Assembly (NCBI GenBank): GCA_965662725.1
Contig: CBFIIT010000001.1
Location: 83,350 to 147,349, forward strand
Origin: Alphaproteobacteria bacterium
GTDB taxonomy: Bacteria; Pseudomonadota; Alphaproteobacteria; RS24
Direction of reading: 5' to 3'
Length of the DNA stretch: 64,000 nt
Within the stretch, counting starts at the first letter, position 1. Every line of letters begins with the position of its first letter. The translations under genes were made by a program, and so were the position numbers. This document shows, piece after piece, positions 1 to 64,000 of this stretch. A model generated the notes under the pieces. The model worked only from the letters and a program-made list of their open reading frames with translations. It was not told the DNA's origin and did no database searches.

Positions 1-338
1 CCATCCAAACCCAACTCGCCCATTGCATAAAACCCGCGCACGGCGTGTTGCGGCAATGCACCCATCGCCACCAAAAGACCAAGCGCAATCGGCAAATCAT
101 AATGGCTGCCTTCTTTCGGCAAATCGGCCGGCGACAAATTTATGGTGATACGGTCATAAGGCAGCGCCAAGCCGACCGCCGACAGAGCGGCGCGCACTCT
201 TTCGCGGCTTTCGGCCACTGATTTATCGGGCAGGCCAACAACGGTAAAGGCATTTTGGCCGGGCGCCAAATGCACTTGCACATCGACCGGCACGGCATCG
301 ACGCCTTGAAAGGCGATGGTATGAATGGAAGCGGTCAT
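1..338 (-). CDS. comM: YifB/ComM-family Mg-chelatase-like ATPase, N-terminal fragment (continues beyond the left edge)
   Basis: My own reverse-strand translation from the ATG (complement of 336-338) reads MTASIHTIAFQGVDAVPVDVQVHLAPGQNAFTVVGLPDKSVAESRERVRAALSAVGLALPYDRITINLSPADLPKEGSHYDLPIALGLL. This is the typical N-terminal domain of YifB/ComM proteins. It is absent from the ORF track because the frame has no stop inside the window. Confidence 0.75.
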   Translation of the reverse strand, partial: MTASIHTIAFQGVDAVPVDVQVHLAPGQNAFTVVGLPDKSVAESRERVRAALSAVGLALPYDRITINLSPADLPKEGSHYDLPIALGLLVAMGALPQHAVRGFYAMGELGLD

Positions 339-465
339 TTTTTCTTCTTCTTCTATGCGGCTGGATTTGCCTTTTGAAAGCTTAGGCAAAATTATCCGCG
401 CCGACAAGCAAGGGTTGATTTGCGGCAAAATCAGTGTCACTTTCCAACCAGCTTGGAGAAATCTA

Positions 466-726
466 ATGTTTGGTCCGCGGCGCGTAACAGTCGCTCAGGG
501 TGATGTTTTCATCGAAACCCTGTCCGGCAAAAGAAAAATTTTTAAATCTATGGGTGTCGCCGATAGTGCGCCGGCTGACACGTTTCAAAGCCTATGGGAA
601 GTAACCGAATTATTGCAGTTTAACGGCTTGCCGCATGCGCGCTTGTCAAACCGCGATAGCGGCCAAATACGCACCATTGCGTTGGATGCGCTGGAGCGGC
701 AAGAGATTTACAAAAAACGCAATTAA
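466..726 (+). CDS. Hypothetical small protein (86 aa from this start; alternative starts at 355 or 325)
   Basis: The open frame is 325-726. ATG 466 is preceded by GGAGA (455-459) with a 6-nt spacer. Codon choice resembles neighbouring genes. I recognise no family. Starts at 325 or 355 would overlap or abut the divergent comM start, so the internal start is preferred. Confidence 0.35.
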   Translation: MFGPRRVTVAQGDVFIETLSGKRKIFKSMGVADSAPADTFQSLWEVTELLQFNGLPHARLSNRDSGQIRTIALDALERQEIYKKRN

Positions 727-754
727 GCTCGGTCAGCTTCCGATTGACCTGCAA

Positions 755-1705
755 TCAAACTGATGCCGGCGCGCGGCGCGCCTCAATCGCATCTAAAATC
801 ATTGCCGCAATATCCGGCCCGCCAAATGCCTTGATTTCGCGAATGCAGGTCGGCGAGGTGACATTTATCTCGGTCAAATAACCGCCAATCACGTCAATGC
901 CGGCGAAAATAATCCCCATTTCTTTAAGGCGCGGGCCGATTTGCGCGGCGATTTCCATATCCCGCGCATCCAATTCAATCGCTTCGGGTCGTCCGCCAAC
1001 ATGCACATTGGCGCGCGCATCCCCTTCTGCCGGCACACGGTTCAACGCCGCCACCGCTTCGCCCTCGACCAAAATCACCCGCTTATCGCCGCCGCGCACT
1101 TCTTTCAAATAGGCTTGCGCAATCACCGGCTCGCGAGCGCTTAAAAACATATCGACCAGTGAGCCGAAATTTTCATCTTTTTGTGTCACACGAAACACAC
1201 CGGCACCGCCATTGCCGAATACCGGCTTTAAAATAATATCACCATGAGCAGCGCGAAAATCTTCCAGCGCGGCACGGTCACGGGTCATTAAAGTCGGCGG
1301 CAAAAGACCGTCAAATTCAACCGGAAAAATTTTCTCCGGCGCATTGCGCACAGCAGCCGGATCATTAACCACCAAAGTCTCGGGGTGAATGCGTTCGAGA
1401 AAATGCGTCGCAGAAATATAATGCATATCAAAAGGCGGGTCTTGGCGCATCAGCACCACATCCATTTTCCGCATATCGGTCAGATGAGCCGCGCCCAATT
1501 TAAAATGCGCACCCAATTCATCGGCCAATTGCAGCGGTGCCAAACGGGCCGATACTTCGCCATCCAACATGGACAGCATATCCGGCTCATAATAATACAG
1601 CTCATGGCCGCGCGCTTGCGCTTCCAACCCCAAGGCAAAACTGGTATCGCCGACAATATCAATATCGGCAATCGGGTCCATTTGAATGGCAATTTTCAGC
1701 GCCAT
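755..1705 (-). CDS. gshB: Glutathione synthetase (ATP-grasp)
   Basis: 316 aa. The N-terminus [41 protein letters not shown] and the ATP-grasp C-terminal half are typical of prokaryotic GshB. Confidence 0.93.
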
Positions 1706-1798
1706 TATTCCTCCGATAGCGTAAAAATTTATATTTCCCTTTCACGCTTACGGCGAAACCGCCCATCGGTCAATTCGCTTTCAATCAGACAAAGCGGC

Positions 1799-2257
1799 TC
1801 ATAAATTATGCCGCCACGCCGCCTTTATATGCAATGGCAGGCGCCAATTGGCCAAGGCAATCAAATCAAAACGCCAGCGATGCTCGCCATATTGCGGATT
1901 GGCGGCAACAAATTGCGCCGCCGCTTTTTCAATCCGATGCCATTGCCGCGGCACCACGGCTTGCCGTGCCAACCACAAATTGCCGCGCGCCTTCACCTCG
2001 ACAAAAACCAGCAGCTTGCCGCGCCGTGCAATAATATCAATCTCACCGCCACGCATTTTTTGATTGCGCGCAATGATGCGGTAATTTTTCAGCCTTAATA
2101 GCCAGCTGGCAATTTGCTCGCCTTGGCGTCCGCGACGGTGGCCCTGTTTGGCCCATGCGGTTTGGCGTGCCTTGCGTGTGGCTTCCTCACGGGCTTTTTG
2201 TTTCGCCGTCTGGCCGGTCAGATGCGGCTTCTTTTTGTTGGTCATTTTTTCGAACAT
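1799..2257 (-). CDS. yraN: YraN-family (UPF0102) endonuclease-like protein
   Basis: The core GRQGEQIASWLLRLKNYRIIARNQKMRGGEIDIIARRGKLLVFVEVKAR matches the YraN signature. The start was moved to the in-frame ATG at 2257 (2245 is also possible). There are no further in-frame starts downstream, so the gene overlaps the rsmI 3-prime end by 59-71 nt. Confidence 0.8.
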   Translation of the reverse strand: MFEKMTNKKKPHLTGQTAKQKAREEATRKARQTAWAKQGHRRGRQGEQIASWLLRLKNYRIIARNQKMRGGEIDIIARRGKLLVFVEVKARGNLWLARQAVVPRQWHRIEKAAAQFVAANPQYGEHRWRFDLIALANWRLPLHIKAAWRHNL

Positions 2258-3188
2258 CCTCTTTCTTGTTTGTTTTATCGGATGGGGTGAGCGCCAAAGC
2301 GCGGGCATAAATCTGTTTGCGCGGCAGGCCGGTTTCGGCGGCAATGTTTTGCACCGCATCGCGACGGCTCATCTGCGCCATTGCATCATTCAGCATGGCG
2401 TCAATATCGTCATCAGCGGGCGCTGTTTCTTGCCGCCCGGCCGATATCAATAAAGTCACTTCACCGCGCGGCGGGTTTTGCGCGAAGGCGGTTTGTAAAT
2501 CATCCGGAGTGCCGCTTATGACTTGTTCAAATTTTTTGGTCAATTCGCGGGTCACGCATATTTCTGCCTGCGGGGCCAAGGTCTCAATATCGGCCAATAA
2601 ATCAACCAATCGCTTGGCCGATTCAAATAACACCAAAGTGCCGGTCGGCGCTTCCAATAATCCGCTCAACGCTTTTTGGCGCGCGGCTTTTTTCGGCGGC
2701 AAAAAGCCGGCAAAACAAAACCGATCGGTCGGCAGGCCGGCAATAGACAAAGCCAGCATCGGGGCCGAAGCACCGGGCACGCCGCTGACATAATGACCGG
2801 CAGCGCGCGCGGCGCGCACAAGCGGCATGCCGGGGTCTGAGATAAGCGGCGTTCCGGCATCTGAAATCAGCGCAATGGTCTCGCCCTCGGCCAAGCGGGC
2901 AAGAATTTTCGGCCGCATTTTCTCCGCATTATGCTCGTGATAAGCGAGGCAATGCGGCTTTAACCGATAGCGGGAAAACAGTTTTTGCGAGACGCGCGTG
3001 TCTTCACACAAAACCAAATCCGCCGCCGCCAAAACATCCAAAGCGCGCAAGCTGATATCGCGCGCATGCCCGATTGGCGTGGCTACAATATAAAGACCGG
3101 CCGCGAGATGCGCGTCGCCATCATTTAAAAAGCCATTCTGATCGTCATTTTTTTGCATTGCGGAAACCTTACCCTGCTTGAACGCCAT
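2187..3188 (-). CDS. rsmI: 16S rRNA (cytidine1402-2'-O)-methyltransferase
   Basis: LYIVATPIGHARDISLRALDVLAAADLVLCEDTRVSQKL is the tetrapyrrole-methylase-fold RsmI signature. The protein carries a Lys/Asp-rich C-terminal tail. Confidence 0.9.
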   Translation of the reverse strand: MAFKQGKVSAMQKNDDQNGFLNDGDAHLAAGLYIVATPIGHARDISLRALDVLAAADLVLCEDTRVSQKLFSRYRLKPHCLAYHEHNAEKMRPKILARLAEGETIALISDAGTPLISDPGMPLVRAARAAGHYVSGVPGASAPMLALSIAGLPTDRFCFAGFLPPKKAARQKALSGLLEAPTGTLVLFESAKRLVDLLADIETLAPQAEICVTRELTKKFEQVISGTPDDLQTAFAQNPPRGEVTLLISAGRQETAPADDDIDAMLNDAMAQMSRRDAVQNIAAETGLPRKQIYARALALTPSDKTNKKEDVRKNDQQKEAASDRPDGETKSP

Positions 3189-3229
3189 ATGTAAGCGCGG
3201 CTTTGCCCTTATGCAGCCATAATCGCGGT

Positions 3230-3245
3230 TTAAAATTCGTTTAAC
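3230..3245. promoter_or_regulatory. Candidate CtrA-type box TTAA-N7-TTAAC
   Basis: The sequence ttaa aattcgt ttaac is an exact match to the alphaproteobacterial CtrA consensus spacing. It lies in the rsmI/lpoA-like divergent intergenic region and is the only canonical N7 site I found in an intergenic region of this window. Confidence 0.35.
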
Positions 3246-3270
3246 GTATTATCGGTAAACCATGCGCCTC

Positions 3271-3361
3271 GATTTGCTTCATGGCTTTGCTTCATGGATT
3301 TGCTTCATCGCTTTGCTTTATGATTTTACGTGGTGATTTTACTTCACGACTTTACTTCATC
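3271..3361. repeat. Tandem array, 13-bp unit x 7
   Basis: Read directly from the sequence: gatttgcttcatg / gctttgcttcatg / gatttgcttcatc / gctttgctttatg / attttacgtggtg / attttacttcacg / actttacttcatc. The array is non-coding, because 13 is not a multiple of 3. It sits between the divergent rsmI and lpoA-like genes. Confidence 0.9.
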
Positions 3362-3426
3362 AACCGGCGCAGATAGGGTCAGGCGCAGAAATAAGGATGT
3401 CTATAATTTTTGAAATCCGTCGCATA

Positions 3427-5109
3427 ATGTCCGCTTTTCGACCCCTCAAAAGGCGCGCGCCAGCCTTGCTTTCGCGTCCGCTCTCATCATTGGTTCGGCC
3501 CTTGGCTTCATCTTTGGCGCTCGCCGCCTTGGCCGGCTGTGCCGGCGCCCCATCAAAGCCCGCCGCACCGGCCAGCGTAAAAGCGCCGATAACCATTAGC
3601 GCACCGGCCCCTGTTTTAATGCCGATAGATAAGGCTGCCTATCCGCCCGCACCGCCGCGCGATGAAGAGGCGCGCATTATCGGTCTGCTTTTGCCAATCG
3701 GCGATGAGCGCGATGCGATACGTCAATTGGCCGGTCATCTTTATAATGCCGCGCAATTGGCCTTATTTGATAGCGGACAAAAAAATCTGGTGCTGCGCTT
3801 GCATGATACGCGCGGCACGCCGGACGCCGCTTTGGAGGCCGGTAAAGCGGCTTTATCTGCCAATGTGAATGTGCTGGTTGGGCCGCTTTTTGGAACCTCG
3901 GCCGCCGCTTTAAAGCCGCTTCTGGCCGGCCGCGATGTGCCGGCTTTTGCCTTTTCCAATGATGCCAGTGCTGCCGGTGACAATCTTTGGCTGCTAGGCT
4001 TTTTACCGGAACAAAATATCGACCGGATTGTTTCGGAAGCGATTGCCCAGGGCTTGACGCGCTTCGGTGCGTTAGTGCCGGAAGGGGTTTTCGGCGCCCG
4101 TATCGGCAATGATTTTGCGGCCTCGGTAGAGCGGTTTGGCGGCACTGTCATTCAAACGGAAACCTATCCGCCCGATGCTAAGGGCATGTTTGAACCGGTC
4201 AAAAGACTGGCGCAATTTGACCGCCGCAAAGCAGCCCATGCGGCACAAGTAAAACGGCTGGCCGATGAGGCTTTGGCGCTTTTGCCGGTTGACGAAAAGC
4301 TGGATGAAGAGAGCGGCGCAATGATTGCCGTGCCGCCGCCGGTTGAGCCGGAAGAAATATTTGCCGCTTTGGGCGATGCGGCGCCGGAATTGGTATCGGC
4401 TTATGAAGCTTTAAGCTTGACCGAAACCTTGGGCGATATTCCCTATGATGCGGTATTTATGCCGGAAGGCGGGTTGGCGTTGCGCAATTTGGCCCCGCTT
4501 TTACCGTATTTCGATATTGATCCGCGGCGGATTAAATTCATCGGCACGCGGCTTTGGGATGACCCGACTTTAAGCCAAGAGCCGCCTTTGCATGGCGGCT
4601 GGTTTGCCGCCCCGCCGGGCGTGAATTGGCAGGGCTTTGCCGCGCGCTATGAAAAAACCTATGGCGAGGTGCCGCCACGCTTGGCTTCCATGGCTTATGA
4701 TGCGGTCGCCTTGGCGGCGCGCCTGGCAACGATAAATGCCGAAGCACCGTTTCGACAAGAATTGCTGACCGACCCGAACGGCTTTGTCGGCATTGACGGT
4801 ATTTTGCGGCTGAAAGAAAACGGGCTGAATGAACGCGGCCTCGCCGTGCAAGAAATCACCCGCCGCAATACAAGAAATATTAGCGCCGCGCCCGATAGTT
4901 TTGTCGAGCATGACCGGCGGCTCCGCGCCGCCATCTCCTTGGCCGGCGCATTACGCTTGTCAAACCCTGACCGCGCCCTGTCGGGAAGTGACGCCGATGG
5001 CGAGGCTATTTTTGAAGCGGAAAATAATCCCGCCGCTTCGGCCGAAGCAGGGGAAACGCGTGAAACAAATCAAAACGGCGCGCAGCTTACGCCAATAAGC
5101 GGCCAATAA
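3427..5109 (+). CDS. Penicillin-binding-protein-activator (LpoA)-like / periplasmic ligand-binding (type I PBP fold) lipoprotein
   Basis: There is a signal peptide with a lipobox (LAALAGC). The central region resembles Leu/Ile/Val-binding-protein-fold LpoA-like proteins (GLLLPIGDE..., VLVGPLFG). The position divergent to rsmI is typical. The start is set at ATG 3427. Confidence 0.72.
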   Translation: MSAFRPLKRRAPALLSRPLSSLVRPLASSLALAALAGCAGAPSKPAAPASVKAPITISAPAPVLMPIDKAAYPPAPPRDEEARIIGLLLPIGDERDAIRQLAGHLYNAAQLALFDSGQKNLVLRLHDTRGTPDAALEAGKAALSANVNVLVGPLFGTSAAALKPLLAGRDVPAFAFSNDASAAGDNLWLLGFLPEQNIDRIVSEAIAQGLTRFGALVPEGVFGARIGNDFAASVERFGGTVIQTETYPPDAKGMFEPVKRLAQFDRRKAAHAAQVKRLADEALALLPVDEKLDEESGAMIAVPPPVEPEEIFAALGDAAPELVSAYEALSLTETLGDIPYDAVFMPEGGLALRNLAPLLPYFDIDPRRIKFIGTRLWDDPTLSQEPPLHGGWFAAPPGVNWQGFAARYEKTYGEVPPRLASMAYDAVALAARLATINAEAPFRQELLTDPNGFVGIDGILRLKENGLNERGLAVQEITRRNTRNISAAPDSFVEHDRRLRAAISLAGALRLSNPDRALSGSDADGEAIFEAENNPAASAEAGETRETNQNGAQLTPISGQ

Positions 5110-6277
5110 TATAATCCAGCAATAGACGCCCTTTGGCCGTCGCCTGTAACAGATTATCGGCATCGACCAATAAGCCATCCGCTTTCAATCCATCTAACCG
5201 CGTCGGCTCAAGCGAAACGCCTTGTTCGGCCAGTAAATGCAAGCCGCGCCCGTCAACCAAACGCAATCCCAACATGACCAATTCTTCCGCCGCCTCATTG
5301 GCCGCCAGCGCCGTCAAGCCCGACCAGCCATGACCTTTTTCAGCACATGCGGCGAGCCAGATTTGCGGGTTTTTATGCGAAAGGCTGGCGTGTTTTTGGC
5401 CGTTCAATGTCAAGCGCCCATGCGCGCCCGGGCCAATGCCGACATAATCACCGCCTTGCCAAATCGCCCGATTATGCGCGCATTGATGCGCCGCTTGCGC
5501 ATGATTGGATATTTCATAAGCCGGTAAATCAGCCGCCGCGCATTGCTCTTGCGTGACCTCGTATAAAGCGGCTGATAATTCCTCATCGGGCATGGCAAAT
5601 TTGCCTTGCGCAACATAATTTTCAAACGGTGTCGCCGCCTCGACAGTTAATTGATAAAGCGACATATGCTGCGGCGCGAGCGCCAGAGCAGCCTGCAATT
5701 CACGCTCCCAGCCATTTATGGTTTGGGCTGGCCGCGCATAAATTAGGTCGAAAGAGGCGGTGGTGAAAATATTTTGCGCCGCCAGAAACGCCGCTTTTGC
5801 ATCCGCCGCACTATGCGTGCGGCCTAGCATTTTGAGCGCCGCATCGTCAAACGCTTGCACCCCTAAAGACAACCGCGTCACGCCGGCATCGGCCAAGCCT
5901 TGTAATTGGCTTTGCGCCGCGCTGACCGGATTGGCTTCCAATGATATTTCAGCGTGGCCATCCAGCCCCCATAAATCATCAATCGCCATTAAAATCCCGC
6001 CGACCAAATCAGGCGACATGAGGGACGGTGTGCCGCCGCCGAAAAACACCGTCTCGACCTGTCCGACGGGCCGCAAGTGATAGGCGTGATTTAACTCAGC
6101 CTTATAGGCAGCCAACCAGTCTTTATTATCGGTCTTATTGAGATGCGCGCCATGCACGTTAAAATCGCAATAAGGGCAAATCGCCGTGCAAAAAGGCCAA
6201 TGCACATAAATGCCGAGCGGCGGCAAGTTTTGAGCCCGGCCACGCGCCATATTGCTGACGCTTAATGGTTCAGCCAT
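5087..6277 (-). CDS. hemW: Radical SAM heme chaperone HemW (coproporphyrinogen-III-oxidase-like)
   Basis: [20 protein letters not shown] carries the CxxxCxxC radical-SAM motif and the HemN-like C-terminal domain is present. The start is set at ATG 6277, which overlaps the rdgB stop by 8 nt. TTG 6295 and ATG 6250 are alternatives. Confidence 0.88.
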
Positions 6278-6908
6278 GCGCGACGCGATCGGCAAAACAC
6301 GCCGCCACTAATTGCTCAAACGCATCAGCGCGATGCGATATTGCATGCTTGGCCGCCGGTTCCATTTCCCCAAATGTCATATCGCCGCCTATTGGCAGAA
6401 AAATCGGGTCATAACCGAAGCCGTTTTTACCGCGCATCGGCCATACCAAACTGCCCTCAACCTTGCCTTCAAAACTTTCAACATGGCCATCCGGCCAAGC
6501 CAAGCTCAGCGCGCAAATAAACCGCGCCGTGCGCGGCGCGTTTTTCTTCTCGCCGGTCAGATTGTTCAATGCGATTTCAATTTTATGCATGGCGAGATCA
6601 AAATCGCGGCCATTCGCCGTTTCCGCCCAACGAGCCGAATAAATGCCCGGCGCCCCATCCAGCGCATCAACCGCCAGACCGCTATCATCCGATAGCGCCG
6701 GCAAACCGGCTGTGGTGGCGGCGGCCAATGCCTTTAATTCAGCATTGGCAATAAATGTGTCGCCGGTTTCTTCAGGCTCAGGCAGGCCCAGCGCATCGGC
6801 GCCAACCGTCTCGACGTGAAAACCCTTTAGCAAATCGGCAATTTCAACCAGCTTGCCTTTATTATGGCTTGCAACAATCAGTTTTTCTTCGCTAAACGCA
6901 CGCGCCAT
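6270..6908 (-). CDS. rdgB: Non-canonical purine NTP pyrophosphatase (dITP/XTP pyrophosphatase)
   Basis: [18 protein letters not shown]...GFGYDPIF is the HAM1/RdgB signature. The start overlaps the rph stop (TAATG). Confidence 0.92.
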
Positions 6909-7645
6909 TACAAACCGACGGCCTGTTTTTGCATGTCGACCAGCTCGGCAATGCCGGCTTTCGCGAGGCTCATAAGGGTCATGAACTCAGCCTCATCAAA
7001 TGCTTCCCCTTCGGCAGTCGCTTGAATTTCAACCAAACGACCGGCGCCGGTCATGACAAAATTACCATCCGTATCGGCCACACTGTCTTCATCATAATCC
7101 AAATCCGCCACCGGCAGGCCTTGATAAATACCGCACGATAAAGCCGCCACTTGGTCGTGCAATACGCCGCCCATAACCGGTGTTGAAATCAGCCCGTCAT
7201 TTTTCATTTTGGCGACGCATTGATAAAGCGCCACCCAAGCGCCGGTAATCGATGCGGTGCGGGTGCCGCCATCGGCCTGAATGACATCGCAATCCAATGA
7301 AATTTGATTTTCGCCGAGAGCTTCCAAATTAACCACAGCGCGCAAAGAGCGGCCGATGAGACGCTGAATTTCTTGCGTGCGGCCCGATTGTTTGCCGGCA
7401 TTGGCTTCGCGCCGCATCCGCTCACCGGTTGAGCGCGGTAGCATGCCATATTCAGCCGTTACCCAGCCGCGACCCTGACCGCGCAGCCATGGCGGCACGC
7501 GGGTTTCCAATGAGGCGGTGCATAAAACATGCGTGTCGCCAAACTTTACAAGGCAGGAGCCTTCGGCGTGTTTGGAGACATCCGTCTCGAGGCTGACGGC
7601 GCGCAGCGCATTGGCAGTGCGGCCTGAAGGGCGGGAAACAGTCAT
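6908..7645 (-). CDS. rph: Ribonuclease PH
   Basis: 245 aa. [38 protein letters not shown] and [19 protein letters not shown] are classic RNase PH motifs. Confidence 0.95.
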
Positions 7646-7741
7646 GGGAAATCCTTTCGCTATCGCTTCTATCTAATACGCCCTTGCTGGCGGGGCAAGT
7701 GGGCTTGGCGGCAGCGCATTATCGACGTAGATTATCTGCCA

Positions 7742-8884
7742 ATGAGTGAACTGGCCGATTTAACCATAAGGGCGCGCGCCATATTTAGCGAGATTGTCGA
7801 AAACTATCTCGAAACCGGCGCCCCTTTAGGGTCCAAAAACCTTGCCGCCCGCTTGGATGAGAAATTATCGCCGGCCAGCATTCGCGCCACCATGGCTGAA
7901 TTGGAACGCCATGGTCTGCTTTATGCGCCGCATATATCGGCCGGTCGCCTGCCGACCGAAAGCGGTTTGAAATTATTTGTCGATGGGATGATGCAGACCG
8001 GGCATTTAACCGATGCCGAACGCGCCGCTTTGAGTGCCGATATGGGGACGCATGGCGAAACCGCCCAAAGCTTGGATGAAGTGCTGCACCAGGCGGCAGA
8101 AAAATTATCCGGCTTGAGCGCTTGCGCCGGTCTGGTATTGGCCCCCAATGCCGAGCGCGCGGTCAAACATATTGAATTTATCGCCGTGTCAGACAGCCAT
8201 ATTTTGGTGATTTTGGTCGATGACGGCAATCGGGTGGAAAATCGGCTGATGCCGCGCCCGCCCGGTCTGGTGCCGCAAAAGTTGAATGAGGCAGCCAATT
8301 ATCTCAATCACCGATTGAGGGGACGCACTTTAGGCGAATTGCGCCGCGACCGACAGGTCGAATTGACGCGACTTGAGAAGGAGCTTGGTCAATTGACGGC
8401 TAAATTGGTGGAGGCCGGTCTTATCAGCTGGGGCGGGGATGGCGCCGCTTCCAATGGCGCAAGCGATGCCAATGGGCCGGACGCCGGCAGCGGCAATAGC
8501 GATATGTTTGCCAAATCCTTAATCGTGCACGGGCGCGAGAAATTATTGGATGACGTCGCCGCGATGCAAGATTTGGAACGCATTCGGCATTTATTTGACG
8601 ATCTTGACCAACAAAAAGAGTTAATCGCGCTTTTATCGGAAGCCGAAGAAAGCGATGGGGTGAAAATTTTCATCGGCTCACAAACGCCGCTTTTTTCGCT
8701 TTCCGGCTCATCCGTCATTATCAGCCCATATCATGATGAGGGCCGCGATGTGGTCGGTATTGTCGGGGTTATTGCCCCGACACGAACCAATTATGCGCGC
8801 CTCATTCCCATGGTTGACCATACCGCGCAGGCAGTCAGCGCGATTTTATCGCAGCAAAGCATCGCAACAAAGCCAAGGCCATAA
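7742..8884 (+). CDS. hrcA: Heat-inducible transcription repressor HrcA
   Basis: 380 aa. It has the N-terminal winged-helix region (RARAIFSEIVENYLETGAPLGSKNLA) and an HrcA C-terminal domain, in the hrcA-grpE arrangement. Confidence 0.93.
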   Translation: MSELADLTIRARAIFSEIVENYLETGAPLGSKNLAARLDEKLSPASIRATMAELERHGLLYAPHISAGRLPTESGLKLFVDGMMQTGHLTDAERAALSADMGTHGETAQSLDEVLHQAAEKLSGLSACAGLVLAPNAERAVKHIEFIAVSDSHILVILVDDGNRVENRLMPRPPGLVPQKLNEAANYLNHRLRGRTLGELRRDRQVELTRLEKELGQLTAKLVEAGLISWGGDGAASNGASDANGPDAGSGNSDMFAKSLIVHGREKLLDDVAAMQDLERIRHLFDDLDQQKELIALLSEAEESDGVKIFIGSQTPLFSLSGSSVIISPYHDEGRDVVGIVGVIAPTRTNYARLIPMVDHTAQAVSAILSQQSIATKPRP

Positions 8885-8904
8885 GGGCTGGACGATTTTA
8901 CAGC

Positions 8905-8933
8905 CTTGATTTTACCACTGAGGCCCCCTAACT
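8905..8933 (+). promoter_or_regulatory. Candidate RpoH (sigma-32) promoter for grpE
   Basis: CTTG (8905-8908), an 18-nt spacer, then CCTAACT (8927-8933). This is the same architecture as the dnaK candidate and is close to the alphaproteobacterial RpoH consensus CTTG-N17/18-CYTATNT. Confidence 0.4.
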
Positions 8934-8971
8934 AAGCGGCAAGAGCTATGATAGCTGAACCATTTTGAGGA

Positions 8972-9559
8972 TTGGGCCTGATGCAAGACGAAAAAGACGC
9001 TCCCCTAAAAGACGATATGGCGGAAGCCTCGGCGAATGAAGTTGAGGCCGATAGTGCCGATTCAAATGACGCCGAAGCGACCGAAACTGAAACGGCGGAT
9101 GAAACGGCCGAGCAGAAAATTGCCGATTTGAATGATAATCTATTGCGCACATTGGCCGAGCTTGAAAACACCCGCAAACGAGCCGAGCGTGACCGTGGCG
9201 AAGCGCTGAAATTTGGCGCGATGAGCTTTGCCCGCGATATGCTGGGCGTGGTTGATAATTTGCAGCGCGCATTAAAAGCATTTGCCGATATTGGTGATGA
9301 ACTGCCCGAGGGCACCGCCGCTTTGGTCGAAGGTGTAGCCGCGACAGAGCGCGATTTACTGGCCGCTTTGGCGCGCCATAAAGTAACCGCTTTGACGCCA
9401 ATGGGTGAGAAGTTTGACCCCAATCTGCACGAGGCATTATTTGAAGCGCCGGGCACCGGACAAGAAAACGGCACGATTATCGATGTGGTGGAAGCCGGTT
9501 ATATGATGGAAGAGCGGCTATTGCGGCCGGCCAAAGTCGGCATTGCTAAAGACGGCTGA
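8972..9559 (+). CDS. grpE: Nucleotide exchange factor GrpE
   Basis: 195 aa with an acidic N-terminus. LLRTLAELENTRKRAERD and the GrpE C-terminal beta domain are present. Confidence 0.95.
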   Translation: MGLMQDEKDAPLKDDMAEASANEVEADSADSNDAEATETETADETAEQKIADLNDNLLRTLAELENTRKRAERDRGEALKFGAMSFARDMLGVVDNLQRALKAFADIGDELPEGTAALVEGVAATERDLLAALARHKVTALTPMGEKFDPNLHEALFEAPGTGQENGTIIDVVEAGYMMEERLLRPAKVGIAKDG

Positions 9560-9615
9560 GCCGAAAACCCATAAAAGGCGGTTTTAAAGTTTTTCAAATA
9601 AAATCATCCCCCTGC

Positions 9616-9644
9616 CTTGCAGGAACCGAACCGCCTCCCTATAT
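9616..9644 (+). promoter_or_regulatory. Candidate RpoH (sigma-32) promoter for dnaK-dnaJ
   Basis: CTTG (9616-9619), an 18-nt spacer, then CCTATAT (9638-9644; the extended form is CCCTATAT). It lies about 80 nt upstream of the dnaK ATG. Confidence 0.55.
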
Positions 9645-9722
9645 GCAAAACACAATTGAAATGGGCGCGCAGATTGCGTCCCCCAAGAGAGGCGCCGAAA
9701 AAGGCGCATTCGGAGAGACATT

Positions 9723-11657
9723 ATGGGCAAAGTAATCGGAATTGATTTGGGCACCACCAATAGCTGTGTCGCAGTGATGGATGGCAGCAGCGCGCGGGTG
9801 ATTGAAAATGCTGAAGGCGCGCGGACGACCCCGTCCATGGTTGCTTTTTCCGATGAAGGCGAGCGCCTGACCGGTCAACCGGCAAAACGCCAGGCGGTGA
9901 CCAATCCGCTAAACACGCTATTCGCCATTAAGCGTCTCATCGGCCGTCGGTTTGACGATAAGGCGACGCAAAAAGACAAAGAAATGGTGCCGTTTGAAAT
10001 TATCGCTTCTGATGGCGGTGATGCATGGGTGGAAGCAGCCGGTGAGAAATATTCGCCGTCGCAAATCTCTGCCTTTATTTTGCAGAAAATGAAAGAGACC
10101 GCCGAGGATTATCTCGGCGAAACAGTCACCCAAGCCGTGATTACCGTACCGGCTTATTTTAATGACGCGCAACGTCAAGCGACAAAAGATGCCGGTAAAA
10201 TTGCCGGTCTTGAGGTTTTGCGCATCATTAATGAGCCGACTGCGGCGTCGCTGGCTTATGGCCTGGATAAAAATGACGGACAGACAATTGCCGTTTATGA
10301 TTTGGGCGGCGGCACATTTGACGTCTCCGTTTTGGAAATCGGCGATGGGGTGTTTGAAGTCAAATCCACCAATGGCGATACGTTTCTTGGCGGTGAAGAT
10401 TTTGACATGGCTTTGGTCGAACATTTGGCCGAAGAATTTGAAAAAGAAAACGGCATTGATTTGCGTGGCGATAAGCTGGCCCTGCAACGCCTGAAAGAGG
10501 CGGCTGAAAAAGCCAAAATTGAATTATCTTCATCGGCGCAAACGGAAGTCAATTTGCCGTTCATCACCGCCGATGCCAGCGGTCCCAAACATTTGAACTT
10601 GAAACTGACCAAAGCGGCTTTTGAAGCCTTGGTTGAAAATCTGGTGCAGCGCACGCGCACACCGTGCGAAGCGGCAATGAAAGATGCCGGTATTTCATTG
10701 TCGGAAATTGACGAAGTGGTGCTGGTTGGCGGTCAAACTCGCATGCCGCGCATTCGTGAATTTGTCAAAGACGTGTTTGGCAAAGAGCCGAATATGAGCG
10801 TTAATCCGGATGAGGTGGTGGCCATGGGCGCAGCCATTCAGGCCGGTGTTTTGCAAGGCGATGTGAAAGACGTGCTGCTATTGGATGTGACCCCGCTTTC
10901 CTTGGGTATTGAAACCTTGGGCGGCGTCTTCACTCGTTTGATTGACCGCAACACAACCATTCCGACCAAAAAGAGCCAGGTGTTTTCAACCGCTGATGAC
11001 AATCAATCAGCGGTGACCATTTCAGTATGCCAAGGCGAGCGTGAAATGGCGGCGGATAATAAACATCTGGGTCAGTTCAATTTGGAGGGCATTCCGCCGG
11101 CACCGCGCGGCGTGCCACAAATCGAAGTGACTTTCGATATTGACGCCAATGGTTTGGTCAATGTGTCAGCTGCCGATAAAGCGACCGGCAAGGAACAAGC
11201 CATTCGTATTGAAGCCTCAGGCGGCTTGTCAGACAATGACATTGAGCAAATGGTGAAAGATGCGGAAGCCAATGCGACGGCGGATAAAGAGCGCCGCGAG
11301 CAGGTTGAAGCGCGCAATAATGCGGAAGGCCTGATCCATGCGACCGAAAAATCAATTGCTGAAAATGAGGCATTGATTGAGCCGGCCGATAAGGATGCGG
11401 CAGAAGCGGCCATGGCCGATTTGAAAACGGCGCTGGAAGGTGAGGATATGGATGCGATTAATGAAAAAGCGCAAACCCTCAGCCAGGCGGCGATGAAAAT
11501 CGGCGAAGCGGTTTACAAGGCACAGCAAGCGGAAAGCGAAGCGGCAGCCGCCGGTGACGCAGCAGCCGATGCAGCGTCTCAAGGCGATGACGGCAATGTC
11601 GTTGATGCCGAGTTTGAAGAAGTTGCTGATGATGATGGTGATCAAAAAGCCTCATAA
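9723..11657 (+). CDS. dnaK: Molecular chaperone DnaK (Hsp70)
   Basis: 644 aa. [23 protein letters not shown] and [10 protein letters not shown] are the Hsp70 signatures. Confidence 0.99.
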
Positions 11658-11682
11658 CGGCTGAACCGATTGGGGGGCCGCC

Positions 11683-12819
11683 ATGGCCAAAGCCGATTAT
11701 TACGAGCTTTTAGGGGTCGAGCGCGGGGCTGATGAAGCGACGCTGAAATCAGCCTATCGTAAGCTGGCAAAAAAATATCACCCTGATGTCAATCAGGGCG
11801 ATGCCGGTGCCGAGCAAAAATTCAAACAAGTGTCAGAAGCCTATGATGTGCTGAAAGACCCGCAAAGCCGTGCCGCTTATGACCAGTTCGGCCATGCCGC
11901 TTTTGAACAGGGCGGCGGCGGTGGTGGCTTTGGCGGCGGGCCCGGAGGCGGTTTTTCAGGCTTTGGCGATATTGGCGATATTTTTGAAGAGTTTTTCGGC
12001 GGCGGGCGCGGGCCGGGTGGCCAAAGCCAGAGCAGTCGACGACGCGCACGGCGCGGTGAAGATTTACGCGCTGAAATCAATATCAGCCTGCAAGAAGCCT
12101 ATGATGGCACGGAACGGCAAATCCGCCTGAACCGCGCCGCCTCTTGCGATGGATGTGGCGGCTCCGGTGCCAAACCGGGCAGCCAACCGAGCACTTGCGC
12201 GACGTGCCAAGGGCACGGCAAAGTGCGCGCGCAACAAGGCTTTTTCATGGTTGAGCGCACCTGCCATGCTTGTGGTGGCGCCGGCCAAACAATCAACGAC
12301 CCCTGCACCGATTGTCAGGGGCGCGGGCAAGTCAATCAAGAACGCACGCTTTCCGTATCCGTGCCCAGCGGGGTAGAAGACGGCACTCGTATTCGATTGT
12401 CGGGCGAAGGAAATGCCGGCCCGGGCGGGGCAGCGCATGGCGACCTTTATGTCTTTGTCAATATTGCACCGCATGATGTTTTAAGCCGCGATGGGGCTGA
12501 TTTATTTTGTGCCATGCCGATTGCGCTGGATGTGGCAGTGCGCGGCGGCACAGTCAATGTGCCGCTTATGGGTGGCAAAAAAGTCAAATTAAGCATTCCC
12601 GAAGGGGCCCATGCCGGCCAGCAATTCCGCTTGCGCGGGAAAGGCATGCCGGTTTTACGCTCGCGCCATTATGGCGACCTTTATGTGCAGATTGATATTG
12701 AAACGCCAAGCGGCCTAACCCGCGCCCAACAAAAACTGTTTGATGCTTTTGCCGATAGTCTTGATGACGGCAATTATCCTGAAATATCGGATTTTCGCGC
12801 GCGCGGCAAAAATAGCTGA
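11683..12819 (+). CDS. dnaJ: Molecular chaperone DnaJ (Hsp40)
   Basis: It has a J domain (DYYELLGV...KKYHPD), a G/F-rich linker and four CxxCxGxG zinc-finger repeats. Confidence 0.98.
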
Positions 12820-12854
12820 TAGCGGCGGCGGCTGAGCCCTGCTATATAAAGCGC

Positions 12855-13664
12855 ATGAGACTGATTGTAAGCGGTTGCGCCGGACGCATGGGCCAGACCC
12901 TGACCCGCCTGATAAGCGCAGATGATAGATTGCAACTGGCCGGTGGGCTGGAGGCGGCGGGTGCGCCTGCTTTGGGACAAGATATTGCCGCTTTGGCCGG
13001 TCTGCCCGATTGCGGCCTGACTGCCAGCGATGATGCGCTGGCGCTTTTGGCTGAAGCCGACGGGGTGATTGATTTCACCACACCGGCAGCGAGCGTTGAA
13101 TTGGCCGGCCTGGCGGCGCAAGCACGCATTGTTCATATTATCGGCTCCACCGGTTTTGACAGCGGCCAAGAACAGGCGATTGCCGCCGCAGCACGCCATG
13201 CTCGCATTGTTAAATCCGGCAATATGAGCCGTGGGGTTAATTTATTGGCCGGATTGGTGGCGCAAGCCGGGGCCGCTTTGGCTGAAGATTGGGATATTGA
13301 AATCGTCGAAATGCACCACCGCCATAAGGTCGATGCGCCTTCCGGCACGGCTCTTTTGCTGGGCAATGCGGCGGCTGAAGGCCGCGGCGTTAAACTGGAC
13401 AGTGTTAAAGAGAGCGGCCGCGACGGGCTGACCGGCGCACGCGATAGCGGCGCTATCGGTTTTGCTGCTTTGCGCGGCGGCTCCGTGGTCGGCGATCATG
13501 AGGTTATTTTTGCCACTGAAAACGAACAAATCCGCCTCTCCCATCGCGCTGAGAGCCGAGATATTTTTGCCCGCGGTGCTTTGGATGCCGCGCTATGGGC
13601 GCAATCGCAACCGGAAGGGCTGTATTCCATGCAGCATGTTTTGGGCCTGAAGCCGGTCGTATAA
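12855..13664 (+). CDS. dapB: 4-hydroxy-tetrahydrodipicolinate reductase
   Basis: [14 protein letters not shown] is the NAD-binding motif, and [19 protein letters not shown] is the DapB signature. Confidence 0.93.
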
Positions 13665-13699
13665 ATCTCCCTAAATGAAGTGTGTATAAGGAAAATCTG

Positions 13700-14317
13700 A
13701 TGGTACATCTGGTATTGGTCCGGCATGGGCAAAGCGAATGGAATGAAAAAAACCTGTTCACCGGATGGCGCGATCCGGATTTGACACAAAAGGGCATGGA
13801 TGAGGCGCGCGCCGCCGGTAAGGCACTGGCCGCAACCGGCTTGCAATTTGATTTGGCCTATACATCGAAATTGCAAAGAGCACAAAAAACCCTAGCGCTT
13901 TTATTGGGCGAGCAGGGCCAAACGGGGCTTGAAACAATTGAGAACCAAGCGCTGAATGAGCGCGATTATGGCGATTTGGCCGGACTGAATAAGGATGATG
14001 CGCGCGAAAAATGGGGGGCAGACCAAGTGCATATTTGGCGTCGCTCTTTCGATACACCGCCGCCCGGCGGCGAAAGCCTGAAAGATACGGCAGAGCGGGT
14101 TTTGCCCTATTATGAGATGGCAATTTTACCGCAACTGAAAGCCGGCAAAACTGTTTTGATAGCCGCGCATGGCAATAGCTTACGGGCGCTGCTTATGCAG
14201 CTGGAAGGGCTGAGCCGCGATGAGATTTTGGACGTCAATATTGATACCGGCGTGCCCTATATTTACACGCTGAATGAGGCGGCGGAGATTACCGATAAGG
14301 AAATTCTTGCCCGCTAG
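13700..14317 (+). CDS. gpmA: 2,3-bisphosphoglycerate-dependent phosphoglycerate mutase
   Basis: [20 protein letters not shown] is the RHG histidine-phosphatase motif. ATG 13700 is preceded by AAGGAA, and the GTG start at 13682 in the track is less likely. Confidence 0.92.
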
Positions 14318-14826
14318 GCGGTTTGCGGCTCCGGCATGAAGCGGTCTCGAATGGCCGCTAATGTGGCTTGCAGGCTGGCCGCCAAAGCAGCGCGCTCTTC
14401 CGGTGCCAAAAATGCCCCAACCGACACATATTTGCCATGACTGGATAAAATCAACGCACCGATTTCATCGCCATCCGTGCCGAAACGCTCCAGCTTTATG
14501 CGCACCCAATACGGGTCAAATTCCCAATCGCGCGCTGTACCCAAAGGTGTTACCTGACTGAATACCAACCGGTTATCTGCCATTTTCAGCGTCTCATAGC
14601 GACGCCCATAACGATAATTCAATCGGAACGCACCATATAAAAGCAGCACATCAAGGCCGAAAAAGCCGAAAACCGGCCACGCGCCAAGCGACCAAAAATA
14701 CGCGCCGACCCCAAGTGAGACGGCTGAGAACCAGAGCATCAACCAAAAAAAGCCGCGTGATGAAAGCGACATATTCGGTCGCAGCACCAAATTGAAATTT
14801 TCCGGCAAAAGTCGCGTCGTTTCCAT
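14314..14826 (-). CDS. DUF2244-type integral membrane protein
   Basis: 170 aa with two predicted TM helices ([40 protein letters not shown]) followed by a soluble domain. It resembles the DUF2244 family. Its stop overlaps the gpmA stop within CTAG. Confidence 0.65.
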
Positions 14827-14903
14827 ATGAGATATGTAACGCGGCGTGCGCCAAAACCAACGCGAAGGATTGTCGCGGCCAGCCGACTGGGTTATGAAAG
14901 GCC

Positions 14904-15578
14904 ATGAGCCGCAGTCGTCAAATGCCCGCCGAGAATATTAAGTCGCTTTTTGCCAAGCTGGCGGAAATCGATCCGGCACCGCGCACCGAGCTGGCCTTTC
15001 ATAATGAGTTTACGCTTTTAGTGGCGGTGGTTTTATCAGCGCAAGCAACCGATATCGGGGTCAATAAGGCGACCAAAAATCTTTTTAAATTGGCCGATAC
15101 GCCGGAAAAAATGCTGGCTTTGGGCGAAAAGAAAATTCGCGAAGAAGTGAAAACCATCGGGCTTTATCGCAATAAGGCAAAAAATGTTCATGCACTGTCA
15201 AAAATATTGATCGAGCAATATGACGGGCACGTACCGGCTGATATGGATGCGCTGGTTGCCTTGCCCGGCGTCGGGCGAAAAACCGCCAATGTGGTGATGA
15301 ATGAGGCTTTCGAAATCGCCACTTTTGCCGTCGATACGCATGTGTTTCGCCTCTCCAATCGCACCGGATTGGCGCCCGGCAAAACCGTGCTTGCGGTTGA
15401 AAAGAAACTGGATAAAAAAGTCCCCGAACCTTATCGCCGCCATGCCCATCACTGGTTGATATTGCATGGCCGTTATGTGTGCGTGGCGCGCAAACCGAAA
15501 TGCGGCAATTGCATCATATTTGATGAATGCCGCTTTAAAGACAAAGCCAAGATTGCCGCGGCAATAAATGGCGGATGA
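14904..15578 (+). CDS. nth: Endonuclease III
   Basis: It has the HhH-GPD motif (LVALPGVGRKTANVV) and a C-terminal 4Fe-4S cluster loop (CVARKPKCGNCIIFDEC). Confidence 0.93.
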   Translation: MSRSRQMPAENIKSLFAKLAEIDPAPRTELAFHNEFTLLVAVVLSAQATDIGVNKATKNLFKLADTPEKMLALGEKKIREEVKTIGLYRNKAKNVHALSKILIEQYDGHVPADMDALVALPGVGRKTANVVMNEAFEIATFAVDTHVFRLSNRTGLAPGKTVLAVEKKLDKKVPEPYRRHAHHWLILHGRYVCVARKPKCGNCIIFDECRFKDKAKIAAAINGG

Positions 15579-15590
15579 AAAGGATAAAAT

Positions 15591-16550
15591 ATGAGCATGG
15601 ATAAAAAATGCATTACCGGCATGGGCGCGGCTTTGGTTGATTTATTTGCCCCGGTCAGCGACGCACAATTGGAAATGATTGGCAGCCCGAAAGCCTCCAT
15701 GTCCCTAATCGACGCGGCGCAATCGGAAGATATGCAAAAACAAGTGACGATTGAGCAAAGCCTGCCCGGCGGCTCGATTGCCAATTCAATTGCCGGCATG
15801 GCAGCGCTTGGCGCGCCGACCGGTTTTATCGGCAAAATCGGCGATGACGCGCTGGGCCAGCGTTTTGCCGATGCCTTTCAGGCGGCCAATGTGCGGTTTC
15901 CGGTGACGCCGATGAATACACAACCGACCGGCCACTGCTTGGTGTTGGTTACCCCTGATGCCGAGCGCACCATGCACACGGTTTTGGGCGCATCGGTGAC
16001 CACCTCGACAGATGATTTGGATGCAACGCTTTTGGCTGATACCGGCATTTTATTCGGCGAAGGATATTTATGGGACAGCCCCAGCGCGCGCGATGCCTTT
16101 ATCAAGGCCGCTGATCGGGTGAAAGCCAATGGCGGCAAAATTGCTTTTTCACTGGCCGACCGGTTTTGTGTCGAGCGCCATCATGATGATTTTGCCGCGC
16201 TTTTGGAAACCCATATTGATATTCTATTGGCCAATGAAAGCGAAATAACCGCACTTTTGGGCACAGACCAACCGGCCGGCATTTCAGCCGGCTTGGCGCC
16301 GCATGGCGTTTTGGCGGCGGTTACTTATGGGGCTGAAGGAGCGCATGTTTTTGAAGCAGAAAAGCGCACTCATATTGCGGCACAAAAACTCGCGCCCGAA
16401 CAAATTATCGATTTAACCGGTGCCGGCGACCAATTTGCAGCCGGCTTTTTAACCGGATTTCATGGCGGAAAATCGGCCGAACAAGCCGCCACGATGGGGA
16501 TTGACGCTGCTGCCGCAGTCATCCAGCATTTCGGCCCACGACCTTTATAA
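15591..16550 (+). CDS. PfkB-family carbohydrate/nucleoside kinase (adenosine-kinase-like)
   Basis: 319 aa. PGGSIANSIAGMA and the C-terminal DLTGAGDQFAAGFL PfkB signature are present. Confidence 0.8.
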   Translation: MSMDKKCITGMGAALVDLFAPVSDAQLEMIGSPKASMSLIDAAQSEDMQKQVTIEQSLPGGSIANSIAGMAALGAPTGFIGKIGDDALGQRFADAFQAANVRFPVTPMNTQPTGHCLVLVTPDAERTMHTVLGASVTTSTDDLDATLLADTGILFGEGYLWDSPSARDAFIKAADRVKANGGKIAFSLADRFCVERHHDDFAALLETHIDILLANESEITALLGTDQPAGISAGLAPHGVLAAVTYGAEGAHVFEAEKRTHIAAQKLAPEQIIDLTGAGDQFAAGFLTGFHGGKSAEQAATMGIDAAAAVIQHFGPRPL

Positions 16551-16579
16551 ATCCCACAGGTTAATATAAATCCCGAAGG

Positions 16580-17527
16580 CTAAATTTTTCTGAGCAAAAC
16601 CCGGTCAATATGATGGTCGGGGCCTTTATGCAAAATCAAATCAGCGCGCGCGCGCGTCGGCAAGATATTCTCTTGCAGGTTTTTCAAATTAATCCGTGTC
16701 CAAATATCAATCGCGGTAGCCTCGGCTTGCGCATCATCCAAGCCGGCATAGCGCTCAAAATAAGCGCCCGGCTCGCGAAAAGCGGTTTTGCGCAAGCCCA
16801 TAAACCGCTCGACATACCATTGCTGAACAACATCTTCAGCCGCATCAATATAAATTGAAAAATCAAAATAATCGGAAACAAACGGAATTTCCGTGCCCTC
16901 GCTGGCCAGCACGGCCGGTTGCAATACATTCAGACCCTCAACAATGAGAATATCCGGCTGGCTGACGAGAATTTTTTCTTCCGGCAAAATATCATAGGCA
17001 ATATGGCTGTAGACCGGCGCTTCGGCCCGCGCGCGACCCGATTTAATCTCTGCCAAAAACCGCCGCAAACGCTTTAAATCAAAGCTTTCGGGAAAGCCCT
17101 TTCGTTGCATGAGCTGGCGTTCTTCCAATAGGTGATTGGGATATAAAAACCCGTCTGTGGTGATTAAATCAACTTTCGGATGCGACGGCCAACGGGCCAG
17201 CATTTCGCGCAAAATACGCGATGTAGTTGATTTGCCGACAGCCACCGAACCGGCAACGCCGATAATGAACGGTACTTTTGTTTCAGACCCCAAAAACGCA
17301 TTGGTCGCCCCATAAAGTTTTTGTGTCGCCTCGACATAAAGATTGAGCAGTCGCGATAAGGGTAGATAAATCTCTTCTACTTCGCTTAAGGAAACGGTCT
17401 CACCAAGGCCGCGCAACTTATCCAGCTCGGCCTCAGTCAGCGTCAGCTCCGCCCCTTGCCGCATTTGCCCCCATTCATCAGCACTAAAGGCGCGATAGGG
17501 CGAAATTTCTTTTTCCGGTTCAATCAT
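16580..17527 (-). CDS. coaA: Type I pantothenate kinase
   Basis: 315 aa. The P-loop is [17 protein letters not shown], and the overall CoaA type I length and C-terminus fit. Confidence 0.92.
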
Positions 17528-17538
17528 CGGCCTTACGC

Positions 17539-17868
17539 TCAGTCCGTTTTATTTTGCCGTGCGGCTTTTTCAGCCAGCCCTGAAAGACCGGCGCGGCTTT
17601 GTAAAACCTCAACCACTTGTTGCGGGGTCAGCCCACGCGCCGCCAACAGCACCAGCCAGTGATAGATTAAATCAGCGCTTTCCGCCAATAACTCTTCTTC
17701 GCTACCGCTCAGCGCGGCGGTCAATGTCTCAACCGCTTCTTCGCCCAATTTACGCGCAGCGCGCGGCAAATCAGCCAATAATTGTGCCGAATAGCTGCTA
17801 TCGGGCGACGCCCCGCGGCGCGCCTCAATCTCGGCAAACAGCTCATTTAAATAGCGTAAGTCTTCCAT
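17539..17868 (-). CDS. hisE: Phosphoribosyl-ATP pyrophosphatase
   Basis: 109 aa. [23 protein letters not shown]...[13 protein letters not shown] is the HisE signature, and the gene lies downstream of hisF. Confidence 0.9.
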
Positions 17869-17943
17869 CGCTCAAATCCTCGCCGCATGGTTAGCGGTTT
17901 TTCACCGCAAGTTCAATTGCCACGCCGCCCCTTTCGCGCATTT

Positions 17944-18714
17944 CTATTCACGCACCGGCAAGCCGGCCGCCGCCAAAGCAGCGCGCGCCTCGCCAATCGT
18001 ATGGGTGCCGAAATGAAAGATTGACGCCGCCAATACCGCATTGGCATGGCCCAGCTGCACCCCATCGACCAAATCTTGCAAATTGCCGACCCCACCGGAA
18101 GCGATTACCGGCACCGGCACGGCATCGGCAACGGCGCGGGTCAGTGCCAAATCAAACCCCGATTTCGTGCCATCGCGATCCATTGACGTCAAAAGAATTT
18201 CACCGGCCCCGCGCGCCGCCATATTGCGAGCAAAATCCACAGCTTCAATGCCGGTAGCTTGACGCCCGCCATGAGTGAAAATTTCCCAGCGTGCGCCGTC
18301 CGCCGTTTCATCGGTTTTCTTCGCATCAATGGCCACCACAATGCACTGATTGCCGAATTTTTCAGCCGCCGCATCAATCACATCCGGCGTGGTAACGGCG
18401 GCAGTGTTGAACGATACTTTATCGGCACCGGCCAATAATAATTTGCGCACATCATCCACCGCCCGAACGCCGCCGCCAACAGTGAGCGGCATGAAACATT
18501 CTTCAGCTGTGCGCTGCACCACATCGATAAGCGTATCGCGCCCCTCATGACTGGCGGAAATATCGAGAAAACATAATTCATCGGCACCGGCTGCATCATA
18601 AGCACGCGCCGCAGCGACCGGGTCTCCGGCATCAATTAAATCGACAAAATTAACCCCTTTGACAACACGGCCATCATGCACATCCAAGCACGGTATGATG
18701 CGGGTTTTCAGCAT
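17944..18714 (-). CDS. hisF: Imidazole glycerol phosphate synthase cyclase subunit
   Basis: [19 protein letters not shown] and [11 protein letters not shown] are HisF motifs. Confidence 0.96.
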
Positions 18715-19452
18715 TCAGATCACCGCCGGCAAAGCCAAGGCGGCTTTGGCATCAAGCCGCCCATCATAAAGGGCGCGGCCCGAAATAGCGCCGATAATAC
18801 CCTTATCTTCAAGCGCCATAATCGCCTTCACATCGTCCAGCCCGGCAAGGCCGCCTGAGGCAATAACCGGTATGGAGGTTGCTTCGGCCAATTTTTGCGT
18901 CGCCGCCAAATTGACCCCTTTTAATAATCCATCGCGGTCAATATCGGTATAAATCAACGCCGCCACACCGGCATCTTCAAACCGTGCGGCCAGCTCCTCG
19001 ACTTTCATTTCGGTAGCTTCCGCCCAACCTTCAACCGCAACAAAACCGCCGCGCGCATCAATGCCGACGGCAATGCGTTCGGCAAAATCACGACACGCTT
19101 GAATGACCAATTCAGGGTCGCGCAACGCCGCCGTGCCCAAAATAACGCGGTCAATGCCGGCTGCCAGCCAGCCTTCAATATCGGCCATGGTGCGGATGCC
19201 GCCGCCCAATTGTGTTTTTGCCGGACTGGCTTTAACAATCGCCTCAACCGCATCACGATTGACACTGGCACCGGCGAAGGCGCCGTCCAAATCGACAATA
19301 TGCAAATGCGAAAAACCTTGTTCGGCAAAGGCGCCAGCTTGCGCGCCGGGGTCATCATTAAACACGGTGGCGCGCGCCATATCGCCTTGCTCGAGGCGCA
19401 CGCATTGGCCTTGCTTTAAATCAATTGCCGGAAATAAAATCATGGCCGCCAC
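18715..19452 (-). CDS. hisA: ProFAR isomerase (1-(5-phosphoribosyl)-5-[(5-phosphoribosylamino)methylideneamino]imidazole-4-carboxamide isomerase)
   Basis: [20 protein letters not shown] and HIVDLDGA are HisA motifs. The gene abuts hisF with no gap. Confidence 0.95.
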
Positions 19453-20087
19453 TCCAAAAATCGTTCGATTAAACCGAGCCCGGCGGCTTGGCTTTTTTCA
19501 GGATGAAACTGCACGCCGAGTAAATTATCGCGCGCCAATATCGCGCTGCGCGGCCCGTCATAATCTGTCGTGCCGATAATATGCGCCGCCGCCTCATCGG
19601 AACGCGGATGCGCGGCATAGCTATGGACAAAATAAACATCCCTTTCATGCACGCTATCGGCCACTTCATGCGGCGTCTTTAACTGAATTTTATTCCACCC
19701 CATATGTGGAATTTTAAGCGGCGGCGTCACGGATAGGGCGCTGACTTCTGCATCAAACCAAGCAAAGCCTTCATGCGTTCCGCGCTCCAGCCCTTGTGCG
19801 CACATTAATTGCATGCCGACACAAATGCCCAGAAAAGGCCGCCCTTCATCGATAACCCGTTGCTGCAAAGCGGCGCGCAACCCGTCTATCGCGCCGACCC
19901 CTTGCGCACAATCGCCAAAGGCGCCAACACCCGGCAAAACAATATGATCCGCCATGAGAATTTGATGCGGGTCAGCGGTCAGCAAAACCGGACGCGTGCC
20001 GGCAAAGCGGTGAAACGCTTTTTCAGCCGAACGCAAATTGCCCGAGCCGTAATCAATAATGGCAATAGAAGATGGCTGGCGGCTCAA
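19440..20087 (-). CDS. hisH: Imidazole glycerol phosphate synthase glutamine amidotransferase subunit
   Basis: [26 protein letters not shown] (catalytic Cys) and VQFHPEKS are present. Confidence 0.95.
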
Positions 20088-20680
20088 CTGCCCAACACGC
20101 CTTTGGTAGACGGCACGGCATCAGCCTTGCGCGGGTCAATCTCGATCGCTTGGCGCAGCGCGCGCGCCAATGCCTTATAACAGCTCTCAACAATATGGTG
20201 ATTATTCTCACCATATAGATTTTCGACATGCAGGGTAATGCCCGCCGCTTGTGCGAAAGCTTGGAACCATTCTTTAAATAATTCAGTGTCCATATCGCCC
20301 AGTTTCGGCTTCGACAAATTGACCTGCCAAATCAAATAAGGGCGTTGCGAGACGTCCAGCGAGACACGCGTGCAGGTTTCATCCATTGGAATAATGGCGC
20401 TGCCATAGCGCGTTAGACCTTTAAAATCACCCAAGGCTTCACGCACCGCTTCGCCCAGCACAATGCCGGTATCTTCAGTGGTGTGGTGAAAATCAATATG
20501 CAAATCACCCTTGGCCTCGACATCAATATCGATAAGGGAATGGCGCGATAATTGCTCCAGCATATGGTCCAGAAAACCAATGCCGGTCGATACATTATAA
20601 ATGCCGCTGCCATCCAGATTGACCTTTACCTTAATCGAGGTCTCTTTGGTGGCGCGAGATTTTTCACCGATGCGTGCCAT
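20084..20680 (-). CDS. hisB: Imidazoleglycerol-phosphate dehydratase
   Basis: [24 protein letters not shown]...DFHHTTED...NNHHIVES are the IGPD motifs. The start is set at ATG 20680, with AAGGAG 9 nt upstream. The track's 66-aa N-terminal extension has no IGPD counterpart. Confidence 0.93.
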
Positions 20681-20763
20681 GATGATGCACTCCTTTATCA
20701 AGCCCGCTTCTTCTAACAAAATTCGGCGCTTTTTCAAAGCCTCGTTGACGAGGCGCGTGGCCC

Positions 20764-21381
20764 TCATGGGCGGGCGCTGCGCCGGAGCCGCAAATAAAAT
20801 GCGCCATCGCCGCCATGATTGGGGGCCGCGGCACCATATTCGGCAATTTGCGCCGCCAAAGGAGGGCTGGCCAGCCAATCGGGCAAAGCGCCGCGCAATT
20901 TACCTTCCCCACGCACCCCCTTGCCGGTGATGACCAATATCCAGGTTTTTTTCTGCGCCACCGCCGCGGAAACAAAACCGATGAGCGAACGATGTGCTTG
21001 TGCCAGGCTCAAGCCGTGCAAATCAAGTCGCGCCTCAATATCAATATGGCCGCGCGATAAGCGTCTTTTTGCTTTTTGGTCGAGGCCGATACGCGGCGGC
21101 GGCTTTTGAGGCTTAAGCACCGGCGCGGGCGCCATAGCGGCTTTTTCAGCGCCACGCATAGCGGGCGGATTATCGGTTTTTGAGGCAGTCGGTTTGGGTG
21201 GTTTTTGCCCCGCCGGTGTTTCCAAATGACGGTTTTTTGCTGTTTCCGGCAAGGGTGTGGTGCTGGCTTTTAGGCGCGCCCATGCGTCATCACCCGATTT
21301 TTTTTTAGATTTATTCTCCAGTGTTTTCGGCGGTGTTTTCGGCGGTGCTTTCCCCGGTGATTGATGTGACTTTTTCTTCAT
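20764..21381 (-). CDS. Smr/MutS2-C domain protein
   Basis: The C-terminal Smr domain reads [18 protein letters not shown]...ILVITGKG. The N-terminal half is a basic Pro/Lys-rich low-complexity region. Confidence 0.8.
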
Positions 21382-21401
21382 GGCGCAGCTATCAAACCCG
21401 C

Positions 21402-22214
21402 TTATTCACCTTGCGTCGCAATCAAAGTCCAATTTGGTGCTGCGCCACGCTGTCCTTCAAAACGCCACACATCAAGGCTGGTCGTCGGGGCCGGCAAATC
21501 ATCTTCGGCAATTTCTTCGCCGACCGGAAAAACCGCAGAAATAATTTCAGCGCGGAACCGCACATCCAATTGTATAGCCGTCTCGCTGACAGTTGCATCT
21601 TCCAAAGCCGGACGGTCCATGCGCAAAATCTGCGTTACCAATTGTTGGCCATTATCGCGCCGCGCAATAATTGCGGCGGCAAAACCGTCTGTCACTTCGG
21701 CCCCTAAAAACCCTTCAACCGGCGATAAATCGCCATTGGCGAAAGCAGTCAATATCATCTCATAGGCACTGGCCGCACCATCCAGAAAACCGGCTTCGTC
21801 AAATTTCGGCTCCACTTCGCGCAAAAACGCCAAGCCGCGGCCCATTTCCGGCATGGGTGTCTGTTCTGCAAAAGGTTGGGTTTCGTCCGGCTGCCTGTTT
21901 ATCGCTTCATCTTCTTGTGTCGCTTCTTCGTGAACTTCCGTCGCCTGACTTTGTGCCGGCGGTGTTGCGTCTATTATGTTATCGGTGCTGCCTTCGGGTT
22001 TATGCACATCGCTTGCCTGTTCTTCTTCATCTTTCGCCGACGGCTTATTGGCAAAAGCATCGCGATGGAGGCGATAGGCATCGGCACGCGAGCTCGGCTG
22101 TTCATCATCATTGCGTGTGCCCAAAACCGAGCGCAAACGCCAGCCGATAAGGGCGACAATAATCAATAAAATCAGATTGAGCGGATCCATAGTTTTTTCC
22201 TTTTCTATCGTCAA
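21402..22214 (-). CDS. Tim44-like domain protein (membrane-anchored)
   Basis: It has an N-terminal TM helix (LNLILLIIVALIGW), an acidic linker and a C-terminal Tim44-like domain. This matches the conserved alphaproteobacterial neighbour of secB. Confidence 0.72.
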   Translation of the reverse strand: MTIEKEKTMDPLNLILLIIVALIGWRLRSVLGTRNDDEQPSSRADAYRLHRDAFANKPSAKDEEEQASDVHKPEGSTDNIIDATPPAQSQATEVHEEATQEDEAINRQPDETQPFAEQTPMPEMGRGLAFLREVEPKFDEAGFLDGAASAYEMILTAFANGDLSPVEGFLGAEVTDGFAAAIIARRDNGQQLVTQILRMDRPALEDATVSETAIQLDVRFRAEIISAVFPVGEEIAEDDLPAPTTSLDVWRFEGQRGAAPNWTLIATQGE

Positions 22215-22295
22215 TATGGCGATTTTTACTGAAAATGCAAAGCGCTGGTATTTCGCCCATGCTGCGTTATGCTGGCGCAGGAAAGGAACCGCTTC

Positions 22296-22790
22296 ATGGC
22301 CGCCACATTGCTTGCTCTGCTGATTATATTGCCGATGATTGAGATTTATCTTTTCATCGAGATTGGTGGCGCGCTAGGGACCGGATGGACGCTTCTTTTA
22401 ATCGTCGCCACCGCTGTTTACGGCATGAATGCAATGCGCCGCCAAGGGCTGGCGGTTTTGGCCGAAGCGCAAATGGCGCAAGCCGCCGGTCGCCCGCCGG
22501 TTGCCGCAGCGGCGCATGGCGTGCTTATTTTGCTCGGCGGCGGCATGCTTTTACTGCCCGGTTTTTTCACCGACACAATCGGCATTTTATTGCTTATCGG
22601 TTTTATCCGCCTGATTGTTCTGGAGACCGCTTTGGGCATGGTGATGCCGTTTATGAGCGCTGCGGTTTTTCGCCCGCAAAACAGCGCTGACGCAAAATCC
22701 GAAAGTCGACAAAACCGACCGCAAAAAGAGCCGATTGACGGGCAAATTATAGAAGGCGACTACCGTGTCGATGATGATGAGGCGCGCTAA
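22296..22790 (+). CDS. fxsA: FxsA-family membrane protein
   Basis: LPMIEIYLFIEIGGALGTGWTLLLIV and LLLPGFFTDTIGILLLI are FxsA motifs. ATG 22296 is preceded by AGGAAAGGAA. Confidence 0.8.
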   Translation: MAATLLALLIILPMIEIYLFIEIGGALGTGWTLLLIVATAVYGMNAMRRQGLAVLAEAQMAQAAGRPPVAAAAHGVLILLGGGMLLLPGFFTDTIGILLLIGFIRLIVLETALGMVMPFMSAAVFRPQNSADAKSESRQNRPQKEPIDGQIIEGDYRVDDDEAR

Positions 22791-22895
22791 GAAAGAGACT
22801 TTTCTAAATCATAAAAACCGCTAAAGTCGCGACAGATACGAAACCATACTTAAGACTTATCTTAAGACCGAAAGACAGACCGAAAGGCAGGCAAC

Positions 22896-23384
22896 ATGGC
22901 TGATAATGAACAAAATAATGACCCGCAAGCGGGACAAGAAGCAGCCGGGCCAAGCCTGCAAATTATGGTGCAATATGTCCGTGATTTATCATTTGAAAAT
23001 CCCGGCGCCCCAAATTTCGCCGGCACGCAACCTGAAATCGGCGTTAATGCCAATGTCGGCGCGCGCAAATTGAGCGATACGGATTATGAAGTCGGATTGA
23101 AATTTCGCATTGAAGCGAAAGCCGAAGACAATGTGCAATTTATTGCCGAACTGGAATATTGCGGCATCTTTCGTTTGATGAATATTCCCGAAGAAGAAAT
23201 CCGACCGGTCATGCTCATTGAGGCACCGCGGCAATTATTCCCTTTCGCCCGCCGCGTATTGGCCGATGCAACACGCGATGGCGGCTATCCGCCGATTATG
23301 CTGGACCCGATTGATTTTCTAGCGCTCTACCAGCAAGGCCAAGCAGCCGAGCAAGAAGGCGGTGATAGCCCCGCCATTAATTAG
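22896..23384 (+). CDS. secB: Protein-export chaperone SecB
   Basis: 162 aa. LQIMVQYVRDLSFENP and FPFARRVLADATRDGGYPPIML are SecB signatures. Confidence 0.93.
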   Translation: MADNEQNNDPQAGQEAAGPSLQIMVQYVRDLSFENPGAPNFAGTQPEIGVNANVGARKLSDTDYEVGLKFRIEAKAEDNVQFIAELEYCGIFRLMNIPEEEIRPVMLIEAPRQLFPFARRVLADATRDGGYPPIMLDPIDFLALYQQGQAAEQEGGDSPAIN

Positions 23385-23406
23385 GGCGTTTATTTAGGGC
23401 GTTTCT
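23381..23406. repeat. 13-bp tandem duplication (x2) at the secB/dnaQ convergent junction
   Basis: The copies are ttagggcgtttat / ttagggcgtttct. The secB stop (TAG, 23382-23384) lies in copy 1 and the dnaQ stop (complement of 23394-23396) lies in copy 2. Confidence 0.85.
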
Positions 23407-24119
23407 TCACAAGCCGCCTCGGCCAGCCATAGGGCGCGCTGCGGCAATTGACGTAAAAATTCTTGATGCGCTTCTGCTTCCGCTTGCGTCAAACGCGGTG
23501 GCAGGGCGGCTTCGCGGCGACGGCGCGGTTGCGCGGGGTGCATATGTGCCGTTTCACTGGGCGCAGTAGGATCGGCCTTTTGCGCGGCCTGAAACACCAA
23601 GCCCGGTTGGCGTCCGCCCGATAATTCCAAATAAACCCCGGCCAAAAGCTCACTATCGATAAGGGCGCCGTGTAAATCGCGGTTTGAATTATCAACCCCA
23701 AAGCGGCGGCATAAAGCATCGAGGCTGGCCGGCGCACCGGGAAATTTTTTCCGCGCCATGCTCAATGTGTCGATAATCTCATTATCGCGCAAATCATCGC
23801 GCCCCAAACGTGCCAATTCAGCATTTAAAAATTTCATATCAAACGCGGCATTATGAATAATCAGCGCCGCGCCTTTGACAAAAGCGGCAAACTCATCAGC
23901 AATCTCAGCAAAAAGCGGTTTATCGGCGAGAAATTTTTCGCTTAGCCCATGCACCGCCTCAGCCTCGCGCGGCATATCGCGCTCAGGATTGATATAAACA
24001 TGATAGGTATTGCCGGTCGGCAAGCGATTGACCAACTCCAGACAACCGATTTCTACAATTCGATCGCCGTTTTTCGGGTCCAATCCAGTGGTCTCCGTAT
24101 CTAAAACAATTTCTCGCAC
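23394..24119 (-). CDS. dnaQ: DNA polymerase III epsilon subunit (3'-5' exonuclease)
   Basis: [14 protein letters not shown] is the Exo I motif, [10 protein letters not shown] is Exo II, and [17 protein letters not shown] is Exo III. Confidence 0.92.
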
Positions 24120-24167
24120 CAGCCGCTTTTCTCCCGTTTTTTCTCGTTTATCCCTTGTCCAAGCCGC

Positions 24168-24803
24168 TTAATCGCGCTTAGAGCGTTGCATGCGCGCCGC
24201 CAGCTTCGTGCCCTCACGCCCCTTGATTTGGTCTAAAATAGCATGCACTTGGGTGGCCGCGTCTTCAAGCGATATCGAGCTGTCCACAATAAAATCGGCT
24301 TTCGCGCGCTTGTCTTTATCAGGCACTTGTTTGGCCAAAATATCATTAAACCGCTCTTCGCTCATGCCCGGTCGCGCCAAGACGCGCTGCTTTTGTACCT
24401 CAAAAGGGGCCGACACAACGACCACACAATCAACAAAAGCCTCACCGCCGGTTTCAAATAAAAGGGGAATGTCCAAAACCACGGCAGCCGCGCCATCGCT
24501 TTTTGCTTGGTTCAGAAAATCAAATTGGCTTTGGCCGGCGAGGGGATGAACAATCGCTTCTAATTGTTTCAGTTTTTCCGCATTTTTTAAAACATGCTGG
24601 CCCAAAATGGCACGATCTACCGCGCCGTCTATGACCGCTTCGGGCACCAATGTTTTAATCGGTTCGACCGCCGCCCCGCCTTTTTCATATAACGCATGCA
24701 CCGCCGCATCCGCGTCATAAACCGGCACATTGGCAGCGGCAAAGATTTCCGCCGTTGCCGATTTGCCCATGCCGATGGAGCCGGTCAATCCAATCAAATA
24801 CAT
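24168..24803 (-). CDS. coaE: Dephospho-CoA kinase
   Basis: The P-loop [12 protein letters not shown] is near the N-terminus. ATG 24803 has AAGGA 8 nt upstream, and ATG 24812 is an alternative. Confidence 0.9.
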
Positions 24804-24830
24804 CTCACCCATCCTTATGTTTGCCGGTTT

Positions 24831-25712
24831 TTACGAAGCGGCGTTTAAATCAGCCAATAATAATTGTCGCAGCCGGTCATCGACAATCGGCCTGTCGCCA
24901 AACCAAATCTCAAATGACAAAGCTGCCTGATGCATCAGCATGCCGAGACCATCAATAGCGATGTAGCCGGTCTTTTCAGCAGCCGATAAAAGCGGTGTTA
25001 TGAGCGGCGTATAAACAATATCGCTGACCAAAGCCTTATCATCCAAACCGCCAAGCGCAATTTCCAAATCCGGCTGACCGGCCATGCCGAGACTGGTCGT
25101 ATTGACCAAAAGCCCGCAGCCTTCCGCCAGCTCATCTCTATCGTCCCATTCACCAATGCGCAGCCCATCGGCCAAGCCGATAAGCGCCTCGGCCTTGGCG
25201 CGTGTGCGATTGACCAGTCGAATATCGGTTAAGCCGGCACGCCCCAAAGCAGCGATAATGGCGCGCGCCGCGCCGCCTGCCCCCAATATTAAAACCGGCC
25301 TATCGCGCCAAGCCGCATATTCTTGCGAGCCGTCGCCCGACGGCTTGTCAGCCCCATCAAGGCCGGCGAGAAACCCGTCCCCATCCGTATTGGCACCATA
25401 TAAAGCACCATCGCGAAAACTGATTGTATTGACCGCGCCCAGTTTTTTCGCCGCCGGCGTTAACTCATCCATCGCGGCAAATGCCGCTTCTTTATGCGGC
25501 ACGGTAACATTGGCACCGATAAAACCATCCGCCGCCATTTCTTTAAGCCGCGCTTTAAAATCATCTTTCGGATCGATCGGATAGCGTAGATAGTCAGCCT
25601 TTATATTATGCGCATTGAGCCAGTGACCATGAATGAGCGGCGAGCGCGAATGGCTGACCGGCCAGCCGATAATGGCCAGCTTATCTTTCTGTGTTTTTGG
25701 CGCAACGCTCAT
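24831..25712 (-). CDS. aroE: Shikimate dehydrogenase
   Basis: IIGWPVSHSRSPLIHGHW, NVTVPHK and LILGAGGAARA are AroE motifs. Confidence 0.92.
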   Translation of the reverse strand: MSVAPKTQKDKLAIIGWPVSHSRSPLIHGHWLNAHNIKADYLRYPIDPKDDFKARLKEMAADGFIGANVTVPHKEAAFAAMDELTPAAKKLGAVNTISFRDGALYGANTDGDGFLAGLDGADKPSGDGSQEYAAWRDRPVLILGAGGAARAIIAALGRAGLTDIRLVNRTRAKAEALIGLADGLRIGEWDDRDELAEGCGLLVNTTSLGMAGQPDLEIALGGLDDKALVSDIVYTPLITPLLSAAEKTGYIAIDGLGMLMHQAALSFEIWFGDRPIVDDRLRQLLLADLNAAS

Positions 25713-26323
25713 CCGATAAGGCCGCCATGACGGCGCAAGCCATCCAAAACCGGCAAAAGCGGTAGGCCCAAAATGGAGAAATAATCGCCATCAATCTCAG
25801 AAAATAAATGCGCGCCAAGGCCTTCCAATTGATAGCAGCCGACCGAGCTTAATATTTTTTCGCCGGCAGTGGCCAAATAAGCGTCTAGAAATTCATCGCT
25901 AAAGGCGCGCATGGTCAAACAAACGCGCCCGCTATGCTGCCATATAATGTCGCCATTCTCGACCAAGACAACGCCGCCGACGAGATAATGCTGCTTGCCG
26001 CGAAAAATCTGTAAATTTGCGCGCGCTTCTTGCATGTCGCGGGGCTTGTCAAATAACCGCCCGTCACATTCCAAAATTTGGTCCGCGCCGATAATCAGCC
26101 CATCGGTTTTAACCGCCTTGGCTTTTTCAGCCGCTAGAGCCAAGGCCAGGTTTTCGCCATCGCCCTGATGGTTTTGTTTCAACGCATCCTCATCAACGCC
26201 GGACACTTGCACATTAAATGGCAGTCCCGCACCGGTTAAAACTTGCGCGCGTATTTTGCTTTGTGACGCCAAGGTCAGTTTTTTTGTCAGCTGCATTTCG
26301 TTCAATATCCCGTTTATTTTCAT
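25709..26323 (-). CDS. maf: Maf-like nucleoside triphosphate pyrophosphatase
   Basis: LTLASQSKIRAQVL, IIGADQIL and AYLATAGEKILSSVGCYQLEG are present. There is a 4-nt overlap with aroE. Confidence 0.88.
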   Translation of the reverse strand: MKINGILNEMQLTKKLTLASQSKIRAQVLTGAGLPFNVQVSGVDEDALKQNHQGDGENLALALAAEKAKAVKTDGLIIGADQILECDGRLFDKPRDMQEARANLQIFRGKQHYLVGGVVLVENGDIIWQHSGRVCLTMRAFSDEFLDAYLATAGEKILSSVGCYQLEGLGAHLFSEIDGDYFSILGLPLLPVLDGLRRHGGLIG

Positions 26324-27157
26324 TTATGGCCGCTGGTCGCGGGCGCGTTCATGGTCGTGATATAAATTCATTATCGCGCTGGCAATCTCTTCTACCGATC
26401 GGCGCGTTACATCAATCACCGGCCATTTTTGCCGCGCAAACAACCGTCGCGCTTCGGCAATTTCCCCACGGATCAATTCCGGATCAACATATTCGGTTTC
26501 GCTATCCTCGTTTAGCGTCAAAAGCCGATTGCGGCGTATGGCCTGCAACCGCTCCGGACTATTGGTCAGGCCGACAACCAGCGGGTGGCTGGCTTTCAGC
26601 AATTCAGCCGGCGGGTCCATGCCGGGCACTAGCGGCACATTGGCGGCTTTAATGCCGCGATTGGCAAGATAAATACAGGTCGGGGTTTTTGACGTGCGCG
26701 ACACGCCGGTCAAAATTATATCGGCCTCATCCAAATCGCCTTGGCTTTGGCCATCATCATGCTGGATGGTATAATTAAGCGCATTGATGCGGCGAAAATA
26801 ATCCGTATCCATAGAGTGCTGGCGGCCCGGTTTGTTCGAAATCTCGACGTTTAGATAGGGCCCTAATTGTTCGACAAAGGGCTGTAAGACCGAAATACAC
26901 GGCACCCGCAGCGCATCGCATGTTTCATGTAATTTCTGTCGCAAACGATCATCCAAAATCGAATACATGACCGGGCCCGGGTTTTCTTTCAGCTCTTCCA
27001 ATACCCGTGCCAGCGCCTTTTGACCGCGCACCAGCCCATATATATGCTCGACCGGTTGCGCGTCGACAAATTGCGAACACACAGCGCGCGCCACCGCTTG
27101 AATGGTCTCACCGGTACTGTCGGAGATTAAATGCAGATGAAAATATGTGACGCTCAA
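26324..27157 (-). CDS. Pyruvate,phosphate dikinase / PEP synthase regulatory protein family (DUF299; RP001-like)
   Basis: FHLHLISDSTGETIQAVARAV and GVSRTSKTPTCIYLANRGIKAANVPLVPG are kinase/pyrophosphorylase signatures. The start is TTG. Confidence 0.88.
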   Translation of the reverse strand: MSVTYFHLHLISDSTGETIQAVARAVCSQFVDAQPVEHIYGLVRGQKALARVLEELKENPGPVMYSILDDRLRQKLHETCDALRVPCISVLQPFVEQLGPYLNVEISNKPGRQHSMDTDYFRRINALNYTIQHDDGQSQGDLDEADIILTGVSRTSKTPTCIYLANRGIKAANVPLVPGMDPPAELLKASHPLVVGLTNSPERLQAIRRNRLLTLNEDSETEYVDPELIRGEIAEARRLFARQKWPVIDVTRRSVEEIASAIMNLYHDHERARDQRP

Positions 27158-27587
27158 AGGGCGCTCCGATATGGCTCGGGTGACAGTTAATTATGTGAAT
27201 AATGAGGATAAGTCGCACCGTGCGGCAAGCCAAGAAATTTTGTCCCCGCTGCCATTTTCTCATCCCGCGGTTTAAAGCGATTTATTAACTCGATAAAACC
27301 TCTCTGTGGAAACAGGGAAGAAAAAAATGTTGCCGTAATATGCCTATTAATCCCCCTTATTAACAAAATTCACATATCAAAAAATCGCTGGGTTTATTAG
27401 CTTTTTGAAAAAAATAATAAGCTTTTGGGGAAAAATTCGCGCTATCCCCATAGTTCACCCTGCTTTATCACCAAAGGCGCAATTGGGGAGAAATCTGTGC
27501 GAAACCAGTAATCAACAGAAATTGCCTGTGACAACAACAACAACATCCTTTTATTTAATTAATAAACAAAAAGAGGTAAGCACAAGC
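27158..27587. other. Predicted chromosomal replication origin (oriC / Cori-type)
   Basis: This is the largest spacer in the window and is AT-rich, with A/T tracts at 27361-27425 and 27541-27575. It contains these DnaA-box-like 9-mers: TGTGAATAA (27194), TGAGGATAA (27203), TGTGGAAAC (27305), TGGGGAAAA (27426), CTATCCCCA (27442), TTATCACCA (27465) and TGGGGAGAA (27484). It is flanked by the conserved hemE / RP001-like origin gene cluster. Confidence 0.65.
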
Positions 27588-28625
27588 ATGGTTGAAAACA
27601 GCACCCAATCAAAAAAGCTTTTGGCAACTCTCGCAGGTGACCTAACCGGGGCCCCTCCGATTTGGCTGATGCGCCAAGCAGGGCGTTATTTACCCGAATA
27701 TCGAGCGACACGCGAACAAGCAGGTGGTTTTCTGGATTTATGTTATAACCCGCAACTGGCTGAAGAAGTCACGTTGCAACCAATCAGACGCTTCGGTTTT
27801 GACGCATCTATTTTATTTGCCGATATTTTGCTTATCCCCGAAGCTTTGGGACAAAAATTATGGTTTGAGACCGGTGAAGGGCCGCGATTGACGCCGATTG
27901 AAAATGGTGACGTGCTATCGCTCGATAATGCGCAAGCGCATTTAGCACCAATTTTTGAAACTGTGCGCCGTTTGTCGAACAGTCTGCCCGAACAAACAAC
28001 CCTTATCGGTTTTGCCGGCGCGCCATGGACAGTAGCCAGCTATATGGTTGCCGGTCGCGGGACGCCCGACCAGGCGCCGGCGCGTGATTTGGCGCAAAAA
28101 GACCCGGCTGCATTTCAATCGATTATCGATATTTTGATTAGTGCCAGTATTGATTATTTGGCAGCGCAAGTAGCAGCCGGAGCGGAGGTTCTACAAATTT
28201 TTGAGAGCTGGGCGGCATCACTTAAAGGCGACGCTTTTGAGCGCTGGTGTATTGCCCCGGTGGCGGCAATAATTAGCGGCTTACGCGCGCGCGGCATTGA
28301 TGTGCCAATTATCGCTTTTCCGCGTGCTGCTGATTATCATATGGGCGCTTATTGCACGCAAACCGCCTGCACGGCGCTGGGCTTGGATACGTCAGCCGAT
28401 TTGGATGCGATACGCGCCGAGGTCGGGCCTGATATGGTATTGCAAGGCAATCTCGATCCGCAAATATTGGTCGCCGGTGGTGCATCACTGGAGCAAGCGG
28501 TTCGGGATATTCTTGCGCGGACACAAAATACGCCGCATATTTTCAATCTCGGTCATGGCATTGTGCCGCAAACACCGCCGGAAAATGTCGGCCGATTAAT
28601 AGAGCTTATTCGCGAGACAGGCTGA
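27588..28625 (+). CDS. hemE: Uroporphyrinogen decarboxylase
   Basis: PIWLMRQAGRYLPEYR is the signature near the N-terminus when translation starts at ATG 27588, which has AAGAGG 11 nt upstream. The track's 61-aa extension (27405-27587) runs through the AT-rich spacer and has no HemE counterpart. Confidence 0.95.
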   Translation: MVENSTQSKKLLATLAGDLTGAPPIWLMRQAGRYLPEYRATREQAGGFLDLCYNPQLAEEVTLQPIRRFGFDASILFADILLIPEALGQKLWFETGEGPRLTPIENGDVLSLDNAQAHLAPIFETVRRLSNSLPEQTTLIGFAGAPWTVASYMVAGRGTPDQAPARDLAQKDPAAFQSIIDILISASIDYLAAQVAAGAEVLQIFESWAASLKGDAFERWCIAPVAAIISGLRARGIDVPIIAFPRAADYHMGAYCTQTACTALGLDTSADLDAIRAEVGPDMVLQGNLDPQILVAGGASLEQAVRDILARTQNTPHIFNLGHGIVPQTPPENVGRLIELIRETG

Positions 28626-29071
28626 TGGATTTTTTAACCGATTATTATCGCTGGCTTTTGGCATTTCATATTATCGCCGTGATGTTTTGGATGGCCGGTA
28701 TGTATTATTTACCGCGGCTGTTTGTTTATCATGCGGAAGCGTTGGAAAATGGAACGGCGCATGAAATGTTTCCGATAATGCAGGAAAAATTACTGCGCAT
28801 TATTATGAACCCGGCGATGATTGCCGCTTGGATTTTCGGTCTGTCTTTGATTTTTGCTGCCGGGCATTGGCCGATCGGCGATATTTGGCTGGTCGGCAAA
28901 CTGGCTTGCGTGATTGCGCTGACCTTTTATCACGGGTTTTTGGCCAAAACGCGCAAAGATTTTTTAATCGGAACATTGCCGCGCCCATCAAAATTTTATC
29001 GGATGATCAATGAAGTGCCGCCGGTTCTAACGGTCATCATCGTTATATTGGTTATTGTGCAACCATTTTAA
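28625..29071 (+). CDS. hemJ: Protoporphyrinogen oxidase HemJ (UPF0093/CopD-like membrane protein)
   Basis: 148 aa with 4 TM helices. FHIIAVMFWMAGMYYLPRLFVYH is the HemJ signature. The start overlaps the hemE stop (TGATG). Confidence 0.85.
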   Translation: MDFLTDYYRWLLAFHIIAVMFWMAGMYYLPRLFVYHAEALENGTAHEMFPIMQEKLLRIIMNPAMIAAWIFGLSLIFAAGHWPIGDIWLVGKLACVIALTFYHGFLAKTRKDFLIGTLPRPSKFYRMINEVPPVLTVIIVILVIVQPF

Positions 29072-29078
29072 AGTGCGC

Positions 29079-29107
29079 TTGAGAAAACCGGCTTGCTGCG
29101 CTATAGT
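29079..29107 (+). promoter_or_regulatory. Candidate sigma-70 promoter for rho
   Basis: TTGAGA (29079-29084), a 17-nt spacer, then TATAGT (29102-29107). This lies about 110 nt upstream of the rho ATG. Confidence 0.5.
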
Positions 29108-29216
29108 CTAGTTTCCTACCGAGGGCCGCCAGCCGGCACTATTTGTTTTTCGTAAAAAATTGTTGCGGGCCCGGGTTTCGGGCGGCCGGCATTTTCTTAT
29201 TTTCGCGAGCGTGATT

Positions 29217-30482
29217 ATGGATCAAATCAAACTTGAAGAATTAAAGGCGAAATCGCCGACAGAGCTTTTGGCTTTTGCCGAAAAGCATGAAATTGAAAAT
29301 GCCTCGGCCATGCTGAAGCAAGACATGTTGTTCGCCATATTGAAAAAATTGGCGGAGGATAATGTTACCATTATCGGCGAGGGTGTGGTTGAAGTGCTGC
29401 AAGACGGCTTCGGTTTTTTGCGTTCGCCCGATGCCAATTATTTGCCCGGTCCTGATGATATTTATGTCAGCCCCAGTCAAATTCGCCGCTTTGCTTTGCG
29501 CACTGGCGATACGTTGGAAGGCGAAATTCGCAGCCCGAAAGAGGGCGAGCGTTATTTTGCCCTATTGAAAGTTAATAAGATTAATTTCGAAGATCCCGAA
29601 AAAGCGCGCCAAAAAGTACATTTCGATAATTTAACGCCGCTCTATCCCGATGAGGCGGTGCGCATGGAAATTGACGATCCGACCCGTAAGGATTTATCGA
29701 CCCGGGTGATTGATATTGTTGCCCCTTTAGGGAAAGGCCAGCGTGCTTTGATTGTCGCGCCGCCGCGGACCGGTAAAACCGTATTGATGCAAAATATTGC
29801 ACAAGCCATATCGGCTAATCATCCTGAATGTTATCTGATTGTTTTATTGATTGATGAACGCCCTGAAGAGGTGACCGACATGCAACGCTCGGTCGATGGC
29901 GAGGTTGTATCTTCGACATTTGATGAGCCGGCGACACGGCATGTGCAAGTAGCTGAAATGGTGATTGAAAAGGCCAAGCGTCTGGTCGAGCATGGCCGCG
30001 ATGTAGTGATTTTATTGGACAGCATTACCCGCTTGGGGCGCGCTTATAATACGGTTGTGCCAAGCTCCGGCAAAGTGTTGACCGGTGGTGTTGATGCCAA
30101 TGCGCTGCAGCGGCCGAAGCGGTTTTTCGGTGCGGCGCGTAATATTGAAGAGGGCGGCTCGCTGACAATTATTTCAACCGCTTTGATCGAAACCGGCTCG
30201 CGCATGGATGAGGTTATCTTTGAAGAGTTTAAAGGTACCGGTAATTCTGAAATCGTACTTGACCGGAAAATTTCCGATAAGCGCGTGTTCCCGGCGATTG
30301 ATATTATGAAGTCCGGCACGCGCAAAGAAGAACTGCTGATAGAGCCGACCGCTTTGGCAAAAATCTATGTCTTGCGGCGCATTTTAAACCCTATGGGGGC
30401 GGTGGATGCGGCCGAGTTCCTTATCGATAAGTTGAAGAATACCAAAGGCAATGATGAGTTTTTCGACTCGATGAACACGTAA
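29217..30482 (+). CDS. rho: Transcription termination factor Rho
   Basis: 421 aa from ATG 29217. It has the N-terminal domain ([20 protein letters not shown]), an RNA-binding OB fold, the Walker A motif APPRTGKT and LIDERPEEV. Confidence 0.98.
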
Positions 30483-30502
30483 AACAAGCAATTGCCAAAA
30501 GC

Positions 30503-31192
30503 TTAACCGAGTGCTTTTGCAAACATTTCCAAGCTTCGCCCATGCGCCAATTCAGTCGCGGCCGCATCATAATGCATACCATTATGACGGGCGAAAGCAT
30601 GGTCTTGACCCTGATAAATATGCACTTGCGCTTTTGTGTGTGCCCGCAAAGCCGTGGCAATGGCAGTTTGCGCGTCTTGCGGCACAAACTCATCTTCTGC
30701 CGCAATATGAATAAGTGTTGGCGCGGTAATATTATCGGCCTCGCCCAATAAATCTTGAATGCCGACCCCGTAATAAGAGGCATGTGCGTCACCATTGGTG
30801 CGACAGGCGGCGAGATAAACCATACGGCCGCCAAGACAAAATCCGATTGTCCCGACTTTGGCACACCCTTGCGCGCGGAGATAATCGATTGCTGCTTGAA
30901 TATCATGAACCCCTTCATCGCCATCATATCCATTCATCAGCGCAAAGGCTTTTTGCCATTCTTCTTCCGAACCATCGCTCAGAGAGACATTGCGCTCTTG
31001 TCGCCAAAATAAATCCGGTGCCAGCGCCAAATAGCCTTCTTCGGCCAACCAATCGGCGGTTGCTTTAATGTCGCCATTGACGCCGAAAATTTCTTGAATG
31101 ACGATTATCCCGGCTTTCGGCGCAGTGCTCGGCCGCGCCAAATAGCCGTCAAAATGTTCATCGCCGATATTTATTTTTACTGTTTCACCCAT
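30503..31192 (-). CDS. Dienelactone hydrolase family protein
   Basis: 229 aa. It has an alpha/beta-hydrolase fold with the GFCLGG nucleophile elbow and typical DLH length. Confidence 0.85.
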   Translation of the reverse strand: MGETVKINIGDEHFDGYLARPSTAPKAGIIVIQEIFGVNGDIKATADWLAEEGYLALAPDLFWRQERNVSLSDGSEEEWQKAFALMNGYDGDEGVHDIQAAIDYLRAQGCAKVGTIGFCLGGRMVYLAACRTNGDAHASYYGVGIQDLLGEADNITAPTLIHIAAEDEFVPQDAQTAIATALRAHTKAQVHIYQGQDHAFARHNGMHYDAAATELAHGRSLEMFAKALG

Positions 31193-31209
31193 TATCCGCT
31201 CCCGTCACA

Positions 31210-33303
31210 TTAATCGTGTATCGCTTCATTCATGTCAGTCTGTCTTTCCACCACCAGCGCGTCAAGCGCCGCGTTCAGCTCTGCAACGTCCGTCAGGGGC
31301 GGGCGGCAGCTTTGCCCGGGGCAGATATAAACGGCGGCTTGACCCTTTATAAGCGCCTTGCCATGCGCCGGATGCGAAGGCGGCAAGGCGCTGTCAGGCG
31401 GCAAGCGCAAAACATGTCGTGAAATTATCGGATGCGCCAAGGCGGCGCGCTCCAATGATAAGGCGGCCGCATCATCACCGATAATTATGATCGAAAGCGG
31501 ATGGCATTGCGATAAATGCGCCGATAAGAGGGCGGTCATGGACGGATAATTTTGTGCCAAATGGCCGGCTAAAGCATTAAACCCATCGGCCGCCCGTGCC
31601 AGCCATAGAGGCTCGCCGGTAATCACGCCAAGCGCTTGAAACAAGGACAGGGCGACGGCATTGGCAGAGGGTTGTGCATTGTCTTGCACCGGTCGATTAT
31701 TGACCAGCAGGTTTTCTTGGGCCTGCCGATTGCTGAGATAGCCGCCGCGCGTCTCGTCATGAAATCGCTGGTGTAAAAGCTGCGCATAGTGAAGCGCATC
31801 ATCGAGATAGGCTTGCCGGGCTGTCGCCTCATAAAGCGCCACGGCAGCGATGCCGAAAAACCCGTAATCTATCGATAGCGATATTGGCAGAACAGTGCCG
31901 TCGCGCGCGGCATGGCGCATATGAAGCTCGCCGTCACTTGTTTCATCGCTAAGGGCTGTCTGGGCTGCTGCATAGGCGGTTTCGGCCATGCCCAGCCAGT
32001 CATCGCGTGCGAATTGCCGCGCCGCGCCGGCCAGCGCGGAAATCATCATGGCGTTCCAATCGGCCAGTATTTTATCATCGCGGCCGGGCGCAATGCGTTG
32101 ATTGCGAAGCGCCAATAATTGAGCGCGCGCGGGTTTTTGTTGGTCTTGTGGCGCATCCCCTTGCGCCAGTAAGTTTGGAATATTACGGCCCTCGAAATTG
32201 CCTGTTTCGGTAATGTCATATAGGGCACAAAAGCTTGCCGCCTCGGCGCCCAAAGCGGCATTAATTTCACTTTTATCCCAAAGGTAAAATTTGCCCTCTT
32301 CGCCTTCCGTATCGGCATCAAGGCTGGCTGCGAAACAGCCATTATCAACCAGCATTTCGCGGGCCAGCCAGTCAATGGTTTCTTCAATGCGGGACTTAAA
32401 TAAGGGCTCGCTACTGTCGCGATAAAGCGAGGTCAAAAGCTCAACCAGCAACGCATTGTCATAAAGCATTTTTTCAAAATGCGGCACCAGCCAATCGGCA
32501 TCGACACTATAGCGCGCAAAGCCACCACCAATATGATCATATATGCCGCCTTGGCAGATTTTGCGCGCACTGATCAGCACCGCTTCTTTAATCGCCGCAT
32601 CGCCGGATAATTGTGCTTGCTGCCAGATGAATTGATAAAGAAACGGTTGTGGAAATTTCGGCGCACCGGCCAAGCCGCCTTTTTCCAAATCTATATGCTC
32701 GGACAGGGTTTTGGCGGCGCGCGCCGGTAGGTCGGCCGGCATGGCCCCGCGCGCATCGGCTTTTGCTTTGGCGGTTAAGGATTGCGTCAGCGCTTTTGTA
32801 TTGGCGGCAATCTTATCGGGTGTTTCATGCCAGACGCGGGAAATCTCGTTTAGAATTTGGATAAAACCCGGTCGCCCATATTGCGGTGTTTTTGGAAAAT
32901 ATGTGCCGCCCCAAAACGGTGCGCCGTCAGCGTCCAGACATATGGTCAACGGCCAGCCGCCCTGTTCGCCCATCATCGCCAAGGCGCTCATATATATCTC
33001 ATCCAAATCGGGGCGCTCTTCGCGGTCCAGCTTGATGCAAACAAAATGCGCATTCATCAAAGCGGCGACCTCCGCATCTTCAAAACTTTCATGTGCCATC
33101 ACATGACACCAGTGACACGCCGCATAACCGATCGATAAAAGAACCGGCATATTGCGCCGCCGCGCCTCGTCAAACACGGCCGCTTCCCATGGCTGCCAAT
33201 GCACCGGATTATCTTTGTGTTGCAGTAAATACGGGCTGGTCGCCGCGCCGAGGCGATTGCGGGAAAAAAGCGCGGTTTGGTCGGGATTGCGTTTATCGGT
33301 CAT
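31210..33303 (-). CDS. Thioredoxin-domain protein, DUF255/YyaL (N-acylglucosamine-2-epimerase-like) family
   Basis: [17 protein letters not shown]...[17 protein letters not shown] is the DUF255 thioredoxin-like motif, followed by a six-hairpin glycosidase-like C-terminal region. The start is set at ATG 33303. Confidence 0.85.
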
Positions 33304-33393
33304 CTCAGGCAGTTTAGCCGCAATTCGAAACTGTCTCAGCATAAAGATGACAATCGAGCCTTTTTAAATGAGTGAGATAATTGAGCGAGAGAG

Positions 33394-34719
33394 ATGCAGC
33401 AGGCTGAAACGATTTTTGCTCTATCGACGGCGCCGGTGCGCGCCGCTTTGGCGGTTATTCGATTGACCGGCCCGAAGGCCGTTGCGGCGCTGGAGGCGTT
33501 GACTGAAAAACCGTTACCGCCAATTCGCCAAGCGGCTTTGCGGGCGATTATCCATCCGATAGAGGGGCATTTATTGGATGAAGGCTTGGTGCTGCGGTTT
33601 GCGGCACCACATAGTTTTACCGGTGAGGATATGGTGGAGCTGCATCTGCATGGCGGTTTGGCGGTAACGCAATCGGTTTTGGCAGCTTTGGCGGCTTTGG
33701 ATTACCTGTCGGCGGCGGAAGGCGGCGACTTTACGCGCCGTGCGGTATTGAACGGCAAAATGGATTTAACAGCAGCCGAAGCGATTGCCGATTTAATCGA
33801 TGCTGAGGGTGTGGCGCAACAAGCGCAAGCATTGGGACAATTGCGCGGCGGATTGCGCGACAAGGTGAGCGATTGGCGTGACCGATTGAAAACCGTTTTG
33901 GCGCATTTGGAAGCCGATCTGGAATTTGCCGATGAAGACTTGCCGGGCGGCTTGGGGCAAAGCGCTTTGGCAGAATTGCCTGCGCTAAGCGCTGAAATTG
34001 ATGCAATGTTGGCCGACAGGCGCGGCTTGACCTTGCGCGATGGGTTGCAAATTGCGCTGGTGGGCCCGCCAAACGCCGGAAAATCGAGTATTCTCAATAG
34101 GTTAGCGGGGCGCGAGGCGGCTATTGTTTCGGCTCGCGCCGGCACCACACGCGATATTATCGAGGTGGCGATGAGCTTGGATGGGGTGCCGGTGACATTG
34201 GTCGACACGGCCGGTTTGCGCGATGCCGGTGATGATATTGAGCGCGAAGGCGTGCGCCGGGCCGTGGCGGTGGCGGCGCAGGCCTCTTTAAGCCTGTTTG
34301 TCAGTGCAGCGGATGCGACGGCGGAAACCGTCGGGATAAAAGGCGATGGTGCGGATATTTTGGCCAATGCTGATTTACATATTGCCAATAAGGCCGATTT
34401 AGGCCAACCGTCGGGTGATTTCGATATAGCCTTTTCGGCCAAAGACGGCACCGGAGAAGAGGCGCTATTAGCCGCATTACAAAGGCTGGTCGGCGAAAAG
34501 GCCGCCATGGGCGAGGGCGCGGCCATGACCCGCTTGCGGCATTTTGAGATTATGCGCGAGACGGCTGATTATCTGCAGCGCGCCCAAGATGCAGCGGCTC
34601 TGGAGCTGGCGGCCGAAGATTTGCGCTTGGCGCAGCGCGCCCTCGGACGAATGACCGGCGCCGTCGATGTTGAACAATTATTGGATGTGGTGTTCAGTGA
34701 TTTTTGTATCGGTAAGTAA
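33394..34719 (+). CDS. mnmE: tRNA modification GTPase MnmE
   Basis: [22 protein letters not shown], the G1 motif GPPNAGKSS and the C-terminal FCIGK motif are present. Confidence 0.95.
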
Positions 34720-34737
34720 ACCCGCCGACAAAACAGA

Positions 34738-34753
34738 TGTTTCACGTGAAACA
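34738..34753. other. parS centromere-like site (perfect palindrome TGTTTCACGTGAAACA)
   Basis: It is an exact 16/16 match to the ParB-binding parS consensus and lies in the mnmE-mnmG intergenic region. Confidence 0.85.
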
Positions 34754-34856
34754 ATTTGTCATCACCGGACGCGCAGTTGCTGCTTGCCGCTGGCCCCTAA
34801 GCTGCGCTAATAGGCATAGCAGGCGGCGCGCAATCGGCCGCAATGAAAGAGACCAA

Positions 34857-36737
34857 ATGTCAAAGCGCTATGATGTTATCGTGATTGGTGGTGGCCATGC
34901 CGGCTGTGAAGCAGCAGCAGCGGCAGCGCGCTTTGGCGCGCAAACGCTTTTGGTTACGCATAAAATCGAGACAATTGGCGAGATGTCGTGCAATCCGGCA
35001 ATTGGCGGTGTTGGCAAGGGCCATTTGGTGCGCGAGATTGATGCTCTGGATGGGTTGATGGGCCGCGTCGCTGACCAGGCGGGCATCCAATTTCGTTTGC
35101 TCAACCGCCGCAAGGGACCGGCAGTGCATGGCCCGCGCACACAGGCCGATCGGAAATTATATCGCCAGGCCATGCAGCGCGAGATTGCCGCGACCCAAAA
35201 TCTCGATGTGCTTGGCGCACCGGTTGATGATTTGGCCGTCAAGGATGGCCGCTGTGTCGGCGTGATAACGGCGGATGGCGAAACCATTTCGGCCGCCTCT
35301 GTGGTTTTGACGACCGGCACATTTCTCGATGGCATCGTGCATATCGGCACGCAGCGCATTGCCGCGGGGCGGCATGGTGAAGCACCGGCCATTACCCTGT
35401 CTAAGCGGCTTTATGCACTGGCGGCAGAAAGCGGCGCACTGCAATTGGGACGGATGAAAACCGGCACACCGGCGCGCCTCGATGGGCGCAGCATCAATAC
35501 TGATATTTTGGAAGCGCAGCCGGCCGATGAAAACCCGCTGCCATTTTCCTTTATGACCGACAAGATAACTGTGCCGCAAACGGTTTGCCATATCACCCAT
35601 ACCAATCAAGCGACATTTGATATTATCGAGAAGAACGTCAAATTATCGCCGGTCTATTCGGGTCAGATTGAGGGTGTTGGCCCCCGCTATTGTCCGGCGA
35701 TTGAAGATAAGGTCGTGCGCTTTCCTGACCGCATTTCGCATCAAATTTTTCTTGAGCCGGAGGGTTTGGATGACCATACCGTCTATCCGAACGGCATCTC
35801 CACCTCATTGCCGGAAGATATTCAAGAGGCATTTATTCGCACCATTCCGGGCCTTGAACAGGTGAAGATTTTGCGCCCCGGCTATGCGATTGAATATGAT
35901 TATGTTGACCCGCGTGCGCTCCTGCCGAGCCTTGAGGCTAAGGCCTTGCCAGGGCTGTATCTGGCCGGACAAATTAACGGCACTACCGGCTATGAAGAGG
36001 CGGCCGGCCAAGGGCTGGTGGCGGGAATGAATGCGGCGCGCGCCGCGGCGGCGCAAGAGGCATTATTGTTTGACCGCGCCGAGGCTTATATCGGCGTGAT
36101 GATCGATGATCTGGTCACGAAGGGGGTCAGTGAGCCCTATCGTATGTTTACCGCGCGGGCTGAGTATCGGCTGACGCTGCGGGCCGATAATGCTGACCAG
36201 CGTTTGACCGCCAAGGGCATTGCGGCGGGCATTGTCGGTGCTAAACGCGGGCAAGCGTTTGATGAAAAAATGACCCGGCTGACGGCTGCGCGGGCGCAAG
36301 CAGCGAGCTGGCAAATGACGCCGAATGAAGCGGCTGATAAGGGTCTGCATATTCGCGCCGATGGGGTGCGCCGCAATATGGTTGAGTTGCTCGCTTATCC
36401 GTCGATTGAATGGGAAGATTTGGCGGCGATATGGCAGCCCATGCGCGATTGGTCGGATGATGTTCGTTTTCAGATAGAAACCGATGCGCGCTACGCCGGC
36501 TATTTGGACCGCCAACAAGCGGATATTGAAGCGTTTCGCCGCGATGAAGCATTGCGCTTGCCGGTGGATATGGATTATTTGGCGCTGGAAGGCATGGCCA
36601 CTGAAGTGCGGCAAAAACTGGCCATTGCCAAGCCGCTAACCTTGGGCCAGGCGGCGCGCATGGATGGCATGACGCCGGCCGCCTTGACCTTGCTTTTGCA
36701 CCATGCGCGCAAAGCGCAGGCCGAAGCGGCTGAGTAA
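34857..36737 (+). CDS. mnmG: tRNA uridine 5-carboxymethylaminomethyl modification enzyme MnmG (GidA)
   Basis: [16 protein letters not shown] is the FAD motif, close to the N-terminus when translation starts at ATG 34857. The track start at 34737 is an ATG created by the parS palindrome. Confidence 0.97.
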
Positions 36738-36760
36738 GCGTTAAGCGCGACAACCGCCGC

Positions 36761-37435
36761 ATGAGCAAAGCACAGACACACAGCATAGCACCGCAAACCG
36801 CCGAGGCCTTTGCGGCACAGTTTGATGTTTCACGTGAAACATTGTCTCGCCTGATGGCCTATCAGGCACTGCTTGGCAAATGGCAAAAATCGATTAATTT
36901 GGTTGGGCCGGCGACTTTGCAGCATTTCTGGTCGCGCCATGTCGCAGATTCAGCACAAATATTGACGCATGCGCCGCGCCAAGCGCTGTGCTGGCTGGAT
37001 TTGGGTAGTGGCGCGGGTTTTCCGGCCTTGGTGCTGGCCATTATGCTGGCTGAAAGACAGCCCTTGGCGCATATGCACATGGTTGAGAGCGACCGCAAAA
37101 AGGCCAATTTTTTGCGCATGGTGCTAGCCGAAACCGGCGTTTCAGCCAGTGTGCATCATAACCGCATTGAGGGGCTGGCAAAGCAGCAGCTTGCGGCTTT
37201 AAATAAGGTGGATATTATCACCGCGCGCGCTTTGGCCGGATTGGCTGATTTGCTCGCTTTGATGCAGCCATTTTACAATTCATCCACAATTGCGCTGCTG
37301 CATAAGGGGCGCAATTGGCAGGAAGAATTGACCGCGGCACAACAATATTGGAAACTGACAATTGAAACTCATCATAGCTTGACTGATGATGGCGCCCGCA
37401 TTTTGGCACTGCGCGATCTACAGCCAAAGCCCTAG
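36761..37435 (+). CDS. rsmG: 16S rRNA (guanine527-N7)-methyltransferase RsmG (GidB)
   Basis: VSRETLSRLMAYQALLGKWQKSINLV and LDLGSGAGFPALVLAI (SAM motif) are present. Confidence 0.93.
   Translation: MSKAQTHSIAPQTAEAFAAQFDVSRETLSRLMAYQALLGKWQKSINLVGPATLQHFWSRHVADSAQILTHAPRQALCWLDLGSGAGFPALVLAIMLAERQPLAHMHMVESDRKKANFLRMVLAETGVSASVHHNRIEGLAKQQLAALNKVDIITARALAGLADLLALMQPFYNSSTIALLHKGRNWQEELTAAQQYWKLTIETHHSLTDDGARILALRDLQPKP
36826..36841. other. parS centromere-like site (perfect palindrome TGTTTCACGTGAAACA) inside rsmG
   Basis: It is an exact 16/16 match to the consensus. In the rsmG frame it encodes D-V-S-R-E-T. Confidence 0.85.
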
Positions 37436-37455
37436 CATTAATTGGAGCGCCGCGC

Positions 37456-38289
37456 GTGTCATCCCCCGTTTCTTCAGACCCTAAAAGCGCCGCGCCGCGG
37501 GTGATTTGCTTGGCCAATCAAAAGGGTGGCGTCGGCAAAACCACGACAGCAATCAATCTCGGCACGGCTTTGGCGGCGATTGGTGAGCCGGTTTTGCTGA
37601 TTGATATGGACCCGCAAGGCAATGCCTCGACCGGTCTTGGCATTGACCGCACGGCGCGCGAGAAAACCAGCTTTGATGTGCTGCTTGGCGAGGCCTCATT
37701 GGCCGAAGCCATTTGTGATACGGCTGTGCCGGGCTTTGCGCTTTTGCCGGCCAGCATGGATCTTTTGGGTGTTGAGGTTGAGCTGGCTGATAATCCGCGC
37801 CGCCTTTATCGCCTGACTGATGCGCTGAAAGAATTTACCGCCTCAAACGATGGCAGCCGCTTTTCCTATATTTTTATCGACTGCCCACCGTCTTTGAATA
37901 TGCTGACGTTGAATGCCATGACTGCCGCACAATCGGTTTTGGTGCCGCTGCAATGCGAGTTTTTTGCGCTGGAAGGGTTGAGCCAGCTTTTGCAAACCAT
38001 TGAGCAGGTTAAAGGCGGGCTAAATCCGGCTTTGGATATTCAGGGTATTGTGCTGACCATGTATGATGCGCGAAATAATTTATCGGCGCAGGTCGATGCA
38101 GATGTGCGCGGGCATTTTGACGGTTTGGTTTACGAGACGCTTATCCCGCGCAATGTGCGTGTTTCGGAAGCGCCCAGTCATGGCAAACCGGCGCTTTTAT
38201 ATGATCATAAATGCAGCGGCTCGCTGGCTTATATGAAATTAGCCAGCGAATTGGTGCGGCGCGAAGAAAAGCGTCGGCACGCGGCCTGA
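37456..38289 (+). CDS. parA: Chromosome partitioning ATPase ParA
   Basis: The deviant Walker A motif is ANQKGGVGKTTTAINL. The start is GTG and the gene lies upstream of parB. Confidence 0.95.
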   Translation: MSSPVSSDPKSAAPRVICLANQKGGVGKTTTAINLGTALAAIGEPVLLIDMDPQGNASTGLGIDRTAREKTSFDVLLGEASLAEAICDTAVPGFALLPASMDLLGVEVELADNPRRLYRLTDALKEFTASNDGSRFSYIFIDCPPSLNMLTLNAMTAAQSVLVPLQCEFFALEGLSQLLQTIEQVKGGLNPALDIQGIVLTMYDARNNLSAQVDADVRGHFDGLVYETLIPRNVRVSEAPSHGKPALLYDHKCSGSLAYMKLASELVRREEKRRHAA

Positions 38290-38321
38290 GGGTAGCGCGC
38301 GAAAGGACGGGAGATAATAAT

Positions 38322-39230
38322 ATGAGCGACACCGGAAAAAGAGGTTTGGGGCGCGGCCTGTCAGCGCTAATAGGCGATGCAGCAGCCCAACCGATTGCCG
38401 CCTCAGCAACAGAAAATGCGGTAGATGCGGCTAAAAATGATGGCTTGACCTATCTTGGCATCGACCAATTACAAGCCGGTCAATTTCAGCCACGCAAATT
38501 TTTTGATGAAAGCGAATTGGACGCATTGGCCGCTTCTATTGGCAAATCCGGTGTGTTGCAACCGCTATTGGTACGTGCGTTGGACGGCGATAAATATGAA
38601 ATCATCGCCGGGGAAAGACGCTGGCGGGCGGCCCAAAAAGCGCAATTACATCAGCTCCCGGTAATTATCCAGCCGGTTAATGACATTACCGCTATGGAAA
38701 TCGGATTGGTCGAAAACGTGCAGCGTGCTGACCTCAATCCGATTGAAGAAGCTGAGGGATATCAAAGGCTTATCGATGAATTTGCCTATACGCAAGCAGA
38801 GCTGGCTGAGACCATTGGCAAGAGCCGCAGCCATATTGCCAATTTATTGCGGCTGACCGGTGCGCCGGTTGTGCTGCGCGATGCGCTCATCAATGGGCGT
38901 CTTGGCATGGGTCATGCGCGCGCGCTTCTGGCTTTGTCATTATCGGGTGATGAGATGGCCGCTTTGGTGAAACAAATCATTAGCCAAGGTTTAAGCGTTC
39001 GGGCAGTGGAGAAGCTGGCGGCCACGAAAAAGCCGAAAAAATCAACTGCCCGTGCCGATCGAACAACAGAAAAAACGGCTGATACGCGGCAGGTTGAGAA
39101 ACAATTGGCGGATGCGCTGGGACTTCATGTATCACTTGATGACCGGGCGGAAAAGGGCGGTAGCCTGACAATAGATTACAAGACATTGGAGCAATTGGAT
39201 GCGTTGATTGCGCGTCTTATCAGCCGATAA
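38322..39230 (+). CDS. parB: Chromosome partitioning protein ParB
   Basis: KRGLGRGLSALI is at the N-terminus and IAGERRWRAAQ is the ParB box. An HTH region is present. ATG 38322 follows an AGGACGGGAG Shine-Dalgarno-like region, and the track start at 38211 lies inside parA. Confidence 0.95.
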   Translation: MSDTGKRGLGRGLSALIGDAAAQPIAASATENAVDAAKNDGLTYLGIDQLQAGQFQPRKFFDESELDALAASIGKSGVLQPLLVRALDGDKYEIIAGERRWRAAQKAQLHQLPVIIQPVNDITAMEIGLVENVQRADLNPIEEAEGYQRLIDEFAYTQAELAETIGKSRSHIANLLRLTGAPVVLRDALINGRLGMGHARALLALSLSGDEMAALVKQIISQGLSVRAVEKLAATKKPKKSTARADRTTEKTADTRQVEKQLADALGLHVSLDDRAEKGGSLTIDYKTLEQLDALIARLISR

Positions 39231-39233
39231 ATT

Positions 39234-39271
39234 AGCCCCAAAGACCAGCCCCAAAGATCCGCCCAGAGATC
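39234..39271. repeat. Degenerate 13-bp-period tandem repeat (~3 copies) in the parB/holA convergent spacer
   Basis: The copies are agccccaaagacc / agccccaaagatc / cgcccagagatc. The third copy runs into the holA stop codon. Confidence 0.6.
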
Positions 39272-40319
39272 AACGTTTGGCAGCGCCGGCAATGCGCAAA
39301 AGCGCATTACCGGTTTGCGCTGAGGCCATGGCTGTATTGGCCCCACGGCAGTCGCGCTCCGCTTGATTTAAAATCTCCAAGGCGCGCGCACATTTGGCCG
39401 AAGTCCATAGCCGCATCTGCTCTTCAACCAGAGGCTTGCGCCGAAAATGCAAAGGCGGTCTGAAGCTGCTTATCGCTTTGCTTTGCGGTGTGCCGCTTTC
39501 CATTAACCCCAAAGCCAAATGCAATGTTTGAAAATGCAAACGTGCCATTACCAAAACCGAGGCGGCGGTGCTGCCGGCATCAAACAGTCGGCTCAAGGCT
39601 TTATCGGCCGTCGCCAAACGCCCCAAAGCAATTTGGTCAATAAGCTGGTCCATTGTGCCTTGTGTTTGATCGCCAAGCGCCAGATCGATATCTTCTGCAC
39701 TGATAAGACCGGACTCGCCTTTTTTGAGTACCCCTTTGAACAATACCAGCCGTTCAATCTCGCGCTGGATGATGCCGCGATCGGTTGCCAAGCGGGCGCA
39801 TAAAAGATCCAAGGCCTGCGCGTCAATGCGATAATTTTCGCCTTCCAAATATTGCCGCGCCAAGCGCGCAATATCTCGTGCCTCCAGCGCATAACAAGGT
39901 ATCGCCATTGCCGCCTTATCGGCTTCGACATTTTTGCGCAATGCGGCGGCCGGTCGTAAATTACCGCTTTCAATAATGACCATGGCCGATAAAGCGGCGG
40001 GCAGGTTTGCCAAATAAAGGCGCACCGCTTCCGGCACCGCGCCGCCGCCGCCGCTAATATGAACGAGTTTTTGTTCGCCAAACATCGGCAGAGCACCGGC
40101 TTCATCGGCCAATAGGCCGGGCTGGCCGGCAAATGCGCTTTCGTCAAAAGCAGCATATTGAAGCGGGTCAAAATCTTTGCCCAAATAGGCTGCCTTTAGT
40201 GCTTTGGCGGTTTCGTGCACGCCGCCCTGGTCGGGCCCATAAACCAAAACCAAAGCCGGCGCATTGGCTGCTTTCAGCTTTTGCACATAAGCTGTTGCTT
40301 CATGCGCCTTTAATTTCAT
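39270..40319 (-). CDS. holA: DNA polymerase III delta subunit
   Basis: 349 aa. The N-terminus has ALVLVYGPDQGGV, and HolA length plus position downstream of lptE-leuS fit the conserved leuS-lptE-holA order. Confidence 0.82.
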   Translation of the reverse strand: MKLKAHEATAYVQKLKAANAPALVLVYGPDQGGVHETAKALKAAYLGKDFDPLQYAAFDESAFAGQPGLLADEAGALPMFGEQKLVHISGGGGAVPEAVRLYLANLPAALSAMVIIESGNLRPAAALRKNVEADKAAMAIPCYALEARDIARLARQYLEGENYRIDAQALDLLCARLATDRGIIQREIERLVLFKGVLKKGESGLISAEDIDLALGDQTQGTMDQLIDQIALGRLATADKALSRLFDAGSTAASVLVMARLHFQTLHLALGLMESGTPQSKAISSFRPPLHFRRKPLVEEQMRLWTSAKCARALEILNQAERDCRGANTAMASAQTGNALLRIAGAAKR

Positions 40320-40819
40320 TGACGATTTCCGCCTATGCGCTGCGATAATTGCAAAACCAATTGCTCGGCAATTTGCTCGCTGATCAATTGTAGGACAATT
40401 TCTTCATCGCGCAATTGATCGGCACCGCTGTCTTGACGGGCAATGGTTTGTGTCTCATTCAGGCTGAAGCTTTGTGCCTTGCCGTTTTCCTTGTCGCGTA
40501 ATTGCACGCGCAGGTTCAAGCCGATTTCAATCCGCTCTGCGACACCGTCCCTATCGACTTGTCGTTTTTGCCGCGCCAGCGTGCTGTCAATAATAAGTCG
40601 ATAGGGCGCCGTATCTGATAATTGATAGCGGCCCTCCAGGGCGCTGCGTAAATTTTGCGCCGCCGGTCCGTTAACTTTCACCGAGGCCAGTGTAATCTGC
40701 CCGCCCTGCATTTTATAAACCGGCGTGAAGCCGCATGCAGCCAATGTGAAAGAGAGCGCACAGATTAGACCCAGAACCATTTGGCGGGCGGTCAAAAGGG
40801 TGCTTGATGTGTCCGCCAT
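40316..40819 (-). CDS. lptE: LPS-assembly lipoprotein LptE
   Basis: The signal peptide has a lipobox (FTLAAC). It has LptE size and position immediately downstream of leuS. The start is set at ATG 40819, because the track extension overlaps leuS. Confidence 0.72.
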   Translation of the reverse strand: MADTSSTLLTARQMVLGLICALSFTLAACGFTPVYKMQGGQITLASVKVNGPAAQNLRSALEGRYQLSDTAPYRLIIDSTLARQKRQVDRDGVAERIEIGLNLRVQLRDKENGKAQSFSLNETQTIARQDSGADQLRDEEIVLQLISEQIAEQLVLQLSQRIGGNRQ

Positions 40820-40871
40820 TTTGGCACTGAAGCGGGTTGGCAGTGCTGTGACCGCCGTGTTCGCTGCGGGT

Positions 40872-43445
40872 TTAGCCGACCACCAAATTGACAATTCGCC
40901 CGGGGACGATAATGGTTTTTTTAATCTCTTGCCCATCAATGAATTTCTCCACTGCCGGCTCAGCCAGCGCAATCGCTTCAATCATATCCTGATTGGCATC
41001 TGCCGGCACGGAAATTTCGGCCCGCTTTTTACCGTTTATCTGAACCGGCAGGCTCACACTATCGGCGATTAAAACGCTTTCATCCGCCAGCGGCCACGGC
41101 GCATTGGCGACCAGCCCTTTCCGGCCCAATTTTTGCCAGCCGCTTTCTGCTAAATGCGGCATCATCGGGGCCAATAATTGCGCCAAAACACCAAGCGCAT
41201 ACTGGCGCGTTGCATTGGCTTGCGCCCCTTCAGCTTTAAATCCGGCAATCGCATTGACCAATTCATAAAGCTTGGCAACGGCGCGATTAAAACCCAAAGC
41301 GGTTAAATCATCGCCAATACCCTTAACCGCCGCTTGCACATTTTTATAAAGCTGCAGACAGCTTTCATCTTCCGGCACGGCAAATTTTTCATTTTGCGCA
41401 TCTGCACCCGCTGTCTCGAACAATCGCCAGACGCGCTGCACAAAACGCCATGCCCCCTCGACACCATCTTGTGTCCATTGCACATCGCGCTCGGGCGGGC
41501 TGTCAGACAACATAAACCAGCGCGCCGTATCAGCCCCATAGCGGGCGATAATATCATCCGGGTCGACGACGTTTTTCTTCGATTTGGACATTTTCTCAAC
41601 CGCGCCGATTTTCACCTTAATGGTTTCATCGGCTGCCAATACGGCCTGCTTGTCACGGCGAATAATATCTGACGGGGCCAGCCAATTTCCGTCGCCATCT
41701 TGATAGGTTTCATGACAGACCATACCTTGCGTAAACAATCCGTCAAACGGCTCATCAAGACCGACATGGCCGGTTTTATGCATGGCGCGGGTAAAAAAGC
41801 GCGAATACAGCAAATGCAAAATCGCATGCTCAATGCCGCCAATATATTGATCGACCGGCAACCAATAATCGACGGCCGCAATATCGGTCGGGCCGTCTTC
41901 AATCGGCGCGGCAAAGCGGGCGAAGTACCAGCTACTGTCAATAAAAGTGTCAAATGTATCAGTTTCGCGCTGTGCCGGTTTGCCACAAGACGGACAATCA
42001 ACATGTTTCCAACTGGGGTGATGGTCGAGCGGATTGCCGGGTTTTTCAAAACTGATATCTTCGGGCAAAGTTACCGGCAGCGCGTCGCGCGGCACCGGCA
42101 CAGTGCCGCAATCATCGCACAGCACTATCGGTATCGGGCATCCCCAATAACGTTGCCGCGAAATGCCCCAATCGCGAAGGCGAAAATTAACCCGTTTTTT
42201 GCCAAGCTTATCGGCCTCAAATTCAGCAATCAGTTTATCGCGCGCATCGGCCGGGCTCATCCCGTTCAGCGCCGCCGAATTAACCATCACCCCGTCGCCC
42301 GTATAGGCGGTATCGGTGACGGTGAAATCAGCTTCATCTTTCGGGCGCACAACCGTGCGCACCGGCAAGTCATATTTCAACGCAAAATCCAAATCGCGCT
42401 GGTCATGCGCCGGACAGGCAAAAACTGCGCCCGTGCCATATCCCATTAAAACAAAATTGGCGACATAGACCGGCAAATGCCAATCTTCATCCAGCGGATG
42501 ATGGACAAAAAGACCGGTATCAAAACCGAGTTTTTCTCCCGCCTCAATATCCGCTTCCGAAGTGCCGCGGCGCGCGCATTCGGCCCGGAATTCAGCCAAG
42601 CTTTGATTGTCTTTGGCCAGGTCAATGGCCAGCGGATGGTCCGGTGAAATGGCACAAAAACTGGCCCCATATAATGTATCGGGGCGGGTGGTATATATTT
42701 CCAGACGCTCATGCACCCCATGGCTTTGGGTCAAGCGAAATGCACATTCCAAACCTTCCGACCGACCGATCCAATTGGCCTGCATCAGCCGTACTTTTTC
42801 CGGCCAGCGCTCAAGCCCATCCAGCGCGGTTAATAAGTCATCGGCAAATTCTGAAATGCGCAAAAACCATTGCGTCAATTTTTTCTGCTCAACCGGTGCG
42901 CCCGAGCGCCAGCCCTTGCCGTCAATTACCTGCTCATTGGCCAGAACCGTCATATCGACCGGGTCCCAATTGACGATGCTTTCGCGTCGGTCGACCAAGC
43001 CGGCTTGCACAAAGTCGAGAAACATGGCTTGCTCATGGCCGTAATAAGACGCATCGCAAGTAGCAAATTCGCGGCTCCAATCAATCGATAGGCCAAGCTT
43101 TTTCAATTGCCCGCGCATCGCGTCAATATTGTCATAAGTCCAACTGGCCGGATGGGTGTTTTTCTCCATGGCGGCATTTTCGGCCGGCATGCCGAATGCA
43201 TCCCAGCCCATCGGATGCAGCACATTATAGCCTTGCGCTTTTTTAAACCGCGCCACCACATCGCCCATTGCATAATTGCGCACATGGCCCATATGGATGC
43301 GCCCCGATGGATAAGGGAACATTTCCAAGACGTAATATTTTGGCTTGTCTTTATCGGCCTCGGCTTTAAAGCAATCGGCTGCTTCCCAAGCGGCCTGCCA
43401 ATGGCTTTCGTGCTCGTCGGGTTGATAGCGTGACGCGTCACTCAT
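40872..43445 (-). CDS. leuS: Leucine--tRNA ligase
   Basis: 857 aa. [15 protein letters not shown] is the HIGH motif and KMSKSKKN is the KMSKS motif. Confidence 0.98.
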
Positions 43446-43454
43446 TGAAAATGC

Positions 43455-44018
43455 CTAACGGGTGGCTGTGGCCAAATCGCGGGCCCGGGTCAAAATAATG
43501 TTTTCCATTTGCCGCGCCGCTTTTGAAGAGGCGGCCAGAGAGAGATATTGATTGCCGACCCGCTTTTCACGGAAAATCGAAACCCGCAATGCATCGGCGC
43601 GCAATTCAAGACCGCTAATCACCAAATTTATTTTCACTCTTTCGCCCGGCGCGCCCGGATCATTATACCAATCCGTAATAATCACGCCGCCAATCGGGTC
43701 GGCGCTGGCCAAGGGCATGAAAGACAGTGTGTCGAGGCTGGCCTCCCATAAAACCGCATTGACGCCGAGCCCGCCGCGCATCGGCGCTATCGTGACGGCG
43801 CCCTCACTTTCAGTGCTGTCGCTTTCGGCTTTGGCTGGCGTAGATTTTTCATCGCCACCTTTAAACAAGTCCAAAAGCGAGCCGCCATCGTCAAATGTGC
43901 CGGAATTGTTTTCCGGATAATCTTGCGTCGCTTGTAAGGGCGCGCAAGAGGCAAGCGCCATAGCGGTTAAAAAGACTGCCAGCGGCAGCGATGTTTTTGT
44001 CATTTTTTGTGCAAACAT
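43455..44018 (-). CDS. DUF3576-type lipoprotein
   Basis: The signal peptide has a lipobox (LASC). The conserved region PIGGVIITDWY resembles DUF3576 proteins, which commonly lie upstream of leuS in alphaproteobacteria. Confidence 0.65.
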   Translation of the reverse strand: MFAQKMTKTSLPLAVFLTAMALASCAPLQATQDYPENNSGTFDDGGSLLDLFKGGDEKSTPAKAESDSTESEGAVTIAPMRGGLGVNAVLWEASLDTLSFMPLASADPIGGVIITDWYNDPGAPGERVKINLVISGLELRADALRVSIFREKRVGNQYLSLAASSKAARQMENIILTRARDLATATR

Positions 44019-44105
44019 TTTCAGGCAAAACCTCGTGAAACTATTGGCTAATCAGTATTATGAGAAATGCCAAAAGTAAAGGGGATTGGCTTTATTATGG
44101 TTTTA

Positions 44106-44678
44106 TTATGCGCCCTCCGCATCGGCAAAATAATCAATTGCCGCCCATCCATATATCGCCTGCGCGCCGCCTAGGCGTTGATAATGCTGCGGGTTCATTC
44201 CGCCGAGCGCATAAACCCGCAACCTCAAACGACGCGCCAGCTCAAATAAATATTGCCCCCGTATCGCGCCCAAGCCGCGCGCGCCTTTATGGCTGGCTGT
44301 CTCAAAAACCGGAGATATGAAAACCGTATCAAAACCGGCTTTATGAGCGGCCGATAATTCCATCATATTATGAACTGCTGCCATATCACCTATTTTCGGC
44401 ACCCCGCCCCGCGCGGCGGCGCGAGAAATCAAATAAGACGGACAATGAAATTGCGCATGAAAGCGTTGCGCCAAAGCGCGGTCACCGGCAATAGCCAAGG
44501 CGCGGCCTTGCTTGCGGCAGGCTTTCGCCATTTCAGCGGCCAGCAATTGTCGTTGCGGCAAATGATAATCACGCAACACCAAACCGACATGGCGCGGCTG
44601 GCGCGAAAGGGCAGCACGCCAATCCGGCAAGCGCACCGCATCGCTGAACATCCAAATTTTTGGCCGGGGCGTAAACAT
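44106..44678 (-). CDS. Thiamine-phosphate synthase family protein
   Basis: About 190 aa from ATG 44678. It has TIM-barrel ThiE-like features (VFISPVFETASH, VYALGGM). Its enzymatic role is not established from sequence alone. Confidence 0.65.
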   Translation of the reverse strand: MFTPRPKIWMFSDAVRLPDWRAALSRQPRHVGLVLRDYHLPQRQLLAAEMAKACRKQGRALAIAGDRALAQRFHAQFHCPSYLISRAAARGGVPKIGDMAAVHNMMELSAAHKAGFDTVFISPVFETASHKGARGLGAIRGQYLFELARRLRLRVYALGGMNPQHYQRLGGAQAIYGWAAIDYFADAEGA

Positions 44679-44755
44679 GGCGCATAATTTGGCCGCTTCA
44701 TGCGCGTATGGCAAGAGATGAGACGCCAAACACAGGACATGATATATAAAGTGCC

Positions 44756-45454
44756 ATGACAAAGACCCATTCAAACGACTCCCATCAAACCCTTGAGGCA
44801 CGCCGCGCCGACATTATCAAGCGGATGCAAGCGGCGGCCAATATGGCCGGACGTCCGGCAGATGAGGTAACGCTTTTGGCGATTTCCAAAACGCAACCGG
44901 CTGAGATAATTTCTGAAGCTTTGGCGCTCGGCTATCGTCATTTCGGTGAAAACCGCGTGCAGGAGGCGGCCGATAAATGGCCCTCTTTAAAAGCCGCTTA
45001 TGACGATATTGAATTGCATTTGGTCGGCCCGCTTCAGACCAATAAGGTGAAAGAAGCCATTGCCCTATTTGATGTTATCCAAACATTGGATCGCGAAAAG
45101 CTGGCGCGTAAATTGGCGGCGCTGAAAGACAACCCCGCATTTCCGACGCTTTATGTGCAGGTCAATACCGGCAATGAGCCGCAAAAATCCGGTGTCAAAC
45201 CGGCTGAACTAGCCGCTTTTCTAGCGCTTTGCCAGGATGAGCTGGGGCTTGAGATCAGCGGGCTTATGTGTTTGCCGCCGGTCGATGAGGCGGCCGGCCC
45301 GCATTTTGCGTTGCTGGGCAAATTGGCCGCGGCGCATAATATGGCTGCTTTATCTATGGGGATGAGCGGTGATTTTGAAACGGCGATTGGCCTCGGTGCG
45401 ACGCATATTCGTCTCGGCACAGCGCTTTTTGGGCCACGCGATAAAACGGCTTAA
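44756..45454 (+). CDS. yggS: YggS-family pyridoxal-phosphate homeostasis protein
   Basis: LLAISKTQP contains the PLP lysine, and HFGENRVQE, LHLVGPLQTNK and LSMGMSGDFETAI are also present. Confidence 0.9.
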   Translation: MTKTHSNDSHQTLEARRADIIKRMQAAANMAGRPADEVTLLAISKTQPAEIISEALALGYRHFGENRVQEAADKWPSLKAAYDDIELHLVGPLQTNKVKEAIALFDVIQTLDREKLARKLAALKDNPAFPTLYVQVNTGNEPQKSGVKPAELAAFLALCQDELGLEISGLMCLPPVDEAAGPHFALLGKLAAAHNMAALSMGMSGDFETAIGLGATHIRLGTALFGPRDKTA

Positions 45455-45975
45455 CCGCCGCGCACCTCAAGAAAACCACCTAAAGCCGCATTGCCAAGCA
45501 CAAATTGCATGGCTTGTTTGTCAATCGCGACACAGCCCAAAGTCGGGCGATAATTGTTTTTTTCCAAATGCAGAAATATCGCACTTCCCGCGCCTTTTTT
45601 CGGCGGCGCATCATTATGGCCCAGCTCGACCAGCACATCATAGAGCCGGTCGTGCCGCCATAGCCGTTCATGCGAAAAGCGACAAGGACGGGTGATGGGG
45701 CGATTGTAAAAACCCGCCCTCACATCATCACACCAGCCGCTTTTCTGCTGGATAATTGATATTGGCAGTGCCGTTTGGGGTCGTTTAATACGGTCGGCGC
45801 GATACCAGACGCGGCGTAAGGCAAAGCGTCCGAGCGGGGTTTTGCCATCGCCTTCTCGCTTTTCTTCGGTCACACCGGCATGGCCCAGCGCGCAACGGGT
45901 TTGGAAATGGCCGCATCGCAAAACCCCTTTTTGCGGATTGGCGGCGTGGGCGGTAACAATTATCGGTCGTATCAT
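45451..45975 (-). CDS. L,D-transpeptidase-fold (YkuD) protein
   Basis: GSAIFLHLEKNNYRPTLGCVAI is the catalytic His/Cys motif of YkuD domains. No signal peptide is evident. Confidence 0.78.
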   Translation of the reverse strand: MIRPIIVTAHAANPQKGVLRCGHFQTRCALGHAGVTEEKREGDGKTPLGRFALRRVWYRADRIKRPQTALPISIIQQKSGWCDDVRAGFYNRPITRPCRFSHERLWRHDRLYDVLVELGHNDAPPKKGAGSAIFLHLEKNNYRPTLGCVAIDKQAMQFVLGNAALGGFLEVRGG

Positions 45976-46152
45976 GGCGACAGATTAACACGGTTTATGC
46001 GCTAGTGTCGTTATCGCCTATCGGCACCAGCTATTAAACGGCTGCGAAATATGCTATTTGAAAGAGCCGGGCTCGGCCCTGGCAGCGTTTGTTTTCGGTT
46101 TCCCTGTTGTTTCCGGCGCGCGAAACGGGCAAGCTTGTTTTATTGGGACACT

Positions 46153-46842
46153 ATGGCAGCACAGCAAAAAATATTACTGGTAGAAGATGATGACACTTTG
46201 GCTGAATTATTGGCCGAGCAATTATCCTTGCATGATGAATTTGCTTTAATGCAGGCCGAGACCGCGGCACAAGCGCTGGCGGTAACCGCGAGCGAAAAAT
46301 TTGATTTAATTCTCTTGGATGTCGGCCTGCCCGATCAAGACGGCCGTGAGACCTGCAAGATTTTGCGCAAAAACAATATTACCGCGCCGATCATCATGCT
46401 GACCGGCGCGGCCAGCGAAGCAGATATGATTTTGGGCTTGGATGCCGGGGCCAATGATTATGTGACCAAGCCGTTTAAGTTCGGCGTTTTACTGGCGCGC
46501 ATGCGGGCGCATTTGCGCAATCATGAATTAACCGAAACGGCAGAGTTGAAAATCGGCCCCTATGCCTTCAAGCCATTGGTCAAAATATTGCAAACCGAAA
46601 GCGGTGATAAAATTCGTCTGACCGAAAAAGAAACCAATATTTTGAAATTTTTGCACCGCGCCAAGGGGGCTGCCGTATCGCGCGATAAATTATTGGATGA
46701 GGTATGGGGCTATAATGCGCAAGTCTCAACCCATACGCTGGAAACGCATATTTATCGGCTGCGTCGTAAAATAGAAGCCGACCCAAGCGACGCAAAATTA
46801 TTACGCACCACTGAGGGTGGCTATAGCTTGCAGGCCGAATAG
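46153..46842 (+). CDS. OmpR/PhoB-family response regulator (orphan; no adjacent histidine kinase)
   Basis: The receiver domain has LLVEDDD and DLILLDVGLPDQDG (phospho-acceptor Asp). The C-terminal winged-helix domain has THTLETHIYRLRRKIE. The start is set at ATG 46153. Confidence 0.9.
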   Translation: MAAQQKILLVEDDDTLAELLAEQLSLHDEFALMQAETAAQALAVTASEKFDLILLDVGLPDQDGRETCKILRKNNITAPIIMLTGAASEADMILGLDAGANDYVTKPFKFGVLLARMRAHLRNHELTETAELKIGPYAFKPLVKILQTESGDKIRLTEKETNILKFLHRAKGAAVSRDKLLDEVWGYNAQVSTHTLETHIYRLRRKIEADPSDAKLLRTTEGGYSLQAE

Positions 46843-46843
46843 C

Positions 46844-47323
46844 TTATTTGGTGAAGGCCGCTTCCGCCCCATCAATTTGCGGATAACCCGAAACATAATC
46901 TTCATGCATGCGGATGGCGCGGGCGGTAGAGATTTTCATTGCCACAAATTGCGTCATGCCGCGCGCCAATTCGCGCCCGTCTCCGGCCAATAATTGAAAC
47001 CGGCGGCGCAGCTTTAAACGCCCATCATTAAGGCTTATCCATGTGCCGATATGCACTTGCTCACCGGCCAGTGCGGCATCGCGATAATCAATCTCATGGC
47101 GGGTCACCACAAAGCCGCAATCGCGCGCTTGAAAAGCGGCGAAGTCAAACCCCAAATATTTCGAGTGTTCCCAAGCGGTGCGCGCCATCCAGCCGAGATA
47201 GACGACATTATTGACATGGTTGAAATCATCAATATCGCGGTCGCGCACTTTTGTGGTCAGAATATATTGCGGCGGCAAGTGCCAGCCGGATAGGGTTTTC
47301 GGATCGTTTTCGGAATTTTGCAT
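46844..47323 (-). CDS. Acyl-CoA thioesterase, 4HBT/YbgC-like hotdog fold
   Basis: 159 aa. VRDRDIDDFNHVNNVVYLGWM is the typical 4HBT catalytic-Asp region. Confidence 0.8.
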   Translation of the reverse strand: MQNSENDPKTLSGWHLPPQYILTTKVRDRDIDDFNHVNNVVYLGWMARTAWEHSKYLGFDFAAFQARDCGFVVTRHEIDYRDAALAGEQVHIGTWISLNDGRLKLRRRFQLLAGDGRELARGMTQFVAMKISTARAIRMHEDYVSGYPQIDGAEAAFTK

Positions 47324-47428
47324 AGCGGTAGATTAGCAGGCTGCTTGCCGACTTGCCAGCCATGCGGCTTGCACCTAGTGTCAGGGCTCGAGAGAAATCA
47401 GATGAGTGTCGACCGGAGACGAAAGATT

Positions 47429-47923
47429 ATGAGTGCAACCGCGATTAATGTTGCCATGCTGGGTACCAGCCGCGATGGTTTTGAAACAGAGAGTGAAAAT
47501 TGGCCGCCCAATGTAAAGGCGGCGCATGATAAGCCCTCGCCGACATCGGCTCATTTGGGGCTGGAATTGCTGGCCGTTGATAAGGCGGGCGGCAGTGTTG
47601 AAATGGCGTTTAATGCCGGCGACCAGCTTTGCAATAAATGGGGCGGCATTCAGGGCGGTAATGTTGCCGCCATGTTGGATGATGCCATGGCCTTTGCCAT
47701 TGGCCTCAATCTCGATTGGGGGCAGATTAGCCCGACTTTGGAATTGAAAGTATCCATGTTGGCGCCGGCGCGGCCGGGACGCCTCTATGCGACCGGTCAA
47801 GTGGTGCGCCGCGGCCGTTCGGTCGGCTTTGTCGAGGGCGCGCTTTATGATGCGGAAGGGCAATTGCTGGCCACCGGCTCATCAACCGCCAATTTTGTGA
47901 CGTTGAAGAAACGCGATAAATAA
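47429..47923 (+). CDS. PaaI-family thioesterase (hotdog fold)
   Basis: GGIQGGNVAAMLDDAMAFA is the PaaI/DUF4442-type motif. ATG 47429 is preceded by GGAGA at 9 nt, and ATG 47402 is an alternative. Confidence 0.75.
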   Translation: MSATAINVAMLGTSRDGFETESENWPPNVKAAHDKPSPTSAHLGLELLAVDKAGGSVEMAFNAGDQLCNKWGGIQGGNVAAMLDDAMAFAIGLNLDWGQISPTLELKVSMLAPARPGRLYATGQVVRRGRSVGFVEGALYDAEGQLLATGSSTANFVTLKKRDK

Positions 47924-47947
47924 CACCGAACAAAATAGGAGAGCGAC

Positions 47948-48538
47948 ATGGCGCATATGAAAATTGCCACTGACGAAAAACTGGACGCTGTCAAAGATGA
48001 ATTGGCGCTGGCGGCGGCGGTGATGGGTTTTGAGGCCAATAGCTTGAAAATTATGGCGCATCGGCCGGAAATTTTGCGCGGCTTTATGGCTTTATCGGCA
48101 TCGATTTTGGGCCCTGACGGTATTTTGCCGCCGGGTTTGCGGCAAATGATTGCCTATTTGGCCAGCGCGACGGCGGGGTGTAATTATTGCCAGGCGCATA
48201 CCGCGCATGGTGCGCATGAGCGCGGTGTCGAGACACAAAAAATTGAAAATATCTGGGCATATGAAAGCAGCGATTTGTTTTCTGAAGCCGAGCGCGCCGC
48301 TTTGAGTTTGGCACAAGCCGGTGCGGGCCTACCCAATCGCGCGACACAAGCGCATTTTGACGCGCTGGCGCCGCATTTTAACGAGGCGGAAATTTGCGAA
48401 ATTGTTGCGACCGTTTCGCTGTTTGGCTTTCTCAATCGGTGGAATGACACGCTGGCGACACCGCTTGAGGACAGCCCTTTGGCTTTTGCCGAAGCGCATT
48501 TAACCGCCGGCAATTGGAAACCGGAGCGGCATAAATAG
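47948..48538 (+). CDS. Carboxymuconolactone decarboxylase / AhpD-like peroxidase-related protein
   Basis: 196 aa. The CMD-domain motif is GCNYCQAHT (CxxC followed by His). Confidence 0.8.
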   Translation: MAHMKIATDEKLDAVKDELALAAAVMGFEANSLKIMAHRPEILRGFMALSASILGPDGILPPGLRQMIAYLASATAGCNYCQAHTAHGAHERGVETQKIENIWAYESSDLFSEAERAALSLAQAGAGLPNRATQAHFDALAPHFNEAEICEIVATVSLFGFLNRWNDTLATPLEDSPLAFAEAHLTAGNWKPERHK

Positions 48539-48551
48539 CGTATAGTCATTC

Positions 48552-49811
48552 ATGAGTGAGCCAATGTCCAAAACCGGCGGCCATAAATCCGAATGGCGGC
48601 TGCGGCAAGTAACCGATGAGTTAAACGCGCGTCCGTTTCCGCGCTTTTCCCTGCCGACTGCGATTTTTCGTCTTTGTCTTTCCGGCGATGAGGCGTTTGA
48701 CGGTTTGCGCGCCCTATTGGAAGGGATGTTGCCGGATCTCGATTGGGATGGCGGCGGTCGGCTGATGCGCACCAGGCTGGGCGATGTGCAGTTCAATATT
48801 GAGCGGCATACGGAATTCATCTCGCTGACCTTAATAGATGAAAAAGCCGAACAAGGTTCGGCGGCACAGCATTTGCCGGAAGACTGGGCATCAAAAACCC
48901 GCGGCGAGATTGTCGTGGCGGTGGATTGCCAATGCAGCATAAGCGGCGCGGCGCGAGATGGCTGGACATGCGCCAGCACTTTGGATAACGGGCTGGCCGA
49001 TGTGTTCTTCGATTTTAAAGTGGCGGAAGACGGGCACACGAAAATCGCTTTGGATTTTGCCGCCGATACGGATGTGCGCGATATTGGCCGCATTGCCTTG
49101 CAAGTTATGGAAATAGAGACCTATCGTTCTTTTGCCGCTATTGGCTTGCCCTTGGCGCGCGCCGCGCAGGCACAAATGACCGAAATCGCCGCGCGTGTGC
49201 CGACAGCAGCGGAAAGCATGGGCGATGCTAATGGCGCGGCGGCGGAAAGCGCGCGCTTCTCTGTGCTCAGCGGTTTGACCGGCGAGTTGGAAGATGTATG
49301 GCGGCGCACTTCATTTCGATTTGCAGCTTGCAGCGCCTATTGGGATTTGGTGACGGCGCGCTTGGCGCAGCTAAATGAAAAAGCCTTTGATAATCGCATC
49401 ACGGTTGGCGGGTTTTTGGAGCGCCGCTTGCAGCCGGCGATTGCCACCTATAATGCGACCGAGCGTCGTCGCCATGATTTGGTCGAGCAAATTGCCGCCA
49501 TGACCGGCCTTTTGCAGACCCGCATTGAACTGGATATGCAGCAGCAAAATGCCGATCTTTTAACCTCTTTAAACCATGCAGCGGAACGCCAATTGCGTTT
49601 GCAGCATACGGTGGAGGGTGTCTCGACCGTTGCGATTTCTTATTATTTGGTCAATTTATTGGATGCGCCGGCCGCCTATTTAATCGCCGCCATGCCATGG
49701 CTTGACCCGCTGGTCGTGCGCATGGCTTTGGTGGCCATTGCCGTGCCCGTGGTATGGCTATTAATCCGCCGCTTGCTGCGGGCAACTGTCGGGCGCGATA
49801 AGAAAGAATAG
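48552..49811 (+). CDS. DUF3422-type membrane-anchored protein of unknown function
   Basis: 419 aa. It has a large soluble N-terminal region and two C-terminal TM helices (VSTVAISYYLVNLL; VVRMALVAIAVPVVWLLI). It resembles DUF3422 by overall architecture. The family assignment is from memory and was not searched. Confidence 0.65.
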   Translation: MSEPMSKTGGHKSEWRLRQVTDELNARPFPRFSLPTAIFRLCLSGDEAFDGLRALLEGMLPDLDWDGGGRLMRTRLGDVQFNIERHTEFISLTLIDEKAEQGSAAQHLPEDWASKTRGEIVVAVDCQCSISGAARDGWTCASTLDNGLADVFFDFKVAEDGHTKIALDFAADTDVRDIGRIALQVMEIETYRSFAAIGLPLARAAQAQMTEIAARVPTAAESMGDANGAAAESARFSVLSGLTGELEDVWRRTSFRFAACSAYWDLVTARLAQLNEKAFDNRITVGGFLERRLQPAIATYNATERRRHDLVEQIAAMTGLLQTRIELDMQQQNADLLTSLNHAAERQLRLQHTVEGVSTVAISYYLVNLLDAPAAYLIAAMPWLDPLVVRMALVAIAVPVVWLLIRRLLRATVGRDKKE

Positions 49812-49827
49812 ATTTTAGAGAAGTTTC

Positions 49828-49902
49828 TGGAGCGGGCGATGAGATTCGAACTCACGACCCCAACCTTGGCAAGGTTGTGCTCTACCCCTGAGCTACGCCC
49901 GC
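49828..49902 (-). tRNA. tRNA-Gly (anticodon GCC), CCA-encoded
   Basis: The reverse complement is GCGGGCG TA GCTC AGGGGTA GAGC A CAACC TTGCCAA GGTTG GGGTC GTGAG TTCGAAT CTCAT CGCCCGC T CCA. It folds as a canonical cloverleaf with a 7-bp acceptor stem, a GTTCGAAT T-loop and anticodon GCC. Confidence 0.93.
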
Positions 49903-50144
49903 AATGCCAGAACGCCCAAGCTTATGCACCATCGCCGCTCATTTGACAAGCGTCATCTTATCAAGAGATAGTAAATCCCATGTTTTTCATGGCGGCATTT
50001 TGCCCCCTTGGAAAAACCACATTAACTGCCCATTTACGGTATAGAGAAACGACACCCGTTAACCGAATTGGGGCGCCAAATTAAGGCCCTTTTATAAACC
50101 AAGACCGACGCCGCTTGCGACAAGCCGCAAAGCCAGAGGATAAA

Positions 50145-51062
50145 ATGGAATTAACACCGCAAGACCCGCTAGACGCACCCATAAGTGCTGCTGCCAGCAT
50201 TGATGTGACAACAGAAAGCTTTATGGCCGATGTGATTGAAGGCTCAAAGCAGCGTTTGGTCTTGCTGGATTTATGGGCCCCTTGGTGCGGCCCATGCAAG
50301 CAATTAACGCCGGTATTGGAAAAACTGGCGACGCAATCCGATGGCGCGGTGCAATTGGCGAAAATGAATATTGATGAGCATCCGGCGGTGGCGCAACAAT
50401 TGCAGGTGCAATCGATTCCGGCGGTTTTTGCCTTTAAAGACGGACAACCGGTGGACGGTTTTATGGGCGCGCTGCCCGAAAGCGAGGTGAAAAAATTCCT
50501 CGAAAAACATATTGATGACGGTTTGGGCTTGTCGGCGGCTGAAGCGCTGATGGAAACGGCAAGCGAGGCCTTGGCGGCCGGCCAGTTGGAAGATGCGTTG
50601 GAATGCTATCAAGCGGCAATTGAGCAAGAGCCGGACAATGTCGCTGCTATGGCCGGTTTGGCGCAAGCGCATTTGGCGGCCAATGATAAGCAAGCTGCAG
50701 CCGCCATATTGGAGGCAGCTCCGGCGCATGATAATGACCCGCAATTGGCGGCGGCGCGTGCTGCTTTGGCCTTGGCCGATAAAACCGATATGGCCGAATT
50801 GGGTGATGCGGCGCCATTGCAGGCGGCATTGGAAAAAAACGCCGATGATCATCAGGCGCGTTTTGATTTGGCGCTGGCGCATCATGCGGCCGGGCGACGC
50901 GAAGCGGCATTGGATGAATTGCTGGAATTGGTAGCGCGCAAGCGCGATTGGAATGAAGAGGCGGGGCGCAAACAATTGGTCGAATTTTTTGACGCTTATG
51001 GCGCACAAGATGAGCTGGTCATTGCCGCGCGCAAGCGTCTTTCTTCTCTACTGTTTTCGTAA
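50145..51062 (+). CDS. Thioredoxin-domain plus TPR co-chaperone (YbbN/CnoX-like)
   Basis: The N-terminal thioredoxin fold carries WAPWCGPCKQL, and the C-terminal region has TPR-like Ala-rich repeats. The start is set at ATG 50145, after GAGGA. Confidence 0.85.
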   Translation: MELTPQDPLDAPISAAASIDVTTESFMADVIEGSKQRLVLLDLWAPWCGPCKQLTPVLEKLATQSDGAVQLAKMNIDEHPAVAQQLQVQSIPAVFAFKDGQPVDGFMGALPESEVKKFLEKHIDDGLGLSAAEALMETASEALAAGQLEDALECYQAAIEQEPDNVAAMAGLAQAHLAANDKQAAAAILEAAPAHDNDPQLAAARAALALADKTDMAELGDAAPLQAALEKNADDHQARFDLALAHHAAGRREAALDELLELVARKRDWNEEAGRKQLVEFFDAYGAQDELVIAARKRLSSLLFS

Positions 51063-51109
51063 ACCGCATTTTTAAAAACGGCGCTTCAGCCGACTTGGAT
51101 AGGACCCTT

Positions 51110-51763
51110 ATGTCATTTGAAATCGAGACGATTGCCGAATTGCCCGACACAGTGCCGCTATTTCCCTTGGACGGGGTGCTGCTTTTGCCGCGCGGACAAT
51201 TGCCGCTGAATATATTTGAGTCGCGCTATTTGAAAATGTTTGAAGATGCGCTGGGTCGTGGGCGGCTATTGGGTATTATCCAGCCGGATGAAGATGGCGG
51301 CTTGCAAAAAGTCGGTTGTCTGGGGCGCATCACTTCTTTTAGCGAAACCGAAGATGGTCGCATGATGGTCTCTTTGACCGGCGTGGCGCGGTTTCGCGTT
51401 GCGGAAGAATTGGAAGTTATGACCCCCTATCGGCAAGCGCGGGCTGATTATCAACCCTATGAAAGCGATCTCATCGCCGATATTGGCAGCCTTGATGTCA
51501 ATCGCGATGGGGTGCTGGATATTTTGAAACGCTATCTCGATGCCAATGGCATGCAGGCCGATTGGCCGGCCATTGAAAGCTCAAATAATGAAGCCTTGGT
51601 CAATTCGCTGTGTATTATCAGCCCCTATGGCGGACAAGAAAAGCAAGCCATGCTGGAGGCCGCCAGCCTCGCAGAACGGGCTGAGATTTTAATCGCTTTG
51701 ACGGAAATGGTGCTGGCGCAAATGAGCCAGACAGGCGGCGCCAATGATAATGCAGTGCAATAG
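51110..51763 (+). CDS. LON-peptidase substrate-binding (Lon N-terminal) domain protein
   Basis: [30 protein letters not shown] is the classic Lon-N domain start. It has the right size for the stand-alone family. Confidence 0.85.
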
Positions 51764-51774
51764 GCGAGGCTGAA

Positions 51775-51948
51775 ATGAGTGAAAAATTAGACCCGGCAAT
51801 TTTGGAATTATTGGTTTGTCCGCTTACCCATGGGCCTTTGCGTTATGATGAGGCGGCGGATGAGCTTATATCAAAAGAAGCCGGCCTGGCGTTTCCGGTG
51901 CGCGACGGCATTCCGGTGATGCTGCCTGAAGAAGCGCGCAAGCTTTAA
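51775..51948 (+). CDS. Trm112/UPF0434-family small protein (57 aa)
   Basis: My own translation is [57 protein letters not shown], which matches the Trm112-like motif (LLVCP...L...Y.I.DGIP.ML..EA). It is below the 60-aa cutoff of the ORF track. Confidence 0.8.
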
Positions 51949-51969
51949 GGCTCATTTTTAAAGTTCATT

Positions 51970-52001
51970 GTTTAGAGCTTACTGAGTTTAGAGCTTACTG
52001 A
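51970..52001. repeat. Perfect 16-bp tandem duplication (gtttagagcttactga x2) spanning the ubiH-like stop codon
   Basis: Read directly from the sequence. Copy 2 (51986-52001) contains the stop (complement of 51995-51997) and the last codons of the minus-strand gene. Copy 1 lies just beyond the stop. Confidence 0.9.
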
Positions 52002-53326
52002 AAATTTCCACTGCGCATGAGACGCGGTGGTGTGCTTGTGCCGCGGCCATCGGCTTGCCGCCGAAAGGCTTGGCGTAAGGCTTGATTATGACGCGCCATG
52101 CGACCGGTTAAAGCCAAGCCAAAACGCCCCAATGGGCCGGTCAGGTTTTTTGCAGGGCCGGAAAATAAATCCGCCAGCGCATGGGTCATGGCGGCGGTCA
52201 TGGCGGCATCGCCGCGCCGTTTGGTGACAAACTCAGACAGCACATAAGGCCCATCCGCCGCCAAACCCAAGCCCCGCGCTTCATACAGGCAATCGGCCAA
52301 AAGCGCGGCATCGCGCAAGGTCAGATTAAAGCCTTGTCCGGCCAGCGGATGCACAATATGCGCCGCTTCGCCCAGCAAACATAAATGCCCGTCACAATAT
52401 GCGTCAGCCAATTTCAGCGATAAATGCTGTATTTGCCAATCATCATCGGCACGTATCGCGCCGGCTGCGCCGCCGGTCGCTTTGGCCAATTCAGTATCAA
52501 TAAAAGGCTGTCCGATATCGGCCAGCGCCGCAGCTTTGCCTTTCGGCATTGACCAAATAAGGGCGCGCTTATCGGGCGCGGCAAGCGGCAAGAGCGCTAA
52601 TGGCCCATCGGGCAAAAATAATTGCACTGCCTTATTGCCATGCGGCTGCGCGGTGTGAACGCTGGCGACCAAAGCGGTCATGTCATAATCATGACCCAAA
52701 GCCGCGGTGTCGCGCCGCCATGGTGCGTCGGCTTTAGCGGTTTTGTGATCACGGCGCGTATCGATGAGCAAGGCTGCCTCTATCGTCTCGCCATTTTCTA
52801 AGCGGACAGTGCCGTCGGTTTTGTCGAAATCATCGATCGGCGCCGGCAGAACGCCAATCGTGTCATCGGATAGAGCCGCGTCGAGAGCGTCGCCAATGGC
52901 GGCGGATAAATCTGTCAGGCTGACAATATGTGCCAATATATCAATTGTCGGCATATCAATTGCTGGCTGGTCGTCGCGCGCGCCTTCATCTTGCGCCGCT
53001 TTGTCCGTTGATTGGGTATTTATCGGTTCGGCAAAAGACAAGCCATGACCGCGCCGCCAATTTTCCGCACTGCCATAAACCGTCATATCGCACACTGCTA
53101 CGGCCGGTGTTTTCAGTCGCGCCCAAATCGATAAGCCATCCAACATGGTTTTTGCCGCCGCGCTCAAGGCCAGTACGCTGGATGATGTTGTATCTTTTGA
53201 TGGCGAATTGAGCCGGCTGAAAAGCGGCCGAAACCCCGCCGCCGCTAAAGCCAAAGCGGTTATTGCGGCGCTATTGCCGCTGCCGTGAATGATGATCGGG
53301 CGTTTATGCGGGTCAAATTCTTGCAT
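51995..53326 (-). CDS. FAD-dependent monooxygenase, UbiH/UbiF/VisC/COQ6 family
   Basis: It has an N-terminal dinucleotide-binding region (IIIHGSGNSAAITALALAAAGF, a divergent GxGxxG) and a C-terminal [19 protein letters not shown] motif. The start is set at ATG 53326. Confidence 0.78.
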   Translation of the reverse strand: MQEFDPHKRPIIIHGSGNSAAITALALAAAGFRPLFSRLNSPSKDTTSSSVLALSAAAKTMLDGLSIWARLKTPAVAVCDMTVYGSAENWRRGHGLSFAEPINTQSTDKAAQDEGARDDQPAIDMPTIDILAHIVSLTDLSAAIGDALDAALSDDTIGVLPAPIDDFDKTDGTVRLENGETIEAALLIDTRRDHKTAKADAPWRRDTAALGHDYDMTALVASVHTAQPHGNKAVQLFLPDGPLALLPLAAPDKRALIWSMPKGKAAALADIGQPFIDTELAKATGGAAGAIRADDDWQIQHLSLKLADAYCDGHLCLLGEAAHIVHPLAGQGFNLTLRDAALLADCLYEARGLGLAADGPYVLSEFVTKRRGDAAMTAAMTHALADLFSGPAKNLTGPLGRFGLALTGRMARHNQALRQAFRRQADGRGTSTPPRLMRSGNFQ

Positions 53327-53513
53327 GAGAGCGACAGTGCCCGAAAATATAAGCCGCGTCCACAACGCAATAGCCGCAGCAGCCGAGCGGATGTCGCCTA
53401 AATATTAGGCATTTAACCGGCGCCTTGCTGCAGGCTGACTAAAATTTAATCATTTGCTTTTTCGGTCAGATTATCGGGTTAAGCCGGTCAGCCATTCAGG
53501 CGTATTCTTCATT

Positions 53514-53529
53514 TGGCACGGTAATTGCA
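53514..53529 (+). promoter_or_regulatory. Sigma-54 (RpoN) promoter, -24/-12 elements
   Basis: TGGCAC GGTAA TTGCA is an exact match to the TGGCAC-N5-TTGCW consensus. It lies 39 nt upstream of the amt ATG. Confidence 0.7.
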
Positions 53530-53567
53530 TAAATTCTTCAGTTCTGTAAGTGAATTTGGGGATTATT

Positions 53568-54785
53568 ATGGAAACCAACGCAGTGGGCGGCGACGTCTTC
53601 TTTATTCTTATGGGCGCCATTTTGGTGTTCGCCATGCATGCTGGCTTTGCCTTTTTAGAGGTTGGCACGGTGCGCAAAAAAAACCAGGTCAATGCCATGG
53701 TGAAAATCCTATCGGATTTCGGCATGTCCACTTTGGCCTATTTCTTTATCGGTTACTCAGTGGCTTACGGCATGGACTTTTTGTCCTCCGCCGCAACCAT
53801 TAGTGGCGATGGTGGTGATGAGGCTTATGGCCCGCAAGGCCTGTCACTGATTAAATTTTTCTTTCTGCTGACTTTTGCCGCTGCCATTCCGGCGATTATT
53901 TCAGGCGGTATTGCCGAGCGGGCGCGGTTCATGCCGCAATTAATCGCTTCGGGCATTATTGTCGCCTTGGTTTATCCGTTTTTCGAAGGGATGATTTGGA
54001 ACGGTAATTACGGTTTCCAAAGCTGGCTCGAAGGCACTTTCGGCGCCAGCTTCCATGACTTTGCCGGCTCTGTTGTCGTGCATGGCGTTGGCGGCTGGAT
54101 TGCTTTTTCAGCGGTAATTTTATTGGGCGCACGGCTTGGCCGTTATGGCGATAAGGGCACGGCCTTTCCACCAAGCTCTATTCCGTGGTTGGCCTTGGGC
54201 AGCTGGTTGCTGTGCATTGGTTGGTTCGGTTTTAACGTGGTCAGCGCGCAATCGCTGGAAGGCGTTTCCGGTCTGGTCGCGGTCAATTCTCTCATGGCAA
54301 TGGTCGGCGGCATTATGGCGGCATTGTTCATCGGTAAAAATGATCCGGGCTTTGTTCATAATGGCGCCTTGGCCGGACTGGTCGCGGTCTGTGCCGGTTC
54401 TGATGTGATGCATCCGGGCGGTGCCTTGGTCACCGGTATTGTCGCCGGCGGTTTGTTTGTCAAAATGTTTGTCATTTGCCAAGAAAAACTGCAAATCGAT
54501 GATGTGCTGGGTGTCTGGCCATTGCACGGCTTGGCCGGTGCATGGGGCGGTATTGCTTGTGGTATTTTCGGTACCGAAGCTTTTGGCGGTCTTGGTGGTG
54601 TCAGCTTTATGTCACAACTGGTCGGCACGATTGTCGGCTGTGGCTTTGCCGCGATTGCCGGTGCCATTGTCTATGGCGCGCTGAAGCAGACAATCGGCAT
54701 TCGTTTGACCGAAGAAGAAGAGCAAATGGGTGCTGACTTGGCGGTGCATAAAATCGCTGCCAATCCGGAAAGCGGCATTGGCTAA
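53568..54785 (+). CDS. amt: Ammonium transporter (Amt family)
   Basis: About 405 aa and multi-TM. DFAGSVVVHGVGGW and VLGVWPLHGLAGAWGG are Amt signatures containing the twin His residues. ATG 53568 follows GGGGA. Confidence 0.95.
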   Translation: METNAVGGDVFFILMGAILVFAMHAGFAFLEVGTVRKKNQVNAMVKILSDFGMSTLAYFFIGYSVAYGMDFLSSAATISGDGGDEAYGPQGLSLIKFFFLLTFAAAIPAIISGGIAERARFMPQLIASGIIVALVYPFFEGMIWNGNYGFQSWLEGTFGASFHDFAGSVVVHGVGGWIAFSAVILLGARLGRYGDKGTAFPPSSIPWLALGSWLLCIGWFGFNVVSAQSLEGVSGLVAVNSLMAMVGGIMAALFIGKNDPGFVHNGALAGLVAVCAGSDVMHPGGALVTGIVAGGLFVKMFVICQEKLQIDDVLGVWPLHGLAGAWGGIACGIFGTEAFGGLGGVSFMSQLVGTIVGCGFAAIAGAIVYGALKQTIGIRLTEEEEQMGADLAVHKIAANPESGIG

Positions 54786-54880
54786 TTGCTTATGGGCCAT
54801 CAGGCTCGGTCAAGCAGCGCTTTCATTTGCACTTAAAGGCGCCGCTGCGCTAGGCTGAGACAGGCTGATTCGTGAAAATC

Positions 54881-54918
54881 CCGGGCGGGGCTTCAGGCCT
54901 CGTCCGGTTTTTTCTTTT
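54881..54918 (+). terminator. Intrinsic terminator downstream of amt
   Basis: An 11-bp stem pairs ccgggcggggc with gcctcgtccgg (two G-U pairs). The loop is 5 nt and the stem is followed by TTTTTTCTTTT. Confidence 0.75.
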
Positions 54919-54928
54919 GGAGAAGAAT

Positions 54929-56113
54929 ATGCAAACCGCGCCCCGTGCCTCGCTGCCGCCATCGCCCTTTACCCGCTTGCGTGCGCTATTGGATGATATT
55001 AAGCCGGGCAAGCCACCCCTCTCTTTAGCGCTTGGCGAGCCGCAGCATGCGGCGCCGCAATTTGTCTTGGAAAAACTGGCACAAGCGGGCGATGGCTATG
55101 GGCGCTATCCGCCGATTACCGGCAGTGAAGACTGGCAAGAAGCGGTACGCGGCTGGTTGGCGCGTCGCTTGCAAGTGACATCGGTTTTGAACCGGCCCAA
55201 TGCCGTCTTGCCGCTTAACGGCACGCGCGAAGGTTTGTTTTTGGCGGCGCAATTGGCGACACCAAAAGATAAGGGTTTGGTCGCCATGCCCGACCCGTTT
55301 TATCAAGTCTATGCCGCTGCCGCTTTGGCGATAGGCGCGACACCACATTATTTGCCGGCCACCAAAGAAACCGGCTTTTTGCCTGATTTGACCGCATTGG
55401 ATAAATCGACGCTGCAGCGCATGCGGGCGATGTATTTATGCTCGCCGGCCAATCCGCAAGGGGTGATTGCCGAGCGCGATTATTTGCGCGCTGCAATGGA
55501 TTTGGCGGTCGCGCATGATTTCATTTTGCTGGTCGATGAGTGCTATGGCGAAATTTATGACAGCGCGCCGCCGCCTTCCATTTTGCAAATCATGCAAGAA
55601 ATGGAAGCCGATAATGCGCCGGTTTTGGCATTTCATTCGCTATCGAAACGCTCCAATTTACCGGGCCTGCGCTCCGGCTTTGTTGCCGGCGGAGAAAAGC
55701 TGATGGATGATTTCACTGCGCTTCGTCAATTGGCCGGCCCGCAATCGCCTTTACCGGTGCAGGCCGCCGCCGCCTTGGCATGGAATGATGACGCCCATGT
55801 TGAAGAAAACCGCGCGCAATATCGCGCCAAATTTGATGTGGCGGAAAAAATACTCGGCCAGCGATTTGAATTTTATCGTCCGGCAGCAGGATTTTTTCTG
55901 TGGCTGAATGTCGGCAATGGCGAAGCGGCAGCGGTTAAATTATGGCGCGAGGAAGGGCTGCGGGTTTTGCCCGGTGCTTATTTGGCCGGCGGTGACGCGC
56001 AATTGGCGGCGCCTTATATTCGTGTCGCTTTGGTTGCGCCGCGCGATGAAACCGAAAACGCTTTAACCCGCATGGCTGATTGTCTGGCCGATATGCAAGG
56101 GCAAGCGGCATGA
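54929..56113 (+). CDS. Class I/II pyridoxal-phosphate aminotransferase (DapC/AlaC-like)
   Basis: [18 protein letters not shown] is the PLP-lysine motif, and the length and fold fit an AAT-like protein. ATG 54929 follows GGAGAAG, and the track's GTG start would include the terminator hairpin. Confidence 0.88.
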
Positions 56114-58551
56114 CTAATTTGCGCGCATTATGGAGCCGATGGCAGCCGCGTTTGTCGGCTTGGCTGGCCGCCTTATGGCTCAGATTATCGGCCGCAATCA
56201 TTTTGGCTGCAGTGCTGCTCATGGCTTTGGCAGTATTGAGTTTTAACCCGCAAGATACGAGTTTTAATGCCAGTGGTGATGTCGCGCTGTCCAATTGGTT
56301 GGGGCTTCCGGGCGCGGTGATTGCAGATTTGGCGCTGCAAATTTTGGGTGGCGCGATATGGCTGATTCTTTTGGCGTTTGGCGCACGCGCCGCTCGGCAA
56401 ATTCTGGGCACCGTATTGAGCTATCCGAATTGGCGCTTTACCGCCTCGCTTATCGCGCCCCTTTTGCTGGCGCTTGCTTTGGCCATGGGGCGGGTCGCGG
56501 CTGACCCGCTCATGCCGTTTCCCGGCGGTGCTCTGGGCCAGCTTTTGGCGGATGGTTTGGAAACAGCTTTGGCGGCAATGTCGCTTTATCCAAATCGCGA
56601 TGTCGAATTGGCGCTTGCTTATACGCTGGGTACGCTGGCAATTATCCTGGCCTTATTTGGCGCCGGCATGGTGCGTTTGACGTGGACCTTGGCGCGGCGG
56701 GTGACGCTTCATCTGCGCCAAGCCCCCGGCCGTTTGGTCGCTTTATTGCAAATGCCGAAAGCGCTATCGGTGCCCATGGCGGCCCGTATATCTCGCTTGG
56801 CCGCGGCTTTTTCCTCTAAGCGGTTTTCGCGCAGCGCTTCTGCGGCGGCCGGCTCGAGTGCAGATATGACTGCTGATATGGATGTGGATGCTGATGCGGG
56901 TTCCGGCGCAATGACTGAAAATACTTCCGTTCAAAATGCCGCTTCACAGTTTGAGCCAATAAGCGCAACCGAGGCGGCCGGACGGGTCGCCGTGGCGGAT
57001 AAAAAACCGGCATTGAAAGCCTCACGCCGCGCCGCGCGTGAAGCGCAGCCAAGTCTTGGTTTTGATAAGGGCGATTATGAATTGCCGCCTTTGCGGCTTT
57101 TGACCGAGCATAAAAAGCCGCGGCAAGCGACAACGCTCAGCAAAGATGCGCTGGAGGCCAATGCAAGAATGTTGGAAACCGTCTTATCGGATTTCGGCGT
57201 GAAAGGCACAATCGGGCAAGTGCGACCGGGACCGGTGGTGACGCTTTATGAGCTTGAACCGGCAGCCGGTGTGCGCTCTTCGCGCGTTGTCGGTTTGGCC
57301 GATGACATTGCCCGTTCGATGAGTGCAGTGTCGGCCCGCGTTGCACCCGTGCCCGGCTCCAATGTTATCGGCATTGAGCTGCCCAATCAAAGCCGCGAGC
57401 TGGTATCTTTACGCGAATTGCTGGCCTCGACCGATTTTGAAAGCGGTAAGTCAAAATTGACCATGGCATTGGGTAAAGATATTGGCGGCGCGCCGGTGAT
57501 GTCGGATTTGGCCAAAATGCCTCACCTATTGGTGGCCGGCACAACCGGTTCGGGTAAATCGGTCGGCATTAACACAATGATATTGTCTTTGCTGTATCGT
57601 CTGACCCCTGAACAATGTCGGCTTATTCTGGTCGATCCGAAAATGTTGGAATTATCGGTTTATGACGGCATTCCGCATTTGCTGGCGCCGGTGGTGACCG
57701 AGCCGAAAAAAGCTGTTGTCGCCTTGAAATGGGTGGTGCAGGAAATGGAAAACCGCTATCGCAAAATGGCCAAAATCGGGGTCCGAAATATTGACGGCTA
57801 TAATACGCGCATGGCGGAGGCGAAAGCCTCTGGCGAAGTGTTGACCCGCACAGCGCAAACCGGCTTTGACCCGGATAGCGGTGAGGCGATTTATGAAGAA
57901 GAAACCATTGAAACGGAAATGCTGCCTTTCATTGTTGTGGTGATTGATGAGATGGCTGATTTGATGATGGTCGCCGGTAAGGAAATCGAAGCGGCGGTGC
58001 AAAGATTGGCGCAAATGGCGCGCGCTGCCGGCGTGCATCTTATCACCGCCACACAACGCCCCTCTGTCGATGTGATTACCGGCACCATTAAGGCCAATTT
58101 TCCGAGCCGTATTTCGTTTCAAGTAACCTCAAAAATTGACAGCCGCACAGTATTGGGTGAACAGGGCGGCGAGCAATTATTGGGCCAGGGCGATATGCTT
58201 TATATGGGCGGCGGCGGCCGCATCCAGCGGGTGCATGGGCCGTTTGTCTCTGATGAAGAAGTCGAAAAAGTAGTGACGTTTTTGAAAAAACAAGCAGTGC
58301 CGCAATATATTGAGCAGGTGACACAAGAGCCTGAAGAAGCACCCGAAATAGAAGCCAGTGGCGATGATTTATACGACCAAGCCGTGGCCATTGTGACGCG
58401 TGACGGGCGCGCTTCGACCAGCTATGTACAGCGGCGTTTGTCTATTGGCTATAATCGCGCCGCGCGTTTGATCGAACAAATGGAAGAAGAGGGGGTGATA
58501 TCGGCCCCCAATCATGCCGGTAAACGCGAAATTCTGGCGGGCAAGCATTGA
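56110..58551 (+). CDS. ftsK: DNA translocase FtsK
   Basis: It has N-terminal TM helices, a Pro/Ala-rich linker, a motor domain with Walker A GTTGSGKS, and a C-terminal gamma winged-helix ([23 protein letters not shown]). The start overlaps the upstream stop (ATGA). Confidence 0.97.
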
Positions 58552-59228
58552 TAAAAAACCCTATAAAAGCGGCTGGTTCGGCGGTTGTTTTTGCGATTAT
58601 TACCGCGCTTTTAACCGGCTTTAGTGGCGGCTTTTTGGTCGTGTCACCGGCGCTGGCCGAAACCGCGCCGGAAGTGTTGGAAAACAGGGCAAGCCGCGCC
58701 GAATGGCTGGCGCGCATCAATCAATCGCTGTCAAACATGCCCGATATGAGCGGTCGCTTTGAGCAAAAATTGCCAAATGGCGGTCATGCGGCGGGTGATT
58801 ATCTTATCGATTGGCCGCAAAATTTACGTTTTGCTTATCAGCTCAATGGTGAAAGCGTGGTAACGGTGCGCGGTAAATTTGTCGCCGTGCAAGAGCGCCC
58901 GGGCGGCCAGCCAAATTGGTTTCCGGTCTCATTGACACCCTTGGCGATGATACGCCAAGCGGTTGCCGATGGCATATCCGATAACATGCTGACCGGCTTG
59001 CAGATTGAGGAAGCAATTTATGCCGCTACTTTGCGTGACCCGTCGGGTGATGTGCCGGGGCAGGCAACCTTATATTTTACCCGCGCTGATAACCAGCTTT
59101 ATGCCTGGCGATTGATCGATGCGCAAAATACGGTCACTTTGGTGCGTCTGCGTGACATAACCCGCCACGAAGCTTTGGATAAGTCATTGTTTGCCATTGT
59201 CGAAGACGATGAAAATGATAATGATTAG
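58548..59228 (+). CDS. lolA: Outer-membrane lipoprotein carrier LolA-like protein
   Basis: It has a signal peptide (…VVSPALA/E), LolA-like size and position immediately after ftsK, as in many proteobacteria. The start is TTG and overlaps the ftsK stop. Confidence 0.75.
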
Positions 59229-59231
59229 GGC

Positions 59232-59894
59232 ATGCGGAGCATGCGTCCAAATCAAGAAAATCAATGGCAAGCCGATGCCGAGGCGCTGCTCGAATTAGAG
59301 GCGGAAATTCCGCTTCTTTCGGTTTTACGCGAATTTTCAGACCGCGCCCAACGCGCCGCCTGGTTTTCCAATCTCGGTGAAATGATGGATGATGAGACGG
59401 CCTATTTGGCGCGCGCTTATCTCGATATGCTGGGTTTTCCCGATGCCGAAACAGTGCCGGTGATGAATTGGGATGATGCGCTGGACGCTTCGGAAAGCGG
59501 TGATTTGAACAGCGAAGGCTGGGAAGCGGAAGAACAATTGCGCGCCGCCCTATCGGACCGCGTTTTGCAAGGTATTTCTGAAGAAGGGCTGGGCGTCATG
59601 CTGTCTTATTTGCAAGCCGCCCTTGCCGAGCCGGTATCGGAAATGGTTGATGAGGCTTTGATGATGGCGGATGAGCCGCCCGATGCCATTCGTGATTTGG
59701 CGGTTGGTGCGGCGCAACAAGCGGCCTTTGGCGGTGCGCTTGCCTTGGCTGCCGCGGCGTTGGATATGGCTGAAAATGATGACCAGCAAGCCGGTGAAGA
59801 AGCGTTAAACCACCCGCTTATGCTGCGTTATCGATTATTTGAATTGGGCCGTTGGCCGCTCGCCTTAAGCGGCCGCACGCTTAATCTGTTTTAG
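59232..59894 (+). CDS. Hypothetical acidic protein (220 aa), unknown function
   Basis: The frame is uninterrupted and starts 4 nt after lolA and ends 9 nt before xthA. Codon usage resembles its neighbours. I recognise no motif. Confidence 0.6.
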   Translation: MRSMRPNQENQWQADAEALLELEAEIPLLSVLREFSDRAQRAAWFSNLGEMMDDETAYLARAYLDMLGFPDAETVPVMNWDDALDASESGDLNSEGWEAEEQLRAALSDRVLQGISEEGLGVMLSYLQAALAEPVSEMVDEALMMADEPPDAIRDLAVGAAQQAAFGGALALAAAALDMAENDDQQAGEEALNHPLMLRYRLFELGRWPLALSGRTLNLF

Positions 59895-59903
59895 GAAAAT
59901 CAT

Positions 59904-60713
59904 ATGCGAATAGTGTCTTGGAATATTAACTCAGTGCGCTTGCGCGAAAAGCTGGTCGTTAAGCTGATGAAGAAGCTCGACCCGGATATTATTTGTCTAC
60001 AAGAAACCAAATGCCCGAATGATCAATTCCCTGAAAAGGCTTTTGCCAAGGCCGGCTTCACTCATATCGCGAAAAACGGCATTAAGGGCTATCATGGCGT
60101 CGCCACCTTATCGAAGCATAAGATTATCGATAGCGAGATTGTCGATTATTGCAACAAGGGCGATGGTCGCCATATTGCGGTGACTGTGAAGGGGAAGCGA
60201 AAACAGCCGGTGACAGTGCATAATTTCTATGTGCCGGCCGGTGGCGATGAGCCGGACCCGTCGATCAATGATAAGTTTGCCCATAAGCTGGCTTTTTTAA
60301 AACAGATGGAAAATAACTTTAAAAAGCTAAAAAAGACCGGAAATGCGGCTGCTCAAGTGCTTTTAGGTGACCTGAATATTGCCCCCGGCGAGCATGATGT
60401 ATGGTCTTCCAAGCAATTGAAAAATGTTGTTAGCCATACGGCAGTGGAAATTGAAAATCTGGCGAAAGTGCAAAAAGCTCTTGATTGGGATGATGTGGCG
60501 CGTCGCTTTGTGCCGCCGGAAGAAAAATTATATAGCTGGTGGAGCTATCGGGCGCGCGATTGGGCCGCTTCCGATCGCGGCCGCCGCTTGGACCATATTT
60601 GGGTCAGCGCTGATTTATCCGATGCAGTGAAAGATTATGGGGTGTTGCGCGCGGCGCGCGGCTGGGAACGCCCAAGCGACCATGCGCCGCTTTGGATTGA
60701 TTTAAAAAGCTGA
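59904..60713 (+). CDS. xthA: Exodeoxyribonuclease III
   Basis: MRIVSWNINSVR, DIICLQETK and the C-terminal SDHAPLWIDL motif are present. Confidence 0.93.
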   Translation: MRIVSWNINSVRLREKLVVKLMKKLDPDIICLQETKCPNDQFPEKAFAKAGFTHIAKNGIKGYHGVATLSKHKIIDSEIVDYCNKGDGRHIAVTVKGKRKQPVTVHNFYVPAGGDEPDPSINDKFAHKLAFLKQMENNFKKLKKTGNAAAQVLLGDLNIAPGEHDVWSSKQLKNVVSHTAVEIENLAKVQKALDWDDVARRFVPPEEKLYSWWSYRARDWAASDRGRRLDHIWVSADLSDAVKDYGVLRAARGWERPSDHAPLWIDLKS

Positions 60714-60761
60714 TTGTCGCACAGTTCATGTTCACCCGATTGGCAAGCTGAGGAGCGGGCA

Positions 60762-61910
60762 ATGAATATGCATTCTGTTATCACGGCTGATATTGATGCG
60801 GCCTGCGCCCAAGCCGCGGCGGAAAGCGATGCCAGCGAACAGGCGCGGCAATTATCACCCGCATTGGCGCGCAAATTGGCCGCCGCCGGCATGTTTGATT
60901 TATTCGTGCCGCGCGCTTTGGGCGGGCAAGAATTGTCGCCAATAGACGCAATGGCGCGGCTGCAATATCTGGCCCGCCATGATGCTGCCAGTGCTTGGGT
61001 CTGCATGATTGGCGCGACCGCGGCATTGGGTGCGGCTTTTATTGAGCCGGAAATCAGCGGCGATATGTTTGCTGCTGATGAGCGCATCACATGCGGTATT
61101 TTTGCGCCCAATGGCCGCGCCATTCGCGATGGCGATGATTATGTGATTTCCGGCCGCTGGGCTTGGGCGTCCGGCTCGGCCAATGCCGATTATATCGGCC
61201 TTGGCTGCATGGCTTTGGACAGTGAAGATGACACAGTATCGGGCGAAAAAATCCGCCTGTTTATGGTGCCGCGCGAAGCGGTTATTTTTCATGATACATG
61301 GCACACAATGGGCCTTTGTGGCACCTCATCCGGCGATGTTGAATTGAAAAATATTCGCATTCCGGCAGCGCATAGTTATTCGATTGCAACCGATACGCCA
61401 TGGGCTGAGGGGGCGCTTTACAATATGCCGTATTTTGCTTTTCTGGCAGCCGGTGTCGCGGCTGTTGCTTTGGGTAATGCGCGCGCCGCTTTGGACGAAG
61501 TCGTGGCTTTGGCAAGTGCGAAAAAAGCGCAAGGGCATGGCCGGGTTTTGGCCGAACGCAGTAGCGTGCAAGCGGCTTTGGCCGAAGCCGAAGGGGAATG
61601 GCGCGCCGCCCATGCGCTCTATGAAAAAGCTTTGCAAGACAGTTGGCAAGCGGCACAAGATGATGCCGTTACGGTAGAGATCAAAGCCGCCTTGCGGCTG
61701 GCCGCCACCCATGCCGTGCGCCGCGCCGCCAATGTGGTACGCGCCGCGCATGATATTGCCGGCGGCACATCGGTATATCGCGACAGTGCCATTCAACGCC
61801 GTTTGCGCGATGCGCAAACCATGACCCAGCATATGATTACCAATACCAATACATATGAATTGACCGGTCGGGTATTATTGGGCGGCTATCATCCATCCAT
61901 GCAATTATAA
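60762..61910 (+). CDS. Acyl-CoA-dehydrogenase-fold protein (type-2 / flavin-dependent monooxygenase-like)
   Basis: It has the three-domain ACAD architecture (ISGRWAWASGSANADY..., HDIAGGTSVYRDSAIQRRLRDAQTMTQH). It lacks the classical C-terminal catalytic Glu context as far as I can read. ATG 60762 follows GAGGAG. Confidence 0.8.
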   Translation: MNMHSVITADIDAACAQAAAESDASEQARQLSPALARKLAAAGMFDLFVPRALGGQELSPIDAMARLQYLARHDAASAWVCMIGATAALGAAFIEPEISGDMFAADERITCGIFAPNGRAIRDGDDYVISGRWAWASGSANADYIGLGCMALDSEDDTVSGEKIRLFMVPREAVIFHDTWHTMGLCGTSSGDVELKNIRIPAAHSYSIATDTPWAEGALYNMPYFAFLAAGVAAVALGNARAALDEVVALASAKKAQGHGRVLAERSSVQAALAEAEGEWRAAHALYEKALQDSWQAAQDDAVTVEIKAALRLAATHAVRRAANVVRAAHDIAGGTSVYRDSAIQRRLRDAQTMTQHMITNTNTYELTGRVLLGGYHPSMQL

Positions 61911-62019
61911 ACACCGAAAGCCCTTTAATCACCCTGCGGGCAGATTGTCGCAAAGGCATGGCTTGCACCTTTACCGGCGGCTGATTAGTCTGAAGACAGA
62001 GAAATTTGAGGAGCCGAAA

Positions 62020-63168
62020 ATGTTGGGAACTTATACATCACCGTGGATGACTGAGGATTTGACCATCTTCAAAGACGCGGCCAGTAAATTCATGCAAGCC
62101 GAGTTTGTGCCAATGGCCGATAAATGGCACGCGCAAGGCATGGTCGATCGCGAGGCATGGAATAAGGCCGGGGAAGCCGGTCTCTTATTGACATCCATTC
62201 CGGAAGAATATGGCGGCGGTGGCGGCGATTATCGCCATGAAGCGATTTTAACGGAAGAGCAAACCCGTCTCGGTATTGGCGGTTGGGGTCAGTCGGTTCA
62301 CTCATTGATTTGCTCGCATTATTTTCTCGCCTATGGGACGCAAGAGCAGAAGAAAAAATATCTGCCGAAAATGGCCAGCGGTGAAATGGTGTGCGCGATT
62401 GCGATGACCGAGCCCGGTACCGGTTCTGATTTGCAATCGGTGAAAACCACGGCTTTGAAAGACGGCAATCAATATGTCGTCAATGGCTCAAAAACATTCA
62501 TCACCAATGGCCAGCATTGCGATGTTGTTTTGGTGGTGGCTAAAACCGATCCGGCGCAAGGCTCGAAAGGTATTTCGCTGATGATTGTCGAGACCGATAC
62601 GGACGGTTTTGCGCGCGGTCGTAATCTTGATAAAATGGGCCAGCACGCGGCCGATACGTCAGAATTGTTTTTCGACGAGGTTAAAGTGCCGGCGGAAAAT
62701 GTGCTGGGTGGCGAAGAAGGGCAAGGCTTTTACCAGCTCATGCAGCAATTGCCGGCCGAGCGTTTGGTGATTGCCAATGGCGCTGTGGCGGCAATGGAGC
62801 GGGCCATTGAATTGACTTTAGAGTATACGCGCGAGCGCAAAACTTTCGGCAATTCCATTTTCGATTATCAAAACACCCAGTTTAAATTGGCCGAATGCAA
62901 AGCTGATTGGATGGCAGCGCGCGCCATGGTTGACCAGCTGACGCAGCAATTAATGGATGGCGAGCTGGATGCCAATACGGCGGCGGCCGCCAAGTTTTGG
63001 TGCACGGAGCGCGAAAATGAGGTGATTGATACTTGCCTGCAATTCTTCGGCGGCTGGGGCTATATGGATGAATATCCGATTAGCCGCATGTATACTGATA
63101 GCCGTGTGCAACGTATTTATGGCGGCTCAAACGAGATTATGCGGATGCTGGTCGCGCGCTCCTTATAA
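62020..63168 (+). CDS. Acyl-CoA dehydrogenase
   Basis: AIAMTEPGTGSDLQSV, FITNG and QRIYGGSNEIMRMLVARSL are classic ACAD motifs. ATG 62020 follows GAGGAG. Confidence 0.92.
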   Translation: MLGTYTSPWMTEDLTIFKDAASKFMQAEFVPMADKWHAQGMVDREAWNKAGEAGLLLTSIPEEYGGGGGDYRHEAILTEEQTRLGIGGWGQSVHSLICSHYFLAYGTQEQKKKYLPKMASGEMVCAIAMTEPGTGSDLQSVKTTALKDGNQYVVNGSKTFITNGQHCDVVLVVAKTDPAQGSKGISLMIVETDTDGFARGRNLDKMGQHAADTSELFFDEVKVPAENVLGGEEGQGFYQLMQQLPAERLVIANGAVAAMERAIELTLEYTRERKTFGNSIFDYQNTQFKLAECKADWMAARAMVDQLTQQLMDGELDANTAAAAKFWCTERENEVIDTCLQFFGGWGYMDEYPISRMYTDSRVQRIYGGSNEIMRMLVARSL

Positions 63169-63196
63169 GCTTGTTGATATAGCGATATAAAATCAA

Positions 63197-63240
63197 AGTG
63201 CCGTCGGTCATTTTTATAATTTGACTGGCGGCACTTTTTC
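63197..63240 (+). terminator. Intrinsic terminator downstream of the acyl-CoA dehydrogenase gene
   Basis: A 14-bp stem pairs agtgccgtcggtca with tgactggcggcact (two G-U pairs). The loop is 11 nt and the stem is followed by TTTTTC. Confidence 0.7.
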
Positions 63241-63275
63241 TATGCGGTAAGCTGTAAAAAACAGGAGGCGGCATA

Positions 63276-64000
63276 TGCGGCAAATAGATTTCCGGGCTAT
63301 CTCAATCTGGGTGGCTGCCCTCAGCACAGTGACGCTGGTTCCGGCACTGGCGCAAGAAACCGGCGCCCAAGCCGCGCCGGGCTTTTGGTCTTTATTGTTT
63401 TATAAGGGCGGTTTGGTCACTTGGGTCATCGCGCTTTTATCGGCTGTCGGCCTGCCGGTAGCGGCGATTAAATTATATGAATTTTACCGGATGGATATTT
63501 ATCGCCCGGCCGCGCTCAATCAATTGCTGGATGATTTCAGAAGCGGACGACAGAAAAATCTCGCTCACCGTCTCGACCAGCTCAATCATCCGGCCGCGCC
63601 CTTAATCGCCTTTGCGCTGGTGCAAGCCGGAAACGGGCCGCTAAAGGGCAATGTATTGCGAGAAGAATTGACCCGCCGCGCGCAATATTTAGTGCGCCAT
63701 TTATCGCGCCATATTTGGATATTGGAATTAATCGCCGCCTCGGCCCCCTTATTCGGCCTTTTGGGAACCGTATTGGGAATGATTGTCGCCTTCCAAGGCG
63801 TTGGTCAAGGCGCCGGCGGAGCTGATACGGCTCTGCTGGCTTCCGGTATTTGGGAGGCGCTGCTGACCACTGCTTTCGGGCTTGGTGTCGCTTTGCCGTT
63901 TTCCATATTGGCCGCCATATTCAATAATGCGGTGGATACGACGCGCGATTTGGTCGAAGACGCGCTGACTGATATTTTGGTAAGAGCCGAGGGCAAAGCG
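63276..64000 (+). CDS. MotA/TolQ/ExbB proton-channel family protein (partial; runs off the right edge)
   Basis: My own translation from ATG 63276 (AGGAGG 6 nt upstream) begins MRQIDFRAISIWVAALSTVTLVPALAQE, a signal peptide. It continues through APLFGLLGTVLGMIVAF and GIWEALLTTAFGLGVALP, which are ExbB/TolQ signatures. It is absent from the track because there is no stop in the window. Confidence 0.8.

Follow-up and report, generated by a model that had tools for sequence, protein, structure and literature searches.

We conclude that the 430-bp spacer separating the DUF299 and hemE genes (positions 27158-27587, not assigned to either strand) is very probably the chromosomal oriC of an uncultured marine-type alphaproteobacterium, in support of the reading proposed in the initial annotation. 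The conclusion draws on a cluster of DnaA-box-like sites, conserved synteny, a switch in nucleotide skew within the window (the whole 64-kb stretch of DNA analysed), the least stable duplex of that window and the presence of parS sites nearby; the binding of DnaA, the site of unwinding and the firing of an origin at the spacer are things we infer only from the sequence. The GC content of the spacer is 39.5%, versus 53.5% for the window. As had been claimed, it is also the longest true intergenic gap of the window, since the two seemingly longer gaps left by crude ORF calling (37758-38210 and 40320-40871) are occupied by parA (37456-38289) and by an ORF at 40316-40981, respectively. Only short, unconserved ORFs were found within the spacer, together with an upstream TTG extension of hemE (27405) that is unsupported, the hemE profile alignment beginning at residue 11 of the 345-aa form. 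Knowing where oriC lies would give a fixed reference for assigning replichores, checking assemblies by skew and estimating growth rates (peak-to-trough) in an uncultured marine alphaproteobacterial lineage.

Scoring of 9-mers against the DnaA-box consensus TTATCCACA, at cut-offs of at most one and at most two mismatches, gave nine sites in the spacer at the looser cut-off, compared with 1.42 ± 1.12 in dinucleotide-preserving shuffles of the spacer, none of which (0/2000) reached nine. The earlier count of "at least seven" is therefore correct. Two of the sites, adjacent and both on the minus strand (27194-27202 and 27203-27211), differ from the consensus by one mismatch, versus 0.10 such sites expected in shuffles (P = 0.0035). 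No exact TTATCCACA box is present in the spacer, which counts against its being oriC. The spacer is the highest-scoring 430-bp stretch for DnaA-like sites across the 64 kb, and six other intergenic regions of the window hold 0-2 of them; as in Cori-type origins, then, the cluster exceeds chance and has no comparable counterpart elsewhere, here within 64 kb.

Several of the boxes are arranged as head-to-tail triplets, and they can be compared with those of relatives, the nearest of which are metagenome-assembled genomes (GTDB representatives) labelled Phyllobacteriaceae or Rhodobiaceae with a hemE identity of about 80-81%. The left array (27185-27211, minus strand) is made of three abutting DnaA-box-like 9-mers, namely TTATCCTCA (27203-27211), which is nearly invariant in seven genomes, TTATTCACA (27194-27202) and a weak TAATTAACT (27185-27193); the second of these is an exact TTATCCACA in relative L004 and the third is TTATTCACA in L006. 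This array forms an inverted repeat with 27356-27376, and its inverted partner is the middle array (27348-27374, plus strand) of three abutting boxes, TAATCCCCC, TTATTAACA and AAATTCACA, whose positions read TTATCCCCG, then TTATTCACA or TTATCCCCA, then TTATTCACA in relatives. Between the two lie the box variant TTGTCCCCG (27240-27248, plus strand), part of a conserved block of the alignment and replaced by TTGTCCACA (one mismatch) in L005 and by TTGTTCACA in L006, and the weakly conserved GTTTCCACA (27305-27313, minus strand), which has two mismatches here and in L003 and is degenerate in the other relatives. Further towards hemE follow TTTTCCCCA (27426-27434, minus strand), a direct repeat of 27483-27494, and the right array (27442-27473, plus strand) with CTATCCCCA (27442-27450), TAGTTCACC (27451-27459) and TTATCACCA (27465-27473), corresponding in relatives to boxes of the TTATCCCCA, TTATTCACA and TTATCCACA types. 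Next comes TTCTCCCCA (27484-27492, minus strand), within two mismatches of the consensus in six of seven genomes and with three in L005.

Across six relatives, identity to the window is 71% at the approximately 14 box positions as opposed to 42% in the other columns of the spacer (Mann-Whitney p = 1e-14), and the substitutions seen within boxes in this alignment are exchanges between accepted box variants. In a wider comparison, all 68 orthologous DUF299-hemE spacers contained more boxes than their own shuffles (mean 5.85 versus 1.12), at a density of 13.4 per kb; outside the spacer the same loci have 1.7 per kb. A promoter under DnaA control would need far fewer than the fourteen conserved box positions, in three arrays, that are seen here. 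Since other bacteria have box clusters away from their origins, and all boxes are imperfect here, one could consider a datA- or DARS-like locus that titrates or reactivates DnaA, or the inactive relic of an origin. We consider this very unlikely: the cluster is tied to a conserved unwinding-type module at a fixed spacing, it coincides with the skew switch, the same syntenic place has been kept across the class, and the functional origin of Caulobacter likewise has only weak or moderate boxes.

The reading of the spacer as oriC agrees with its genomic setting. According to NCBIfam profiles, the left boundary gene encodes a DUF299/PpsR-like regulator, the orthologue of RP001, COG1806 and CCNA_00001 (26324-27157, minus strand; NF003742, E = 3e-100), and the right one is hemE, encoding uroporphyrinogen decarboxylase (27588-28625, plus strand; TIGR01464, E = 4e-116). 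To the left of the spacer, all on the minus strand, are dnaQ, coaE, aroE, maf and the DUF299 gene, and to the right hemE, hemJ, rho, mnmE, mnmG, rsmG, parA and parB (parA and parB together spanning 37456-39230). The Caulobacter/Rickettsia-type cluster order recognised earlier is thus borne out, with two minus-strand genes (30503-33342) inserted between rho and mnmE. The spacer therefore occupies the place of a Cori-type origin, within the dnaQ…parB cluster and flanked by hemE and the COG1806/DUF299 gene, and most of 80 alphaproteobacterial loci share the DUF299/hemE arrangement. Among the large ORFs of the window dnaA was not found, as the initial annotation had cautioned, and this counts against oriC; mapped alphaproteobacterial origins, however, sit at hemE and not at dnaA (PMC6393856, PMC1914354).

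With no dnaA in the window, it could also be that the true origin lies outside it, for example near dnaA, and that the spacer is only a divergent DUF299/hemE promoter region whose motifs are transcription-factor or promoter elements. Indeed the spacer has to hold both promoters, a minus-strand CTTGGC-N17-TATCCT (a weak -35/-10 pair, 8/12) overlaps the invariant TTATCCTCA box, and a conserved AT-rich tract adjoins the hemE Shine-Dalgarno sequence. The conserved blocks beside both genes could in part be promoter or 5′-UTR elements. Nevertheless, a scan for sigma-70 and terminator consensus sequences returned nothing inside the spacer, and the number of conserved boxes, the hemE-linked position of mapped origins, the skew and the parS sites all speak against a promoter region and nothing more, which we regard as improbable.

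As regards skew, a regression of third-position GC skew on gene orientation and side in the 64-kb window gave a side term of +0.064 ± 0.014 (t = 4.5), with the best breakpoints at 25-28.5 kb and the minimum of the cumulative G-C curve of the window at 27658. Genes on the plus strand have a third-position skew of -0.033 to the left and +0.140 to the right of the spacer, and those on the minus strand -0.094 and -0.030, respectively. Within these 64 kb, the orientation-corrected sign switch at the spacer has the polarity of an origin and not of a terminus. The earlier caveat that strand bias is not clean is real: the genes of the left flank are of mixed orientation (13 plus, 17 minus), which counts against oriC, and dnaK-dnaJ (9723-12819, plus strand) would indeed meet a leftward-moving fork head-on. 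This mixture does not outweigh the third-position signal. Two perfect parS sites are located 7-9 kb from the spacer, as expected of an origin-proximal parABS system; one, TGTTTCACGTGAAACA, lies at the start of mnmG (34738-34753, 0 mismatches) and the other, also a perfect 16-mer, inside rsmG (36826-36841), neither being assigned a strand. Three parS matches with up to three mismatches were found in total, versus 0.24 expected.

The hemE-proximal end of the spacer is arranged, judging from its sequence, like a basal unwinding system (BUS). Its predicted anchor is the box TAATCAACA (27509-27517, plus strand), which has two mismatches to TTATCCACA and points to the putative unwinding site; its core, TAATC..CA, is invariant in the clade, the box reading TAATCCACA (one mismatch) in L005 and TAATCCCCA in L006. 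A spacer of 14 nt (27518-27531, plus strand) separates the anchor from a highly conserved triplet repeat, (CAA)4CAT at 27532-27546 (plus strand), which may equally be read as (ACA)5 at 27531-27545 and is a candidate deviant DnaA-trio tract. The distance from box to repeat is exactly 14 nt in all seven clade genomes, with an intervening sequence that varies and is G+C-rich in relatives. Beyond the repeat lies the predicted DNA unwinding element (DUE), TTTTATTTAATTAATAAACAAAAAG (27549-27573, no strand, 92% AT), overlapping the stretch that immediately precedes the hemE Shine-Dalgarno sequence AAGAGG (27571-27576). It is the least stable 25-mer in the 64 kb (dG -23.1, compared with a mean of -35.6 and an sd of 3.5), the least stable 40-mer of the window is 27541-27580, and in 11 of 12 relatives the spacer is likewise least stable at the corresponding position. 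The putative trio and DUE columns are 78% conserved, versus 37% for hemE N-terminal coding columns. An AT-rich unwinding region such as Cori-type origins possess can thus be placed at 27549-27573 and 27541-27580.

Both A/T tracts described in the initial annotation are present, at 27361-27425 (77% AT) and 27541-27575 (80% AT). Part of the former, 27375-27425 (76% AT, no strand), was considered as the primary DUE candidate and rejected, being unconserved in sequence and length and less unstable than 27549-27573. It carries a 20-nt direct repeat (27396-27436) and a near-palindrome and is probably a flexible linker and not a conserved unwinding site, because both its length and its sequence vary among relatives (alignment columns about 250-330).

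For the BUS, Pelliciari et al. (2021) give a rule consisting of a box with at most two mismatches to TTATCCACA, a spacer of 0-16 bp with a modal value of 13, and at least three consecutive NAN trios, adenine being the middle base, on the complement of the strand that carries the box consensus; the orientation convention, AATAGGTGT-spacer-trios, was taken from the supplement of the same study. The anchor TAATCAACA at 27509-27517 is within the rule, with two mismatches (one at the same position in L005), and an AT-rich tract (27549-27573, 92% AT) follows distal to the candidate trios. The distance is 14 nt, inside the permitted range, if the CAA repeat is counted as the trios; if only canonical NAN trios (3′-TAG GAA AAT AAA-5′) are counted, they start 27 nt from the box, outside that range. 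At the BUS position itself there are no three central-adenine NAN trios: the complementary strand of the repeat reads 3′-GTT GTT GTT GTT GTA-5′, not canonical 3′-GAT-5′. Since the central base of these triplets is T, the canonical DnaA-trio rule is broken, which counts against the oriC reading. In B. subtilis the amino group of the central adenine contacts Asn187, and a change from A to C is tolerated while A to T or A to G lowers activity.

The homologous tract is a mixture of CAA and CTA in L005, L006, L017, L042 and L046, and the CTA triplets are the exact complement of canonical 3′-GAT-5′ trios. It is conceivable, though we hold this only tentatively, that in the window and in L001-L004 (CAA)4CAT has taken the place of the entire trio tract of the unwinding module, so that the engaged strand would read 3′-GTT-5′, with no central adenine or cytosine, and the opposite strand would contain no bases other than A and C. 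Should the origin fire through the CAA tract, it would be a natural "deviant DnaA-trio" of the kind on which Pelliciari et al. speculated; DnaA would then either read a different triplet here or engage the other strand. The relatives offer a natural variation series on the trio rule, from CTA through mixed CAA/CTA to pure CAA, at a fixed 14 nt from a conserved box. As a class-wide motif (ACA)n was rejected, because no more than 7 of the 68 relatives have it; what is common to the class is the looser layout of a box, a triplet tract and an AT tract. Runs of box plus triplets occurred in 10 of 69 spacers on the hemE strand and in none on the other (0.2 in shuffles), and the BUS 11-mer of the DoriC origin of Parvibaculum lavamentivorans was found only in the DUF299-hemE spacers of five Parvibaculaceae loci.

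An explanation of this end of the spacer that is compatible with oriC, and that we consider possible without favouring it, is that (ACA)5 and the A/U-rich tract belong to the hemE mRNA leader, as an Hfq distal-face site of the (AAN)n type or as an unstructured enhancer of translation, and are not a DnaA-trio and DUE. The block, which has the Shine-Dalgarno sequence at its end, occupies the stretch from 57 to 15 nt before the hemE ATG, and the canonical trio rule is not obeyed. The repeat, as (AAC)4, fits the AAN/ARN pattern. An Rfam scan of the whole window at gathering thresholds detected tRNA-Gly only, and a permissive scan of the spacer gave no known RNA family, only a chance viral pseudoknot and a weak, low-complexity match to the CA-motif sRNA CrcZ (20.4 bits versus a gathering threshold of 95), the latter being in keeping with a leader. 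On the other hand, an RNA leader does not explain why the 14-nt distance from a DnaA box is fixed despite drifting sequence, the homologous CTA triplets of relatives are not ARN motifs, and nowhere in the 64 kb is the duplex less stable than in the tract.

Taking the spacer as oriC, one can envisage that DnaA-ATP would occupy about 14 boxes of low to moderate affinity, none an exact TTATCCACA and many of the TTATCCCCA type, in three arrays: the minus-strand triplet beside DUF299, the inverted plus-strand triplet 143 bp away, and the right array ending in the anchor TAATCAACA. From the anchor, a DnaA oligomer would extend over the fixed 14-nt spacer and along the 15-nt triplet repeat and melt the neighbouring 25-bp, 92%-AT tract (27549-27573) immediately before hemE, the place at which helicase loading would occur. 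Forks would then leave to the left through DUF299-maf-aroE-coaE-dnaQ and to the right through hemE-hemJ-rho…parAB.

Compared with known origins, the spacer most resembles those of Caulobacter crescentus (Cori) and Rickettsia prowazekii in its boundary genes and in the cluster dnaQ-coaE-aroE-maf-DUF299 / hemE…rho, mnmE, mnmG, rsmG, parAB, as well as in size, the latter two measuring 404 and 384 bp, respectively (PMC1914354). Like Cori, it has many weak or moderate boxes with no reliance on perfect ones and an AT-rich region at the hemE side, but it has about 14 boxes instead of seven, and these are in abutting triplets. Cori further contains five CtrA sites, one IHF site and five GANTC sites (PMC6393856), whereas in our spacer there is no CtrA site (TTAA-N7-TTAA, up to one mismatch; the nearest, at 27127-27141, is inside DUF299), no match to the IHF consensus WATCAANNNNTTR and no CcrM GANTC site. 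GANTC occurs only 11 times in the whole 64 kb, and the lineage is almost free of it. That an origin should be without all three Caulobacter-type control motifs is notable beyond the routine, and if the deviant-trio reading were true, their absence would fit a simplified control logic. The chromosomal oriC of Sinorhizobium meliloti, presumably hemE-linked too, is unrelated in DNA sequence. Like our spacer, this alphaproteobacterial origin has no CtrA-binding motifs, and it is not bound by CtrA (PMC4433202), so CtrA sites are not universal in the class.

The oriC of Escherichia coli (DUE-R1 with left and right DnaA-oligomerisation regions) is similar in having opposed box arrays and an AT-rich DUE at one end. 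Its boxes are spaced with an 11-bp period, whereas those of the spacer abut at a 9-bp period, and here there is no GATC/SeqA system, no 13-mer repeat and no IHF consensus. With the BUS of the Bacillus subtilis oriC (DnaA-box 6/7, spacer, DnaA-trios, AT-rich tract) the predicted module shares order and geometry as well as directionality, being present only on the strand leading into the AT tract; it differs in having one anchor box where B. subtilis has a tandem pair, and a trio strand of 3′-GTT-5′ (central T) where B. subtilis has 3′-GAT-5′. Hyphomicrobiales loci show a box followed by CTAATAAGA-type triplets, in place of which the CAA repeat is found here. A hemE-linked origin would be expected biology, in the textbook place for the class, because such origins were already made known by the work on Caulobacter and Rickettsia; what is unusual is the CAA repeat beside the predicted melting site.

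The 430-bp spacer between the DUF299 and hemE genes (27158-27587) is very likely the hemE-linked alphaproteobacterial oriC, located where it would be expected, as the initial annotation had inferred; the excess and conservation of its DnaA boxes, synteny, an in-window skew switch, parS sites and an unstable AT tract all support this assignment. Two apparently longer gaps in a crude greedy ORF map are occupied by parA (37456-38289) and a 221-aa ORF (40316-40981), so the spacer is indeed the longest intergenic region of the window, as had been claimed. Its GC content is 39.5%, versus 53.5% across the window, and the two A/T tracts singled out earlier (27361-27425 and 27541-27575) are 77% and 80% AT, respectively. 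The spacer contains no exact match to the DnaA box consensus used for scoring, TTATCCACA, two neighbouring minus-strand matches with one mismatch (27194-27211), and nine matches in total with at most two mismatches, where at least seven had been counted. Dinucleotide-preserving shuffles of the spacer itself (n = 2000) gave 1.42 ± 1.12 box-like sites and never attained nine, so that AT-richness alone is insufficient to account for the count. In box-like density the spacer tops all 430-bp stretches of the 64 kb, and six other intergenic regions of the window hold only 0-2 sites.

Alignment with the spacers of the nearest relatives (L001-L006, MAGs labelled Phyllobacteriaceae, Alphaproteobacteria or Rhodobiaceae, with hemE identities of 67-81%) revealed conserved islands within DNA that is otherwise scrambled. 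Of these islands, fourteen resemble DnaA boxes: a head-to-tail triplet of 9-mers on the minus strand (27185-27211), TTGTCCCCG (27240), the weakly conserved GTTTCCACA (27305, minus strand), a plus-strand triplet (27348-27374), TTTTCCCCA (27426, minus strand), CTATCCCCA, TAGTTCACC and TTATCACCA (27442-27473), TTCTCCCCA (27484, minus strand) and TAATCAACA (27509). Identity to the window is 71% in box columns versus 42% in other spacer columns (Mann-Whitney p = 1e-14), and substitutions within boxes tend toward exchange between accepted variants: TTATTCACA is replaced by an exact TTATCCACA in L004, and TTGTCCCCG and TAATCAACA by TTGTCCACA and TAATCCACA, respectively, in L005. Together, the left and middle triplets make up an inverted repeat of 21 nt, with 143 bp between the arms. 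The non-conserved central AT-rich linker carries a 20-nt direct repeat with a 21-nt period (ATTAGCTTTTTGAAAAAAAT/ATAAGCTTTTGGGGAAAAAT, 27396-27436) and a 13-nt near-palindrome, which could constitute a bending or nucleoid-protein site.

The same organization extends to more distant genomes. A search with the hemE protein against one genome per species, among which the source species is absent, yielded 80 loci, and tblastn with ten window proteins as queries showed that the dnaQ...DUF299/hemE...mnmG arrangement is common to most of them. A clean DUF299/hemE spacer was found in 68 of the 80 (median length 432 bp), with a mean GC content of 50.7% versus 59.8% for the respective loci. Box-like 9-mers exceed the spacer's own shuffles in all 68 cases (mean 5.85 versus 1.12), and their density is 13.4 per kb in spacers versus 1.7 per kb in the remaining locus. 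One locus with the full alphaproteobacterial synteny and a GC content of 61.6% lies on a contig titled Leptospira interrogans strain LS0056 (JBNOAI010000001.1, 872,865 bp); the contig or the entire assembly probably comes from an alphaproteobacterium, through mislabelling or contamination, and a locus labelled Deltaproteobacteria (L060, GC 62.2%) resembles this case.

NCBIfam assignments bear out the gene order initially described: dnaQ, coaE, aroE, maf and the DUF299/PpsR-like regulator lie to the left, all on the minus strand, and hemE, hemJ and rho to the right on the plus strand, followed beyond two minus-strand genes by mnmE, mnmG, rsmG, parA and parB, and then, back on the minus strand, by holA and leuS. 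No large ORF of the window matches DnaA, whose gene had been noted as missing from it. The two genes between rho and mnmE (30503-33342) encode a YghX-like hydrolase (229 aa) and a 710-aa protein without an NCBIfam match at E <= 1e-10; since L001-L006 show a rho-mnmE gap of comparable size, the insertion is probably clade-wide. Two further large plus-strand ORFs, of 570 aa (3397-5109) and 419 aa (48552-49811), matched none of the NCBIfam families at E <= 1e-15. Two perfect palindromic parS 16-mers, TGTTTCACGTGAAACA, at 34738-34753 and 36826-36841, are an independent mark of the origin-proximal region since they lie 7-9 kb from the spacer. Both are inside coding sequence upstream of parAB, the first right at the beginning of mnmG and the second in the interior of rsmG.

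Across the window, the raw cumulative G-C curve is lowest at 27658. Because raw skew tracks gene orientation, the per-gene skew of 63 genes was regressed on gene orientation and side of the spacer. The side term was +0.064 ± 0.014 at third codon positions (t = 4.5) and +0.023 ± 0.006 at all codon positions (t = 3.6), and a scan of every possible breakpoint gave the best fits at 25-28.5 kb. GC3 skew goes from -0.033 on the left to +0.140 on the right for plus-strand genes, and from -0.094 to -0.030 for minus-strand genes; the sign implies diverging G-rich strands, i.e. the polarity of an origin and not of a terminus. Genes to the right are mostly on the plus strand (23 plus, 10 minus). The earlier caveats still hold: strand bias is unclean, the left flank being mixed (17 minus, 13 plus), and dnaK-dnaJ (9723-12819, plus strand) would be head-on to a leftward fork, as stated. 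Within the 64-kb window the mutational skew signal is nevertheless clear despite the mixed strand bias. That the spacer is a promoter region alone is unlikely. The hemE and DUF299 promoters must both sit in it, and a weak minus-strand CTTGGC-N17-TATCCT, read by eye, would overlap the invariant TTATCCTCA box; however, promoters would not account for 14 conserved boxes, the switch in skew and a synteny shared with mapped origins, and a consensus promoter scan gave no match in the spacer.

The hemE-proximal end looks like a predicted unwinding module. The non-coding block with the highest conservation consists of TAATCAACA, 14 nt, CAACAACAACAACAT-CC and then TTTTATTTAATTAATAAACAAAAAG. Of all 25-mers in the 64 kb, 27549-27573 has the lowest stability (nearest-neighbour dG -23.1; mean -35.6, sd 3.5). 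The lowest-stability 40-mer of the window begins at 27541 in the AT tract, and 11 of the 12 relatives examined likewise have their spacer's least stable 25-mer at the corresponding position. From box to first CAA, every one of the seven genomes of the clade (the window and L001-L006) has exactly 14 nt, with a different intervening sequence in each. The triplet tract is a CAA/AAA/CTA mixture in L005 and L006, and a CTA/CAA or CTA/CAA/CAT mixture in the relatives L017, L042 and L046; in Parvibaculaceae it is preceded by two abutting boxes and GGC. Defined strictly (a box with at most two mismatches, 0-16 nt, then at least three C[AT][AT] triplets), the module occurs on the hemE strand in 10 of 69 spacers, on the other strand in none, and in 0.2 after shuffling. 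Many Hyphomicrobiales spacers (L008, L023, L038, L048, L049 and others) show, ~60-100 nt upstream of hemE, a plus-strand DnaA box, a few bases and a CTAATAAGA-type sequence, a string identical to the complementary strand of the right 13-mer that adjoins R1 in E. coli oriC; the likeness suggests a deeply conserved box-plus-trio junction.

A datA/DARS-like box cluster would leave the unwinding-type module and the skew unaccounted for. A reasonable alternative, for the repeat and AT tract alone, is a hemE mRNA leader that carries either a translational enhancer or an Hfq-type site of the (AAN)n pattern: they adjoin the Shine-Dalgarno sequence, and the CA-motif RNA CrcZ gives a match there (20 bits, low-complexity), but a leader accounts neither for the constant spacing from the DnaA box nor for the CTA triplets of relatives. 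Leader and origin roles would not be mutually exclusive, since Caulobacter Cori contains hemE promoters and replication requires transcription from one of them (PMC6393856).

As an origin, the spacer is unexpected only in its CAA-type triplet tract and in its missing Caulobacter-style control motifs. It has no CtrA site (TTAA-N7-TTAA, one mismatch allowed), IHF consensus or GANTC, in contrast to Cori, which has five CtrA, one IHF and five GANTC sites (PMC6393856). The S. meliloti origin also lacks CtrA motifs (PMC4433202), so the class is already known to vary in this respect. Elsewhere in the window, a perfect TTAA-N7-TTAA overlaps a one-mismatch site at 3219-3244 (208-bp intergenic region 3189-3396), and three one-mismatch sites cluster at 50022-50154, in the intergenic region adjoining tRNA-Gly; promoters under CtrA control may lie at these places, whereas the origin has no such site. 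No other NNxNN word in the window is as depleted as GANTC, the CcrM/HinfI site, which has 11 occurrences (2620, 9059, 30465, 36947, 39712, 44777, 49843, 50414, 51218, 54867 and 56364) versus 247.5 expected from base composition (obs/exp 0.044) and 94.7 from a Markov-3 model. The ratio is 0.03-0.13 in L001-L006 and has a median of 0.52 in other alphaproteobacterial hemE loci, which suggests that restriction directed at GANTC has acted over a long time, or that selection against CcrM sites has been unusually strong.

The geometry of the hemE-proximal module is that of the basal unwinding system (BUS), which was reported from B. subtilis and is predicted for 85% of bacterial origins; its rules call for a box with at most two mismatches, at least three NAN trios and, between them, a spacer of 0-16 bp (mode 13) (PMC8287927). 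The supplementary notation, AATAGGTGT-spacer-trios (PMC8287927), places the trios on the strand opposite the box consensus, so that CTA on the hemE strand is the canonical 3'-GAT-5'. A BUS is also listed for the Parvibaculum lavamentivorans origin in DoriC (PMC8287927); among 81 loci its 11-mer occurs only in the DUF299-hemE spacers of the five Parvibaculaceae loci, which ties a whole-genome origin prediction to this site. The window tract differs in reading 3'-GTT-5' on the canonical strand, without the central adenine. In B. subtilis the amino group of that adenine contacts Asn187, and A-to-C is tolerated at this position whereas A-to-T or A-to-G reduces origin activity (PMC10721633). Canonical NAN triplets (3'-TAG GAA AAT AAA-5') start only 27 nt from the box. 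On these grounds the element is not classed as a canonical BUS; in geometry it behaves like one, and the series of triplet tracts across relatives suggests that it arose from one.
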